DNA of 63,894 nucleotides, filler included, from Perkinsus olseni (lineage: Eukaryota), in the NCBI GenBank assembly GCA_013115125.1. It is 10 parts of 10 records of this genome, joined end to end, with 100 filler letters (N's around TTAATTAATTAA, not from the genome) between each part and the next. Parts side by side here need not be neighbours in the genome. Positions count along the whole stretch, not along the records: positions 40,901 to 63,894 come from JABANN010000526.1; 9 more parts are not named here. One strand, 5' to 3'. Shown here in pieces: positions 1 to 63,894 of this stretch. How positions within the stretch are numbered: position 1 is the first letter of the stretch; every line of letters begins with the position of its first letter. A program made the translations under genes and the position numbers. A model generated the notes under the pieces. It did not search any database. It was given only the letters and a program-made list of their open reading frames with translations, and was not told the origin of the DNA.

Positions 1-915
1 TAGTAGTCGTGACCGGTGCTAATAAAGGTATCGGTTATGAGATCTCGAAGAAGCTCATCGCTGATGGCGCCAAAGTTATCATGACAGCTAGGGATCAATC
101 TAGACTGGACAAAGCTGCCAGTGAGTGGACTGCCGTTTTCTTCCAATATCAGTACTACTGCCGCTCAGGTGAACTGAAGCCCTTCGGTGTTGTTAAGTTG
201 GACGTCACTAGCGATGACTCGGTGGAGCAAGCCAAGCAGGAGGTGAGCTGGGAGAGGTTCGGGTCACCACCGTGACAGCGGGCTAGGGGTTCAGCCCCTC
301 CCATGGCCCCCGGTCTCTCTCGTTCACTTTTTCTCGTTCCTTGTGGCAGATAAAACGTCTCTCGCCTTCCATCGATGCCCTTGTGAACAACGCTGGGTTC
401 GCCTACCATGGCAATGCTTTCGGCTATGACGAGGTACCTTTCCGACAACCGTGCCAGCGGAAGATTGACTGTACGATGATCAGGCTAAGCTTACCATGAG
501 CATCAACTACTATGGAACGAAGCGTGTCACCAAGGCCCTCTACCCCCTCCTCAGCGACCATGGCCGCATCGTCAATGTCTGCAGCTTCGTGGGCAGGCTC
601 TCTAAGGTAGGAACCTCACAAAGCGCGCAAGAGACGGAGCGTCCCTATCGTTAGGTCTCTGAGCCTCTGCAGAAGAGATTCTCGGACCCCAATGCTACTG
701 AGGAGTCGATCGACAATCTTGTGGAGGAGTTCCTCACCGGTGTGAAGGAAGGCGACTACAAGGAGCGTGGCTTCAGCGATAGTATGTACGGCATGTCCAA
801 GCTGGCCCTTATAGCATGGACTAAAGTCTTGGCTAGAGAGGCCATGGCTGACTCTCGAAAGATACTCGTCACGGGCTGCTGTCCCGGCTGGTGCCAGACC
901 GATATGAGCAGGTGA
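1..915 (+). CDS. Carbonyl reductase-like short-chain dehydrogenase/reductase (multi-exon, incomplete at both ends)
   Basis: VVVTGANKGIGYEI (TGxxxGxG), LDVT, IDALVNNAG, INYYGT, RIVNV, YGMSK (YxxxK) and CPGWCQTDM are spread over GT-AG exons. Confidence 0.85.
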
Positions 916-1002
916 GTATCTTTCTTTCCTATCAAATGCTAGCACAACCTCCGTTTAATGAAGTGATTCTGAAACTCAAAATCGATTCTGGACTTCATTT
1001 TT

Positions 1003-1102
1003 NNNNNNNNNNNNNNNNNNNNNNNNNNNNNNNNNNNNNNNNNNNNTTAATTAATTAANNNNNNNNNNNNNNNNNNNNNNNNNNNNNNNNNNNNNNNNNN
1101 NN
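1003..1102. other. Artificial contig spacer (N44-TTAATTAATTAA-N44); recurs at 2104, 3205, 4306, 5407, 6507, 7607, 8707 and 40801
   Basis: Identical 100-nt linker with stops in all six frames. The first eight contigs are 1000-1002 bp, consistent with a size-sorted assembly tail. Confidence 0.97.
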
Positions 1103-2103
1103 GTGGTCGAAGAAGACGATGCATCGGACCAGATTTCCTCAATGCTTTCCGTTGTAGTAGGTGTGGTATACTCGGCATCTGAAGATGTCGTGGAGGACGA
1201 AGTAGACTCCGGCGTTGATGACCGCTCGTCCAGTTCGGTCGTTGTTGACGTAGTCGTTTCCTCGGTGGTCGTCCAGGAAGCAGATGTCGTACTAGTAGTA
1301 GTGGTCGAAGAAGACGATGCATCAGACCAGATTTCCTCAATGCTTTCCGTTGTAGTAGAAGATGTGGTATACTCGGTAGTTGAAGATGTCGTGAGGGACG
1401 CAGTAGACGGCGGCGTTGATGACAACTCGTCCAGTTCGGTCGTTGTTGACGTAGTCGTTTCCTCGGTGGTGGTCCACGAAGCAGATGTCGTACTTGTAGT
1501 AGTAGAAGAAGACGATGCATCAAACCAGATTTCCTCAATGCTTGCCGTTGTAGTAGGTGTGGTATACTCAGCAGTTGAAGATGTCGTGGAGGACAAAGTA
1601 GACTCCGGCGTTGATGACCACTCGTCCAGTTCGGTCGTTGTTGACGTAGTCGTTTCCTCGGTGGTCGTCCACGAAGCAGGCGTCGAACTAGTAGTAGTGA
1701 TTGAAGAAGACGCTGCATCGGACCAGATTTTCTCAGTGCTTTCCGTTGTAGTAGGTGTGGTATACTCAGCAGTTGAAGATGTCGTGGAGGGCGAAGTAGA
1801 CTCCGGCGTTGATGACCACTCGTCCAGTTCGGCCGTTGTTGACGTAGTCGTTTCCTCGGTGGTCGTCCACGAAGCAGATGTCGTACTTGTAGTAGTGGTC
1901 GAAGAAGACGATGCATCAGACCAGATTTCCTCAATGCTTTCCGTTGTAGTAGAGGGTGTGGTGTACTCGGTAGTTGAAGATGTCGTGGGGGACGCAGTAG
2001 ACTCCGGCGTTAATGACGTGGTCGCTTCTCCAGTAGTGGTCGACGGAGTAGACGTGGTGCTACTAGACGAGAACGACACTCTGGAAGAGGTTTGCTCAAT
2101 GGT
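1103..2103 (-). CDS. Mucin-like Ser/Thr-rich repeat protein (fragment), about 5 repeats of ~66-67 aa
   Basis: Open minus frame with repeats TTESIEEIWSDASSSSTTTTSTTSASWTTTEETTTS...; DNA period ~200 bp. Confidence 0.65.
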
Positions 2104-2203
2104 NNNNNNNNNNNNNNNNNNNNNNNNNNNNNNNNNNNNNNNNNNNNTTAATTAATTAANNNNNNNNNNNNNNNNNNNNNNNNNNNNNNNNNNNNNNNNN
2201 NNN

Positions 2204-3204
2204 TTCACCCGTTCGACCACTTCATAAACCCCTTCATACTTATGGGTCATCCTCTGCTTAAAGCCGGTAGCCCCATAATGAGGTTTAAACAGGACCTTAT
2301 CGCCCACTTGAAGTTCCTCAGACTCGGAGGGATTGTCTCGGAGAGCCCTGGAATCACTAGCCGCATGAGAAAAAGCATTTGCACGCCTTCGCACATCCAA
2401 CAAATGAGATCGCCATTGCTCAATCTGAGCCGCACTCTTCCTCAACTTAGGATCGGTCGCCATCAACGGTTGAGCCTCAATGATGCTAGCATCCGCTGGC
2501 ATCCGCATCTCTTGCCCACAGACGTAATTAAATGGACTGGTGGCAGTACTCCCGTTGGCAGTCGCCCTCATAGCCCACAAGGCAAGGGGTAACTGATCAT
2601 CCCAATCCGAAGACTCAAGATCCACTAGGCTGATCAGCGCCGACTTGAGTGTACCAATTCCTCTCTCAGTCGCTCCCTGAGATTGGGGATGATAAATCAC
2701 CCCCGTTCTGCTCTTTAGGCCTATAATAGACCACAGAGTAGATAGGAACTTTCCGGTAAACACCCTATCATTATCCGAGGACAGCTGTCGCGGCAGACCG
2801 ATATACGAGAATACTCCACCTATCAGACACCTTGCAGTTGATTCTGCCGTTGGACTTCGCAGGGGAAAGGCGAAGGGGTAACGGCTAGATAGATCCAAAC
2901 AAAATAGGATATATCTATTCCCCCTTTTACTAGCCCGCACTGGTCCAGTAAAATCAATCTGTAATGTATCCCACAAGTCGGTAACTCTAAAGCCCTGCTG
3001 CTTGACCCTTAATGTCCTCCCTTTTAGAAGTTGACATTTGGGGCAACTCTTTATGAAGTCCTTAATCTGCTGCTTAGCATTCGGCCAATAATATCGGCGA
3101 AACAACTGGTTGCAGGTTTTATTGAACCCCATATGAGCACCCGTAGGTCCAGCATGCCACTCTTCAATGATTTCTTGACGGTGCTCAGGTGGCACTATCA
3201 CTCT
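2204..3204 (-). mobile_element. Ty3/gypsy-like integrase fragment
   Basis: HHCC zinc finger (WH..GAHMG..YYWP..CPKC), IDFTGP, SSDNDRVF, YHPQSQGATER and a GPY/F-like C-terminus (GDKVL..KYEGVYEVVE). Confidence 0.9.
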
Positions 3205-3304
3205 NNNNNNNNNNNNNNNNNNNNNNNNNNNNNNNNNNNNNNNNNNNNTTAATTAATTAANNNNNNNNNNNNNNNNNNNNNNNNNNNNNNNNNNNNNNNN
3301 NNNN

Positions 3305-4305
3305 CCCTTGGATGTGGAACCCGGATTTGTCGCCGTGGACTTGGAACCCGGAAAGGCTTAGCACTTTAATTGGCTCCTGGTGTTGAGGTTATCCCTCCGG
3401 ACTCTGTGGTACCTGAGGAAGATCCTGAAATGTCTGGCCTGCTACCGGACACTATGGTGAAGCCTCTCATCGCCACGATAGTTTTGTGCCCATTATGGTC
3501 GTGGGATAAACTCCGAGAAGCCCAAGAGCAAGACCGAGTAGTTCGAGAAGTTCGTGATCGAGTTTTGGTAGACGCCCCGCTTGGTCGCAAGGAGTTTACC
3601 TCTCGTCTATATATGCCTTATAGACGTATCTGGTCGGTCTTGGACGTTTGTGATGGAGTTTTGGTGCGCCTCCTGAAGACGGATCCCTTGGAACCCGTCC
3701 GCTGTGTAGCCGTGGTTCCTACCTCCTTGCGGAAGGAAGCTGTTGCTTATTATCATGATGAGAAGGGTCACTTTGCCGAGAAGCGCATGCTTGAGAACAT
3801 GAAGCCTACGCTGTATTGGCCCAACATGCACGTCGAGATCAACGACTACTTACAGCAGTGCACTGGTTGTACTGTTGCTCGTCCTGGTCGTCCGATTCCA
3901 TCCCCTTTGGTTCCGGTTCCGGTAGGTAGGCCTTGGCATACGTTAGCTGCGGATTACTTGGAGATTACCCCGCCCGTTGACGGCAAGAAGTACTTGTTAG
4001 TGTTGCAGGATTATTTCACCAAGTGGGCTGAAGCTTATCCGCTTCAGCGGGCGACGGTGGAAGAAACCCTGCCTCATCTCTTGAACCTCTTCTCCAAGTT
4101 TGGCCCTCCTGTCCGCATACATTCAGATCAAGGCCCCCAGTTTGAGTCCATCCTCTTCAATCGGGTGATGGAAGCCTTGGGGATAAAACGGTCGCGTTCC
4201 TCCGTCTATCATCCCCAGGGTAATGGTCTAGCCGAGCGATTTAATCGTTCGTTGCTCGACATGCTACGCCGGCACATTGGGATCCCCGATTGGGTATCTC
4301 ATCTG
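3305..4305 (+). mobile_element. Ty3/gypsy-like integrase fragment
   Basis: YYHDEKGH..LYWPNM..CTGC, LAADYL, QDYFTKWAEAYPL, IHSDQGPQF, YHPQGNGLAERFNRSL. Confidence 0.92.
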
Positions 4306-4405
4306 NNNNNNNNNNNNNNNNNNNNNNNNNNNNNNNNNNNNNNNNNNNNTTAATTAATTAANNNNNNNNNNNNNNNNNNNNNNNNNNNNNNNNNNNNNNN
4401 NNNNN

Positions 4406-5406
4406 GCAGTGGTGCAACCTAGTGAGGTCAGAGCGGCGACTAGTGTGAAGTTGGATGAGAAAGGTTATACTGTAGATTGCCCTGTCATGAGTGCTCGCTC
4501 TGTGATGCCTTACGTCGAACCCCGAAGGAGAAGGAGTCGCAGTAAGGAGATTGCTATCCATAGGAGAATCCTCATTGCTGTCCATGAGGGAAAGTTTGCT
4601 CCTATTGATGTTGCTTCAGCGTCCGTTATCAACGAAGTCGTGCTGGTTGACAAAGGGTGCCCGAGCGGAGAGGGTCCTTCTACGATTCCTATCTATGATA
4701 TGACGGATGCCGACATCAAGAAGCGTTTCCGAGTAACGCTTGACTGCCGGAGGTTGAACTGCATGAGGCTTGTGAAGAAGCCGAACTGCCCTGGTGAGTA
4801 TATGTGGGTCCTGCCTTCTGATATGGCGGAAACCTGGAGGTTGGAGTCCTCAGTTACTCAGAGTCAGAACAATGCTTTTCTGACTCTCCGCGAGTGGCCT
4901 GGCCACTTGCGGAAGTTCTATTTCAAGATTGACTTATCTGATGCATTCTCATCAGTAAGAATTGATAAGGATCTATGGGGCTTGTTCTGTTGCCGCACTT
5001 ATGATGAGTTCGGTCAGGAACACCATTGGTGTTGTCGCGTCATCCCTCAGGGATATAAATATTCCCCGATCCTCTTTTCGCGGGTGGTATCTGAAGTGCT
5101 GGAGGCAGCTCGTCAAGAATGTAAACGTCTCGGTTTGGATGTCAAATTAACTCACTTCCAAGACGACGTTCTAGGTGGTGCTGCTGATCTGGATACTGTG
5201 ACTAAGGCGAAGGAGGTGGTTGAGCGGCTCTTCATGGAGCGTGGTTTCTCGGTTGCTCCTCATAAGTCTCAGCTTGGAGATGAGGTAGTCTTTTGTGGTT
5301 TGAAGTGCCTTCGTGGGGAGGTTCGTCCTTCAGAGCGCAAGGTCTTGACCACTGCCATTGTGACGGCTGCTTGCGTTGACTTCAACAAGTTGACTGATAC
5401 TGAGGA
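4406..5406 (+). mobile_element. Retrotransposon reverse transcriptase fragment (gypsy/DIRS-like)
   Basis: FRVTLDCRRLN, FKIDLSDAFSSV, IPQGYKYSPILF, HFQDDVL, GFSVAPHKS, FCG. Confidence 0.88.
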
Positions 5407-5506
5407 NNNNNNNNNNNNNNNNNNNNNNNNNNNNNNNNNNNNNNNNNNNNTTAATTAATTAANNNNNNNNNNNNNNNNNNNNNNNNNNNNNNNNNNNNNN
5501 NNNNNN

Positions 5507-6321
5507 CTTTCTTGGCCATGTCCTCGAGACGGAGGAAGATGATGGCGTTGTCAGCCGGCGCACGACCTCGAGGGGCTTCGCGAAAGGGCTCCACGGCAGC
5601 ATGCTCGAGAGCCTCGAAGTGGACCTTGAGGATCTTCTTCTCCGAAGAGTTGGGGTCCGAGACAACGTTGATGAGAGGAGTACACTGGCGAGGGTAGCTG
5701 TTCTTGACCGCAATGCTGCAAGCACAATGGCCAGCATTGTCAGCGATGGGGCTAGGCTCACCCTCAGCACTGCTAGGTGACACAGTTGAGAGGCCAGTGA
5801 TCGGGATCCCATGGTCACTTACCATGCGGATGCCCAGATCAGAGAAAAGGTTCCTCCCCAGGATGCAGGAGGGCTGACAGCCCGGCACCACCAGGAACCG
5901 CAGGGGCAGGTCGCAGAGTTGGGTACCGTCGAAGGAGCAGCGGAGTGTGATGAGGGTGCTACTTGAGAGCAGTTGACCATCGCCGAACTTGATGGAGATG
6001 GAACTGGGAAGCACCACAGTGCTGCTCGGCTCAACGGCATCTCCGGGCGACGACGGTGAGGACGACACCTCTGGTCTGCATGTGGTAGAGACTCACACTG
6101 CCAAGGCTGTCATCTCCAGCGACTCACAAGCCACATGTGTGAGTGCCACTACGCGCTTCGTCAACTCCCTGCCAAGGGATCCCACTATCGAGCTCCGCAT
6201 TGGTACTCATAAGCGCTACTGCCCGCTTACTGGCCTGGTTGATAGTGGTGCCAACGTGTCTCTCATCAGTGCGTCAACAGTTGCCTTCCTTGGCCGAGCG
6301 AAGGCAGGGATTGCTTCCTGA
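5507..6321. mobile_element. Rearranged retrotransposon aspartic-protease/RT-start fragment (halves on opposite strands)
   Basis: + strand: GLVDSGANVSLIS. - strand: IKFGDG..FLVVPG..ILGRNL, followed by PFREAPR..LRLEDMAKK. Confidence 0.7.
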
Positions 6322-7129
6322 GGCTGTTGCTGCAGACTTCGCCACTGCTGGTCAATCGCCCTCATCTCCAAGCGGTTCATGTTGGAGACATCGAGTGCCT
6401 TGATGATGGCAACGTGACCTTCCTCCCGGATGAGGGTGATGGGAACCTTCTTCCTGATGCGGGACCTTAGAGGTTCACGAAGGCAACGAAGGACGATCTC
6501 AGCAGANNNNNNNNNNNNNNNNNNNNNNNNNNNNNNNNNNNNNNNNNNNNTTAATTAATTAANNNNNNNNNNNNNNNNNNNNNNNNNNNNNNNNNNNNNN
6601 NNNNNNTGACTCAAACTGGTGCCCGCGAGTGAGCAAATGCAGTAGTCCTGAAGATGGTCGAAGAATTATATTCAAGCGCATACCGCTGAGGCCCCGCAGC
6701 CAGTCCAGAGTAACGCCACGCAGCAGCATCAGGGTGACGCAAACACGAAGATTTCGCGCGCCCCCAGGCCCAAGTCACCGACACTACCTGCCTCTCAGCT
6801 ACCATCCCTCTCCGACTCCTGTCGAATTTCGATGCAACATCGGAACCAGTGGGTGTCGCTTGCCCGACCAACAGATGAAGAGCAGCAGCAGCCAGGGCAT
6901 GAATCCGGGGAAAGTTTAAACTGTTGTTAAACAGGCCCCTGTTAAGAACCGGCTGGATCCTGTTCTTAACTTAATCCACCGCACTCTTCGGCTATAGTGT
7001 TATTGAAAGCACAACCACAGGGCGACAACATCAAGTATGGGTACATGAAAATCCAGTAATCATGCATACGTGAGTGTGCTCCTTTCCTGGAGCGGATTGA
7101 GGGCTAGAATCACAAGCCATAACCTATTC

Positions 7130-7606
7130 TCAAGTCTCAAGAAGTTTTAGCTTGACTGTTGATAGAGTCGTCTCCCCAGAAGCACCATTGATGCCAGCAT
7201 CGAACATCAGCGACCATCCCCCGCCTGCCTCATCACAAATTCGGAATGAACTCGGAGATATGTCAGCGAATCCTAGAGTGTCTCGCAAGATTATCAAATC
7301 CAGTTCATAATTTTCGTTTGAGAAATCGAGCCGCAGGCAGCCCTCGCTGTACACCGCTGTTACCTCAGGGAGCGTCATTGGACATTCAAGTCCTAGTATA
7401 TGGAAGATGAGCTGAGCTCGACGGCGGTGTGGAGGGTAATCAGTTCTGATGCTCACCGCGACCATGTTGACTAGATCGAGTCCAGTATCGGTTACCAGAT
7501 ACCTTCCATCGGGTACACTCGGTGACGTGGACGACATCTCATCGGCTCCTTCCTGATGAGACTCTGCATAGCCTCTCTCCCACCCTCCAGTTGACACCAC
7601 AGCGGG
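7130..7606 (-). CDS. Hypothetical protein (5'-truncated)
   Basis: 156-aa open frame with natural composition running into the contig end; no motif recognised. Confidence 0.4.
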   Translation of the reverse strand, partial: PAVVSTGGWERGYAESHQEGADEMSSTSPSVPDGRYLVTDTGLDLVNMVAVSIRTDYPPHRRRAQLIFHILGLECPMTLPEVTAVYSEGCLRLDFSNENYELDLIILRDTLGFADISPSSFRICDEAGGGWSLMFDAGINGASGETTLSTVKLKLLET

Positions 7607-7707
7607 NNNNNNNNNNNNNNNNNNNNNNNNNNNNNNNNNNNNNNNNNNNNTTAATTAATTAANNNNNNNNNNNNNNNNNNNNNNNNNNNNNNNNNNNNNN
7701 NNNNNNC

Positions 7708-7821
<114 letters not shown>

Positions 7822-7867
7822 GGTCTCTCTAGCCTAGTAATACTTGGCCAATATCATCTCATTTCAA

Positions 7868-7883
7868 GGCGTTATTTAACGCC
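7868..7883 (+). promoter_or_regulatory. Histone mRNA 3' stem-loop (after H3)
   Basis: GGCGTT-ATTT-AACGCC: 6-bp stem, 4-nt loop, 46 nt after the stop. Confidence 0.75.
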
Positions 7884-8125
7884 ATCTTTGGCTTATTCCC
7901 TCGATACATACTGAGGACTAGAGGAGAGGTGGTGTCTTAATAATACTGGTTGATGATAGCGCCTCGGAGGTAGGCTATCGATACCGGCTAGGAGTGATTC
8001 TCTGAATGTCAAATGCCCTCAAGGTGATTTTCCTGTTTTTTCATCAGAATCAGTGCGGGACGGCTCTTGTTGAGAAGTCTATTTTTCCTTATCTCTTCAC
8101 TAGTGTAATTTCGACAAGCTAAACA

Positions 8126-8539
8126 ATGTCTGGAAAGGGTAAAGGTGGTCGTGGCAAGGCTGGCAAGAAAACCGGCACTGGAGCCAAGTCTCGCTCAGCC
8201 AAGGCTGGCTTGCAGTTCCCTGTGGGTCGTATCGCGAGGTATCTCAAGAAGGGTCGTTACGCCAAACGTGTGGGCTCCGGAGCTCCCGTATACTTGGCTG
8301 CTGTTCTGGAGTACCTCGTCGCGGAGATCCTCGAGCTTGCGGGCAACGCTGCGCGTGACCACAAGAAAACGAGAATCATCCCTCGCCACATCCAGCTGGC
8401 TGTCCGCAACGACGAGGAACTGAACAAGTTCCTTGCTGGTGTGACCCTCGCGAGCGGTGGCGTCTTGCCCAACATCCACACCACCCTTCTGCCTAAGAAG
8501 AGCAAAGGCAAGAGCTTCACCGCTTCTCAGGAAATGTAG
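8126..8539 (+). CDS. H2A.X: Histone H2A (H2A.X type)
   Basis: [40 protein letters not shown]-terminal SQEM motif; intronless. Confidence 0.97.
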
Positions 8540-8582
8540 ATAGAGCCACTGTGCTCTGCTACCTGAGGCTCATCAATTCCAA

Positions 8583-8598
8583 GGCGTTATTTGGCGCC
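8583..8598 (+). promoter_or_regulatory. Histone mRNA 3' stem-loop (after H2A)
   Basis: GGCGTT-ATTT-GGCGCC: the same stem with two G-U pairs and the same CAA..ATCT flanks as after H3. Confidence 0.72.
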
Positions 8599-8806
8599 AT
8601 CTATACTTGCTTGAAATTTCTTGCACGCGATGGATACAGAGTTGACATTGTTTCATCCATTCGTTGAGTTCTTGAGAAATCAAATGCTATGGGCATTGAC
8701 TAGTTTNNNNNNNNNNNNNNNNNNNNNNNNNNNNNNNNNNNNNNNNNNNNTTAATTAATTAANNNNNNNNNNNNNNNNNNNNNNNNNNNNNNNNNNNNNN
8801 NNNNNN

Positions 8807-8875
<69 letters not shown>
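8807..8875. repeat. (TGT)n microsatellite at contig start
   Basis: Direct reading. Confidence 0.95.
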
Positions 8876-9489
8876 AGTGGCCCAATAGGTAAGTGGGAGT
8901 GGGTCAGGGCGTAGCTATCATACACCGTGTATGCCATACACTTACCACTCTACGTGAATACCGTGGCACCTCTGCAATCACTTGTCTGAGGGCAAGTACC
9001 TTCATCGCTGCTGCGTACCTACATTCAGCTTCGCACAGCGGCGGCGTTGGAGTTCAAACTGAAACACACCTAAGGTGGACTCCACCTGCTGTTTCAGTTG
9101 TCACTATGGCCCCCAACTCAGTGTGTATCAGTGTGTGTCACTACCTGGTGAACTGCTTCCGTATTTTGATGAAAGGAAATCAATGATACATCGATCACCA
9201 ACCGTTTAAGCGTGTATGTAGGTTCGATACGAAGGACCACCTCCTCCACAAAGGATGCTGCCCGCGGCGTCACACAGTGTCCGCTAACCTCTCGACTCTT
9301 CATCTCCCGAGCGTGTCTTGGAACCCCCCACAACAACAAGCTGGCGATTCCGGACACCGGCAGCTTGCTCCATGTCTCACACTCCCCATCAGACAGCTCA
9401 AGTCATCAAAGATTTGATAAGTCATATGAAAACGTCCGTTAGTAAGAAGACAGTTGAATTCAGCAGCACCGCTGGTATCGCTCCAGAAA

Positions 9490-11071
9490 TCAGCCGAAAA
9501 AGTCGTCCACGCTCGGACCCGGAGCCGCCTTCGAACCCTGCGCGGGGTCTTGCCCCTGACACAACCCAAGCTCAGCAACGGTCTGGCGAGGTCGATCGTT
9601 CCCTTACAGCAGAGGTATCCTGATGATGCTCTCCAGCCTGGGCACCGACATCGATCGGGATAAGCTTCCATCCATAGAGAGACGGCAGTAACTAGAAAGG
9701 GAATGGGTTGACGCAGAATCGAGCGCCCAAGAACATCAATAACAACCAATCCCGGTTCAGCTGACCCTATCACGCAGTAACGGAGCACAGAATCGACTCT
9801 TGCCCGGCAAAACCCTCAGTGTGGACTTTTGCTAAGGATGGACTATCTCCACTAGTTTACAGGCCACCAGAAAGAGGGATACGAGCGATCTCCGTACGGC
9901 CATCAGAGGGCATGCCCAGGCAACAAGGCAGCAGGAGTATCTTCCCCGGCATTTTCCAGCTAGACTTCCAGAACCACCGCCTGGGAAAAGATGCTCTTAC
10001 CGATTCCATCATAGTTTGCATGCCCTTGAGATCCCCAGAGCCAGCTTCCACAGATATCCTATTGACTTCGCTTCCCTCTTCCTGCACCAGAAAACACTCC
10101 CACCGAGCGCTCCACCGACCACACACCTCCCGACCTATTTACCTCAGATTTCTGCGCTATTGAAATGAGCAGCTGCTTGCCATCCTCCGAGGGCTCGAGC
10201 TCTACTTTCGAGGGGATGTTAGGGTCAGCATACTCCCGCATCTTCCACAACGTAGCTAACAAAGAAGAACCAATCTCCCTTCGGACGATTGCCTGAGTGC
10301 TGGCAAAAGCCGATTTGGGACCAATCTTCCCCCTGCCCCCGGGCACCGGATCGCCCCCCTTAACAGGGTGAGCTAAATAAGGCAACCACAATCACGCCAA
10401 CACGCTCCTTTCATCGCAGTGAACATACGGAGCGGTCCTGAGTTATTCACTCACACCCAGGAGCACTACCTAGCGAGAGTTTAGTAGACGTGGTAGCTTG
10501 AAGAAAGGAGCCGATGGTCACTGGTGGCAACGATACTGTTACACCTGTTGATCAATAAACCAGCATATACACAATACACAGCCATCCTTCCCCGTGGAAC
10601 AACAAGTGACAGATAGAACCGCTCGAGTAATACAAAAGAGTCTCTCGCAGAATCATTATCTTGGACCGTATCTCATATGATTGTCATAACCGTCGAATTT
10701 ACCATCGAACTGAGCTAGCGAGCGACCTAATCCCGATGATCTTCGATCCATCCTCAGGATATTACTCTTGCCGGGCCCTCCTTTAGGGGAGAACGTCCAC
10801 TTCACCCTCCCTTCTCTCACGACACTGACGCCTCCATCGTTCGCTCTCTCCAAAGCTGGCTGAGAGAATCTTCACGCTCTCGACATCTCATGTAAAAGAA
10901 CAGAGTCCAAAGATACTTAACCCTCACTACCATAATGGCTCGAACATCCAATTTGGCGTTTCGTCCTTCCACAGTAAATCCATCAAAGATTCCCCTGTGA
11001 GGTGGGTGACTAAAAAACGCTGCCGCCGGAATCCTGTTGGCAGCCGCTGCGAGACTCCGCGATACTTGCAT
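9490..11071 (-). CDS. Whirly-family single-stranded nucleic-acid-binding protein with N-terminal presequence (about 8 exons)
   Basis: Hand-spliced: MQVSRSLAAAANRIPAAAFFSH..IFDGFTVEGRNAKLDVRAIM/PALERANDGGVSVVREGRVKWTFSP../..VSLPPVTIGSFL../..KVELEPSEDGKQLLISI../..LLPSLYGW../..VDDFFG*. Colinear with remembered plant Whirly motifs (KGKAAL, REG..F.P, SL....IGS, K..VEP..DG, P.L.GW). Confidence 0.75.
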
Positions 11072-11450
11072 AACGATGGCGATCAAAAAAACTGCGGAGA
11101 CTCGAAAACCGCTTATCGATTAGCGTTGTCGCTCGTGAAAGAAGGCGCAGTCCACAGATCATCTTTGAAGTTCCACATTCTGAGCTGTCAATAAAATAAC
11201 GGTTCAGCATTCCAAAGCTCCCACGCTTATGGCCACCTCATGAGCATTGACGGCCGGCAAGAATCACGCCTTGAAAAAAGCGGATAGCACCGTTCCCCAG
11301 CCAAAGCGATTGATCCAACGCAAGTCGCCTTTCATTGATCATTGATGGCCGAGCGGACATCATGATCCGTTCTCAAAGCTGCGTTAATCAACGTCAACAA
11401 TAGTGGTAATATTCTCCACGTTTAACAAAATCTGTCTCCAATCCTCGATA

Positions 11451-13376
11451 CTACAACCCCGCCCCTGCCCTCGCTTGCATCACTCCCATCTTAATCTCGT
11501 CCGTTACACTCTTCTGCGATGTGCTCACGAAAACTGTATTTGCCTTGGACGAGCTCCCGACCTCTTTTAACGTATCGAAATACTGTGTCACCAGTACCTG
11601 ATGCCAGCCATCGCCGGACGCTCTAACCGACGAAGCCATCGCTGCTTCCAGATAATCCCGGTATCCGCTCACGCTTGGTCGACCTGCTCTAACAGATCTA
11701 CGGGTGAGCTTTCATCGTAACAACCATCATTTCCATGGCTTCCACCGTTCGACTATCGATATCATGGCCGATAACAAGTTCGAACGGACAAAAATCCTTG
11801 AAGGGTGGGCGGTAGTGGATCATCGAGCGACGATCGGGTGACGTTCATTCTTCTTAGTATGTGCGTCGACGGGATTCGGCCTTGCTGCGACTCGCTCTTC
11901 ACAGCAGGCCAAAGCCACGTAACGCGTAAATGCGTTCTCAACTGCGCCATCTCAACCACCAATTGGGGTGGAGACATCCACCCCCTTAGCCCGTTATTGT
12001 TAATACCAATTCCAGAACGTCCTTAGCGGACATCTCATGAATCGCCTCCTGGAAGTCTCCTATCGACTCGCGGAGGCCGTCGACGATAGCCTTACGTTGA
12101 CGAGCCACACCTCGAGACGCAATAATAAGACAGATGGTCCTTCTTTGCACACTCAGGAAGAGAATACGTAGAATTGCACCACCGAGCGGCGAAGGGCGTC
12201 AGTCAAAGATCTTCACTGAAAACAGTGACGTCTCTGGCGTCTGATCTTTGATCTGGTGAAGATTCTCTACCACAAGATCTACAGGCGGCCAGCAAGATGC
12301 TATCGAGAGGACGGCAACTCACCCTGTCCTTGCAGGAACTTCGATTCAGCTTCCGCCTCCGCCTGCTTCACAATGACCACCTTCTCAGCCTCGGCCTTCT
12401 CCGTTGCCGCCACTCTGAAGAGGGACAACGATCATCCACTACTGAAATTGATCGAAAGCGCTGGTGATTGGAGCCCACCTGAGTCTTCGATTGGCGTTGA
12501 TCTCGTTCATGGCGTCTCTGACTTTACGGTTCGGTGAGATATCGGTGACCAAGGCCTGGTTGATCTGGAACCCAAACTCGCTCATGATCTTCTGGAGCTG
12601 GTCCTTCACTTGCTTGGCCACCTAGTCGAGCACAGCGAGAGTGCGAGACTATAACGGAATAGGTGAAACCAGGACGGTAGTAGGGAAAGACGGTTTTCAC
12701 GGGTACGGCTTTGGAAACAGTACCATAACTCGCCCAACATTCCGGTTAGCAGTAAGAAGACCACGGAAAAACCTACCTCATCTTTAGACTCGAAAACGTC
12801 GTCCAACAGCATACCCGGTACCGTCGATCTGACGACATCAAACACATAGGAGTTGATCTGCACCGTCGGGTTGTGGAGGCGATAGAAGGCTTCGTAAATC
12901 TTAGACTTGATAACTTCATATTGAACGGCAACCTGATAGTGAAGAAAAACTCACAGGAACTTGTAATGAACCTGCCTAGCTCCGATCAGAAGCTACTACG
13001 CTGAAGCTAAGTGGCGGATGGTAGGAAGACGGCCGATGAAAGATTGGATGGAAATCAAAACCGGGGGGTTTTGTTCTCGATCAGCCGGTCTCCTCACAGA
13101 CTCGCTCAGGACGGTAAAACGCTCACTTGAATGCTAACAAAGACGTTGTCCTTCGTCTTGGTCTCGCAGGTCATAGACGTCTCCTGGATCCTAACCGAGA
13201 CATCCCCGGCTCTGACGCAGACGCACGGGACGGGCAGACAGAGAAGGCCGGGGTGGGCCAGGCGGTCGAACTTGCCGAATCTGATGAAGGGAGCTACCGG
13301 CACCGGGTCGTGATGTGATGACGTACTTTGTGATGACGGCAACACGATCGTTAGGGACGGTCTGTACGCAACCCAT
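11451..13376 (-). CDS. SPFH/band-7 protein, hypersensitive-induced-response (HIR)-like, multi-exon
   Basis: FGKFDRLAHPGL, CETKTKDNVFV, QINSYVFDVVRSTVP..LDDVFESKDE, LVTDISP..AMNEINA, EKAEAEK..AEAESKFLQG, GVARQRKAIVDGLR, VTQYFDTLKE. Confidence 0.93.
12981..13099. repeat. Dispersed ~120-bp repeat, copy 1 (intronic); copy 2 at 32739-32857
   Basis: Shared blocks TCCGAT.AGAAGCTAC, AGCTAAGTGGCGGATG and GTTCTC.ATC.GCCGGTCTCCTCACAG. Confidence 0.75.
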
Positions 13377-15045
13377 GAGATTGTAAAGAGGGGCTTAGGA
13401 TACTGAGAGGCACCAGAAGCTCTAGTTTTAGCACAGAGAGATAAGATTCGCGCCGAGGAGAAATCGATTAGAATGGCGAGCGCGATATTATCGAGCCGGC
13501 GCGATACTTACTCTGTGTCTCTCGATAAGTGCTGACGGGCGGAAGCAGTCTTTGATAAGTCTCAAGCGGCCTCGGAAGATTCATTTGCTCGTCGGCGGAT
13601 GTCAACTCGTCACCGACTGTGTCATTTGGACGACGGTGGTGAAGGGCGTGTTGGCGACTCATGGGGGCCCTTCACGCAACCGATGCCGGACACCATCCAA
13701 AATCAACTGGACAGGTAAGAGGGTATCTTACCTCTGCGTCATATGCACGGATCAACCTAAGATACCGAGGTGTCCTCCGAGACACATTCATCCACTTCCC
13801 AGTAAAGGAATCTGAGCAGCAGGACCCTTGTCAGCGGCCCCGGAGCACGCCCGACCCCAGCGCGGCCGATTCCACGACCAGAGCTGTGCATACATGGTTC
13901 TTCAAACAGCAACCTGTCGCCATCGAGTCCTTCCATGATCATCACAGCGCCGTTGACAGCGTAAGCGGCCGACGGAAGGTTCGGTCGATGATGTGTTTCG
14001 GAGTGATCAGGTCCCTGTGGTGGAGGCCCCAGCCTGTCCACCGCCAGCTAGTGAATGTCCCATCACGAGGGAATCCTTCGCGATGAGTACAGTGAGTACG
14101 GTGGAGAGTGAGAAGAGTTCGACCAAGATGGGTGGGAACATCGTACGGGGTGCAAGTAAGCGGGGGGAGGGTTCGAGGCCCTTCACACCTGTTAGAGAGA
14201 ACATCGAAAATTGGGTAGGATCTCTCAGTGGAAATGAAGGAAGACGAAAATAACGAGGCCACTATGCCACATGGCAGGCTGCCATTAGAAGCAGTAGCAG
14301 CTAGGGCTGGATGCCCAGTACTTTGAAAACTGCATCACCGTCCTTGTAACCCGTGGTGGCACTCTGGCCTCACCTTTGCATGCTGCACTCTTCCCGTAAA
14401 ACACGGTATGGCCGAGGTAGTCGGCGGTAGTCGTTACAGAGTGAATCGATTAAGATATACTGTAGACGGTCGGGATAAGTTCGGCCATCATCATCTTGCA
14501 TCCCACGTCTCTACCAGTTTTTTGATGAGCAGAAGATGAATAGTATTCCTCCCAAAAATAGTATGGTGGCGTTCCATTAGAACTCAAAAAAGTCGGGAAG
14601 TGTTCGACTCACTCGCTGTAACGATTGTTGGATTCTCAAAATTCTCGAGGTTCGTCGAGCACTCTCGGGCATCACTCTGCTGGTGATTGCACCCCTACGG
14701 CGACATCTATCGGATCGGAGAGGAGTGTGATGAAGGGAGGCCGCAACGGGCGAAGGTAGGCTGTCCGATCTGCAGCTAACCTTATTGAATCACTACGGAG
14801 CACTGCGTACCAAAAGCGCAGACCGTTCGTGTAGCCATCGTGTAGCCATCGTCATAGCACCATGGTTTACTTCGAGTGAATTGCTCGCCCACAATCTTGA
14901 AAGGTTTGTTCTGATGGTGGAGAAGTTTCGAAAATCGCGTCTCGATGCGGTACGACGTGCGGTCGGGGTGATCTCATTTCCCTCAGGTTACGGCGTAGTA
15001 GGGAATCGGTAGACATATCACTGGACAACCCGGGCAGTCACCGTC

Positions 15046-15440
15046 ATGATACCCACGACTGCCGCCCCTGCCGCTTCGTCTTCACCAGTAAGGCCTCCGT
15101 CCTCCGGGTTGCCGGCATTCAATTCCCCTCCACCGGCGGAAACTCTACGTCTGATGGCCTGTTGTACTCCGAGTGGTGGTCATCTCGTGAAGGACTCAAT
15201 AGGCTGCACTTTCTCCTTTTTTCAGCGTTGGGGTGCCGTTATAACCACAACTGCCCGTTCTGTCACCATCCTTCCCATTGCCCCCGAGAGATGGTGGACA
15301 GCGTCCTCCTCTGTGGTGGTGAGCCGCTCTCCCCTAGTCAGCCCTATTGAAGTGGACTTGTCAGGTTCACAAGTCTGGACAGTTTCATTCAGTCATGGAG
15401 GAGGCCGCCGCGCTTCCGTGCATCATGCGGGGCCTTGAGA
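15046..15440 (+). CDS. Small CCCH-type zinc-finger protein (spliced; boundaries uncertain)
   Basis: An exon after a TTTTTTCAG acceptor encodes GCRYNHNCPFCHH; Pro/Ser-rich N-terminus. Confidence 0.4.
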
Positions 15441-17295
15441 ACGTGACCGCCGTCCAGGGATCGTTTAACTGCCTGAATAATGACTGTACACTGAAATTGA
15501 TTTTCATTTTTTCCATTCGAAGACCGTCGTCGGCCATCGTGTCATCATTGCTTTTGCGCTCTTTGCCCTCACTACCTTCATGATGAAACCACCTCTCACC
15601 CATCCACGCCATCTCCATCATGTTGAACGATCTAGTACCATTGTAGTGCACTCGCTCCATCCAACTCAAGTTCTGTTGTCGAGGAGTGAGAACATGAAGG
15701 CATGAGCGGCGCATGGTCACGAATGGTGAAGACCGTTGTGTAACATACAGACTGTCATTTATATTGTTTAGTTTGTAAGTGATGGAAATGTAAATCGGGA
15801 AAAAAGTTAGCGGAATTTCTTGAAAGTTGTCTGTCTATCCTGCCGAATCTCAGTGTGCATGCGTGCAGACTTTTGAGCTCTCTCAGTGAAGGGAGGGGAG
15901 GAATCGAAAACACGAAACATTGAACCAAAATTCGTTCGCTGGTTAATAGTGCAACCTCGTCTTAACCAAAGAGGGAAGTTAATCAGCTTCTGCTAAGAGG
16001 TAATCGGAAGACCTATCCGAGTCCTCTTCGTCAAACTTGCATTTTACTATCGGCACTCTTTCACTGCCTGCGCCGCGTTTCCTCTGCGCCCCCCAGCGCA
16101 CGGGTCCGGTGTGGAGTATCAAAGTTTGATTCATCTTTCGTCGTCTCACTCTTCCAGTGTCTAACGAGCCGGTCTCCTCCATACAGCTGGGCAACCATAG
16201 TGGGGTAGAAGAAAATACGGTACGGAAACTGTAGGTTTGAAACTGTCAACCTAGTACGGGTACGGAGAACTAGTACGTATTAAATATATTACATAGCGCA
16301 AACGTGTATTAAATTACGCCGTACTTGAAGCTTTCAAGTTGAAGGCGTGAATTCGCCGTACGGCGTCCTAGTACGGTGCTTGGGAACCACTGCGACGGGT
16401 TGTACGCTTACGGAGCCGTACTCGTACTGTACTCCGTACTACGGCGGACGGTGTGACCGAAATTGAAAGTGCCCTGAGAGAAACCCCATTTTAGATCTAC
16501 ATAAGTACAGTGGATCCGGGAAATATTAGAGCCATCTTCGCATTTATCGGTGACTCGCACTTTCTATCCTGCTATCGCAGGTTCTTACGAAGCTCTGACA
16601 TCCTTTGGCCTTGTTTTCGATCAATCCTGGGAGCCGCTTCCGGCTCTCCGTCAGGATTTAGAGGATTCTTGGGAATCGAGTTGAGACCTCGACTTTCTCC
16701 ATCAAGAACCGAGCCTTCTTGAACTTGCTTATCACCCTCCTGCTGGATAGCAGGAGTGTTGCTATCTGTCCTGGAAGCTGGATTAATATCTTCCAGCGCC
16801 ACGGAACAACTGTCCCAATCACTGCCGGGATCGGCTCCGGATACCGGTCTCGAACCTATTGGCAACCTATCATGCGTTCTGGCATATTGAGCTCTTGGCA
16901 CAATGGCAAATTGTGTCATCGTGTCTCCACTACTACTCTCCGCTCGCTGGATAGTTTTACATGTATTTTCGCCATTCTCGTTCGTTCTGCACGCAGAAAA
17001 GTGATATTATTATATACACTGATGGGCGGCTACTTTCTCAACACGATAGTTGAGGCTGTCGCAAATGAGTGGGATCCCTATGGTGTCCTCGGTTCGTCGT
17101 TTAGACTCGATCTGACCTGGCGTGAACTTCCAATTCTTAAAAATGCAGCCTGTGGGGATCGAACCGGAGACCTTGGCGGCTCGATAGATGATTGTCCATC
17201 TAACACGTGAATTTGTAGTAGAAGCTTGCCATTAGGAATTCAGGGAAGCTGGGGAATTAAGGCGTGCTAGCTCCGTAAGAGCCGACAGAGAAGGG

Positions 17296-17354
17296 GGAGT
17301 GATTCCGTTGATACTGGATATAGCCGCTACATCCAGTATCAACGGAATCACTCC
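17296..17354. repeat. Perfect 24-bp inverted repeat (hairpin), 11-nt loop
   Basis: GGAGTGATTCCGTTGATACTGGAT / ATCCAGTATCAACGGAATCACTCC. Confidence 0.95.
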
Positions 17355-18060
17355 GCTATATTATAGCGTCCGTGAAAGCACGCTGCAGTCGTCACGGTAG
17401 TGTTTGGTCTCGGCTGCGGAGTCGAACACATAAAGGGTGGACGAAGCGGTCGAAGCAAATATCACTCGACCTTGCTCAATTGCGGAATTGAGAGAATGTT
17501 GGTGATAGTGAGGCACTCGCATTCTCTCCGTTACACAATCAAACCACACCAGCAGGAATGTAATGACAACTGAACGATGATCCCCACTGCCAACCCTGAA
17601 CCAGAGGAGGGCCTGCAGAACTTCATTCGCTCCATTGCCGCGGATACTCGAAGCCGCTCACCGCTTCACCCGTACAGCATCGTACGCACAGTACAGCTTC
17701 CCGACTACCAACACAATGGCGATATTCGCAGGCGACTGAGATATGATGTGCTTGATAACTCACAATGAACAGCCTCCAACACCTGGTGTTGCGACAATGA
17801 CTGCACACGGAGCGAGAAGCTTGCGCGGCGATTTACCGTTGTAATGAAGTTTGTGAACGACGACTAGGACCGGTTGGAAACAATAACTGATACTATCAGC
17901 GACTCCGATAGACTGAATAATGAAGATGAAGTTAAATGTTTTTGCTAATGGCAAAGAAAAGGACTTCGAATGGATAGGTGACACAAACAAAAGACGACGG
18001 CTGACAGAAGTTTATCAAGTCGTGATCGAAGGAATAAATACCGAGCCCTCAAGGCTTCCT

Positions 18061-19621
<1,561 letters not shown>

Positions 19622-21415
19622 TGTTAAAAGTTAGAGGACCTCGAGGAAGAACCATGAGTACGTCAGGAGTAACTCGGTTTACAGAGAGCGGCACACGATA
19701 ACGGCCGGATAACGGATAAGATGCCGACGACCAGCGGAATTGTGCTGGTCTAGAACTGGGACCATCATGGTCCAACCATGCAGAAGGACTGGAGACGGAG
19801 GACTAGCGAAGGTTGCAGCGAAGCCTCGAAGTTATACACACTAGGGCAGCAGCTCCTTCGGCGTAGCAGGACCACACACGACCTTTCTGGCTGGAGGCTC
19901 CAGCCTGGAGCTATAAGTACCACCGGAACCCACTTACCGCTCGCCTCTGGATGTCTTCACCGCAAAGGTGTAGATGAACATAATTCGATCCCTTCAGTGA
20001 ACTTCCCCTTATGTTGGTCCTATCACAGGACTCCTATGTACACCTACACCATTCCGCAACGTCGGCAGTGACACTAATGCGAAAATTGCAACTTGGAACT
20101 TCCAAGTTGGAAGCGCTCATCACGAGCCAGCACAAATGAGCTGCCAATTTACCCGCACAAGTCCGCACAACATGCCTCCATTAGAGGATCTAATACATAG
20201 AGAGAGCGGAGATGTACCCGCGGCGCACAACATTGATCAGATATGAACTTCAACTTGTTATGAAGACTTCAACTTGAAGGAGTTCAACGACCTGCTCTCT
20301 CGGCTAGTAGTGTGGGTGAAAATTTCCACCGTTCCGCACTTGATGAGGGGACGCCGTTGACTTAGTACGTCGCAACTCGAAGACGACCGGGATCCTCAGG
20401 AGCAATATTCACTTTAAATCCTGGTCAAAACTGGAAACGGGCCGTTGCGCAAGCGTTCCTCTACATGACTATGCATTCTGTCTTCTGAAACGAAGGTATG
20501 ATTAGCATCACTAGGAGCCCAAGCGTAAGGTTGTGTCGAAGCCGAGACCTGGGGCGTTGAACAAGCCCGTAAACTAGGAATCTAAAACTTCCACCTCGCA
20601 CTACATATTCCTTCCGATGCAAGGAATGTTGTACAGAGGCGTTGTAGGCTTAGCTTAAGTGCTTAAGCTACTGAGTATTGCTGCTTTAATGGCTCTTACG
20701 TAGGCTAATGCAGCATTATCATACACAAGATGCTTCGGATGCTGGAGAGATGCTCTCTAGGAGGCACTGTGATGCAGCGCGAAGCATCGCGCAATCGAGG
20801 GGCCCCCCGTCGACGCTCATCGAGACTCCATGTGAATCAGAATACCGCAAATAGCACCCCCAGGGACCCTCTGGATTTGGCTCGCACTCGCAGCGAGTGC
20901 TACGCTAAGCGAGTGACTCGCTTCGACCAGCTATGAGAGGGAGGGCTTGTAACGGGTTCGAGTGAATGTAACGGTAGAGGGTGTAGGCCTAGCGACTGGA
21001 ACTTGGTAACGCAATAACTAGTGTCACTAGTCTAGTGAACTTGTAGAGGTAGCTGAGCTACGGAGACTTGGGAGAGTGACTGTAGAGTAGAGTTAGGGCA
21101 GCGCGCGCAAGGCGACCAACAACCACAACAATTAGCTATGGATCCTATGCTGCACGCAAGCACATGGATGTGCGCAGAATCCCGTAACAGGCTTCAAGCC
21201 AAGCTTCTCATTTTCCTTTCAAGGAAAAGGTATTTATTGTCAATACCGCAGTATTTGACTGTTGCTCGAGAGCAATAGTCGAAAACCATTCGAACAACCG
21301 CATAGTGTATTCGCGCCTTGCGTTCTCAACCTCCTGTGGCAGCAGAGATTAGCGTTACGCCCTGGCAAGATGACAGAACCCAAGTACAACGGGAACCACA
21401 CAGGAAACAGACACA

Positions 21416-24400
21416 CTAAGAAACGGCATGGTCTGAAGTCAGCTCGGCAACGAAGGATGGCGGCTCAGCATCATCTCCAAACTCGTTATGGCCGGCGATC
21501 GGAGAAGCTTTGGGCGTCTCTCGTCGGACGCCTTTGAGATTGAGCTCGACTATCACTACGACCTGCAACGCACATAGCAACTCATTCGGCTGATCAGGAG
21601 CCGGTCACCTCCATCGTCCCGGGTTGGGCATCGATCACTTTGATATCGTCAGGCGAGTATCCGAGCTGCTTCAAATGCCTGCCACAACGCATCGGATACT
21701 GAATCGGTGTAATACTACATTTTTGATACCTAATATTTCATATCATCATCACTGTATCAATCTATAGCTCATAAATGCACCACACAAGTCAATGTATGGT
21801 TTTCTATAGCGCTGAAACTCCGACAACCACGACCCTGCCAACAACGCTAGAAGCAACGCGAGGCGAGATCGAGCGCATCCTACATCGATAAAACGAAATT
21901 CATCGAGCCACATAGTTGCTATGCTTCCATACCGTAACAAAACTACTGATAAATAGTAATCATGTCCTATGATTAAACCTATAATCAACATTATGGTGTA
22001 TTTCATTGAAATGTAATCCGCTCCGAGCCGTTCCAGTCCGGACGAGGAAGGCGAATGAATGCAGGACGAGAGCAAGAAGTCGTTAAAGTACGCTCGCTGG
22101 ATGATGGATGCCGAGCTGCTACCCACCCGACGTCCTTGGACAGGCCCTTCGGGTCGGTGAAGACAGCGACGACACGCTTCACAGCCGAGGCCCTCAACCA
22201 CCGTCGGAAGAGCTTCGGCAGACTTCCTTCCTTCTCGCTGAGGAGTACCACAGCTCTCGGCATGAAGCATGGGGCGGCCCCATTGGGGCCACAACACTAG
22301 AGAACCGACCTCTTCTTGGACTTTGGTGGGAAGCTGATCACAACGACGTCAGGAGACGGCAAAGTCGATGCCCGCCACTCCTCCGTCCGTGCTTTGATAA
22401 GCTCACGCCTGGCATGAGAGCGGAGATGAACTGCAGCGGACTGGTGCCGCTCACTGAGAGTCTTCCTCCGCGCCGCTGCTTGACGGAACCGGGGAGGGCG
22501 CTGGAGGGGAAATCTCGAAAACAGGACCATCCTCATCGAGCTGCTCGATAGCGTCTTTATGCGTATCGAAGTGCTCCTGGCAGAAATCCATTTTCCGCGT
22601 GAACGCCGAGCTTTGAAATCTCACCAAGGCCTCAGGAGCCTCTTCCTTCTCCTTAGCTTTGTCGAGCGTCTCCCAACTGTAATAAGGCCGACCCGCACCC
22701 GGCAAGACAGGAGCTCTCTCGACAGGCTCGACGCTGGCGGAAAGTCTCCTCTCTTCTGCCTTGGCAAGCTGCTGCTCAACCCTCGTCGGCTTTCCCTGAG
22801 AGGAACCCTCCGAGTCCACCAGGATCGCCACGATGACTTACTTTATTCATCAGCCACATATACGCTGCGTCGATCAACTCAGATTCTCTCTCGGCCTCCT
22901 CAGGGGTGTGCACGACACCGTCGGCCGCCTCTCCGCGGTCAATCCTCGAACGGACTTTCTGATATCTGTCAAGATGGTCTCAACTGAAGCCAGTCTACCG
23001 GTTCGTGAGCTCACGCTGCTGTGATACTGCGTTGCATCTGCGGCGTCAACTCGAGCATCCAAGGCTGCTTGATCGGCAGCAACGGCTGCAACCCTTCAAC
23101 AGTCCTCGTAGACCGCATATGCCTGTCACGAGTGACCGATCTTTGCGATGAAGTGCCCAATCACGACGCAAAAAATTCAGAGTGCTGCCCTATGATGATA
23201 GAGAATTTTTTGCAGATTTGGAATGTATAAATATTTCCGTTTTATTGTTCTGCGATTCACGACTGCAATCTTGCGACAGCTGTCGCAGGGCTCAGCGATG
23301 GGAAGTACTCTCACCGTACCCACGCACTTCACGAGGAGGTTGAATCTGTTATCTCCCTCCGCAGTTCCCTCGGCCAGAGCGAGCTTGGCCTCGGCCTTGA
23401 GGACCTCCGAGACTTCCTCCGGCAACTCCGTGAACTGCTTTGCATGCTTCCTCTCCTGAACTCGATGCCTTCAATGTGATTCACCAGCCAGCAGCACCCT
23501 CACCAAGCTCTTCGTTCTGTTAATGCCCTGCACGACGCCGAGGCCCCGCAGCGCTCGGGCCGCCTCCAGGCTGCAATACGCGGACTCTAACAGCTGCAGG
23601 ACGCGGTTGCGATGGATGTGACCCGAAAGATACCTGATAACGAAAGGGCGGCTATGGACAATTACGGAGAGGCTAAGGTGAGGCTATCGGGCGAATTGTG
23701 GATCCGATAAAAATGTATCGAAGTCGAGAATGGGTCGTGGTGGTCTTCGGCCGGCGGAAACGGGATTCGGTTAAAAAAAGACACAAAGTAACTACTCTAC
23801 TCTCAGTCAGGCTGGCAGAGTCAGCTGCTACTCAACGGTCTGCCTGTTCAAGAACAGCCCATGGAGAAGCCTCGGCCATTGGCGATGGCAGAGAGAGTTG
23901 GGCGATTTACGGTAGGACACGCACGGCGGTGGACGGGAGTCGACAGCACTCACACGAGGGTCTCCTCACGATAGATGTTCGCCAAGACAGGAGTGACGTT
24001 AGCTGCTAACTCCGGGTTAAGTTTAAGATTTTCCTTCAGCCCATTGACCCTGAACGAGAGAACCATTCATGACCGCGCGCCACGAAATTCATACCGTGTC
24101 CGAGAGGCATCAAGAGCCACTATATGCCGACACTTGTCCGCTAACGACAGTGTTGTAGCACCATTGCCGGCCCAGAGGTCCCAAACGACATCATCTAAGA
24201 AAAAGGAGCTGCTCAAACTCCCATCTCCTCGCGATCAGTTACCTTTCTCGGGTCGCGCGAACGCCGCGACGGTATCGAGAATCTCCTTATGAATTGTAGT
24301 GTTCGGCCAAAGGACATCACCCACGCCGAGCTTGATCGGAATCTTCTTGCTGCTCGGGACCACGGTGAGGGTGTGAGGGACGTATGGCTCATCGCCATAC

Positions 24401-27400
24401 AGGAGCTGAGGGAAAACGACTCCGAACGGATGATGGAGACCATATACGCTTGATAGCGAGGAAGTCCTCATACGTGAAATCCCAGCCTCTCGTCTGGCAC
24501 CTAGCGTTACTCTGCTAACAGAGCTCGTGTGGTGAATCGATCAGCCGGGGAAGAAGGCACTCCCACCAAGCGGCCCTCGTCGTTGAGGTCGATTCCCACA
24601 CACTAAGGCGCTTCCATCAACCTCATCTTGCACTACCACTCAATCAAGTTCGCCACTTTCCCTGCCCCCGAGCTCCCGTCTGTGGTCGTTGCGACTATGG
24701 CGGTATCATTATCACCCAGCCCCCCGGGCCTCCTAGCGAACACCCAGCTCGGCTGGCAGTGAGAAGGAACACTAGATGTCTTTCGACGGGTCCGACGAAT
24801 TGAGCGATGCCTCCAGTCCACTCGCGCCCATCAGAGGTGGCCAGCAGAAGGGCTCATGCCTCTGTAGACGCGCCCATCGGAATACTCATCATAATCATCA
24901 TCATCATTCAACCCTCGTATTATGGCCGATAGCTGCCCACCAGTTGATGCCGCTCATCCGACTTGATATTAAATCCCGGGTAGTAGACCTTATCGACTCT
25001 GTTCGCTACTATGGCGTGTACTTGAGGTACCTGACAACAGCAGCATCACAGTGGATGGCCGAGGAGGCGAGGGTAATCAACAACAACAACAACAACGGCA
25101 TAGCCCGGAAAGAAGCTTCAGAAAGCACCCCAACGTGGCGAACCTTTCCTTAATGAGGCGACTAGCAAGAGATCCTATCTCATAATCCACAATAGTCCAC
25201 AACAAGCACGCGCTGCGTCGGAGATATCTATCTTGCGCAATGTGGAAGGATGATGGCCTTTAATGACCGAGTATTGCGTAATTTCTGCGTTTGAGTCGTC
25301 TCCCACAGCGGAAGGGACAGCGCCTAACCTCAACACTCACCCGCTTCAAAGCGTCCACTAAGGGCCGCAGCCTCCCCTCATCGAGCTCCATTGTGAGGAG
25401 TAAGTTCACTAACATGTGTCGTCTACCGTGCATATCCTTTCCAGTGTGGAAGTTGACCCCCATCAAGTTGCCGCGATGTCTCCAAAAATCATAACTGACC
25501 GCCACAACCCTCCCACCGCCTTCCCTCGGTAGCCGCTCTTCCACTTACGCGCTGTAATATTCCCGATCTACTGCGTACTGTTCGGCGAGCACTTCCATGA
25601 TAACCCTCTCTGCTTCGGATGCCGGTGGCTCCTTACGAGGGCACCGCCCACCCGTGGCGATACTGAGCAGCAAAGCCACGTGGGAATTGTACCTCTGCCA
25701 TTCTTTCGAGTTCTTTGGTAATCAGAGAGAGCGTCTTCCTTTGACAATCTTGTGGAAGCGGTCCACTTTAGCGTGAACGATGGACCACTTCGATTCGCTA
25801 CTCACGACCATCACTGACGAGAGCTCTCCGAGGCTGTGCCGAGCCATTCTTAGCGAGTCGTTCCAGCGGCCCTTCATTATTGAGCCGTCAGAAGATGCCG
25901 TGTCGCTGCTGCTGCGGTCTTCAGAACGACTACGCCCGTCGTCTCACATCTCCCTCCTCTCCCCGGGGGCGTTGGCCTTCCTCGCATAATGGCCGATGAT
26001 CGGAGGGTCCCACTTGTCCGGCGAGTGCATGATCTGTGAATCTGACGATGCTCGACTGCAGCTGCCTCGCGAATGAGGGAGGACCCCTACAGGTCCGATG
26101 CTCCTTGAAAGGTTCGAGGCCGCTGGCGACGATCGGTATCAGTCTGTCGTTGTCCTGCTTGCTTTCGAACTCGTGCGGAATAATCTCCGATAGCAATTTC
26201 CGCTTCCACAGGAGTTGCCTGAAGGCACGCATCTTCGCAACCTCTTCCGCGAAAGACATGGACCGACCTTTGATACTGCAGATGGGGTATTTGACAGCCA
26301 CTGCAACTGAGCTCATCGTGACGCTTATCGAAGAGCGCACACACCTATCATCGACGAGTAGCTACGATCTCACAGCCAGCATGAGACAATAAAACTGTGT
26401 GTTCACTAGCTTCACCGTCCTAAAGTGCCGCCATCAACCCAACACTCCCACTCGACGTGCTCTCCCATCAACTACGAGCTGCCACAGCCCAGCTATGTTC
26501 TCCTACTACCACTACTACTATATTCCCTACACCGAGACAGCGGAGCCATGACAGGGACAACGACTTGCTGCTCTTCGGGTAGCTCATACGATTACCACCA
26601 GGTAACTCACAACCAGGACGAAACGATTGAACTGTGTGTCAACTAGCTTCACCAAACTAGCGTCCCGTCATTATCTCCGGATCTCTCCATTTCTACTCAT
26701 GTTTCTATCTCATTAAAAATTTCCTCGATCTACCCGAATTCAGCTCTACCACTCCATTCGCAACACCGAGACAGCGCATCTGTCGCCGGAAGACCGACCT
26801 GTTCTTCGGGTAGTTCATACGGCGAGTCCTTGTGATAGTCCAGTATTTCTGTACTGTTCATCCAGAGGGTCGGCGAACCTGTCAGAGATGCTTGGGCTGC
26901 TGCTAATCGACAGCTGGAGGTGGGGAGAAGCCCCCGACGGGAGTGGTGAAAAGCGTGGAACTACTACACAACGGTCGTCGGCAAATCATTTTGACCCATA
27001 AGAAACCTCTTCCAATGAGACAGTCGGACTGTCACAGTCCGAATCGCCGATTGTCAGACCACAGGAGAAGAGAACTGTGAGTGACTGGAAGCGTTGCCCT
27101 AGGGACTGGGTATCGGCAATGATTCGCTGCTGTTGTCACTCGGCCTCTCCCGATGACCCCCACTGATAAAAGCGAGCAACCATGCAAGAAGAAGGAGACA
27201 GTATCGGTACGTCATATCCTAGGTCGAAGCGTGCATGATGCAGGGTTCGAAGATACCACTCACCGAAGCTGCCAGGCTCAACAGCGTAGTTCCTCCTCGC
27301 GAAGACATGCACGAAGACTTCATTGTACTTCTTCCCGTTGCCACGCACCTGCCACCATAACAGCGGCGATGCCTCGCCGCGGCGCCTTCTGAGCAATCCA

Positions 27401-27988
27401 CGCAAGGCCGAAGCAGAGGTGGCGATACAAGAGATCTGTCGGGTTTGCCAGGATACGGGTCTTTACTCCTACGCCAGGTCTAGCACTACGCTGGGCAACA
27501 TCATCGACACAACGGCCGAGTCATGAAGTCAGCCTCGTATGAGAAAACTATGGGTAGCGAGACCAACTTTAGAAAGCAAACTCTGAAAGACTCGATAACC
27601 TGTCGGAGGTGACTGGCTGTGAGCGCTACGACGAAACCAAAAGAAGCATCGACATAGACGCCCCCTTCCCCTTCCCTCACCCCGCCGATCTTCACAGTGA
27701 CCGTCTCGCCTGGGAGAGCACCCGGCACGACTAGCTCGGTATCGTTGAACGAGCATCCTCGGAACCTGTTCCACTCCAGAGTAGTTCTGCCGTTTCCTGA
27801 CGAGGTCGATGATACGCGAAGCCACCGGCCGGCTGCAGCGTACCATCAGCATCGAGCCTTTCGATAGGGATGTTCTCAATAAGCTCCCCTCTCTTAACTC
27901 GACCCCGCACTCTGAAGGATCTGCCGCATACCAGGGCAAAGGATACGCCAGGGAGATGCTGGACGGCAGCAGCTCTTCGGACGATCAT
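21416..27988 (-). CDS. RlmD/TrmA-like (RNA m5U methyltransferase fold) protein with TRAM domain and degenerate catalytic motifs; many exons
   Basis: Colinear motifs: IERLDADGNG..VVPGALPGETV (TRAM), QLLWKRKLL, DVLWPN, VWDLWAGNG (SAM motif I), LKENLKLN, PDVVVISFPP, KRVVAVFTDPKGLSKDV, LGY..IDAQPGTMEVVVIV. Internal exon structure only partly resolved. Confidence 0.7.
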
Positions 27989-28518
27989 GGACTTGAGGTG
28001 GATATACTGTAAGTGGGTGTCGGGTATTCAGTTGAGAGGGGAGTACTGTAACAGCGGACGAGAGAGGGGAGGGGACTCAAGACGTCTGGTATCGGGTCCA
28101 CGAGTCCCTAGAACGAGTGAATCGATCCACGGGCTGTCCAATCGGGAGGCGAAATATCTATGACCTAGAGGGCTGCTGAACGGAAACACCAACAGCTGTT
28201 GGAGGACAGAGCGGCCCCGAGGTGGAGAACAAGAGTGGATGTACTATGACTCATCAGCGGCTTCCGAGGCTCGAGGGAACGACCATGAACGAAGGAAGGG
28301 ATCGCTGTCCCTAACAGGTTCCGGGATAAACCCCCGGTCCGACCTACACCCTGCATGCCGGTCATCTGACGTTAGGCGATGGTGATACCGTTATCTTATC
28401 CACCACGAGTAGGTCCATTACGAACGGTCCACCCGAATCAAGGACAGAAAAGTTATGAACTCCTCTGCTCTCCACCCCCGTACAACTTCACAACACAACA
28501 GAATCGTCGAGCAAACCT

Positions 28519-29649
28519 TCACTCTTCCGTGCACTCAACTTCCACAATACTCTTAGTAACGTCATCAGCAACAAACATCCGACCGCTGTGCTTATCAACA
28601 GCAATGTCAAGGGGTATAACACCACCCATCCTCTCTACCGGAGTCGCCTCAGTCGCGTCCAGATCGAGCTCACAGAGGGTGTTGTCCGGGAGCATGCCAA
28701 AGTAAGCCCGAGGTCCCCGACCAGCGCCGAACCGTCGACTGGTGTCAACTTCCACAGAAATCGGCTCGCCTCGCATTCGGCCAGTCAAATCCTCACCAAC
28801 AGGATCGTCACCGCGCCACAAAATTATCCTCTTGTTGTCAGTGTCAGCCACAACGATGCACTCCCGCCCCTCTTTATCGGTGAAAACGTCGAAGTCCTCC
28901 GGGAGAGACAACCGCAGTACAAACTCGCCGATCTTCGATCGATACATCGATCGCACTGAGAGCAACCGCAGCTCCTTGCCGACCCGCCGGGTGCAGAGGA
29001 GGGAAGAATTCTCGTGATCTAAGACGTAAATAAAACCCGTCTTAGAGGAGTACTTGATGGCTGGAATGCAGTATCCAAGGTTAAGCCTGGTAGTGTCCAA
29101 AACTTGTGTGCTGCAAGGGTCGACCAAAGATACGGCGATGATCCTCTCCCTTTGTTCTTTCTCTGTGACCCCCCGAGGATGTGTTATCAGAACTTCGTTA
29201 AGGCTCTGGTCTATACAGATGGAAAAGCACATTGTGGTCAACTTGCTGATAAGTCGACTCTCTCGCCACTCCTCTATGGTACTCGTTGCGACCTCACTCG
29301 TATCTTCCCCGCTCAACCTTCGGATACGCGTCACGTGAACCTCACCACAATCCGGGACCTTCAGCGGCACCTCTCGAATTTCCAACCGCACCGAGTCCAC
29401 TATGATAAGATGCTGGGAATCTTTCGTAACGCACACGGAAGAATCCAGATCCTGAACGCAGCCCTTGGCCCACGTCCGAGCGATGCAATGACGACCGGGC
29501 GAGACTTTGCAGTACTGCAGAATGGAGAGAGCGTACGGCGTTCGGTCCAGCAATCGATGGCTCGAGTCCTGGAAGGGCCGCCACAACGATATCGCTGCCA
29601 GGTTAACACAGGCACGCTCCTGTAGAGGTGATGATGTTACTAGGGCCAT
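28519..29649 (-). CDS. NHL-repeat/beta-propeller protein, intronless
   Basis: 376-aa ORF with IYVLDHENS, PEDFDV..IVVADTDNKRI, PLDIAVD..MFVADD. Confidence 0.7.
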   Translation of the reverse strand: MALVTSSPLQERACVNLAAISLWRPFQDSSHRLLDRTPYALSILQYCKVSPGRHCIARTWAKGCVQDLDSSVCVTKDSQHLIIVDSVRLEIREVPLKVPDCGEVHVTRIRRLSGEDTSEVATSTIEEWRESRLISKLTTMCFSICIDQSLNEVLITHPRGVTEKEQRERIIAVSLVDPCSTQVLDTTRLNLGYCIPAIKYSSKTGFIYVLDHENSSLLCTRRVGKELRLLSVRSMYRSKIGEFVLRLSLPEDFDVFTDKEGRECIVVADTDNKRIILWRGDDPVGEDLTGRMRGEPISVEVDTSRRFGAGRGPRAYFGMLPDNTLCELDLDATEATPVERMGGVIPLDIAVDKHSGRMFVADDVTKSIVEVECTEE

Positions 29650-30699
29650 TAGAAACTACTAAAAATGCAAATCATGCAACGGTTTTCGAGCGAACCGAAG
29701 CATCAAGAGCTCAACTTCTGATATCGATTGAAACTGGTTAAAAATGACAAATGGACTGGTCACTCTAATATTAACATGCGTTCAAGATCCGAACCTGAGG
29801 GAAAATCTCGCGGATTTGACCGCGCGCCACGAAAATACCTTCGACGTCCGTCGAGCGTCGCTGGAGTCTCAGCGAGTGACGATACTGGCAGACTACCAGA
29901 AAACTCCAAACGATCTGAAAAGCGCAAAAAATGACGACGACCGAGGAGGGAAAGTACTCACCCAAAGCATGTACATGTCCACGAGAAGCCACACGACGGA
30001 AAATATAGCGCTCGAACTCAACTCCAGACCGGAACCTGATGACGGGCGATGAGGGAAAGGAGTGGTACGGGCGACCTACAGCAGACCGTCCAGTCGCCAC
30101 CGAAAGTGTTGAGTCCTAGCGCTAGAGGGGCGAGGACTACTCGTAACTGAAGTTAGTGATGATGACCGGGGATCGGGAATGTTGGGGCGCGCTCCGTTCC
30201 CCAGTGGATTTAGGAGTTTTCAGAGTCTGACCACGACGAAGGCCCCTGGCCCAGCTCATCACTCTAGCAGCAGGACACACCGATGTTAGTCCGACCAAGC
30301 CGGATTTCGGCGTTGGACTTGAAACTCACCTACGCACGAAGCCCCCTAAGCCTTCATTCCAGCTTTACTTGAAGGTAATTTGAGGAAGCAGATTCCTCTC
30401 CCGGACTCAAGGATACGATATTAAACCAGATCAACGGGCCGCACTCAGGCGGCACAGAGTGGTGATGAGAAATTACCAGGGACCCCTCAGCAACTGAAGA
30501 TTTTGGAGTCAACGGGGGCACAAAATGCGCTCACAAGTGACAAAGCCAATTTTCTCGCGGTTTTTTCGAGGCACCGAGTCTGACTGCATGAGTTTGCCAT
30601 CAGCATCAGCAGCCTCAGATGGACCCTCCCTTCAGAGCCGTTGCACAGTTGAAAACACATCCCTCCAGCGAGTGGCATCCCCCTATTATTACACTATAA

Positions 30700-31348
30700 A
30701 GTAAGCCTTTGATGGAGGCATGGACCCGTAACAGTGAGCAGCCCAAGGTGGACTTACGCCGCCGATAGCCGCTCAGACCCAGTATCACCTGCGAGGGTCA
30801 GGAGATGATGATGAGACCACGACTTCGAGGACGATCTCTTTTCTATTCCTCTCAATAACGCGAACTAATAAGCCCTCAGAATCCACAAAAACCGCGCAGT
30901 GATTTTGGCAGCGGTGATGATCACTATCGAGGTCCCACACGAGCATGCAGCGAATGGTCTATTCTAGAATGACCCTAACTCGATGGTTCCCGCTATTACC
31001 ACTCCTGTCATTAGAACGACATATCCTATGCTCTGGTGGAGGTAGGGTTTGGTGACGATGCCCGGCACTCCGCCAATGGCCCAGCTGGCTACGAGTATTA
31101 TGGCAAAGACGTCCGCGACGAGGGAGATGAGATACTGAAAATACGATACCAAATTTCCCCCAAATCCCACGGCTATGCAGCGACTCGCTGCCAGCGAGCA
31201 AACCAGTGGACGAGAGCCCACGGACAGGTACAAACACCTCGGTGGACCGAAGGGACAAAACGTTGAAGAAGCACTTCTGACCACCTCTCTCGGACTGCAT
31301 AGCAGACGATTCGTCACCAAAAAGCAGACTCATCATCAATTTCTTCAT
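30700..31348 (-). CDS. Hypothetical spliced membrane protein (extent uncertain)
   Basis: Hydrophobic segments (YLISLVADVFAIILVASWAIGG; IGYVVLMTGVVIAG) bounded by plausible splice sites. Confidence 0.3.
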
Positions 31349-32738
31349 GCCAGCCGTCGCCAGCGACTTTGACGGCTCGAATCACGAATCGCGAGGCTGA
31401 CCGAGGGCCTCCCTCAGGCGATCCGATGACCCGTACATGCGGAATGGTATGCCCTCTAGTATTCCGTGGTTGAATGCAAGCAGGCAGCAGTCCTTATTGT
31501 CGTATTGAAGGATAATAACGAATGGTGTGGTACTAAAATCAGCACTACTACCCCTTTCCGTAATGATATCCCCGATATAAAATATGGTGCCAGGGTGATG
31601 TACATGGCATCACACTGACAGAGTCTACTGAGGGTACGGCCGCCACCAAAGCAAGGGAAGAAGAATCTGAAGGAAGAAGTTACTGCCAAGAGCAACGAGC
31701 CATTGAAAGAGACCGAGTCGCTCGATCGTGGTGGTGCAGCTTTCTTAAAGAAACCTGTTTCCCGCTGCAGCCTACGGGCTCCAATGGCATAGTGGATGGC
31801 GCCACTAGGTCCCGTACGAAAGGGAGGCTACTATGCCACATGCAAAAATGAGGATACGAGAACGGTGGTCGAGCAGACTAAGCACTGAGCCTGTATCTGA
31901 GCGCTGCATCGAGGCCGAGTGGCCCCATTTTTGCATGTTCCATAGTCCTCGCTCTCACTTACGGTAGCCCGCCTAGCGACGCATCGACAGTCGACTTGTA
32001 CGAGTTCAGTTGAGTTCCCCGGACGACTAAAGAGGACGTCGACGGGCATCCTTCGCTCCTTCAAATCCGTATTGTCCCCGCCCAACGGCCCTTTGAGTGT
32101 ACGTGCAACCAGAATGTCCGGCGTTATCGATTTGGACACCCAGCTACGCTCTTACGACAGAACCTCTTAAGGGGGCGCTCATCCGACGACCAGGAAAGTC
32201 GCCACTCAGAACGCCAACTGTAGCTGTGAAACCTACTCACCTTCGGACCGAAGAGGTGTAGTGACACTGACGGTCTCGGAACTACGACGACGACGTTGCG
32301 TGTCGAGTAAGCAGTGGCTGCCCACTCCGCATAGCGATGCAACGTATGAGATTTTATCTGGGCATGTTCAATTCTGAGACCCGGAATCGATTCTGGAAAC
32401 GCATTCTACGCGTAGAGATCAATTCCCAAATCGATTCTGAGTTTCGCGTTGATCGATGAGGAGCTGTGTCCGTAACCTTCCCAACTTCGCCCCGCTCCTG
32501 GACTCACCCCAGCAGGACTCCTCTAGGTCTCCTCGATGCTTGCGTGGCTGCTGGCATCATATATGGCACTGAAATACTTATGCTTCGATAAGAGGCTACG
32601 CTAGTTGACGCTAAATCGTTGATGATGCAAAGGTAGCGATAGGTCGAAGATCGAATCTCAGACGGCTAAGGCCGTCCGGGCGTTGCGTTCTCGATAAGCA
32701 GCTTGAGAAGAGCGGACACCTAACCTCACCTAACCTGT

Positions 32739-32857
32739 TCCGATGAGAAGCTACGCTGGAGCTAAGTGGCGGATGACAGTGAGACAATCAATGGAAAATT
32801 GGATCCCAGACGACTACGCCCGGGTGTTGCGTTCTCAATCTGCCGGTCTCCTCACAG
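32739..32857. repeat. Dispersed ~120-bp repeat, copy 2
   Basis: Homologous to 12981-13099. Confidence 0.75.
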
Positions 32858-33250
32858 TACCACTCCATACCCAACTCGTGTCCAACACGAGGAGGCACGG
32901 ACGGACGATCATCAAAATGATACAGACTGGGCCAAACACTAAGTATCTTTCCTTAACTCTCCCTGTGCAACGCTGAACGAGAAATTTTCACCAGTGAGAG
33001 AACTTTCTTTACAGGTGTAACGTTTATCAATGGCCTTAACCAGCCAAGCAGACAGACGAACAAAGCACAGGCTACCAATCAAAAGTAAGTAGTGTAGACA
33101 TGCTTGCCTACTACGGTGCGCAAGACAAAAGGTTTCCGCCCTGAGAGAGAACTTAGTTCAAATAGTAAACATCGAAGCCGCACGCGCAATTTTCGGGCGT
33201 GCGCTTTATGCAATCAAATCCTTTCCGGTGAGCATGCGTACTGTTAACGG

Positions 33251-35153
33251 ATGAAGGTTGCAACCCTTCTTAACGCAGTTTGTTTATCCGTTGGGTTTCA
33301 CCCGGCCTCCCCCTCCTCGATGCATGCTGACGCTGCCAGCGCTGTTATGCCCACCCGTACTGGTGAAGGCATGAAGACTAGCGTTTACCCCTTCGCGAGT
33401 CGATCCACTATGGCCGGCGAGTCCAGTCAGGACGACCTATCTATTTTGTCGCTGTAAGCTCGCCAATGCTCCTCCAAGCTCCCATGCCTCGTCTGTCAGG
33501 TCTCCCCGTAGTAGTGTTGTCACCAAGCCCAAGACCCCCAAGAGAGTCGAGCACGCTTTACACAGTCACGTTCTCAACGCCCACGGGGTCTCTTGGGAGG
33601 ACCTCACGGCTGACAGCTCTCAAGGGCAGACGCTCAGAGAGTCGCTCCTCGCCGGCACCTGCATCGTTTTCTTCAACGCTGGTTACCAAGGCAAGAGGTT
33701 CATCTACGAGAAGGCGCAGGAACTGGGCGTGAAGGCCGTCATCATCGATTCGCCCTGCTCCTGGGCGGCCAGCCTCGCCTCTGAGGGTGTCATAAGTCAC
33801 TTCATCGGTCTGGACATGAGCCAGGACGCCGACGCCATTTTTGAAGCGAGCATTGAAGCGCTTCGGAACTTCGAGATCACCACGGGGATTGCCATTGACG
33901 GTATCTGTACGGTTATCGAGCTGGCTGTTCCCATGGTGGCTCGCCTTACTGAAGCACTCGGCTTGCCTGGCCCCGGCCTGCATGTCGTGGAGGCTGCTAG
34001 AGATAAGTACAAGACTAGGGAAGCCCTGGAGAAGCACGGCCTACCGAGGACTACAGTAGGGACGGTTGCTCGATGTGAATCTTAGGTCGAAGCGTGGTCT
34101 TCTCAGCACGTTTTGATATCCTCGGAGGAGGAAATAGAGGCCGCTGCTGCTGTTGTTGGATATCCAGCAGTCATGAAACCTGTTTCCGGAGCCGCTTCTC
34201 TGGGCGTCAAGAAGGTGAGTGTGTGGCCTTCCACGTTCGGCGACCGTCCAACCCACCCTCAGGTAAACTCTCACGAAGAGCTTTTTTCGGTATACCGCGA
34301 GACACAGCAGCTCCTGAGTGAGCTGGTAGTCAGTTCTGGTGCGCTTGAAAGGAGGAATGAGCACAGCGACACGGTGAGGTTGGATCCCTCCGTACGATTG
34401 ATACTGTTGGTTGCTCAGGACGCTGTTGCTGCTTCCGGTCGCATCTCTACCGTGGTCATGCTTGAGGAGTATCTTGACGGTCAGGAGGTTGATGTTGATG
34501 TCGTGCTGAGTCCTGGTCTGGGCTGCACATTCGCCGCTGTTACCGACAACGCTCCCACTAAAGAGCCCTATTTTTCCGAGACCTGGGGTGTCCTCCCGAG
34601 CGCCCTTCCTCGTGATCGCTGCGACGAGCTGGTGGACCTCGCCGTCAGCTCTGTGAAGGCCTTAGGGTTCGACTCGGGTGTCTTCCACGTCGAAGCCAAG
34701 TACACTTCTCGTGGCCCTCGTCTAATAGAAGTGAACGCCCGTATGGGAGGCGGGCCAGTCCATCTGTGTCACAAAGTCACCAGTGGTGTCGAGCTGAGCG
34801 TCGAAGTCATGCTCCTGGCGGTTGGTTTGCCCTCGCGCCCTTACCAAAGGAGCCTTTCGGTGATTGGGTTTGGCAACATCAACTCGCCTAAGAGCGGCAC
34901 GCTGTACAACTTCGATTTTTTGGACAAGTGGCAGAGCGTGGACGGCTGTGAAATGAAGTATTGTATCCCGATGGTCTCGCCTGGCGACCATATCGTCGGC
35001 CCGGAGGAGGGACAACCTTGCTGGGTGGTCGATTTTATGTTTGCCTGCGATTGTCCTGCCAAAGCTGCCGAGATCAGCCAATTGTTGGACGAGCAGCTGA
35101 CGGAGGAAGTCGCCCGCCAGATCGATCTTCAACAGAATCATTGTCATCTATGA
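33251..35153 (+). CDS. ATP-grasp ligase, carnosine-synthase/L-amino-acid-ligase-like (spliced; start uncertain)
   Basis: AGYQGKRFIYE, ARDKYKTREAL, YPAVMKPVSGAASLGVKKV, LEEYLDGQEVDVD, GVFHVE, LIEVNARMGGG. Confidence 0.85.
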
Positions 35154-35410
35154 TCGCTCCCGTTACGTCTTTGCCGCTCAGAGGAGATTTTATCGGCGTC
35201 GACGTGAATGGAGCGATTAAATTTTCCCAGACATCAACTGTCGTTATATGTATGCATTCGCCATCAGTTTGTCTCATCATCGAAGTCTTCGCACGGAAGG
35301 TTCTGAGACTGGCTGCAGAGAGTCCGCCGTTCTTCTTTATGGAGGGCGCGGATCTTAGGTTGAATCGAGTTGAGTTGAAGTTGTAAGATACGTCGGATTA
35401 CTTTTTGTAG

Positions 35411-38400
35411 ATGTTATTGCGGCCGTTGAGGAGAGCTGGTCGTAGATGCTTCGGCAGCAGCTCGTCCACGATGTACACGAACATGCAAGACACCACCGGA
35501 GGGTTCATGACCAGCAGGAGGCGGCAGAAGGTTGCCGAGGAGATCGTCAAGGAGAGGGACAATCGAAGGTTGAAGGGATTGCCGGTGAGATTTCGGTCGT
35601 GTCGCGTATAGCGAAGAAGCGAAACGCTGATTGTAGAGTGAATATTGGTGGGACGACGTGAAGAAGACAATTCCGGTTGTCCGCGTACTCTGGGGTGCAT
35701 GGTTCAGGCACGCGAGTCCCTGGAAGGACGTGTCTCGCGTGAGAGAATGAATCATTCTGAATGATAGAGATAAGAGATCGTTGTGGGTTTGCATCATTTT
35801 GAAAGTGCTTCACCCCGTATAGCCATCGTAGGAGAACAGTTTCCAACGATTTTGGACAGTTTCCGCATTTCTTTATACTCGAGAAATTCCATCTCGCCGG
35901 AATGTTGGGGTATCCCTGGCTGAGGCTCCTTCCGGTATTCTGGTATCCGGTCTGAGAGGACCCAGACCTCTTTCGCCTGAGCAAAGAGACAATTTCTCCT
36001 GCCCGAGATGCTTCTCCAGGAGAAAGCCTCGAGACACACAGAGGGGTTTTTTCGCGAGCTCTTCTCAATTTGTCCTTGAGTTGTCTGCTAGCGTCCGTCC
36101 CAGAGCTCACCCGCTAGCCGCCGAGTCGACTCTGTCAGGTACGAGATTTCGGGTCAATGAATCCTAGTGATCTCTGCGGAGCCTTCTCAGCAGCGGCTCG
36201 AAATAAAGTTGTCGACCGCAAGATCTGGAAATCCCTCCAGAATCGAGCGCTGTTTCTGATGAATATCATGGCGCCGGCCAACGTGGCTGTGGTGATGAAC
36301 GCCTTAGCGCGGGTACAGCTGGAGAGCCTCAGCGGAGATCTCATCGCTGCTGTGACGGAGAAGGTCGCTGAGGAGAAGGAAACTTTCCAATGGAACGAAC
36401 TGGGCTTACTGGTGAACGCCTATGCCCGCCTGAAGCTGGGCGATGACCCTCTCTTTCGGGTCTGCAGCGAGATAGTTACGAGTTGGCGAGGAGATGGTAT
36501 GACCGAGAAGGATATCGCGCGGTTTGTTAACGCTTATGCTAAAATGGGGATACGGGATGAAAGGCTCTTCGCTGTCCTTGGAGGTGAGGGGGTGTCGCCA
36601 GGACGGGTGAGGGGGAGTGTCCCCTCAGAGCGTATCTTGCGGTGCGAGTCGACCTTTACTGAGCTGTCAATATCCAACATAGCTCATGGATACGCCAAGA
36701 TAGACATCAGAGATCTCGACGTGTACTAGGAGGGTTCATCGAGGGAGAGGGGGACTGTTGGACGACAGGTTCCGAGTGATCGGGCGGGAACTGGATGGTC
36801 GGTTGTTGGGCGAAGGGATGAAGTCGCAGCATGTTGCCAATATTTTGCACGCGTACGCAAAGCTGCAGATCTGGGACGCTCCTGTTATTTGGGATAGGCT
36901 GGTTAAACGGCTGTTGCCGAAGATGGTGAGTATCTTAGGTTGAAGCGGGGTAGATACGGAAGAGGTTAGGTGGGAGAACTGCTTGTTTCAGCTTGCGGCT
37001 CATGAGTTTAGCCCGTTGGAAGTATCAGCCGTAGCTGGGGCGTTGAGGTAGGTGGTCGCGGGTTCGATCCCTGGTGAGGGGATTTCTCTTGTTCAGCAAA
37101 GCAGTCGCAGCGCCGGTGAACAGCTCCTCAGAGTCTCAAATTGACTGCCGTACGATCCTTCCGCCGATGGCCGCCACCGCCCTCGTCAATCTAAAGAACT
37201 ACCAGCCACATGAGATCGCTAATGTAGGAAACGGCGTTAAAAACACCCCTACTGGGAATCGATCCGGGGACCTCTCTCTTCAACCGTGAAATCACAGTCG
37301 GCATCGTCAATGATATGAGCAACTCAGTAGTGGGCTCCTGAGTTTGCTGCTGAGGACGAGGGTGAACGGTAGGCCGTAGAGGACTTCTAGCCTGCCCATA
37401 GCCCTGAGCGAGGCCGAGCCTCTCCCGGGAAAATAATAGTACTCGACTATCATTACCATTGGGGGGAGATGGATGAGTTAACCATCACTCCGCGAACATG
37501 CGCCTGCCGTCAAAATCTGCGGCGTGTAACGCCAGTGGACCATTACTGATATTAATAACGTACTACGTGTTGCAGTAATTCTATTACTAACGTATTAGTA
37601 ACGTACAGATACACGTACGGGGTTAACCTTAATGACGTACGTATGCAATGTGGACAATCCGCAATGGTAGATCACTCAAGCCTAGCACTAGCGTCGCCAC
37701 AACAGCATGATTTTAGTATTACGGGCTCTCATTTCGATCATCGCTCGAGGAAGAGGTGATTCCGGCAGGGTGCAGGCGGATGATGGTGCTTTTGAACAGG
37801 TCCTGCACGCCCTCTCCACCATTCATCAGCACACTACTACCCCCTACTGCCACTCGGAAAGTGAACTCTGGTCGGAGGCGATACCGGAGATGATAATCGA
37901 TCGAAGTTCGGCCTTCCAGTCGCAAAGCCTGTCCATGGTGACTCGATCAGAATCTTTGCTGTGCGCGAAGGTATCTTCCAAGATACTCTGTGCATTTGGT
38001 CGGGTTGGACGAGCTATTCCTCGACGATCTTTGACTATTATCGAAGAGAGGCTGATGAAGGCCATGGGGGACAGTGAGAGTGATAATGATACTCCGGTGA
38101 GTCTCAAGGGAGCTTCACTTCCGCTATGCACTTTACGTGTTTTTGGGGGTAATGATTATGGTGGCTCTTTGCGGAGGGGAAGAGTTAGTCAGAGCTGAGT
38201 GGAAGATATACGACGACGCGAAGATGGTGCTCTCCTGAGAGCCCGGGCGTAGCCGCGATGGCGATGGCATCTTCCGCTGGGAAACACCTTGGCCTGCCAT
38301 CTCAGAACTTGGTGAACCAACTGTACGCCCTTGGCCGTCTGGGGCTGTCGAACTCGCCTCTTGTTGGGGCAATCTGCGAGGCTATCGACAGAGGGCCCCC

Positions 38401-40535
38401 TCTGAAGGAGGAGGGCTTGATGGTTAACACCTACTATGCTCTGGCCAAGCTGCACGATGGGTCGGAAAATGGACCGCTGATGGTGAGAGGCTCGGCGGCT
38501 TTTGTGAGATCCCAGGGTCGACCTTAGATACTTCTCCGCCGTATCACCAATCAGTTCACTCTGAACGGCCAGAATTATCAATTTAGTCCTCAGCACATAG
38601 CCAATATCTTGCACGCATCTTGCGATCTTGCCAATTCCCTAACGCAGCCTTTCACGCACATCATAGCGGGTCGGATACCGGAGCATTGGGAGGCCTTCAC
38701 GCCACAGCTCTTCGGGTCGGCGCTCCTGTCCTGCGCAAAATTAAAGATACGCTCGAATGAGCTGTGGAAGGACCTTCGAGAGGTCAGTCGGAAAATGATG
38801 ATACACTCGGACTGCCGGTCGGACCGCGACATCGCCGTCGCCCTGGCTGCGACTGGTATGTCCGATCGTGAGTTCTGGGAGGTGGCAGTAGGCAAGCAAC
38901 GGTCGAGGATCAGAGAGCTTCCCTTGCCCGTCCTCACGACTTTCCTCTATTCGGCCACTTATGCTGGGTATGTTGATCTTGACTACATAGCTGACCTCAG
39001 CTCGGAGGTTATGCGGCGATCTCAGAATATTCCCTTCCAAGTGGTGGAGGGGATTGGTGGGCTGATGGGCAGCTCTGTCGGGGCAGAGAGGCTGAGCTCA
39101 GTGGCGCCCTGGGACGTGGTACCGGTCACGTTGAAGGAAACTACCTTGGCGAGCCCACTGGATGCGGCTGCAGTGGCGACTTACTTTGAAGCGTCTCCGA
39201 TGGGGGCCTCTGGGAATGCATTCGCCCATGTACTGAGACTGTTGCAGAGGGCAGCGCCCGAGCTGGGCAGGGAAGAGCTGTTGCTGGCCTTGGAATGCTG
39301 GGCTCGGGTGGAGGAAGAGGATCTGATGGAGCCTCTAGTGTATGCAATGGAGAAAATGATAATCGATCAGCCGATCGATTTGCTCACACTGGCGAAGTCG
39401 TCTAAATATCTGGGCCCAGGCCAGCGTCGTGGACTGTCTCGAGCGACCGCAACCGCCCTCGAGGACCTCGGAGGGCTCCCACCTACGGCCGTCATCGCGT
39501 GCTCGGCTATCCTGTTGCCTCAAGTTGATCTCTCCTGCCGTGCAAGGATCTTCGAGAGCCTCCCGAGCGCTCTCGTCGGCAATGATATCCCCATCGGGCC
39601 CGTCCTGCGGCTGTGTCGATCTGTCTGTGATTTGCAGCCGGCCGTGGGCAACTCAGTGGCGGGGGCAGCGGAGTTGGGCCGAACATTGCGCAGTAGAATG
39701 GTTGGCAATACCACACCATCCGCTATTCTTAGTGCTGCCATGATACTTACCGGAGAGATCGGGGCTGAACGGGGAAGCTGTGCATTGGAGTTTGGTGATG
39801 TTGCCGATGTATGTCGGCTGTTGGAGGCTTGCAACGAGCTGGCGAGGGTGAGCACTGATGGGCTCGTCCGGAGGTAGGCCGGAATGGCTGTCAGCTGACT
39901 TGTGCTTACTCGAAAGTGCTGTTTTGAAACACCTTTCACTGTCATCAGCCATTTTAACTTTCCTCAGTTGCGTGTCCTATGCTCCATCCACAGGGTCAGT
40001 GATCGTAGCTGGAGTAAGAACCTCAGTGGATCCCTTCGCCAGGCCTGGGCCCTTCAGGACTTCACTCTGGCCAGTCGATATCTCCGAGCTGCAGGAGAGG
40101 CGTTGTCAAGATCGGCCAGCGTAGTGGATACGACCATCGACCTCACGGTGCTTCAGGAGGTAGGAAGATTCCTCGTCGCTCTCCGGCTCAGCTCGGGTTG
40201 GCTCAGGTGATGGTCCGGAAGTCCCCGCCATTGCACTGTTGCGTCAGCGCCCTGCTTTTCTGCGTTGCGAGGCTTGAGACGGTCGACCGGTTTGACGGAG
40301 GCGACTATGATACACTGGTCGGCATCAGTCTCGGGCCGTCCCTGTCTAGCGTTGGTCCTTCAGACTAGTGCAATCGCGGAGCTGCTCGATCGCTTGTCGC
40401 GGTACAAAGGTCAGCTCTCGTCGGAAACAGATGCGAAGATACTCAAGCGGTGTGTTGAGGCATTGAAGGTTGAACACAGGGAGTGGTAGGCCCATCGGCT
40501 GCTACAAGAATCGATCGCCCCCTGCCAGGTATGAG
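35411..40535 (+). CDS. Helical-repeat (HPR/OPR-like) RNA-binding protein with mitochondrial-type presequence, multi-exon
   Basis: MLLRPLRRAGRRCFGSS start; ~37-38-aa repeats (ELGLLVNAYARL, DIARFVNAYAKM, SISNIAHGYAKI, HVANILHAYAKL, NLVNQLYALGRL, GLMVNTYYALAKL). 3' end approximate. Confidence 0.75.
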
Positions 40536-40697
40536 GAAACGATACCGGTGTCTGTGCGGGCAGGGTTGGACACTATAAGACTGATAGTCCAAGTTTGATG
40601 TGTCAGTTGGCTCGATCAGGGCTCTTCAGTGTGGGTGAATTAATGGGCATACTCTAGCCGTTTCAGCAACCGTTTCCGTTGCAATAGTAGTGACTTT

Positions 40698-40772
40698 AGT
40701 TGGTGAAGTTTTGGTATGTACGAGTTGGTGAAGTTTTGGTATGTACGAGTTGGTGGAGTGTTGGTATGTACC
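40698..40772. repeat. 25-bp tandem repeat x3
   Basis: AGTTGGTGAAGTTTTGGTATGTACG units. Confidence 0.85.
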
Positions 40773-40900
40773 GATGTCAGAGAAGTGTAAACTGGGCAAC
40801 NNNNNNNNNNNNNNNNNNNNNNNNNNNNNNNNNNNNNNNNNNNNTTAATTAATTAANNNNNNNNNNNNNNNNNNNNNNNNNNNNNNNNNNNNNNNNNNNN

Positions 40901-40970
<70 letters not shown>

Positions 40971-40971
40971 G
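40901..40971. repeat. (TGT)n microsatellite at contig start
   Basis: Direct reading. Confidence 0.95.
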
Positions 40972-41536
40972 ACGTCGACGAGGGGCTCCTCCGATATTCA
41001 TGCCGCCACCTCTACGGCTGGAATCCATCTGGGGCGGCTGTTGGTCGATGCCGCCCTGATCGCCCATCTTCCTGCGCCTTCTACCACCCCTCCTCGCCGA
41101 CCTAAGATACTACGTTCTCGGGAAGAAGGAGAAATGTGGTATTACACTGGCAGTATCGATGATAATGAGAGTATCAGTAGTAGTGATAATAGTAATGATG
41201 GACTATGCATCATTATACCGTTACAGTAGAGTCACCGCAGATACACGGTTGAGTTGGGATAACAGCACTAAAAACAACAACGACCTCGGCCACTGGGCTG
41301 AGAATCAGGAGCATCAGTCCTTCATGCATCTGTATGTCCGTCCCACGCTCGCTCCTGGGGTGGGGGAAGCCTTACACAAGCCCACCTCTGCCGTTGGCGT
41401 CCCGTCTCCCTCTACTTCCGGTAACAGGGCGAGCGCTTTTCGCCTAAAATACACGTACGATGAGGAGCGTGACGTGATGGTGATGCTGTGACAGGCCTCT
41501 CCCTTTTTTCGGTCCTCCACCTGTGTAAGGCCAGTA

Positions 41537-43438
41537 TGTCGTCGTCATTGCCTCCATTGAGCGTTATTGATAATAATAAAAAGAAGTTGGCCAGACGACA
41601 GGTGGTAGCATCATTATCGTTGTCATTGTCATTATTATCATTATCAGTCCACTGCCTCTACCATCGGAATGGGAGGGATGGAGGTTGACGTTGATGCTGT
41701 TGACAGAGCTGGCCAGGCTGGGGCACATGGCTCTGTTTACACCAGATACCTCAGTCAATTTTACAAGACAAAACTATGCAAGTGAGGGCCCATCTGGAAT
41801 GCACCATTGTTGGTAGCCATTGGGTTATGTTCCTCAGATACCATCTCGACGGTTATTGCAACCGTGGTGATAACTGTACGCATGCTCACAGTAAGCAGCT
41901 ACCCTTGTCCTTGCCAATCCTGTGGACCTGCCGTCACAGGCGTATCGGAGTTGGAGTGCCAGCCCGATCTGTCGAAGGCCCGCATGTGCCGTACCCTCCT
42001 CCAGAAGGGTCACTGCGATGTTACTAACTGCGCTTATGCTCATGACCTGGAGACAGTAAGAGGCTCCCTGTTGGCGCTGATGATGATGATGATCTCACCT
42101 TCCAGGTCAAATCTTCTAATGCATTTTTTCGCACTAAGATGTGCGATTTCGCCAAGCGTGGCTTCTGCAAGCTTGGCACTAAGTGGGTTGTTCGGCGGAC
42201 GTGCAAGGGTCGTAGATGGTGGAGTTTAGGTGCCGATACGCCCACTCTGAGGAGGAGATCATCAGGGACGTCGACCCACCAACACCGACATCTAGGTCGG
42301 ATGAACCTCATCCCCCTAACCCCCCGACTCCGCCTTCTGATAATGTTGATGATACGGTGTTAGTGGAGGTTGCAGCAGCAGTAACGGGTGACAATGGAAG
42401 TTGGGAAGAGAAGAAGCTCACTGCTATACATGGGCGTCGGCGCAGGTAGCCTGTTAGAGTATATCGCTGTGTCACAAGTCCAATCGCCAGGCGTGGTAAG
42501 ATTGGTAAATCCCATACCGCACCATCCCTGGAACACATCGCCGACCCCGATATTAAGGCCGATGATGACGGTAAGCCTGGCGGTAGTAGTGGTGGTGGTA
42601 TTTGCTCTACGTGCAGATACTCCTATCAAACCTACCGACGTTGAAAAGGCCACGGTGGTGTTTGAGCGTCCTCCCCCTGTTTATACGGGTCGTACCTTTA
42701 CAACGACCCCTACTGCTGCCTCATCACCCGAGGCGCCACTGGATCGGAACGCTGTTCTTTTCAAGGTAACACTGAGCGGATGCTACATTATAGTCAAATG
42801 TTGGTGTAATGGCTTCAGTCCACCCCTCTACCCCATAACGGGCCATCACCATTGTCCGCAAAGGAATCGCCTGCTCCGGGAAGCGCTGTTGATCCCCCTT
42901 CGTCTCGTATGTATTATTACTACCCCTCCCCTCTACCGGGGTTTACCGGTCCGGGAGGTCCTTTTTCCAATACAACTCCTTACGCTCCTATGCCACCCCT
43001 ACCACCCAACGTGGTGACCATGAAAGGCAATAGTCCACCTAACAACAACGCTGACAATGGGCCATTAACTGCGGGGCCTCCTCGCCAACCACCCTGCGTA
43101 ATGTATATGATGCCTGTCGCTATGGTCCCCATGCAGAAGAGCAAAAGCTCGGGTGATTTCGCAAGCTTCTATCCTCGTGGTTCTGGTGCTGATCCGGGAA
43201 TCTACACCCCCGGAGTCAATACGCCATCGCCCCAACATTTTGACACTAGGATGGCATCGGTGCAGTGCAGTGGAGGAGGGAGCGCGCCGGTCCATGGTGA
43301 GTTGTCATGCTAGAGGTCGCGAGATCCAGTCCTCGTCGGTGCATTTTAGGTAACGGTTATAGTACGGGCGATGATAGGAATGAATGGAGGAACGATAATA
43401 ATATGTTTACTGGTGCTTACAGCCCAGCCCAATGGTAG
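41537..43438 (+). CDS. Tandem CCCH zinc-finger (tristetraprolin-like) RNA-binding protein, multi-exon
   Basis: FYKTKLC..C.RGDNCTHAHS; PDLSKARMC..C..TNCAYAH; FRTKMC..CKLGTKCRYAHS; Pro-rich tail. Start and stop approximate. Confidence 0.8.
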
Positions 43439-43689
43439 ATCGAGACGACAGAGTTGATGATGATGATCGCAGGTGGTATCATTATTATTATTTTCTCATG
43501 ATCATCATCATACTTCGATTGTTTGTCATTGCCATGTAGGCCTAGTTGTTTGACAGTTTTTCTACCTAGCTATTGAACCAATAATAGTATTCCTATCGCC
43601 GAGCTGCCAGGAGCAGTGGAGGAAACTTTTGTGTTCGGCATTTACGCTGGACGTTTCATCTCACCAAACCACTCGGTGATAGTTCAATC

Positions 43690-46600
43690 ATGTCGTTGTC
43701 AGAATACAGATATAGTTCTTTCCAGTGTATATCTATACCATCCCTTTCTCTTCTCGTAAGGCCTGGAAGTAGCTGCTGGAGCTCTATGTGATGATGATGA
43801 TGCTGCTGCTGCAACCACTGTCGTTGAGAATGGGTCATTCTAGGCTAATGCCAGTAATGTCAGTACTCGAGATCAACTCTCCTCTTACTGCATACTTTCC
43901 TGCCTTCCTCTCGATTCTCATCATCACCATCATTGTCGAGTTGTGGTGGAGTGCTGTCAATACGGACGACGCTAGCTGCCGCCCTTCTAAATGGCTCAGC
44001 ATGGTGGTGGAGGCGATCGCAAGATCCAGCACAAACTGGATGATATCAAAACTCGACTCTGGGCACCACTGGTGCCCATCGGCAGGGAAGCAGTGGTTGC
44101 AGCCCAGGTAGTAGTCACTGACAATACATTGTCTCTCTGAACATCATTATGTGTCCAAGCTCGACTCTGGCACTTGGCATTTTTTCAGAACTTGGCAAAG
44201 AAGCATCCCTCTGATCGAGAAGCTGTTCTAAACCTGTTGGTAGCAGCTGCCACTGCCGAGACCTCCACTCGACGTGCAGAAGATGCTAACTTGACCGCTG
44301 GACTGGATGGTCGACCGGTAGGCAGCTCGTTGGGGATCATTGCCTTCGGTTTGTCTTCCCTCCGCGGTCATTCGTCAATGTTTCGCTTCTTCACCGGAGT
44401 GCTCAGTAGGTAGGGGAGGTGATCGGCAAACACAAGGTTGATGAGTCGCCCTCGTCGCCAGTCTGCACCTCACCACACAGAGCCGTTAGAGGCTTCATTA
44501 TCGACATGCTGGTGGCATCAATGATGACGGATGATGACGCTGTATTTGGGCAAACGGAGATAATGTCCAAGCTGAGATCGGCAGCGGCTTCTGAGGGCTT
44601 GGAAGGGATTGATGATGTTCCTTGGTGGTTGTCCTTGTATGTAATAAAACTGTGGTAGAATATGCCAGTATCACAACCAGCGTGGTGCAGGTCCATGACC
44701 TCGGATCAGCTCGGCGGATGAACTCTGAGCGAAAGATGATTTTCGAGTCGGAAATCAGTGAGCTAGTTGCCCGTCATCCTTGCCGCAGTCTCTGTAGACC
44801 TGTTATCACCGAAGTCCTCTCAGGTAGTAGTGGGGCAGGGCAGTAGAGGAGGCGTCCCTGATTGCACTCCGTAACGTATCATTCATCATTCTCATGAACT
44901 CAGACATCTCGCCCGTTGACGTCGGTTTGAGGCCGGCAATAAGGCGATGTCTCACCGTTCTACCCATCGACACCTTACGAGTGCTATTATCATATTCGAC
45001 AGATGGACGGGACTACTGGCTCATACAGGACATCATCTCCACAGTTGTGCAAGGTGAGTGCTGCTGCGAGTGGCGTGCTGACCACTGCTGGGAACCCTCT
45101 GCTGGCTATCATCTCTAGTACACGGATGACGCATGATGGGATAGCGTCGGCTGCGTACGACAGGCGTGAGGGGTCTTCGATGCGGAACGTGGTTCATATT
45201 ACGTCGTGGGTATACTCTTCTGCTTGTTATTCTCAGTGCCCCTTACCGACTACCACACCTTCGCCGACATCATCTCCATCATCATATCTGCTGTCGGCAT
45301 CCCTGTGGACCAGGCACTGATGTTGGTCCTCGAGAGGTTACTGCGTATAGTGTCCAGTAGTGGTACTCGTTATGACGACGCCCAAGTCCCTGGGCTTATA
45401 CGGATACTCGCCAATATACGGCAGAACGGCGGAGCGGTGAGGATGGCATCAACGCCTCAATACTGTCATCGTCATCATTCAGAATGTAATGGCGGAGACG
45501 TCGTTGGTACTGGAAGTGGTAGTTGCCATTTGTCTGTGGGAGATGGGCGATGACCTGTCCTGCCATACAGCAGAGGTAGCTAATGCTGTGCATTCCGTAT
45601 GTGCTTGGATCACCGCCCAACCCACCCATCGATCACTACCTGCGATGTCTAGCAGTCTGGTAGATGAATTTGGTGGATTATCCTAGGGCTATCGTTTACG
45701 TCGTTCTGGTTAGATGTTGATCGAGTGTTGCCCGGTGGTCTACTTGGATGACCCACCTCGGGACCTCCTCGTAGCCGCTGTCATGGCCCTACAAGACGAT
45801 CGACTCTCAACTGGGTAGGCTTGCCCGCTCTCCTCTCCTCGTGCTTACCATCACGCCCCCTCAGTCTCGATAAGAAGTTATCATCACAGGCCAGAGAGGT
45901 GGCATCAGTACAGCAGCGGGAGCAGCATGATGACCATGGGTTGGACGTCGGGTGTCTGCCACTAGCTACCATGTGGTTGGAGTGGTCTAAGGCAACCATG
46001 CATGCCAACATCACCAATGAGGACATGCCACCGCTGGCCTTGGCTACAGTACTACTCCCCGATTATCTGTTATGGATACTCCCTCTCTTCACCGCGTCCC
46101 TTGACACCCAATCACTTGCTTTTCAGCTCCTCTATCGTCTGGCAAGTGCTCCCGAAGTGGTTGATGAGCACTTGGCTGTATGCCTGGTATCTGGTCGTGG
46201 GTTCTCACTTCGTTTGCTGCCACATCTAGCACGTCTCATACCAAAACTTTCACCCAAAGGCTCCGAGATGCTGGCCTATGCCTTGGCTGCTCATCTTGAG
46301 TCCCATAAGGAGATCTCCAAGCATGCTGCTGTTAAAGTAGGGTCCCCTTCGGCTCAGCGCTCTCCTCCATCCCTGCTTTGCTCAGCCTATGGTTTACCGA
46401 ACCATGACTACTCTCTTTCCCCTACCTCTAGCCGCCGCTGCTGTGGCCCGGCACTTGCTCAGAGTAACGCTACCTCGCTGTTGTGGTTGTCGTCTATTCA
46501 TACTCATCAGATCATACCGGACGTGTACATCGACAAGATGCTTGGTAAACTAGAACGTGATGATGCGTCAATGGAGGAGTCCTACTTGCAGCTCCTCGAG

Positions 46601-49600
46601 GCCTACACTGCCGAGTAGGGTCGACCGTGGCTGTCATCACGCTCATCATGCTGATTGTAGATACCCAGCAAGGGTTGCTGGCACCCATCTTGACCGTGTC
46701 CAGCAATTGTTGGCCCTCGAGAGGAGCGACCATGCTCGGTCGAGGGGGCTGCTGATGATACGACGACTGTGTATGGTGATGATGGCACCAGCATGATGAG
46801 CATAGTTGAGTGGTACTTAGGTGATGAGGAGTGCATGGATGCGGCCAAGACTTGGCAGGTGTTCAGGAGGAGACAGAAATATCTATTCAACATGGGTCAA
46901 TGCGGGAAGGAAAGCTATCATCAGGCATGCTCCATTACCATCATCAACCCTCAGTGGAGCTTCGACGTCCCTCTAGGTGCTGGAGCTGGCTGTGGATGTC
47001 CCTGGATGGTCTGGTGTAGAATTCATATGGGAGGATATTTATGAAGGCTCCTCCTCCTCCTCATTCAACCGTCATGCTTGGGATGCACTAGCTCGGGTGA
47101 GCGTTAGTACATCCTCACTTTCTTCGGTCCTCAGTGTTCCCCGGATGAGCTTTTGTTTGGCTTACTACCACGCCCGACTACTTGCAAAGCGAGAAGGCGG
47201 CGGGATTGCTTGTTTGACAAGACCCCGATTAGTTATCTACCACCCTCATCATCATCACTCGTATTCATACCTGATGTCTCGAACATCCATGCGCCTTTGA
47301 ACGACAATCTGATCAGATCGTGCCTCGCTTCCCGAGTGGGGGCTTCCCTGCATAAGATGGCGGCTGCCTGTGCGGTTCAGGTAGTGAGGAGTCGTGGTAA
47401 GCAGTTCATCATTGATGGGCCTCCTGACCAAGCAGGACCTCTTCTAGCAGCATTCACTCCAACCACGGTGGTGCAGCTTGCCAACGACGTGATAGATAAT
47501 CAGCTGCCTGAAGGGAAGGAAGATAGAGTACTAAATACCGTGCTCTCGCGAGATGGATCATGAGCGTCTCAGGCAGCACTGGCGTCCTGCTTGGCAGCTT
47601 TTGCTGATATTAATGTATCGGATATCGGCCGGAGCGCCTTCGTTGCTTCCTCAGCAGCAGCAGAGGGGACCACTTCCAATGATATCTCCCCCTTGGGAAG
47701 GCGCCTGCGTAATCGCTCCTCTGCATAGTGAGGGCTGCGGGTATCGCCTTTATCCTCAGATGGTTTCCTGAGGACGGCTTCGAGACGGTCACCACTAGCG
47801 CAGTTGGCGATATCGAAGGGTCCTGGTGGGGCAACCTTACCTGTATTGAGGCGGCTGTTGAGCACTGTGAGAGTGCTGCCATCTGGAGTCTTTGGAGGAG
47901 GGTGAGCAGCCCCTCATCCTAGGGTGTAATGGTAGAGGGTGGACTGTAGGTACATGCTTGCGATGAACTGGAAGAAGTTCATGAACAGGCTGGTCAAGAG
48001 CGGCGACGCTAAGCCGGTGGAGATCTTCGATACCCTCATGGACGCCTTGCCCACGGACCCAGTAGTTGATCGCTCTGCCGTGGGGACTTCGATCACGTTG
48101 ATTCTCAGGGGAACGCTCTCCTGGCTCTGTCGGCATTGGGCAGATGCCGTGCTATGCAGTTCTCGATGAAGGCTAGGGATGCCATAGAGGGAGTGTAACA
48201 ACGCAGCAGCTCCAGTGCGTGGATGGATATCGTTGCTAGGCTCTACACTAAGGCGGACATACTCGATTCGCTCCGGTCATTGGCAGTGATAGCCCTGGCA
48301 TTGCTACTTGGCTCCTTGCCCTACGCCCAGGCCACTGCCACTGCCGAGGTAGTCATCTTCAAGGCCAGAACGTCTGCCCATCATGACGGGCATCGGTTTG
48401 AGTTTTCAGGGTTTATTCGCCTCGTTGGACGGTTCGAGCTCGGCTGGTAGGGACAGTACCATCACTACAAGACTGTGGATGATGCCCTACTGGTGTTTAA
48501 TCAACCGTGATAAGGTCGAGGAAGTGATCAGGTGAGTGGAATCAAACGGCTCCTTCTCGTATATGCCTCTCCAGTCGGTTGATCGTCGGCTGCAAGGCTG
48601 ACCCCGCTACTGCTACTGCCTGTGGATACGGCTTAGCCTTGCTGGTCACTCTGCATTGGGGCCGCCCAGAGGTCCTGCAGTCTCTGGCTAGTCGTCTCAA
48701 GGACACCCCACCGACTTCTGCTGATCTATGCGCACGCGTGCTGTGTGGTCTAGACGTCGGCAGCCATTGTGAATTCAAGGGGGAGTTAGGGATGATCGCT
48801 GCTGGCCTTGCTGGGGTCCCGCCCGACAGGATCGATGGTAATATAGCGTTTAATATCTGGACATGGTGGTCCTTCGACGGCTGATCTTCAGGATACGGAA
48901 GATCTGATCCGGAGTTGAGGGTGCTATATTTGGGCGCGTTATATGGGTGCCCAGGAACGCTGCCTGCTATCTCTCAAGATAACTTCACTGCGCCACGAAA
49001 TTCGTCCAGCGATAATCCCCTCGCTGTAGTCGACAAATTGGAGAAATACGACAGTGAATGCACCATTGGAGTTGCGGTTCAACTGATGCATTCAGCCGAA
49101 TCGATCACCTGGGCGAGCGCTAACCGCAAGCGGCGTGAGATCAATAATTTGTCATACGTCAAGGAGGGAACTGCTCTTCAGCTCATAATGCAGGGTTCAC
49201 AGGCGGCAACTTCGTCACTGCGCCACGAAATTAGTTTAGCCGCGGCAGCGAGCCTAAGCGAGCCTCTCCCTCGCAAGTGTATGCGTATCTTGTTGGGAGG
49301 GGCGCAGCGACTGAGCCCAACCTCCGAGTTGAAGATACGTCTGTTGTCGTATTTCGGAGAGGTTGGCCTGTCGGAGCTGTTCAACCTGTACACTAGGGCC
49401 TCGTCCGTGCCAACAGAGACTCAGCTATGTTTGGTTCGATCGATCCCAAGCTTACCCATGGAAGCTATGGATGCGCCTATGTTATCGGCCATCATCTGTC
49501 TGGCCGAGGCTGCTGCCGGTAATGAGGAGATGTGCGCTGCCTTCCTCTCCGCAATGGTGACGATGCTTACCAAATGGAGGGGTTCTTCCGAGGACTCCAA

Positions 49601-50234
49601 CGACTGCGAGAAGTTGTGTGGAGAAATTGTGGAATCTCTGGTGAAGGAAGTGCCGAGGCTCTTCGTTTATCCAAGGCTCTGGCCATGCTGCAGCAGCCTA
49701 CTGGCAGGCAATATATCCGAGACCAGCGTCGAGGAGGTGAAGAAGCTGAATCCGCTTCTAACGTCTCGAATAGCGAAATACCAGCCATTTGTTCGGAGGG
49801 AGCTGCTGCTGCTGTTGGGAGATTGTAATGACGCAATATACAGAGCGGGCAATCTATTGAAGATAGCTGACAACTTTGTGTGTATCGGTAGCGGTAGCGT
49901 GCAGGGTAGTCGTAGGAGCATCCTCGGCCTGGCTGAAAGGTTCAAGGATAAGGAGGATGATGATACTGGACGGAAGATTTGCCGACGTTTAGCTGCGGCC
50001 GTTGGCCTTTCGATGGCGGCCCCGAGAGAGCTGCGACTCGCCACGACTTCTCACGACGTCACTGAGAGGATTGATGATATCTTACCGGTTTGTCTGGCGA
50101 GGGAATGGCGTCCAGTCCCCTGTGCTTTAATAAACAATATCGATCAAACGATCGATTATGTTGGCAAGCGTTTGATATGTGAAGATATATTCCCAGCGTG
50201 TGATGACCCCAACATCCATCAGCTTGTTGAGGGG
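43690..50234 (+). CDS. Large Leu/Ala-rich, probably alpha-solenoid hypothetical protein (many exons)
   Basis: Chain of + strand ORF segments separated by GT-AG introns, ending in the 511-aa ORF 48915-50450; no family recognised. Confidence 0.5.
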
Positions 50235-51565
50235 ATGTTTTCTACCAATTACTGCGTTTCTTACCCCACCGCCTCGAGTTACTCAATCATCATCCATTCG
50301 CCTGCCAAGCTCCCGTTGTTGTTGTTGCTGCTGCTAGGGACGACCGTATTCCACGGGCACCGCTGTCAAAGTGTATCCTCGTATCTCCGTCTGATGTTTC
50401 GTCCTGCTAATCTGATTGGTAGTAGGGCTGACCTGGTTCAAGGGACGTAGCTAGCCTTGACTATCCGCCGGAGACGCACTCTAGGGTAGGTCCTAATGGA
50501 GGCTGTGCAGACGATGCGAAGAGGGTACGGGTGTGCTTGAAACAGCCGCCACGTGATGGGCCTCGCAACGGCTCAGCGGAGTACATTGAGATCATAGCTG
50601 CAAATGAGTTGGCTGCTGATGGGCAAGGGAAGTGAGCCAGTAGCAGCAGGCCTACTGGGGTGTAGAATCAGCGCCTCGAGGTCGTTGGCCAGGAGGACCT
50701 ACCTGGATGAGCCTCTTCGATGTCTTACGGCTGCTATGAGGGCAACCTTAATTGAGTGGATGATTGAAGTTCATGATACTATGGATAACACCAGTCGCCA
50801 AGAGTCCCTCTTTCTTGCTGTAGGAAGAACTACTCCAACTGCGGTGGTGGCGACTGTCGTCTTAGGTCGATATAGTGGATCGTTATTTAGCTGCCGTGCC
50901 GGGCACCAGGAGCCGCGACCTTCAACTAGTTGGCTGTGCGGCGCTGCTGATTGCTATGAAGTGGGGTTACGTTACAATGAGTCTGCTGGAGTTTACACGA
51001 ATAGGTTCGAGGACATCAATCATCCAGACTTGCGAGGGATGGTATCAACTTGTGGTCACGGCACGTACTCGACGGCAGAGCTCGCTCAAATGGAGGTTAA
51101 CATTCTCAATACTATTGGGTACACACAGAGAGGTGACATCCTACAAGCAGCCATAGTAGGTTCGAACTCAAGCGTCCAACCGCGGTCTTTTTCCTTTCCG
51201 TCATGCTGAGGCACTTGGTCGGGGATGTCGAGTGGTGGCTCGGAATGTGGGCAAGGACAGCCTACTTTTTACTCCAGGACCCAACATCCAGGTATCTCCT
51301 CCATCTTGCCTTGCTAGACCCTCACTTTCTTGCTCGACCCTACACCCTTCTGGCGGCCGTTGTCGGGCGTGCTGTCGCCAACCTTCTTCCATCAGCTACC
51401 CTTACCAGGTGACTCGCCTCGACTCAACTTGGCGCCATCTTTAGTGGATCAGGTTCTCGTGGAGTGGCTTCGAGCCCACCATCGTCGAGCCACTCTGTGA
51501 ACATCTGTTGTCCCTTTATGAGCAAGCCCAGCGACGACCCAATGACCCCCTCTATGCCGCAGTGA
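50235..51565 (+). CDS. Cyclin (A/B-like cyclin box), multi-exon; start uncertain
   Basis: MRATLIEWMIEVH..ESLFLAV/DIVDRYL..LQLVGCAALLIAMK/FED..MEVNILNTIG/FEL..PT. Confidence 0.85.
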
Positions 51566-52263
51566 CTTCCAAGTTTTCGAAGATGGCTTTTGTGCGTGTG
51601 GCAAGTCATGTCCCAACGGGCTGATAGGGTCACTCGGTGAGGTCATTGCTGGCCGCCATAGGAGATGAATTATTTCGTCTAATTTGGAGATGCCCAATTC
51701 TTTGGGGTCGATGAGCTTTTTTCCTTGCATGCTAGTCACCTTACGAACCTTTCTCGTCAGAGCTCTGCACTTGGCAGCTGGTAATTCTCCAGCTTGCTCA
51801 GCAGAACTCACTTGAATTCATGACAATACTGTTCAAATTTGTTATGCCACATCCCATGATGGTGGTCGCCATAACATTTCACATTGTTGGGTTCGAGCAT
51901 TCAAGCTGAGGTAGTCAAGCTGACCTGACGCTCTTATGAGGGCCTCGTCACTCATGTGGTGCAAATCGTATGATTGGGTGACCGTTTTGAGGTTGCCTCA
52001 GGTGATGGTCGGATGAGTCGCTGTAATCATCGGATTTGTGGTATTCCCTCTCCTGAAGAACGTTGCATCTTCGGGCAGGGAACCTCTGCCCAGGGAGCCC
52101 GTGCAACGCCATTTGTCGACTCCAAGCCTTGCGGTCGTGCGCACAGAATTATGCGGGAGGATTCATGCCGTGCGCGCCACATCCTGTCTTAAGTATAGGG
52201 AACGGGGCGCTACGACAAGACGGCCGGATTTACCACCGCGGAATGGGTATACAACAGCGTACT

Positions 52264-52576
52264 GTACAAAAATGAACCCAGTAACGCAACCAGTGGTAGG
52301 ATAGAAGAGGTACAAGAGTAACCGTGTCACTAACTCTTTAACCGTGTCTAACTCGTGTTAAAACTTTGTATAACTTATGATTAGTATAAACCGTTTATAC
52401 CTAGCGTATATAGCGTGACACAAACTAAGATATTGACACAATAAAAGTACACGCGAGCGCAAATATTTACTACTATCAAATCATCGGGTCCTCTCGGAAG
52501 GGACAGCGTAACACAAACGATCGATCACATCAACAGAGTTCCGGAACAGCTGAGAAGAAAACTTCGGATCTCGTCA
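52264..52576 (-). repeat. LTR-like repeat fragment, inverted copy of 54467-54762
   Basis: ~300 bp alignable as reverse complement; the shared boundary reads TGACGAGATCCGAAG (TG start). Confidence 0.75.
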
Positions 52577-53922
52577 AAGTGCCGCTTACCTCTGCCCCGA
52601 TGTTCCTTTTCCCTTGCACCCTTGTTGCGTGTTGATGCACTTGTTGTCTCTAGTCGGCTAGGCAGGCATGACCTGTGGTCTTTATAATCCTGACCGAGGC
52701 CTGGCTCAACCTCGAGATAACCGCGGTCCTCCGTGGCGGGATGGGCAGGGGTTTGAAACACTACGAACGACACGAGACAACGAAGACAGCGTACATACGC
52801 TTCACCATAGATCATGCTGCGCATCTAAGAGTCATTTCACCCGAGAGCACGCAAGCAGTGGGACACCACTGCTCGGGCTGAATCAAACAGCACCGGTTAT
52901 AGTACGCGCAATCTAAAGAGATAGTTTCGTGTCACCGTGTAATCCAGGGAACGCATGCCAGGATATTGGAGAGGTTAATCTCAATTGATTATCCACAGTT
53001 AAATGGTAGATCACTTAAACCTAGCAGTAGACAATATCACACTGCATTGCGTGGCAACAGACAGCCGACACGACAACACAGCGGTACACCTTTTTGTCTA
53101 GAGCTCATATGGACCTGGAATTACAACTAAGAGCTCTCCTAACATTGTTATATCTCTGGAGCATGTCACGGATCGGATTATCGAATGTAAAAACCCATGG
53201 TACGGGAGTGTGGGAAGAGGATAGCACTCAATGCTCGAATGCTTGTTATCCGATCAATAGTCGAGGCATTGATGCTGTCCATGTCTTACGATAGTGTCAC
53301 ACCGTTATTGCGGTTGAGTTGGTAAATCAAGTTCACGGTGAACTGTTCACCATCGTTAGACATCTCCCTACCTAGGATTAAAAAAAACTGACAGCATGAG
53401 CGCCACTGTGCTGCGTATTTCGCCACTAACCTTGTAACACCGTGTCCCTGAACGCATGAACAGCGACGGCGTTTCTTCGCTGTGCGGTCGCATGATGTCA
53501 CAACGCTTGCGCACGCACACACTCTCGTCCTGCGTGTTTTTACTATCGCTGCAATTCTTTCCGCTAACAATAAAAACCCATGGTACGGGAGTGTGGGAAG
53601 GGGATAGCACTCAATGCTCGAATGCTTGTTATCCGATCAATAGTTGAGGCATTGGTGCTGTCCATGTCTTACGATAGTGTCACACCGTTATTGCTGTTGA
53701 GTTGGTAAATCAAGTTCACGGTGAACTGTTCTGAACAGTCTGTTCACCATCGTTAGACATCTCCCCGTCCTTACCACACTCTTCGGACGTTCTCTCCGAG
53801 CGGCGTTCGATGCGCCCATCTCAGCTCTGATATAGACTAAGCAACACAAGGATCATCACTTCAATATGGCAAAACTCCGTCACACACAGTACAACTTCAG
53901 CGGCGGGATGTCGCGCGGGTAC

Positions 53923-54466
53923 TCAATGCATTGCTCTCATCATTCGCTCAGCGAAAGTCGCTTGCTCTTCCTCTAGGCCTGTCCTACTCCTCCTATAGAT
54001 CTCACGCACCATACGTGTGTCGACCCATCTTCCATACTCGGCTATCTGGACGTCGTCGAAGCCGGCGTCATGCAGCAACACCACCCCGGTTCTGCGCATG
54101 CTATGCGTGGTGCAACCCTCCTGGAGGCCCGTTGCCAGACTGACGAGGGCTTTGATGTCGTAGCAAAGCTGATCGTATGTCGCTTTGAAAAGAGGTGCGT
54201 ACGGAGCTGAATCATCCGCGTCGTCGAGCAATAGCTTCAGCCGATGGATAGGACACCATGGGTCGCTACGTCTCCGCAGCGTAGACGCCGGCGAACATGC
54301 ACATCCCATGTGGAGCAGAGAACCAGCTCGCCCGGGGTCAGTCTTGCTCCATTTGATCCGAATACGCAACGACATGCCATTCGGCGGCGCCGAATCGGCA
54401 CAAATCTCACATCATCCCGTCGGAGTTCAGCTACCTCGCGAATCCTCAGTAGAGCGGAGACCCCTG
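53923..54466 (-). pseudogene. Tyrosine recombinase (DIRS/Ngaro-like), catalytic half, frameshifted and 5'-truncated
   Basis: LLRIREVAELRRDDVRF, then a 1-nt frameshift, then SKTD..WCP..PLF..HSMRRTG..GRW..IY. Confidence 0.88.
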
Positions 54467-54762
54467 TGACGAGATCCGAAGTTTTCTTCTTAGCTGTTCT
54501 GGTCCTCTGTTGATGTGATTAATCTTTTGTGTTACGCTGTCCCTTCTGAGAGTATGTGATGATTTGATTACTGTTAATATTTGCGCTCGCGTGCAATTCT
54601 ATTGTGTCAATATCTTAGTGTTTGTGTCACGCTACGTGCGCTAGTTATGAAACGGTTTATAATAATAATAATAAGTAGACAAAGTTTACAAGTCGGTGAA
54701 ACGGTTACTCCTGTACCTCTTCTACCCTACCACTGGTTGCGTTACTGGGTTCATTTCTGCAC
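54467..54762 (+). repeat. LTR-like repeat fragment interrupting the YR element
   Basis: Inverted homolog of 52264-52576; starts TGACGAG exactly where the YR homology stops. Confidence 0.75.
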
Positions 54763-56133
54763 ACCCCTAGGAGGAGAGCTACTGTGCTGGGACGCCTCCC
54801 AGAAGGTGGGACGTTGAAGGAGATTCTGCGGAGCTGAGCTGCGGTCATTGTGCAGGCCCGCTTCACGGGCGTCTTCCCTCTTACTCTGACAGTCGCTGCT
54901 CGCACCATCCGTAGGATTTAGGCTTCTTGTACAGTGAAAGGCCGGGCACAAGCACAGAGTACTTAATGCACGACACACTTGACCAGGAGTAAAAAAATCT
55001 GACAGCATGAGCGCCACTGTGCTGCGTATTCCGCCACTAACCTTGTAACATCGTGTCTTTGAACGCATGAACAGCGACGGCGTTTCTTCGCTGTGCGGTC
55101 GCATGATGTCACAACGCTTGCGCACGCACACACTCTCGTCCTGCGTGTTTTTACTGCTGCAATTCTTTCCGCTAACAAAAAATTTTTGGTTCGTTTTCAA
55201 CCCGAAGGCGCTCATCGTCAATCGCGAAAGTATGATATAGTCCATCTCACATCGTTCTGACATCGTGCTGTCGACGACAGGTCGCCGTCAAGGATGTCAG
55301 GGTTAGTGATGGGCTCGTCTATCTGGTGTGCTGCGAGTCTACTCCTTGCATCAGTGGAGCCAAGAAGCGAGATAACTCCTAGGACAGCCTTGAGGACACC
55401 AGAAGGTGCACTCCGCCCAGCCGATGGCCACGCGCATGGCTCTTCTGCATGTTGCTTGAGCAGCAGCGATCCAGTAGGTTCGGACGACCACTGGAGGAGT
55501 TATATCCCAACTTATGATGACAGTGAGTCAGCAACTAGCGCGTAATGAGCTAATTGAGCTCAGGGCCTTAGCCTCAGGCAGGCTCCAGCAACCCCCGCCA
55601 TATCAATGGATTGAATCTCTGTTGACCTGCTATGCACGCTCGCTTAACAACGAATAGACTCTATTAGAGTAGCAAATACTTAACAAATGGCCCTGATGGC
55701 TCGCCATCAACGGCAGTCTCCTCTGATTGAACCATTGCGCACGTCAGGCTTAGCGAGCCTAGCGCTGCAGAGGCAAATCAGTGGCTCCAAAATAGAACGA
55801 CAGATAGGAGCAGATAAGTTCAAGACTCCTGGAGCCCGTTCAAGTGCAAAACGAAGTACCACTGTGAAGTACCACTGTGTGAAAACCATTCTGTTATCGC
55901 GTCTTCTGGTGCGCACGGTTTCTGGCGACAGTGGGCCAGTGACTGGCCCACTTCGTCCTACTCGGTGGACAGCCAGCAGCCTCGGCGTTCTAGCCACCGG
56001 TCCACAGCTCTAGTAGAGCTGCTCTACCCACACCCTCCAGAGCAGGCGACTAACAATAAGTGAACATGCTGTCTCGTGGTTACTGGAGACAAAAACCGAA
56101 GCGCTCGAGCCTCAGATGTATATTTGCTTTTGT

Positions 56134-56205
56134 GGCTGTGTGGTCTAGTGGTATGATTCTCGCTTCGGGTGCGAGAGGTCTCGAGTTCGATTCTCGACTC
56201 AGCCC
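56134..56205 (+). tRNA. tRNA-Pro (CGG)
   Basis: 72 nt; CTCGC-TT-CGG-GT-GCGAG; TCGAG-TTCGATT-CTCGA; one acceptor mismatch. Confidence 0.85.
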
Positions 56206-56305
56206 GCGTTAGGTCGTATTGCGGCTGAGCACAGCTAATATGGCGGACGGGATCTTCGGAGCACAAAGCTCACGGGGTCCCCGGATAGAGATGAACGTTC
56301 AGTTT

Positions 56306-56379
56306 GCTGGAATGGTCTAGTTGGTTATGACGACTGCCTAACACGCAGTAGGTCCCGAGTTCGATTCTCGGTTCCAGTA
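56306..56379 (+). tRNA. tRNA-Val (AAC)
   Basis: GCTGGAA/TTCCAGT acceptor; ACTGC-CT-AAC-AC-GCAGT; intact T arm. Confidence 0.92.
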
Positions 56380-56505
56380 TTGCATTATCTTTCACGTGTA
56401 CTACATCATGCGCCGAGTTGGATTTGCTATCGCGTCTTCTGGTGCGCACAGTCTCTGGCGACAGACACCGAAGCACCCAAATCTCATTTATGAGTTGTCC
56501 TTTAC

Positions 56506-56762
56506 GGCTGTGTGGTCTAGTGGTATGATTCTTGCTTCAGGTGTGTGGTGGAATCGTTGAGAAGGAGACAGCGTGACGTCGTGCGCAGTAGATGAAGTAG
56601 ACAGATTAGCTATATTAGCCAGCGGCCCGCAATCGCGCCAACTCTGTGCGCGGCCCCTCTTTACTTGGCCTCCCGACTCCCTATGTCGAATTCCGAAGTT
56701 AGAACTGAGGAGAGACGACTACAAGGTGTGAGAGGTTTCGTGTTCGATTCTCGACCTAGCCT
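56506..56762 (+). pseudogene. tRNA-Pro-derived copy (CAG loop) split by a solo LTR
   Basis: 5' and 3' halves flank the insertion at 56544-56723. Confidence 0.88.
56544..56723. mobile_element. Solo LTR, 180 bp, with 5-bp target-site duplication AGGTG
   Basis: TGTGGT...ACTACA termini; AGGTG at 56539-56543 and 56724-56728. Confidence 0.88.
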
Positions 56763-56892
56763 AGGGTTACTCGACATACACTCGGGCGCACCCAAATGCA
56801 GTAAGTGAATATGTTGTCTCGCCTTCAGGCGTACGCGGTTCCTGGCGACAAAAACCGAAACGCCCGAGCCTCAGTTATATATTCGCTTTCGT

Positions 56893-56964
56893 GGCTGTGT
56901 GGTCTAGTGGTATGACTCTTGCTTCGGGTGTGAGAGGTTTCGTGTTCGATTCTCGACTCAGCCC
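56893..56964 (+). tRNA. tRNA-Pro (CGG), mildly degenerate
   Basis: CTTGC-TT-CGG-GT-GTGAG; T-stem mismatch. Confidence 0.6.
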
Positions 56965-57064
56965 GCGTTGGGTCGTTTTGAGGCTGAGCACAGCCAATAT
57001 GGCGGACGGGATCTTCGGACCAGGGAGCTCATCGGGTTCGCGGATAGAGATGAACGTTCGGCTT

Positions 57065-57138
57065 GCTGGAATGGTCTAGTTGGTTATGACGACTGCCTAA
57101 CACGCAGTAGGTCCCGAGATCGACTAACGGTTCCAGTA
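57065..57138 (+). pseudogene. tRNA-Val (AAC) pseudogene
   Basis: T arm/B box disrupted (GAGATCGACTAACGG). Confidence 0.75.
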
Positions 57139-57264
57139 TTGCACTATCTTTCACGTGTACTACATCATGCGCCGAGTTGGAGTTGCTATCGCGTCTTCTG
57201 GTGCGCACAGTCTCTGGCCACAAACACCGAAGCACCCAGATCTCATTTATGAGTTGTCCTTTAC

Positions 57265-57336
57265 GGCTCTGTGGTCAAGGGGTATGATTCTTGCTTCAGG
57301 TGTGTAAGGTCTCGAGTTCGATTCTCAATTTAGCCC
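57265..57336 (+). pseudogene. tRNA-Pro-derived copy with CAG loop, degenerate
   Basis: Multiple stem mismatches. Confidence 0.75.
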
Positions 57337-57351
57337 AGGGTTACTCGACAT

Positions 57352-57754
57352 TGAAACTCGGCCAACACGGGAGTGTGGGATTGGCATCACTCTGTGTGAT
57401 AGCTGTGGCCGAAGCGGCTACTAACTTCGCACAGAGAGATGTATGTGTGCGGGGATTGATTACGCTTAGCGGCTGTGCTAAGACGTCTCACCGCTTGCAC
57501 ACATCTCCCGGGCTGGGAGGGAAGAGTTCATCTTTCACACCAATAGATATACCGCAGCTCTTGTGGGAGCCACAGTGACCACTATGCGTAGCCTGCTATT
57601 ATTGTTCTAGTTGGAGCAGTGAATCCTATCCGTGCGTTCGGCATCTGCACGTAAGTATCTTATGTGCTGCGCGTAGACCGTGTGCGTACATTGTGTAGCG
57701 TGCGCACTCCCTTTGTCCCCGTATTTCACTGACGTAACACTACGCGTACTTACA
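57352..57754. mobile_element. ~403-bp insertion in an array spacer, probable solo LTR
   Basis: Interrupts the conserved spacer CTCGACAT|ACAGTC; TGAAA...TTACA ends; no clean TSD. Confidence 0.6.
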
Positions 57755-57870
57755 AACAGTCAGGCGCACCCAAATGCAGTAAGTGAATATGTTGTCTCAC
57801 CTTCAGGTGTACGCGGTTCCTGGCGACAAAAACCGAAGCGCCAGAGCCTCAGTTATATGTTCTCTTCTGT

Positions 57871-57939
57871 GGCTGTGTGGTCTAGTGGTATGATTTTTTC
57901 GGGTGCGAGAGGTCTCGAGTTCGATTCTCGGCTCAGCCC
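57871..57939 (+). pseudogene. tRNA-Pro (CGG) pseudogene
   Basis: Deletion in the 5' anticodon stem. Confidence 0.75.
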
Positions 57940-58040
57940 GCGTTGCGTCGTTTTGAGGCTGAGCACAGCCAATATGGTAGACGGGATCCTTGGGATCACG
58001 GAGCTCACCGGGTCCCCGGATAGAAGTGAATGCTCAGCCT

Positions 58041-58114
58041 GCTGGAATGGTCTAGTTGGTTATGACGACTGCCTAACACGCAGTAGGTCCCGAGTTCGAC
58101 TCTCGGTTCCAGTA
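58041..58114 (+). tRNA. tRNA-Val (AAC)
   Basis: Intact cloverleaf. Confidence 0.9.
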
Positions 58115-58240
58115 TTACATTGTCTTTCACGTGTACTACATCATGCGCCGAGTCGGAGTTGCTATCGCGTCTTCTGATTCGTACGGTCTCTGGCGATAGA
58201 CACCGATGCACCCAAATCTCATTTATGAGTTGTCCTTTAC

Positions 58241-58312
58241 GGCTCTGTGGTCTAGTGGTATGATTTTTGCTTCAGGTGTGAGAGGTTTCGTGTTCGATTC
58301 TCGACCTAGCCC
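58241..58312 (+). pseudogene. tRNA-Pro-derived copy with CAG loop
   Basis: TTTGC-TT-CAG-GT-GTGAG; acceptor mismatches. Confidence 0.7.
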
Positions 58313-58442
58313 AGGGTTACTCGACATACAGTCGGGCGCACCCAAATGCAGTAAGTGAATATGTTGTCCCACCTTCAGGTGTACGCGGTTCCTGGCGACA
58401 AAAACCGAAGCGCCCGAGCCTCAGTTATATATTTCCTTTTGT

Positions 58443-58514
58443 GGCTGTGTGGTCAAGTGGTATGATTCTCGCTTCAGGTGTGAGAGGTTTCGTGTTCGAT
58501 TCTCGACCTAGCCC
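58443..58514 (+). pseudogene. tRNA-Pro-derived copy with CAG loop
   Basis: CTCGC-TT-CAG-GT-GTGAG; T-stem and acceptor mismatches. Confidence 0.65.
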
Positions 58515-58744
58515 AGGGTTACTCGACATACAGTCGGGCGCACNNNNNNNNNNNNNNNNNNNNNNNNNNNNNNNNNNNNNNNNNNNNNNNNNNNNNNNNN
58601 NNNNNNNNNNNNNNNNNNNNNNNNNNNNNNNNNNNNNNNNCACCCAAATGCAGTAAGTGAATATGCTGTCTCGCCTTCAGGCGTACGCGGTTCCTGGCGA
58701 CGGAAACCGAAGCGCCCGAGCCTCAGTTATATATTTGCTTTTGT

Positions 58745-58816
58745 GGCTGTGTGGTCTAGTGGTATGATTCTCGCTTTGGGTGCGAGAGGTCTCGAGTTCG
58801 ATTCTCGACACAGCCC
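58745..58816 (+). tRNA. tRNA-Pro (TGG)
   Basis: Perfect acceptor GGCTGTG/CACAGCC; CTCGC-TT-TGG-GT-GCGAG. Confidence 0.93.
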
Positions 58817-58874
58817 GCGTTAGGTCGTTTTGCGGTTTTCACCGGGCACCCGGATAGAGATAAATGCTCAGCTT

Positions 58875-58948
58875 GCTGGAATGGTCTAGTTGGTTATGAC
58901 GACTACCTAACACGCAGTAGGTCCCGAGTTCGACTCTCGGTTCCAGTA
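58875..58948 (+). tRNA. tRNA-Val (AAC), one anticodon-stem mismatch
   Basis: ACTAC vs GCAGT. Confidence 0.65.
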
Positions 58949-59074
58949 TTGCACTATCTTTCACGTGTACTACATCATGCGCCGAGTTGGAGTTGGTATC
59001 GCGTCTTCTGATTCGCACGGTCTCTGGCGAGAGACACCGAAGCACCCAAATCTCATTTGTGAGTTGTCCTTTAC

Positions 59075-59146
59075 GGCTGTGTGGTCTAGTGGTATGATTC
59101 TTGCTTCAGGTGTGAAAGGTCTCGTGTTCGAGTTTCAACTCAGCCC
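59075..59146 (+). pseudogene. tRNA-Pro-derived copy with CAG loop, degenerate
   Basis: Disrupted T arm. Confidence 0.75.
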
Positions 59147-59278
59147 GCGATACATGTCACTATACGGTTGGGCGCGCTCAAATGCAGTAAATGAATTTGC
59201 TGTCTCGCCTTCGGGTGTGCACGATTCTTGGCGACAGATACCGAAGCGCCCAAGCCTCAGTTATATCTTTGTTTCTGA

Positions 59279-59350
59279 GGCTGTGTGGTCTAGTGGTATG
59301 ATTCTCGCTTCAGGTGCGAGAGATCTCGAGGTCGATTCTCGACACAGCCG
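59279..59350 (+). pseudogene. tRNA-Pro body with CAG anticodon, stems intact, T54G
   Basis: GGCTGTG/CACAGCC; CTCGC-TT-CAG-GT-GCGAG; T loop reads GTCGATT. Confidence 0.6.
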
Positions 59351-59450
59351 GCATTAGGTCGTATTGCGGCTGTGCACAGCCAATATGGCAGACGGGATCT
59401 TCGGAGCACGAAGCTCACCGGGACCACGGAATGAGATGTCTCTTCAGCTT

Positions 59451-59530
59451 GCTGGAATGGTCTAGTTGGTTATGACGACTGCCTCACACGCAGTAGGTCC
59501 CGACTCGGAGTTCGATTCTCGGTTCCAGTA
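59451..59530 (+). pseudogene. tRNA-Val (CAC) with a 6-nt insertion near the T arm
   Basis: ACTGC-CT-CAC-AC-GCAGT; GTCCCGACTCGGAGTTCG. Confidence 0.65.
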
Positions 59531-59619
59531 TTATTGCTGTTGAGACTCTCAACTTGAGAGTTGCTGATGTGACTTTCAGCTGACTGGAATGCTCCATCGC
59601 TCAGCTCTCCATCGATCAG

Positions 59620-60193
59620 TGGAGATGCACCTGCATTACGCGTAAAACAGTTTCGCGCCAGTGTAATTACGCATGCGAAATAACGCGTAGTACGCGTAAT
59701 GGCAGGTGTAAAACGCGTTTTACACTTCGCGCGAGAATATCGAGTATTATATGCGTAAAACCACGTGAAATAACGCGTAAATACATGTTATCATGCGTAC
59801 TTAGACGACAGTCTATTATGAATTCAATCGGCACTTCTTAATTTCAAAGCACTCCTGGATCACAGAAACTCAGACAAAACACGTTTCAAATGGCAAACGC
59901 GAGTCTGTCAATCACTTCCTTGGTCTGTGCTTGTCGAACTCTCGTTAATTTTGATTTTTTTGTATCATTAGGAGACGGGGATCGACTTTGTGTTATTAAA
60001 AGTTGGGACAATACCGGTCTACGTTAAGCGCGTAAAAACGTACGGACCCAGTACGCCAAGCGCGTACTGGCCACAGTTGTGTAATACACTCCACGCGTTT
60101 TACGCGTAATGTGCGTAAAATAGAGCCATTACGCGTTGTGTAATGCGTAATGCGTATTACGCTAGCGTATTATACAACGGGGGTGCATCTCCA
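59620..60193. mobile_element. Non-autonomous hAT-like DNA transposon/MITE (574 bp)
   Basis: 12-bp perfect TIR TGGAGATGCACC / GGTGCATCTCCA; dense TACGC/ACGCGT subterminal motifs at both ends; no TSD seen. Confidence 0.7.
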
Positions 60194-60247
60194 GTATATA
60201 TGATGTGCAGTCCTTAGCACCTCAACGAAGCCCTTCTATTGGCCTGT

Positions 60248-60316
60248 AGCACGTATCACGAGTAGCTTCAGGATGAGCGCCGCACGTATCACGAGCAGCC
60301 TCAGGATGAGCGCCGC
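60248..60316. repeat. 33-bp tandem duplication
   Basis: GCACGTATCACGAG(T/C)AGC(T/C)TCAGGATGAGCGCC x2. Confidence 0.85.
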
Positions 60317-60406
60317 CGAACTCGGAGGCGGCTACCATCTTTCGGACCCCTTGAAGCAGCTTAATCGGATAAAGGAGGCGTGCATCTTCCTTCATCATCC
60401 ATAAGC

Positions 60407-60461
60407 TTCGGTATGCGAGACACTTAAGAGGTTAAACCTCTTAAGTGTCTCGCATACCGAA
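60407..60461. repeat. 55-bp palindrome (27-bp arms, 1-nt spacer)
   Basis: TTCGGTATGCGAGACACTTAAGAGGTT-A-AACCTCTTAAGTGTCTCGCATACCGAA. Confidence 0.95.
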
Positions 60462-60612
60462 ACTTTCTTGCATGCTAGTCGTTTCGGCAAGTTTCTTTCG
60501 GCGAGCATCTTAGAGTAGTATTTCTCCGAGTTCGGCGAGGTCAAGAAGATCCTCTGCCAGAGGACTTCTGGTTGCCTTGGAGGCGGCAGAATTCCGTTGG
60601 ACCCCAGTGGGG

Positions 60613-61638
60613 TCACCCCGCCCCGGGAGAACTCGGTAAACACCACGCCTGTCTGTATTGTGGTACTTTGTTTGATAGTGCTGCTTCAATGGGGTTCGTC
60701 GTAATGAAGTCCCCCCCTGGCAATGTCGCATATTCGACATTGCCAGGGGGGACTCTCAGCCCACCTTCTGGAAAATACACCCCATCTCGTCTCAGGATCT
60801 TGCAAAGCTCCTGAGCACTTCGCATACCAAGCCCCAAGTGCCCTAGACGCAGCAGGTCTCGTGCTGATTCCCTGCTCAGCACCACACCATTCTCTTCTCC
60901 ATAAGAGAATGACGATACCCCAAGGTAGTGGTGAGAATCCAAACTCACTCCAGAGGGCAAAGGGCTCTCATGGCCACTCTCAGTAGATTCCCTGAAGCGC
61001 TCCTCAAGCCTCTGAGCTACGAGCGTATCTGTGTAACCTCTAGCAGCAACCCTCTCAGCGAACTTCACGCCAGCTCTCCGTGGACGTTTCACTGTCCTGG
61101 CGCATTCACGATCATCATGATCTTCAACAAGGTTCCCGCATCGCGAGCAGACCCCTTTCGGGGGAGACGCCGTTGATGTCCTTCCAGGTCCCGGAGCATT
61201 CGACTGCGCCTTCTTAACGAAGTTAGGGACAAGCGCGGAAGCAACGCTACACACCTTGCAGCGATCGGCCTCAGAGCAGATCGCCGCCTGCCGGGTTGAT
61301 ACCGGATCGTAGTCCATGAGGAGAGCATCATAATAGTGCCGCTTCTCCTCATTCCACTTCTCGACGTCCATTGCACCAGTGCTCATCTTGGCCAAGCGAG
61401 TACGACACGCATTACACAGTACCTTCGGTAGCCTCAGGTTGGTTACCTCGGCTTTGAAGTCAACCTGGTAGAATTTTAGAGCTCGCTGACAGACCTTACA
61501 CACGGCCGCTGACCGGCCGTGGTGAGTTAGCCTAGTGAAGCAGAAACGACATACAACATACAGGTGTCGTAAGTGGTTCTCGTCAACAGTGGCAGCGACC
61601 TCCGGTGGGATGGTTAGATTCTTCTCGGACCTGGGCAT
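60613..61638 (-). mobile_element. Chapaev (CMC)/RAG1-N-terminal-like zinc-finger transposase fragment, catalytic core absent
   Basis: H-x7-CRFC..VDFKAEV..LPKVLCNAC..DYDP..CKVC..PGR..VCSRC..H...C, then a predicted HTH-like LGLGMRSAQELCKILRR; intronless. Confidence 0.65.
60712..60751. repeat. 17-bp-arm inverted repeat, 6-nt loop
   Basis: CCCCCCTGGCAATGTCG-CATATT-CGACATTGCCAGGGGGG. Confidence 0.93.
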
Positions 61639-62155
61639 TAGTATTTTCTGAAACCTACTACGCTACTATGTGACTCATTGGCTCTATACATGTCCGCGCT
61701 AGTTCTGTTCCGTATTCACTCATTATTTGGAGATTGTTCTCCCATGGTCTCTAGCTTGATTGGTTGGTGGTTCGCTAGCAAGTCGACTCTTCCGTTTGAT
61801 CATCTGCGGTGTCTCTTGGCTCAAGATCGAGTCTTCCCAGTGCTAACTCAAGGGCGTCATTGACTATGGAGTTGACCATTAGGAAATGAGAGTGATACTA
61901 ACTACGAATGGGATATCATCAAATAACTCATACTCATAGTCCGATGATTCGGGAGTAATCCGCAGCTGCGGCACGCATATACATAGCCCGATCCGCTATG
62001 TTCCTGCGTGCAGCGGAGCGGTCGTCAGCATATTCATGAAAAGTAGGTTGGGCTTCAATAAGGAGCCCTTCCTAGAGATAGTGCGGTGCGCAGCACCAAC
62101 CGCAGATGTCCCCCAAGGGGTCCTGCATTGAAGCGCAAGCATGATAGAGAAAAAA

Positions 62156-63894
62156 TCAAGAGAGGTAACCCGCTGTGACAAGAGCAGTTCTCGAGGTGTC
62201 ACGCAGCTTTCCCGTAGGAGTCAACTTTATCTTCATGAGGACCGAACCAACTGTTCTCAGCAAGGGGTAATCATCATCATCAGCTGGAGTTTGCGCAACG
62301 TAAGAGTCCCCGTCTGCAGCCATCCATACCGGCAGAAAAGTTTTGCCGTCCGTGGTGTCGTATACCTGGATACGCATATCCTGGGTTCCAGGGTCCTGTT
62401 TGACCTTGCCGATCACGTCTTCTCCACCAGGGAGACGAACCAGCAGTATGTCATCAATCTTGGTCGATGATAACGGTATTGTTGTTTCTGTAGCCAACGT
62501 AGGTCGATTCCTGTCGACCACTGCATCACGTGGTTCCAGGTGGCAAGCAGATACCGATGCCGTTTTGTCTTCCGGTGATCCTAGTGGGCGCAGACGGACA
62601 GAGAAACCTGCCATGGAGCCTAGGTACTGGAAAGGCCCCCCGTCAACGTTGACGCCTTGGACGATGACGACATGACCTTCAACGGGCCTTGCCCCCGGCC
62701 GGCGCCAGACAACTAAGTCGCCGTCCTTGACTGGTTTTCCCGGGCGGGATGCAGAGGCGCGTAAACAATCCCTAATATGAGACTGAAGTACCGCAGTTCT
62801 AGCGAGACCTATGGAGTCAGTGATGACCTGACGGACAGATTCCCTAGTGTCGATTGACAGGGCCAGCTGTTCAAGTCCGTCGCAGGTCGCTTGACGGTGA
62901 GGATCCAAGACAGCTGTCAGTACAGCCGCTGAAGGGGTATTGACCTTAGTGCCGAACATGAGCTCAGCAGCAGAGTGACCAGTTGCCCGTTGTTGGGAGT
63001 TGATGGCCAATTGGACGTGCGGCATCGCCGCGTCCCAAGGGAGTGAGTAACCAGGGAGGATGCGTTTAATCCGGCCGACCCGGGCCTCCGCACTCCCATT
63101 AGACCAGGGAGACCAGGCCGGCACTGAGAGGAAGCGTACCCCGCAGGCCTTGAGGGAACTCCGCAGCGACGGTGTGTCTAAGAAGTTATCTCCCGTGACC
63201 GACAGAGGTACGCCCATCAGTGCTATCCACGACTCGAAAAGAGTCGCGGATGTGGTAGGTCCGCCAACATCAGCGACACATCTTATCAGAGTGAACCCAG
63301 TGGAGAGGTCCGTCATCACCAAGAAGGCCTTATTGTTTGGGTCCTTAGCGGGAGACCATGATGGGGATGGATAACCATGATCCATGGCTAAGTGCTTGCC
63401 ACGCGCATCGATGTCCAGTAACCCCCTAGGTACTCTCGGCGCACTCAGCAACTTAGCCCTCTTACTCGGCTTCTGTTCCATACAGTAATCACAACGGGAT
63501 ATCCATGACCGTATATCCCGAAAGATGGATGGCCACCAAGCCAGACTGCAGATAGTATCCTTGACTTGGGGGTGTGCCCGATGACTATCAGCTTCATGGG
63601 CAGCAAATATCAGCCATTCACGTAGTTCCCAGTTGGGAACGACGTTAGTGCTGATAATCTGTTCCAAGCCAGCGACCTTACCGGCAGGGATCACAGGTAC
63701 GAGTACCTCGCCGAGGAGCGTGACGTCGCTGATGACATGAACGAGATCGGTTTTGAAGGAGACCAGGCCGAGGGTCTTCGCTTCTTGCGAGACTCGAGAA
63801 ATGTCATTACCGTTGGTGAAATGGGCATGCCATGTACTCAGGCTATCCCCATGAAACCGAGTGCTACCATCGGCAGCCTGCAACAGGACCAGCT
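62156..63894 (-). mobile_element. Divergent LTR-retrotransposon integrase (pol C-terminus; 5' part outside the window)
   Basis: AHE..SH..WWPSI..CDYC zinc finger; LAMDH..MTDLSTGF; VTGDN; WSPWSNGSAEARV; QLAINS..SAAELMFG; GDLV..GPF. Confidence 0.88.

What the first reader, a model, noticed from the sequence alone, without database searches (positions are those of the whole stretch)
9490..11071. Hidden multi-exon Whirly-family gene with an organellar presequence in a non-plant protist
Not visible in the ORF track because it is split into about 8 short exons. The hand-spliced product follows remembered plant Whirly motifs in order: GFTVEGRNAKLDV..P (cf. GYSIYKGKAALTV..P), REGRVKWTFSP (REGMVMLQFAP), SLPPVTIGS (SLSVTEIGS), KVELEPSEDG (KVEPLPDG), LLPSLYGW (VMPYLLGW), and an acidic-aromatic tail DDFFG. 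The N-terminus is Ala/Arg/Ser-rich with no acidic residues. Known: plant Whirlies bind organellar ssDNA and suppress microhomology rearrangements, and share a fold with trypanosome MRP1/2 RNA matchmakers. Inference: a candidate factor for the rearranging, fragmented-rRNA mitochondrial genome of myzozoans. The KGKAAL motif is altered to GRNAKL.
Basis: partly seen in the sequence, partly recalled or inferred. Interest (0 to 1): 0.75.

Follow-up and report, generated by a model that had tools for sequence, protein, structure and literature searches.

The report
Mitochondrial Whirly-like protein of Perkinsus

Summary
Confirmed, with 7 exons rather than about 8. Contigs from 4 studies show six GT-AG joints; the joined frame is open, 217 aa. 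Named hits are Perkinsus olseni; all five public P. olseni models seen are mis-spliced, fused or partial. The P. marinus ortholog (71% identical over the domain) passes Pfam's Whirly cut-off (25.5 vs 23 bits). Its model, built without plant sequences, matches plant WHY2 best (Z 17.2; MRP1/2 12.0) and forms a predicted homotetramer (0.79, best control 0.00). Published proteomics detects it in both mitochondria-enriched replicates, as an oligomer far below mitoribosome size, with a predicted mitochondrial transit peptide. The KGKAAL lysine needed for plant 24-mers is Asn. Best reading: a mitochondrial ssDNA-binding tetramer that protects mtDNA; nucleic-acid binding is inferred only. A role in driving rearrangement or holding rRNA fragments is not supported. 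Non-plant Whirly domains already sit in automatic databases (oomycetes, euglenozoans, phages), and this scan noted phage and bacterial ones before. No paper on an alveolate Whirly was found.

The parts
11072..11093 (-). 5' leader; transcript contigs of 3 studies end at 11091, directly after a genomic AG (11093-11092): possible spliced-leader trans-splice acceptor
   Evidence: spliced-leader trans-splicing in Perkinsus from PMC3101222; no leader sequence was seen, so inferred
10931..11071 (-). exon 1 (aa 1-47): presequence and first strands of the Whirly domain
10985..11071 (-). mitochondrial-type presequence, aa 1-29: no acidic residue, amphipathic (moment 0.62), no hydrophobic signal-peptide core
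   Evidence: DeepLoc2.1 'Mitochondrion, mitochondrial transit peptide' for the P. marinus ortholog in PMC13623125 S9
10949..10966 (-). GRNAKL (aa 36-41), counterpart of plant KGKAAL; Asn38 aligns with StWhy2 Lys67
   Evidence: ungapped HMMER alignment to 3n1h and to the K67A chain 3r9y
10860..10930 (-). intron 1, 71 nt, GT-AG
   Evidence: 4 of 4 runs
10766..10859 (-). exon 2 (aa 48-79)
10545..10765 (-). intron 2, 221 nt, GT-AG
   Evidence: 4 of 4 runs
10470..10544 (-). exon 3 (aa 79-104), carries helix 1 of the fold; skipped in public models P0001 and P0005
10256..10469 (-). intron 3, 214 nt, GT-AG
   Evidence: 4 of 4 runs
10143..10255 (-). exon 4 (aa 104-141)
10082..10142 (-). intron 4, 61 nt, GT-AG
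   Evidence: 4 of 4 runs
10001..10081 (-). exon 5 (aa 142-168)
9692..10000 (-). intron 5, 309 nt, GT-AG
   Evidence: 4 of 4 runs
9608..9691 (-). exon 6 (aa 169-196): end of helix 2 (LPSLYGW) and start of the variable linker
9556..9607 (-). intron 6, 52 nt, GT-AG
   Evidence: 4 of 4 runs
9490..9555 (-). exon 7 (aa 197-217 and TGA): linker and conserved acidic-aromatic tip
   Evidence: last 10 residues 9 of 10 identical to P. marinus against 9 of 28 in the linker
9665..10990 (-). Whirly domain (aa 28-177), two beta4-alpha repeats, spread over exons 1-6

Best explanation
A single-copy nuclear gene for a Whirly-type nucleic-acid-binding protein of the mitochondrial matrix. Shown: it is transcribed and spliced into 7 exons; the product has the Whirly domain and fold; the P. 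marinus ortholog is made, is recovered in the organelle pellet and runs partly as an oligomer. Inferred: the presequence takes it into the mitochondrion; four subunits assemble through their helices into the whirligig; the tetramer binds single-stranded mtDNA without sequence preference during replication and break repair, blocks spurious annealing as plant WHY2 does, and uses a conserved acidic-aromatic tip on a floppy linker to contact partner enzymes. Without the Lys67 equivalent it probably stays a tetramer rather than forming cooperative 24-mers.
For: Splicing: (6 joints, 4 of 4 runs), open frame. Family: ortholog P0009 scores 25.5 bits on PF08536, cut-off 23, model positions 5-136 of 136; PDB hits StWhy2 E 5.7e-5, AtWHY2 1.3e-4, StWhy1 2.9e-3, collinear over aa 27-178. 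Fold from an alignment holding no plant sequence: Foldseek AtWHY2 E 1.5e-11; Z 17.2, rmsd 2.7, 151 aligned to StWhy2; 16.3 StWhy1; 12.0 MRP1/2; 8.5 Pur-alpha; the Atlas's own model also gives WHY1 first. Homotetramer score 0.79, best of 3 controls 0.00; runs agree in at least 83% of contacts, pLDDT at least 72; the mark was reached by 21 of 30 solved homo-pairs and 0 of 23 single chains; the interface is helical; the pass may come from memory of solved Whirlies. Location: PMC13623125 S1, S2, S9: C5LCT1 in both mitochondria-enriched replicates, DeepLoc mitochondrion; summed iBAQ pellet/whole cell 68 and 15, against 0.88 for one citrate synthase, 0.006 and 0.0003 for two PCNAs, 0.0003 for one PGK group. 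Oligomer: 48% of replicate 1 signal in slices 19-26, peak slice 21 = 125 kDa soluble scale, 71 kDa membrane scale, beside the citrate synthase peak; a tetramer would be about 83 kDa. Conservation 71% domain, 32% linker, 90% tip; plant Whirlies also end in a disordered acidic/aromatic tail (PMC6963530).
Against: No binding to DNA or RNA is shown, and the DNA-contact residues of StWhy2 were not mapped (the structure paper was not read). The window's own product was not scanned whole: the exon-3-less model scores 14.6 bits (E 0.029, under the cut-off), a 90% identical allele and the six single exons gave no Pfam hit. The hallmark lysine is absent. The domain is not basic (19 D/E, 18 K/R). The model is middling (mean pLDDT 57, 1 of 5 models folded). 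The pellet also holds ER and the paper does not rule out the cryptic plastid; pellet and whole-cell samples differ in strain, detergent and run, my five control rows were hand-picked and come from different replicates. 43% (replicate 1) and 60% (replicate 2) of the signal runs at lower mass. Plant Whirlies also act on RNA.
Confidence: 0.62

Rival explanations
1. Mitochondrial RNA chaperone or matchmaker, working like trypanosome MRP1/MRP2: the tetramer presents short RNAs and helps the rRNA fragments (or imported rRNA pieces) anneal during mitoribosome assembly, then leaves.
For: Same fold class (Z 12.0 to 2gia). The Atlas lists a mostly euglenozoan cluster with both Whirly (62%) and MRP (25%) Pfam hits as second feature hit, score 0.88, a lead only. 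Plant Whirlies associate with RNA and splicing factors, also in algae and liverwort (PMC9070903). Perkinsus rRNA is fragmented (PMC9550989).
Against: Sequence and fold are closer to WHY2 than to MRP (Z 17.2 vs 12.0; no MRP chain among the sequence hits at E up to 10). No RNA editing in Perkinsus mitochondria, so no guide-RNA job. No co-migration with the mitoribosome, which excludes a stable subunit but not a transient factor.
Confidence: 0.22
2. It is not mitochondrial: it goes to the cryptic plastid or acts in the nucleus, as plant Whirlies partly do.
For: The enriched fraction is an organelle pellet with ER in it. The presequence has few arginines. Plant Whirlies reach plastid and nucleus.
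Against: No signal-peptide-like hydrophobic core and no transmembrane stretch; DeepLoc mitochondrion for the ortholog; two nuclear PCNAs are strongly depleted from the pellet in which this protein is enriched. The Perkinsus plastid is thought to lack DNA and needs a bipartite leader (recalled, no call).
Confidence: 0.08
3. It promotes mtDNA recombination and rearrangement (a strand-annealing or melting factor), and so helps explain scrambled myzozoan mitogenomes.
For: WHY2 can melt duplex DNA (PMC7549692). The lysine needed in plants for 24-mers and for protection against breaks is missing. Perkinsus mtDNAs share little synteny between species.
Against: Within a species the mtDNA is near-identical with no heteroplasmy; plant Whirlies act against microhomology rearrangement; algal Whirly-like proteins also lack the motif.
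Confidence: 0.08

Closest known systems
Plant mitochondrial WHY2 (StWhy2, PDB 3n1h; AtWHY2, 4kop) and plastid WHY1/WHY3 (1l3a, 4koo, 4koq); Pfam PF08536
   Same: Collinear domain at 20-24% identity, beta4-alpha twice, predicted helix-mediated homotetramer, N-terminal organelle leader, disordered acidic-aromatic C-terminus.
   Different: Alveolate host; KGKAAL is GRNAKL (GKNAKL in P. marinus) with Asn at Lys67; about 6 residues shorter at the YDWEK loop; one copy found; no binding data.
WHIRLY-like proteins of green algae and Marchantia
   Same: Whirly structure without the KGKAAL motif, single copy, organelle-targeted (PMC9070903).
   Different: Outside the green lineage, where the family is said to have arisen (PMC11135702, a survey of photosynthetic lineages). 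No algal sequence was compared here.
Trypanosoma brucei MRP1/MRP2 (PDB 2gia, 2gje; Pfam PF09387)
   Same: Fold (Z 12.0), tetramer, mitochondrial matrix of a non-plant protist.
   Different: 12-14% identity; heterotetramer binding guide RNAs for editing, which Perkinsus lacks.
Whirly-domain proteins of phages, oomycetes and euglenozoans in automatic annotation (e.g. UniProt A0A6J5NR37)
   Same: Same fold (Foldseek E 2.4e-5, TM 0.78 by target); Atlas clusters with PF08536 at 92% (commonest Oomycota) and 62% (commonest Euglenozoa).
   Different: Uncharacterised; no sequence-level link found, so no phylogeny was possible.
Bacterial and mitochondrial SSB (OB fold, PF00436)
   Same: Layout only: tetrameric core, variable linker, conserved acidic tip ending in Phe-rich residues (the SSB layout is recalled).
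   Different: Unrelated fold; no OB-fold match among the top fold hits.

Membership tests
Whirly domain family (Pfam PF08536) | HMM score over the gathering cut-off (23 bits) across the domain | tested here: inconclusive
   Met by the P. marinus ortholog (25.5 bits, 5-136/136). The window's joined product was not scanned; its exon-3-less model scored 14.6 and a 90% identical allele gave no hit. Membership is carried over from the ortholog, 106 of 149 identical in the domain.
Whirly domain family (Pfam PF08536) | beta4-alpha-beta4-alpha fold closest to solved Whirlies | tested here: met
   Model of the ortholog: strands and helices in that order; Z 17.2, rmsd 2.7, 151 aligned; Foldseek E 1.5e-11.
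Whirly domain family (Pfam PF08536) | Homotetramer | tested here: inconclusive
   Predicted 0.79 vs best control 0.00, possibly from memory; native-gel peak at 71-125 kDa by scale fits about 83 kDa but does not count subunits.
Whirly domain family (Pfam PF08536) | N-terminal organelle targeting peptide | tested here: met
   Composition and amphipathicity; DeepLoc and organelle-pellet proteomics of the ortholog. Import itself not shown.
Whirly domain family (Pfam PF08536) | Disordered acidic/aromatic C-terminal end | tested here: met
   pLDDT under 50 for aa 175-214; conserved DDFFG tip; feature named in PMC6963530.
Whirly domain family (Pfam PF08536) | Sequence-independent ssDNA binding | not testable with these tools
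   No assay; contact residues not mapped.
Canonical land-plant WHIRLY (KGKAAL class) | KGKAAL motif with the second lysine (StWhy2 K67) for 24-mers | tested here: not met
   Asn38 aligns with K67 (role from PMC3245945). Filed as Whirly-like, not as a canonical plant WHIRLY. A one-residue shift at 24% identity is possible; basic residues lie at 37 and 40.
Kinetoplastid MRP1/MRP2 (PF09387) | Sequence match to the MRP family | tested here: inconclusive
   No PF09387 hit listed for P0001, the allele or P0009; HMMER filters drop weak matches. Fold match second tier (Z 12.0).
Kinetoplastid MRP1/MRP2 (PF09387) | Guide-RNA matchmaking in U-indel editing | tested here: not met
   Perkinsus mitochondrial transcripts are not edited (PMC9550989).
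Myzozoan mitoribosomal proteins | Co-migration with the mitoribosome at about 2 MDa | tested here: not met
   Ortholog has zero signal above slice 35 (replicate 1) and 31 (replicate 2) of 60; mitoribosomal subunits peak in the top slices.

The most novel reading that the evidence does not exclude
Whirly is not a green-lineage invention but an old mitochondrial single-strand binder kept in scattered protists (Perkinsus, probably ciliates, oomycetes, euglenozoans, where it became MRP1/2). In Perkinsus it has replaced the OB-fold mtSSB as the hub of mtDNA replication through its SSB-like acidic tip, and its retention or loss may track which myzozoans keep a single orderly mitogenome and which scramble it.
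Probability: 0.2. Interest if true: 0.75.

Novelty: new variant of a known kind. Interest (0 to 1): 0.55.

Why it matters
Reviews call Whirlies plant-specific or unique to plants and place their origin in the green ancestor. An expressed, conserved, probably mitochondrial Whirly-like protein in an alveolate shows that this is too narrow and links plant Whirlies, trypanosome MRP and phage Whirlies into one testable history. For Myzozoa, the one apicomplexan SSB paper read describes an apicoplast protein (PMC2978346), and a review of apicomplexan mitogenomes has no occurrence of 'single-strand', 'DNA polymerase' or 'repair', so a named candidate for mtDNA upkeep is useful. The surprise is tempered: the P. 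marinus record already meets Pfam's cut-off, and non-plant Whirly domains are visible in automatic databases.

Tried and rejected
Single exons against Pfam: 0 of 6 hit. Own genome with PF08536: no match although the gene is there, so the empty results for SSB PF00436 and MRP PF09387 say nothing about absence. No entry named SSB, Twinkle or RecA in the mitochondria-predicted table S9; names only, weak. Second copy in the genome: one weak hit (E 0.19, 3 stops; L007), rejected as chance. Word-based and full HMMER searches found only Perkinsus forms, one unnamed 158-aa relative (P0008, E 1.6e-4) and one repeat-like chance hit (P0007, dropped); plant Whirlies were missed too, so the lack of dinoflagellate or apicomplexan hits is no evidence of loss. 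PHROGs, GenBank phages and viral contigs gave no sequence link. L010, a bacterial hit, lies antisense to an unrelated gene: chance. AlphaFold of the ciliate-type relative failed (pLDDT 28): no verdict. Atlas search with the exon-3-less model gave nothing. No cover between 11124 and 11345 in the four runs fits a break between this gene and the upstream Band-7 gene but is not counted as proof. Paper searches with a minimum number of terms listed no paper holding 'whirly' and were uninformative.

Full report
1. The gene. Of 24 runs listed as holding the stretch I laid 4, from 4 studies; one is on record as RNA, two are guessed RNA, one is of unknown kind. All 4 show the same six joints, all GT-AG on the minus strand, with no other letters at the listed thresholds; two runs carry the whole coding region in one contig. 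With the cut placed at the GT-AG ends there are 7 exons and introns of 71, 221, 214, 61, 309 and 52 nt. The joined frame is 654 nt and open, 217 aa, 23 kDa. Contigs of 3 studies end at 11091, just after a genomic AG, 20 nt before the ATG; Perkinsus trans-splices a leader (PMC3101222, passages), so this may be the acceptor. No leader sequence was seen.

2. Organism and public models. Exon 1 hits only Perkinsus olseni proteins, 94-100% identical (3 of 56 candidates). None of the five P. olseni models seen matches the RNA: P0001 skips exon 3; P0003 and P0005 fuse the gene to the upstream Band-7 gene under the name 'HIR complex subunit', and P0005 also lacks exons 1 and 3; P0002 and P0004 are pieces that run into introns. 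The last 217 residues of P0003 are a complete allele, 195 of 216 identical. A search of 1.84 billion representatives gave 5 hits at E up to 0.001; cluster look-up led to the full P. marinus ortholog Pmar_PMAR011811 / C5LCT1, 214 aa (P0009). Identity to the window's product by region: presequence 14 of 27, domain 106 of 149, linker 9 of 28, last ten residues 9 of 10. One locus was found in the own genome, plus one weak hit rejected as chance.

3. Family and fold. P0009 passes Pfam's cut-off for Whirly over nearly the whole model (25.5 bits against 23, E 1.3e-5). Against it: P0001 scores 14.6 bits, the P. olseni allele and the single exons give no Pfam hit, and the joined product itself was not scanned. 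In the PDB the top sequence hits are always plant Whirlies: E 0.0014 for P0001, 0.0026 for the allele, in one collinear stretch, 5.7e-5 for P0009, 1.6e-4 for the profile. AlphaFold2 on an alignment of three Perkinsus sequences and one unnamed relative gave a middling model (mean pLDDT 57, core mostly 60-83, 1 of 5 models folded) with four strands, a helix, four strands, a helix and disordered ends. All 16 Foldseek matches at E up to 0.001 rank above Pur-alpha (rank 17); those shown are plant Whirlies, best 1.5e-11. Among 48,161 chains the order is StWhy2 (Z 17.2, rmsd 2.7, 151 aligned), StWhy1 (16.3), MRP1/2 (12.0), Pur-alpha (8.5). Four copies of the domain scored 0.79 against a best control of 0.00, with a helix-to-helix interface; the mark was reached by 21 of 30 solved homo-pairs and 0 of 23 single chains, and the pass may reflect memory of solved Whirlies. 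In ungapped alignments Asn38 faces StWhy2 Lys67, the residue needed for 24-mers and cooperative binding but not for tetramers or binding to short ssDNA (PMC3245945, passages). Algal and liverwort proteins also lack the motif and are called WHIRLY-like (PMC9070903, passages). I file the protein the same way.

4. Where it is. The first 29 residues have no acidic residue, a helical moment of 0.62 and no hydrophobic core; no transmembrane stretch follows. The P. marinus complexome study (PMC13623125; I read the abstract, sections 6, 7 and 11, a term search of the main text, and rows of supplements S1, S2 and S9; S1 is cut in the copy held) never uses the word whirly, but its tables hold C5LCT1 in both mitochondria-enriched replicates, with a DeepLoc call of mitochondrion and transit peptide. 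Summed iBAQ, pellet over whole cell: 68 and 15 for this protein; 0.88 for one citrate synthase; 0.006 and 0.0003 for two PCNAs; 0.0003 for one PGK group. These are five hand-picked rows from different replicates, and the samples differ in strain, detergent and run, so only the direction counts; the fumarate hydratase rows were left out because the protein groups differ between tables. The pellet also contains ER. In replicate 1, 48% of the signal is in slices 19-26 with a peak at slice 21 (125 kDa soluble scale, 71 kDa membrane scale), next to citrate synthase, and 43% in slices 7-18, where many small proteins pile up; replicate 2 gives 34% and 60%. A tetramer would be about 83 kDa. Nothing lies above slice 35, whereas 67 of 70 mitoribosomal proteins peak near 2 MDa. 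The UniProt header reads 'Uncharacterized protein, PE=3', which suggests that an automatic family rule has already touched it (inference).

5. How it most likely works. Shown: expression, splicing, fold, recovery of the ortholog with organelles, partial oligomer. Inferred from the plant family (PMC3245945, PMC7549692, PMC6963530; passages): import into the matrix, a four-fold tetramer that stacks ssDNA bases between neighbouring sheets and keeps resected or replicating mtDNA from false annealing. The conserved tip on a variable linker suggests a docking site for partner enzymes; plant Whirlies have such a tail too, and the comparison with SSB came to me from earlier notes of this scan on phage Whirlies. 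Perkinsus mtDNA fits a stabiliser better than a scrambler: near-identical copies without heteroplasmy within a species, little synteny between species, no editing (PMC9550989; abstract, section 5, passages). An RNA-chaperone role in assembling rRNA fragments is the main rival (0.22) and is not excluded by the gel. Whether it replaces an OB-fold mtSSB is open: the own-genome search for PF00436 was empty, but the same search misses this very gene with its own family model.

6. Spread and origin. The ESM Atlas returns Whirly clusters whose commonest taxa are Oomycota (PF08536 in 92%), Euglenozoa (62%, MRP 25%) and Streptophyta, at scores 0.88-0.89, and by structure WHY1 first, then phage-rich clusters; these are leads, not a range. 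BFVD's only match at E up to 0.001 is a phage protein named Whirly. In metagenomes 2 of 171 pattern matches were confirmed: intronless frames open under the TAA/TAG = Gln code, so probably ciliate, matching the last strand and helix (46% over 35 aa; hhalign 92.9% over 31 columns; Pfam Whirly E 0.12 for one, nothing for the other). Their fold prediction failed, so they remain a lead. No tree could be built; vertical inheritance, transfer from green algae and transfer from phage are all open.

7. What is in print. 'whirly' with 'perkinsus': 0 papers; with 'apicomplexan': 4, with 'dinoflagellate': 6, with 'protist': 32, of which 31 were listed; with MRP2: 3; with phage terms: 5. Judged by titles, and by passages in PMC11135702, PMC4827209, PMC6873476, PMC13392464, PMC6963530 and PMC7549692, none describes a Whirly in an alveolate; two microalgal and amoebal surveys found none outside green algae, while PMC13392464 says that the wider Whirly/Pur-alpha group spans all domains. 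The library lacks most subscription papers, and the 2010 Whirly-DNA structure paper was not read. This scan holds 96 earlier findings with the word Whirly; the 8 shown are phage or bacterial, and look-ups by protist terms and by sequence returned no match for this gene.

8. Verdict. A real, well-supported gene; a Whirly-like protein outside the KGKAAL class, in a lineage where none seems to be described; probably mitochondrial; function inferred. New variant of a known kind. Interest 0.55.

Noticed in passing
window 11430-13500 (minus strand): Upstream Band-7/SPFH gene; two public P. olseni models (P0003, P0005) fuse it to the Whirly-like gene under the name 'HIR complex subunit'. RNA contigs starting at 11091 and the separate P. 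marinus model argue that the fusion is an annotation error.
   Followed up: partly
window 11091-11093: Three studies' transcript contigs end at the same base directly after a genomic AG: likely spliced-leader acceptor.
   Followed up: partly
window 9663-10030: Low-depth contigs in two runs (X19, X1) cover intron 5 unspliced: pre-mRNA, intron retention or DNA.
   Followed up: no
L008:1213-1974, L009:197-1207: Intronless frames open under the ciliate code that share the last strand and helix with the Perkinsus protein; possible ciliate Whirly-like genes, with an acidic insert mid-domain. Fold prediction failed.
   Followed up: partly
P0008 (unnamed ENA protein, 158 aa): Distant relative (E 1.6e-4) of unknown organism, probably lacking its N-terminus, ending in a Phe-Phe tip like the Perkinsus protein.
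   Followed up: partly
window 57600-59400: Tandem repeats that by eye look like a tRNA gene array (seen as repeated pseudo-ORF text); not scanned.
   Followed up: no
window 2152-6092 and 53923-54411: Integrase, reverse-transcriptase and protease-like frames on short contigs, and a tyrosine-recombinase-like frame; retroelement pieces by eye, not tested.
   Followed up: no
window 8707-8806 and other gaps: Scaffold gaps carry a fixed TTAATTAATTAA filler between N runs: an assembly artefact that creates false ORF ends.
   Followed up: no
PMC13623125 table S9: Two 'DNA polymerase I, putative' proteins (C5LBC1, C5LHC5) are in the mitochondria-predicted set and run in slices 24-29, just above the Whirly oligomer peak: candidate partners, overlap may be chance.
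   Followed up: no

What the first reader, a model, noticed from the sequence alone, without database searches (positions are those of the whole stretch)
60613..61638. RAG1-N-terminal/Chapaev-like zinc-finger transposase in a protist
Seen: HLRHLYVVCRFC (H-x7-C-R-x-C), FYQVDFKAEV..LPKVLCNAC, CKVC, then a second CSRC..H...C finger. From memory this parallels the RAG1 non-core region (H..LRHFCRICG..FRIDVKADV..HPTEFCHDC..CDIC) and the Chapa domain of Chapaev transposases, mostly known from animals. No DDE core follows; plausible homology ends near 60755. Inference: a truncated member of a RAG1-related or Chapaev family in an alveolate, either ancient or transferred from an invertebrate host.
Basis: partly seen in the sequence, partly recalled or inferred. 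Interest (0 to 1): 0.7.

Follow-up and report, generated by a model that had tools for sequence, protein, structure and literature searches.

The report
Broken Chapaev transposase gene in Perkinsus
This is the front third of a jumping-gene enzyme whose zinc-finger head resembles the start of the vertebrate immune recombinase RAG1; the copy is dead, but finding this family in an oyster and clam parasite rather than in an animal is unusual.

Summary
Homology to relatives stops at 60754, at a 40-bp palindrome.

It is a 3'-truncated copy of a cut-and-paste transposase family found in 23 named protein clusters from three Perkinsus species. Full-length members are 751-758 aa. They carry a D-D-E triad and the C(2)C, LH and H(4)H motifs published as Chapaev hallmarks.

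A model of the family's core matches RAG1 and HzTransib at Z 17.9; the next fold, Hermes, scores 7.7. The only non-Perkinsus sequence hit is a Hydra protein (profile E 1.6e-10, BLASTP 7e-37). By eye, its N-terminus is the published 'Chapaev-5_HM' row of the CHAPA-domain alignment.

The window copy has no catalytic core, a loop scrambled by small indels, and an LTR retroelement abutting its 5' flank, so it is a relic.

A tree and only 23% identity to the nearest animal element argue against a recent transfer from the host. Terminal repeats and target duplications could not be tested. I found no paper reporting Chapaev in Perkinsus; Repbase could not be checked.

The parts
60613..61638 (-). Whole ORF (341 aa, P0001). 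Residues 1-295 are the transposase N-terminus; residues 296-341 are an unrelated read-through tail ending in a stop codon.
60754..61638 (-). The part homologous to the Perkinsus Chapaev-like transposases (their residues 1-300).
   Evidence: tblastn: 72% identity to P0015, 85% to P0014, 38% to P0017. phmmer best stretches end at query residue 295-296.
61234..61590 (-). Chapa / RAG1-NZD-like two-zinc module, residues 17-135. Candidate ZFa ligands are C30, C33, C75, C78; candidate ZFb ligands are H22, C121, C127, C130.
   Evidence: Ligand conservation. hhalign against the Hydra Chapaev-5_HM N-terminus, 93.8%, E 1.7e-7. Published ligands of the RAG1 NZD. Published CHAPA alignment. Model pLDDT 83-95 over residues 11-100 except 65 for 41-50. 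Language-model nearest named cluster is PF12560, score 0.92.
61489..61539 (-). Loop between the first CxxC and the next helix (residues 34-50). It is 12 nt shorter than in a related contig and differs from the relatives' sequence, probably through compensating small indels. It holds this copy's own extra CKVC (47-50).
   Evidence: Six small insertions and ten substitutions against the X8 contig at 61496-61524. Alignment with P0002, P0014 and P0015. The frameshift reading comes from reading the sequence by eye.
61102..61149 (-). CCHC zinc knuckle: C164-x2-C167-x6-H174-x4-C179.
   Evidence: Conservation 27-31 of 40-41 rows. The Hydra protein has C-x2-C..H-x-C at the aligned place.
60769..60885 (-). 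Two predicted helices (256-265 and 272-284) in the conserved block LSxExARDLLRLGHLGLGxxSAxELCxILRR. I infer a helix-turn-helix-like DNA-binding element ahead of the missing core.
   Evidence: Secondary structure. Conservation. No fold match above Z 4.3, so the function is inferred.
60712..60751 (.). 40-bp palindrome (20-nt arms, 95% complementary) sitting at the point where homology ends.
   Evidence: Inverted repeat I3. As single-stranded DNA, 60690-60775 folds at -25.9 kcal/mol, z -6.8, matched or beaten by 0 of 200 shuffles.
61639..61800 (-). 5' flank of the ORF. It is still shared with the longer related contig of run X8, so it is probably the element's 5' untranslated or subterminal part.
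   Evidence: X8 record 27 matches 60756-61800, then runs on unlike the window for 195 nt.
61805..62104 (-). 300-bp high-copy repeat with TG..CA ends. It is probably the 3' LTR of the retroelement whose integrase ORF lies at 62156..63892 (-), and it abuts or interrupts the transposon's 5' side.
   Evidence: Depth rises from 173 to as much as 5879 in X1, with many loose ends at 61804/61805 and 62104/62105. Ends read. Integrase_H2C2 E 8.5e-9.

Best explanation
The ORF is a dead, 3'-truncated copy of a Chapaev-group (CMC/'CMCT') cut-and-paste DNA transposon that lives in Perkinsus genomes.

The intact enzyme is about 750 aa. I read its parts as follows:
[quoted passage not shown] It has a C4 site (ZFa), and a second site (ZFb) closed by one N-terminal His and three C-terminal Cys.
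- A CCHC knuckle and a short helical, helix-turn-helix-like element. Inferred: together with the Chapa domain these bind the transposon ends or position the enzyme.
- A RAG1/Transib-fold catalytic core with D363, D433 and E653 (P0015 numbering), a C(2)C and an H(4)H zinc site. Inferred: it nicks and transposes as RAG1 and Transib do.

The window copy keeps only the first 295 residues. It is cut at 60754, where a 40-bp palindrome begins, then reads 46 unrelated codons to a stop. One loop is scrambled, and an LTR retroelement lies against its 5' flank. It cannot catalyse anything.

Shown: homology, truncation, family motifs, core fold, and the link to a labelled Chapaev. Inferred: zinc binding, DNA binding, the chemistry, and mobility.
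For: Truncation
- tblastn matches only residues 1-300 of full-length relatives, ending at 60754, with no other match in the window.
- A 2758-nt contig in run X8 matches 60756-61800. Its 30 letters left of 60756, read by eye on the minus strand, encode the KALDEKWDV stretch of the intact relatives.

Family
- 23 named 90%-identity clusters: P. olseni 10, P. marinus 4, P. chesapeaki 9.
- There are also unnamed clusters. The full HMMER scan found 48 representatives at E<=1e-3.

Core motifs, counted over rows that span each column of alignment A5
- D363 and D433: 20 of 22 each.
- C452 and C455: 16 of 21 each.
- H507 of the LH motif: 17 of 18.
- H627 and H632: 10 of 15 each; the other 5 rows have gaps.
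- E653: 10 of 14.
- C(2)C, LH and H(4)H are the motifs Zhang et al. 2014 give as characteristic of Chapaev (PMC4079192, passages).

Core fold
- The AF2 model of P0048 has pLDDT 74 and pTM 0.72.
- Foldseek gave 48 hits at E<=1e-3. Every row listed through rank 48 is RAG1, BbRAGL or HzTransib (some ranks are not listed), best 2.4e-9. Hermes follows at rank 49 with 1.6e-3.
- VIA-align: HzTransib 6pqx_A Z 17.9 (320 aligned, rmsd 4.3); RAG1 6xnx_C Z 17.9 (347 aligned, model 76-452 on RAG1 533-997); next fold, Hermes, Z 7.7.

Labelled relative
- The family profile hit Hydra LOC136096352 (P0071) at E 1.6e-10. It was the one non-Perkinsus hit among 25 hits from 8000 scored candidates.
- BLASTP of P0015 against P0071: E 7e-37, 23% identity over 663 columns, collinear.
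- By eye, the P0071 N-terminus equals the 'Chapaev-5_HM' row of Additional file 5 of PMC4411706, with one residue different.

N-terminal domain alone
- hhalign probability 93.8%, E 1.7e-7 against P0071 plus P0050; 76%, E 2.3e-5 against P0071 alone.
- The H22 to C30 spacing of 8 equals RAG1 H102 to C110, followed by a C4 site and three C-terminal ligands (counts).
- ESM-Atlas features for residues 8-140: the best named cluster is a RAG1 fragment cluster with PF12560 in 98% of members, score 0.92, 195 of 256 features.
- The Atlas model of P0015 aligns to chordate RAG1 clusters at TM 0.53 and 0.50 over residues 15-678 and 5-688.
Against: - No Pfam family reaches its threshold. RAG1_imp_bd (PF12560) is not hit at E<=1 in any of 49 members. 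Only zf-AD recurs (12 of 49, best E 0.0038, all under the 28-bit cut-off).
- HMM searches of PDB sequences with the single protein and two family profiles found no RAG1 or Transib.
- Foldseek on the N-terminal model found nothing at E<=1e-3. The ZAD matches are weak, Z 3.2-3.8.
- Terminal inverted repeats (5'-CAC..GTG-3') and 3-4-bp target duplications, which are hallmarks of Chapaev, were not seen. This copy lacks its 3' end, and no full-length DNA copy was available.
- The Chapaev label rests on one Hydra protein and a by-eye match to a published alignment row.
- The third C-terminal ZFb ligand is Cys here, not His as in RAG1.
- An Atlas score of 0.92 is reached by 4-10 in 100 shuffled proteins.
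Confidence: 0.87

Rival explanations
1. The truncated ORF is not junk. It would be an expressed, retained N-terminal protein (zinc module, knuckle and helices) that acts as a DNA-binding regulator or as a repressor of the intact elements, the way truncated transposases act in other systems.
For: - The ORF is open for 341 codons with its original start codon, and all 12 candidate zinc ligands are intact.
- Of the 9 listed substitutions against the X8 contig outside the scrambled loop, 5 are synonymous and 4 are not. That is more synonymous changes than neutral drift would typically give, but n is tiny and 35 further differences were not listed.
Against: - The loop at residues 34-50 is scrambled by indels.
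- The last 46 codons are unrelated read-through.
- The closest sibling proteins in P. olseni are themselves defective. P0014 has internal deletions; P0002 and P0003 have a divergent stretch in place of SNAPGPGR.
- The locus lies between a tRNA array and an LTR retroelement.
- No expression evidence is on record.
Confidence: 0.08
2. On origin: the family entered the Perkinsus lineage by horizontal transfer from an animal, possibly a molluscan host, rather than by descent from an early eukaryotic ancestor. The transfer was ancient, not recent.
For: - Chapaev elements are described from animals and are prone to horizontal transfer, with host-parasite contact among the proposed routes (PMC4079192, passages).
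- In these databases the family was seen only in Perkinsus (plus unnamed records) and then in a cnidarian.
- The Atlas's nearest clusters are Cnidaria and Porifera, scores 0.96-0.97.
Against: - No mollusc relative was found.
- The nearest animal protein is only 23% identical.
- The Perkinsus sequences form one 100/100 clade with at least six sublineages, four of them holding proteins named from two Perkinsus species, so the family diversified before those species split.
Confidence: 0.5
3. It belongs to another transposon superfamily already known in Perkinsus (Dada), or it is an unrelated ZAD-type zinc-finger host protein.
For: - Dada elements are documented in P. marinus and have an N-terminal CCCC finger (PMC3706591, passages).
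- A tRNA array lies 1.2 kb away.
- zf-AD is the only Pfam family that recurs in the relatives.
Against: - Dada is described with a DxxH motif, a C-terminal CCHC finger, weak integrase-like similarity and insertion inside tRNA or snRNA genes.
- This family instead has C(2)C..LH..H(4)H, a RAG1/Transib fold at Z 17.9 and a Chapaev-labelled relative.
- The fragment is not inside a tRNA gene.
- ZAD matches stay below threshold and cover only residues 28-90, which is what the published ZFa-ZAD resemblance predicts.
Confidence: 0.02

Closest known systems
Chapaev transposons (CMC/'CMCT' group), specifically the Chapaev-1/2/5_HM and Chapaev-1_AA type. The labelled relative is Chapaev-5_HM of Hydra.
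   Same: The order of parts is the same: Chapa zinc module, CxxC..H.C knuckle, short helical element, then a D-D-E core with C(2)C, LH and H(4)H. The two are collinear over 663 columns (E 7e-37). The N-terminal domains align on their own.
   Different: The host is an alveolate protist, not an animal. Identity is only 23%. The ZFb C-terminal ligands are spaced C-x5-C-x2-C here, against C-x-C-x2-C in the Hydra protein. TIRs and TSDs are unknown here. No RING finger follows the Chapa domain, whereas two Chapaev subgroups have one (PMC4411706).
[quoted passage not shown] 2026 preprint, 10.64898/2026.01.24.700457)
   Same: A His lies 8 residues before the first CxxC. A second CxxC closes a C4 site (ZFa). 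[quoted passage not shown] The block FYQVDFKAEV..P..C.xC parallels RAG1's F.IDVKADV..P..C.xC in the published alignment. Helix H2 is absent, as in invertebrate RAG1L and Chapa domains.
   Different: The third ZFb ligand is Cys, not His. There is a longer spacer before the C-terminal ligands (43 residues against 28). No hit to Pfam RAG1_imp_bd. No superposition on the solved structure was possible, because it was not found in the PDB copy searched.
RAG1 / RAG1-like / Transib catalytic core (for example 6XNX, 6B40, 6PQX)
   Same: The full-length family members share the fold from the pre-RNase-H region to the C-terminal domain: Z 17.9, 320-347 residues aligned, model 76-452 on RAG1 533-997. [quoted passage not shown]
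   Different: No sequence-level match to these chains by HMM. Identity in the structural alignments is 12-14%. The window copy has no core at all.
ZAD, zinc-finger-associated domain (PF07776; 7PO9, 6FP5, 1PZW)
   Same: Residues 28-90 (the C4 site and two helices) align weakly to three ZAD structures (Z 3.8, 3.6, 3.2; 57-65 residues). zf-AD recurs below threshold in 12 of 49 relatives. The preprint reports the same local likeness between ZAD and the NZD's ZFa.
   Different: ZAD binds one zinc and dimerises. Here a second ligand set (H22, C121, C127, C130) wraps around it. No match reaches Pfam's cut-off.
Dada transposons of Perkinsus marinus (Kojima and Jurka 2013, PMC3706591)
   Same: Same host genus. 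Both are intron-less DDE transposase genes with an N-terminal cysteine finger.
   Different: Dada has DxxH and a C-terminal CCHC and targets tRNA or snRNA genes. This family has the Chapaev motif set and a RAG1/Transib fold. I ran no sequence comparison with Dada.

Membership tests
Chapaev transposase (CMC/CMCT) | Significant sequence similarity to a labelled Chapaev transposase | tested here: met
   The family profile hit Hydra P0071 at E 1.6e-10. BLASTP of P0015 against P0071 gave E 7e-37; the window's P0001 against P0071 gave E 3e-4. By eye, P0071 equals the Chapaev-5_HM row of PMC4411706 Additional file 5.
Chapaev transposase (CMC/CMCT) | [quoted passage not shown] | tested here: met
   This holds for the family, not for the window copy. 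Counts: D363 and D433 20 of 22 each; C452 and C455 16 of 21 each; H507 17 of 18; H627 and H632 10 of 15 each; E653 10 of 14. The window copy ends before all of them.
Chapaev transposase (CMC/CMCT) | N-terminal Chapa domain | tested here: met
   hhalign of the N-terminal 150 residues against the Chapaev-5_HM-type N-termini gave 93.8%, E 1.7e-7. Ligand columns are conserved.
Chapaev transposase (CMC/CMCT) | Terminal inverted repeats 5'-CAC..GTG-3' and a 3-4-bp target-site duplication | not testable with these tools
   The 3' end is lost at 60754 and the 5' side abuts an LTR at 61805. No whole genome is held, and no related locus was found in metagenome contigs.
Chapaev transposase (CMC/CMCT) | Placement inside the Chapaev clade in a phylogeny with other CMCT lineages | not tested
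   Only Hydra P0071 and the unnamed P0050 were available as outgroups.
RAG1 NZD fold (two interlocked zinc sites) | ZFa: two CxxC pairs forming a C4 site | tested here: met
   C30/C33 and C75/C78 are present and conserved (29-33 of 36; 38 of 44). This matches RAG1 C110/C113/C175/C178 in pattern. It is a sequence pattern only.
RAG1 NZD fold (two interlocked zinc sites) | ZFb: one N-terminal His 8 residues before the first Cys, plus three C-terminal ligands | tested here: met
   H22 (29 of 36) lies 8 residues before C30. C121 (34 of 43), C127 and C130 (32 of 40 each) follow. RAG1 uses H102 with H206, C210 and C213; here Cys replaces the second His.
RAG1 NZD fold (two interlocked zinc sites) | Three-dimensional match to the solved NZD | tested here: inconclusive
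   Foldseek against the PDB (entries to April 2026) gave no hit at E<=1e-3 and no NZD entry appeared. The preprint gives its deposition code as 21WB. Only weak ZAD matches were found on residues 28-90.
RAG1 NZD fold (two interlocked zinc sites) | Match to Pfam PF12560 (RAG1_imp_bd) | tested here: inconclusive
   hmmscan found no hit at E<=1 in 49 members. The language-model nearest named cluster does carry PF12560 (score 0.92, 195 of 256 features), and the Atlas structure row names PF12560 for the aligned part.
RAG1 NZD fold (two interlocked zinc sites) | Binds two zinc ions | not testable with these tools
   This needs recombinant protein and metal analysis.
RAG1/Transib catalytic core fold | RNase-H-like core with ZnC2/ZnH2 insertions that superposes on RAG1 or Transib | tested here: met
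   This holds for the family member P0048: Z 17.9 to 6pqx_A and 6xnx_C, against 7.7 for Hermes; Foldseek 2.4e-9. This part is absent from the window copy.
ZAD (PF07776) | Pfam gathering score reached | tested here: not met
   The best whole-protein E is 0.0038. The highest printed score is 16.7 bits, against a cut-off of 28.
Dada transposon | Insertion inside a tRNA or snRNA gene | tested here: not met
   The nearest tRNA gene ends at 59531, 1.2 kb from the fragment.
Dada transposon | Sequence similarity to Dada transposases, with DxxH and a C-terminal CCHC | not tested
   No Dada sequence was available. Only the published description was compared.

The most novel reading that the evidence does not exclude
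Perkinsus would carry the first described non-animal lineage of transposases that combine a RAG1-NZD/Chapa zinc module with a RAG1/Transib-fold core. The lineage is old and diversified within the genus, and at least one near-intact version sits at high k-mer depth in one strain.

If so, there are two possibilities. Either the 'NZD plus RAG-like core' architecture is older than animals, or it crossed between animals and an alveolate parasite of molluscs. Intact Perkinsus copies such as the 758-aa P. marinus protein could then be active enzymes for testing what the NZD does in a transposase.
Probability: 0.4. Interest if true: 0.65.

Novelty: new member of a known kind. Interest (0 to 1): 0.5.

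Why it matters
The origin of RAG1 is a long-standing question. Its catalytic core is traced to Transib-type transposons, but its N-terminal zinc domain was only solved in a 2026 preprint. That preprint names animal Chapaev transposases as the only other lineage that consistently keeps the domain, and it builds its evolutionary model on animal data. An earlier paper states that the Chapa domain is found in no other known transposable element.

A diversified Chapaev-like family in an alveolate widens the known host range of that domain. It adds an outgroup-like set of sequences for reconstructing the domain's ancestry. It also raises a testable question of ancient animal-parasite transfer against pre-animal origin.

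The window locus itself is only a relic and has no functional consequence that I can show.

Tried and rejected
Tools and sources that gave nothing
- Own-genome search: no genome is held, so copy number, other copies, TIRs and TSDs could not be examined.
- The metagenome scan for related loci gave 115 pattern matches, none confirmed.
- PDB sequence searches with P0001 and with profiles A2 and A5 gave no RAG1 or Transib. The best hits were a designed protein (E 0.3) and a viral polymerase (E 0.69), both noise.
- Foldseek of the N-terminal model gave nothing at E<=1e-3. ZAD 7pok_D appeared at rank 7, E 4.7.
- VIA-wide found no chain at Z>=5. The helical part (244-299) drew only common-arrangement matches at Z<=4.3, so I name no fold for it.
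- Yuan and Wessler 2011 is not held. Its motif definitions are quoted second-hand.
- The search of earlier findings returned nothing.

Expression
- No RNA holder is listed.
- Run X7 is only guessed to be RNA. Its contigs lie on 60595-61336 and 61527-61837 and not on 60148-60582. I draw nothing from this.

Ideas I considered and dropped
- A Helitron 3' hairpin as the cause of the palindrome at the break: I saw no CTRR end beside it when reading.
- The break as an intron: there is no downstream exon in the window.
- MITE-like multi-copy palindromes: in X1 and X3 one single-copy contig with no mismatches covers both palindromes.
- The 12-mer at 61814-61825: from recall it resembles the end of the dinoflagellate/Perkinsus spliced leader. 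One match is what chance gives (mean 0.45; 34 of 100 shuffles have at least one).
- Rfam found only two tRNAs in 59000-63894.

Papers
- Chapaev + Perkinsus: 1 paper, unrelated.
- Chapaev + protist: 9 papers, none on this topic judged by title and abstract listing only.
- Chapaev + Alveolata: 1 paper, the Repbase paper.
- CMC-Chapaev + dinoflagellate: 0 papers.
Full report
THE OBSERVATION

The minus-strand ORF at 60613..61638 encodes 341 residues.
- H22-x7-C30-R-F-C33.
- FYQVDFKAEV..LPKVLC75NAC78.
- CKVC, which occurs twice (47-50 and 127-130).
- C164SRC167..H174..C179.

These are not chance cysteines. In an alignment of 49 relatives, counting the rows that span each column:
- H22 is kept in 29 of 36, C30 in 33 of 36, C33 in 29 of 36.
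- C75 and C78 are each kept in 38 of 44.
- C121 is kept in 34 of 43; C127 and C130 each in 32 of 40.
- The knuckle ligands are kept in 27-31 of 40-41.

H25 is not conserved (3 of 36). The CKVC at 47-50 lies in a loop peculiar to this copy.

WHAT THE ORF IS

The word-indexed search found 12 relatives besides the ORF itself, and 5 longer ones. The exhaustive HMMER scan of 1.84 billion representatives found 48 at E<=1e-3, of which 25 were at E<=1e-10.

Every relative that carries a name is a hypothetical protein of Perkinsus olseni, P. marinus or P. chesapeaki. Over that makes 23 named 90%-identity clusters (10, 4 and 9). The closest are P. olseni proteins at 85-86% identity, so the window is from a Perkinsus genome.

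Full-length members are 758 aa (P. marinus, P0015) and 751 aa (unnamed, P0017). tblastn with them matches the window only over their residues 1-300, at 61638..60754, and nowhere else in the 63.9 kb.

So this copy has lost about 460 codons, including the whole catalytic part. After residue 295 the frame runs through 46 unrelated codons to a stop.

The break coincides with a 40-bp palindrome at 60712-60751. As single-stranded DNA, 60690-60775 folds at -25.9 kcal/mol, z -6.8.

The structure is real. One 1690-nt contig covers 60143-61832 without a mismatch in runs of two studies, one of which may be the window's source. A 2758-nt contig of another run (X8) matches 60756-61800 with 25 other letters and 15 gap letters. 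To the left of 60756 it continues with 30 letters that, read by eye on the minus strand, encode the KALDEKWDV stretch of the intact relatives.

THE FAMILY'S ENZYME

In an alignment of 23 members including the Hydra protein (A5), the candidate catalytic and zinc residues are conserved among rows spanning them:
- D363 and D433: 20 of 22 each.
- C452 and C455: 16 of 21 each.
- The H of the LH motif: 17 of 18.
- H627 and H632: 10 of 15 each; the other five rows are gaps.
- E653: 10 of 14.

C(2)C, LH and H(4)H are the three motifs that Zhang et al. 2014 give as characteristic of Chapaev, citing Yuan and Wessler (PMC4079192, passages). [quoted passage not shown]

An AlphaFold2 model of the 501-aa P. 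marinus member P0048 has pLDDT 74 and pTM 0.72.
- Foldseek gave 48 hits at E<=1e-3. Every row listed through rank 48 is RAG1, amphioxus RAG-like or HzTransib (some ranks are not listed), best 2.4e-9. Hermes follows at rank 49 with 1.6e-3.
- VIA-align gave Z 17.9 to HzTransib 6pqx_A (320 aligned, rmsd 4.3) and Z 17.9 to RAG1 6xnx_C (347 aligned, model 76-452 on RAG1 533-997). Hermes is the next fold at Z 7.7.

Sequence-only searches of the PDB found nothing, and no Pfam family reaches threshold.

THE LINK TO A LABELLED CHAPAEV

A profile of the family scored 8000 candidates and returned 25 hits. Of these, 24 were Perkinsus or unnamed proteins, and one was Hydra vulgaris LOC136096352 (P0071, 663 aa, E 1.6e-10).

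BLASTP of P0015 against P0071 gives E 7e-37, 23% identity, in one collinear alignment of 663 columns. It runs from the second CxxC of the zinc module to the C-terminus.

Additional file 5 of Kapitonov and Koonin 2015 (PMC4411706; I read part 1 of the supplement) is the CHAPA-domain alignment of RAG1, RAG1-like and Chapaev proteins. By eye, its row 'Chapaev-5_HM' is the N-terminus of P0071 with one residue different. The Perkinsus family is therefore tied to a named Chapaev element, of the Chapaev-1/2/5_HM and Chapaev-1_AA type.

THE N-TERMINAL DOMAIN

Taken alone, a profile of the first 150 residues of 26 Perkinsus-family rows aligns to the first 125-140 residues of P0071 plus P0050 at hhalign probability 93.8%, E 1.7e-7. 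Against P0071 alone it gives 76%, E 2.3e-5. All ligand columns are matched.

Hong et al. [quoted passage not shown]
- ZFa is a C4 site (C110, C113, C175, C178).
- ZFb uses H102 from the N-terminus and H206, C210 and C213 from the C-terminus.
- Invertebrate RAG1-like and Chapa domains lack helix H2.
- ZFa locally resembles the ZAD domain.

The window's protein fits that description at the sequence level:
- H22 lies 8 residues before C30, as H102 does before C110.
- C30/C33 and C75/C78 make a C4 set.
- C121, C127 and C130 give three C-terminal ligands, with Cys where RAG1 has His.
- The spacer between the CxxC pairs is short, with no H2-sized insert.

Further results agree with this reading:
- The AF2 model of residues 1-300 has pLDDT 83-95 over residues 11-100, except 65 for block 41-50.
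- Its only structural matches on residues 28-90 are three ZAD structures, all weak (Z 3.8, 3.6, 3.2).
- zf-AD is the one Pfam family that recurs below threshold (12 of 49 members).
- For residues 8-140, the language-model search puts a RAG1-fragment cluster first (PF12560 in 98% of members; score 0.92; 195 of 256 features) and a cnidarian cluster with PF12560 in 32% second.
- The Atlas's own model of P0015 aligns to chordate RAG1 clusters at TM 0.53 and 0.50 across residues 15-678 and 5-688.

These Atlas results are leads, not tests. Scores of 0.9 occur in 4-10 of 100 shuffled proteins.

I could not superpose the model on the NZD structure, because no such entry appeared in the PDB copy. PF12560 itself is not hit by hmmscan.

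AGE AND ORIGIN

I built a maximum-likelihood tree of the N-terminal ~300 residues of 25 rows, chosen as the longer relatives. The short fragments were left out.
- The Perkinsus family forms a 100/100 clade.
- It contains at least six sublineages, four of which hold proteins named from two Perkinsus species.
- Hydra P0071 and the unnamed P0050 sit together outside it on long branches.

With 23% identity to the nearest animal element, a recent transfer from a mollusc host is not supported. An ancient transfer between animals and the Perkinsus lineage remains as likely as vertical descent.

The databases showed the family only in Perkinsus, in unnamed records, and then in a cnidarian. The Atlas's nearest clusters are Cnidaria and Porifera (0.96-0.97). 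These searches have limited reach, and the taxa of unnamed hits could not be read.

STATE OF THIS COPY

Besides the 3' truncation:
- Residues 34-50 (61489-61539) differ from all close relatives and are 12 nt shorter than in the X8 contig, with six small insertions and ten substitutions in 30 nt. Reading the three frames by eye, part of the relatives' sequence survives in another frame. That suggests compensating frameshifts.
- On the 5' side, similarity to the X8 contig stops at 61800.
- A 300-bp repeat with TG..CA ends begins at 61805. Its depth reaches the thousands. It lies just downstream (51 nt) of an integrase ORF at 62156..63892 (-), and I read it as the 3' LTR of a retroelement.

In run X8 the related contig has a k-mer depth of 242.8, against 10.6-17 for the flanking contigs. 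The tool warns that depth is no copy number, so this only hints at many near-identical copies in that strain.

Of the nine listed substitutions outside the loop, five are synonymous. That is too few to weigh.

HOW IT WORKS

For the intact family I propose the following. The Chapa module, the CCHC knuckle and the short helical element (the conserved block around LGHLGLG..S..EL..ILRR, helices 256-265 and 272-284) form the DNA-recognition or regulatory head. The RAG1/Transib-fold core carries out DDE cut-and-paste.

Zinc binding, DNA binding, hairpin chemistry and mobility are all inferred from the relatives. The window copy encodes only the head and cannot transpose. A role as an expressed truncated binder is possible but unsupported. 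No RNA holder is listed.

COMPARISON AND NOVELTY

It works like, and by the tests available is a member of, the Chapaev group. The hallmark TIRs and TSDs remain untested.

Kapitonov and Koonin 2015 describe Chapaev from animals, and state that Chapa and RING domains occur in no other known transposable element. The 2026 preprint calls Chapaev the only lineage that consistently retains an NZD-like domain.

I found no paper in the held library that reports Chapaev in Perkinsus or in other alveolates:
- Chapaev + Perkinsus: 1 paper, unrelated.
- Chapaev + Alveolata: 1 paper, the Repbase description.
- Chapaev + protist: 9 papers, judged from listings only.
- CMC-Chapaev + dinoflagellate: 0 papers.

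The Repbase paper lists 105 families from one alveolate species. The family may therefore already be catalogued there. I could not check Repbase or the preprint's supplements.

VERDICT

The locus itself is an ordinary transposon relic. The family it belongs to is an unusual, probably unreported, non-animal branch of the RAG1-related Chapaev transposases.

Noticed in passing
window 56134-59531: There is an array of 13 tRNA genes (Pro, Val, Thr, Leu) on the + strand, in diverged tandem units 75-95% alike. It ends 1.2 kb from the transposase fragment. The Dada paper notes that P. marinus holds unusually many tRNA genes, with Dada elements inserted in them.
   Followed up: partly
window 61805-63894: An LTR-retroelement tail lies on the minus strand. 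It has an integrase ORF at 62156..63892 (Integrase_H2C2, E 8.5e-9), a purine-rich stretch, and a 300-bp TG..CA repeat at 61805-62104 whose depth in the runs reaches the thousands.
   Followed up: partly
window 60249-60314 and 60403-60465: A 33-bp tandem duplication and a 63-bp near-perfect palindrome are strain polymorphisms. In run X8 one contig skips 33 bp (one repeat unit) and 32 bp (one palindrome arm). Local direct and inverted duplications therefore arose recently in this flank, and the palindrome at the break (60712-60751) may have the same origin.
   Followed up: partly
window 1003-8806, 40801-40900, 58544-58640: There are regular pairs of 44-N runs separated by 12 bases, recurring about every 1100 bases between 1003 and 8806. 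One more pair lies at 40801-40900, and a 97-N run lies at 58544-58640 (889 N in all). These could be masked or withheld stretches, or gaps in a tandem repeat. I did not examine them.
   Followed up: no
window 61814-61825: A 12-mer inside the LTR-like repeat resembles, from recall only, the 3' end of the dinoflagellate/Perkinsus spliced leader. One match is within chance: 34 of 100 shuffles give at least one.
   Followed up: partly
proteins P0018 and P0066 (P. chesapeaki gene models): Two annotated proteins join a piece of this transposase family to host domains. P0018 carries PF13621 and PF00153 and is named a JmjC domain-containing protein by its source; P0066 carries PF00156 and PF14572. These are probably gene-model chimeras across an insertion, not real fusions.
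   Followed up: no
window 59630-60155: There are short ACGCGTAATG-type direct and inverted repeats. Contig depth here is several-fold above that of the neighbours in runs X1, X3 and X8, so this is a dispersed or satellite-like repeat between the tRNA array and the transposase fragment.
   Followed up: no
window 18674-51209: The rest of the window holds ordinary host-like ORF pieces: papain-type protease, NHL repeat, ATP-grasp and cyclin N-terminal domains. This fits a nuclear eukaryotic region.
   Followed up: no
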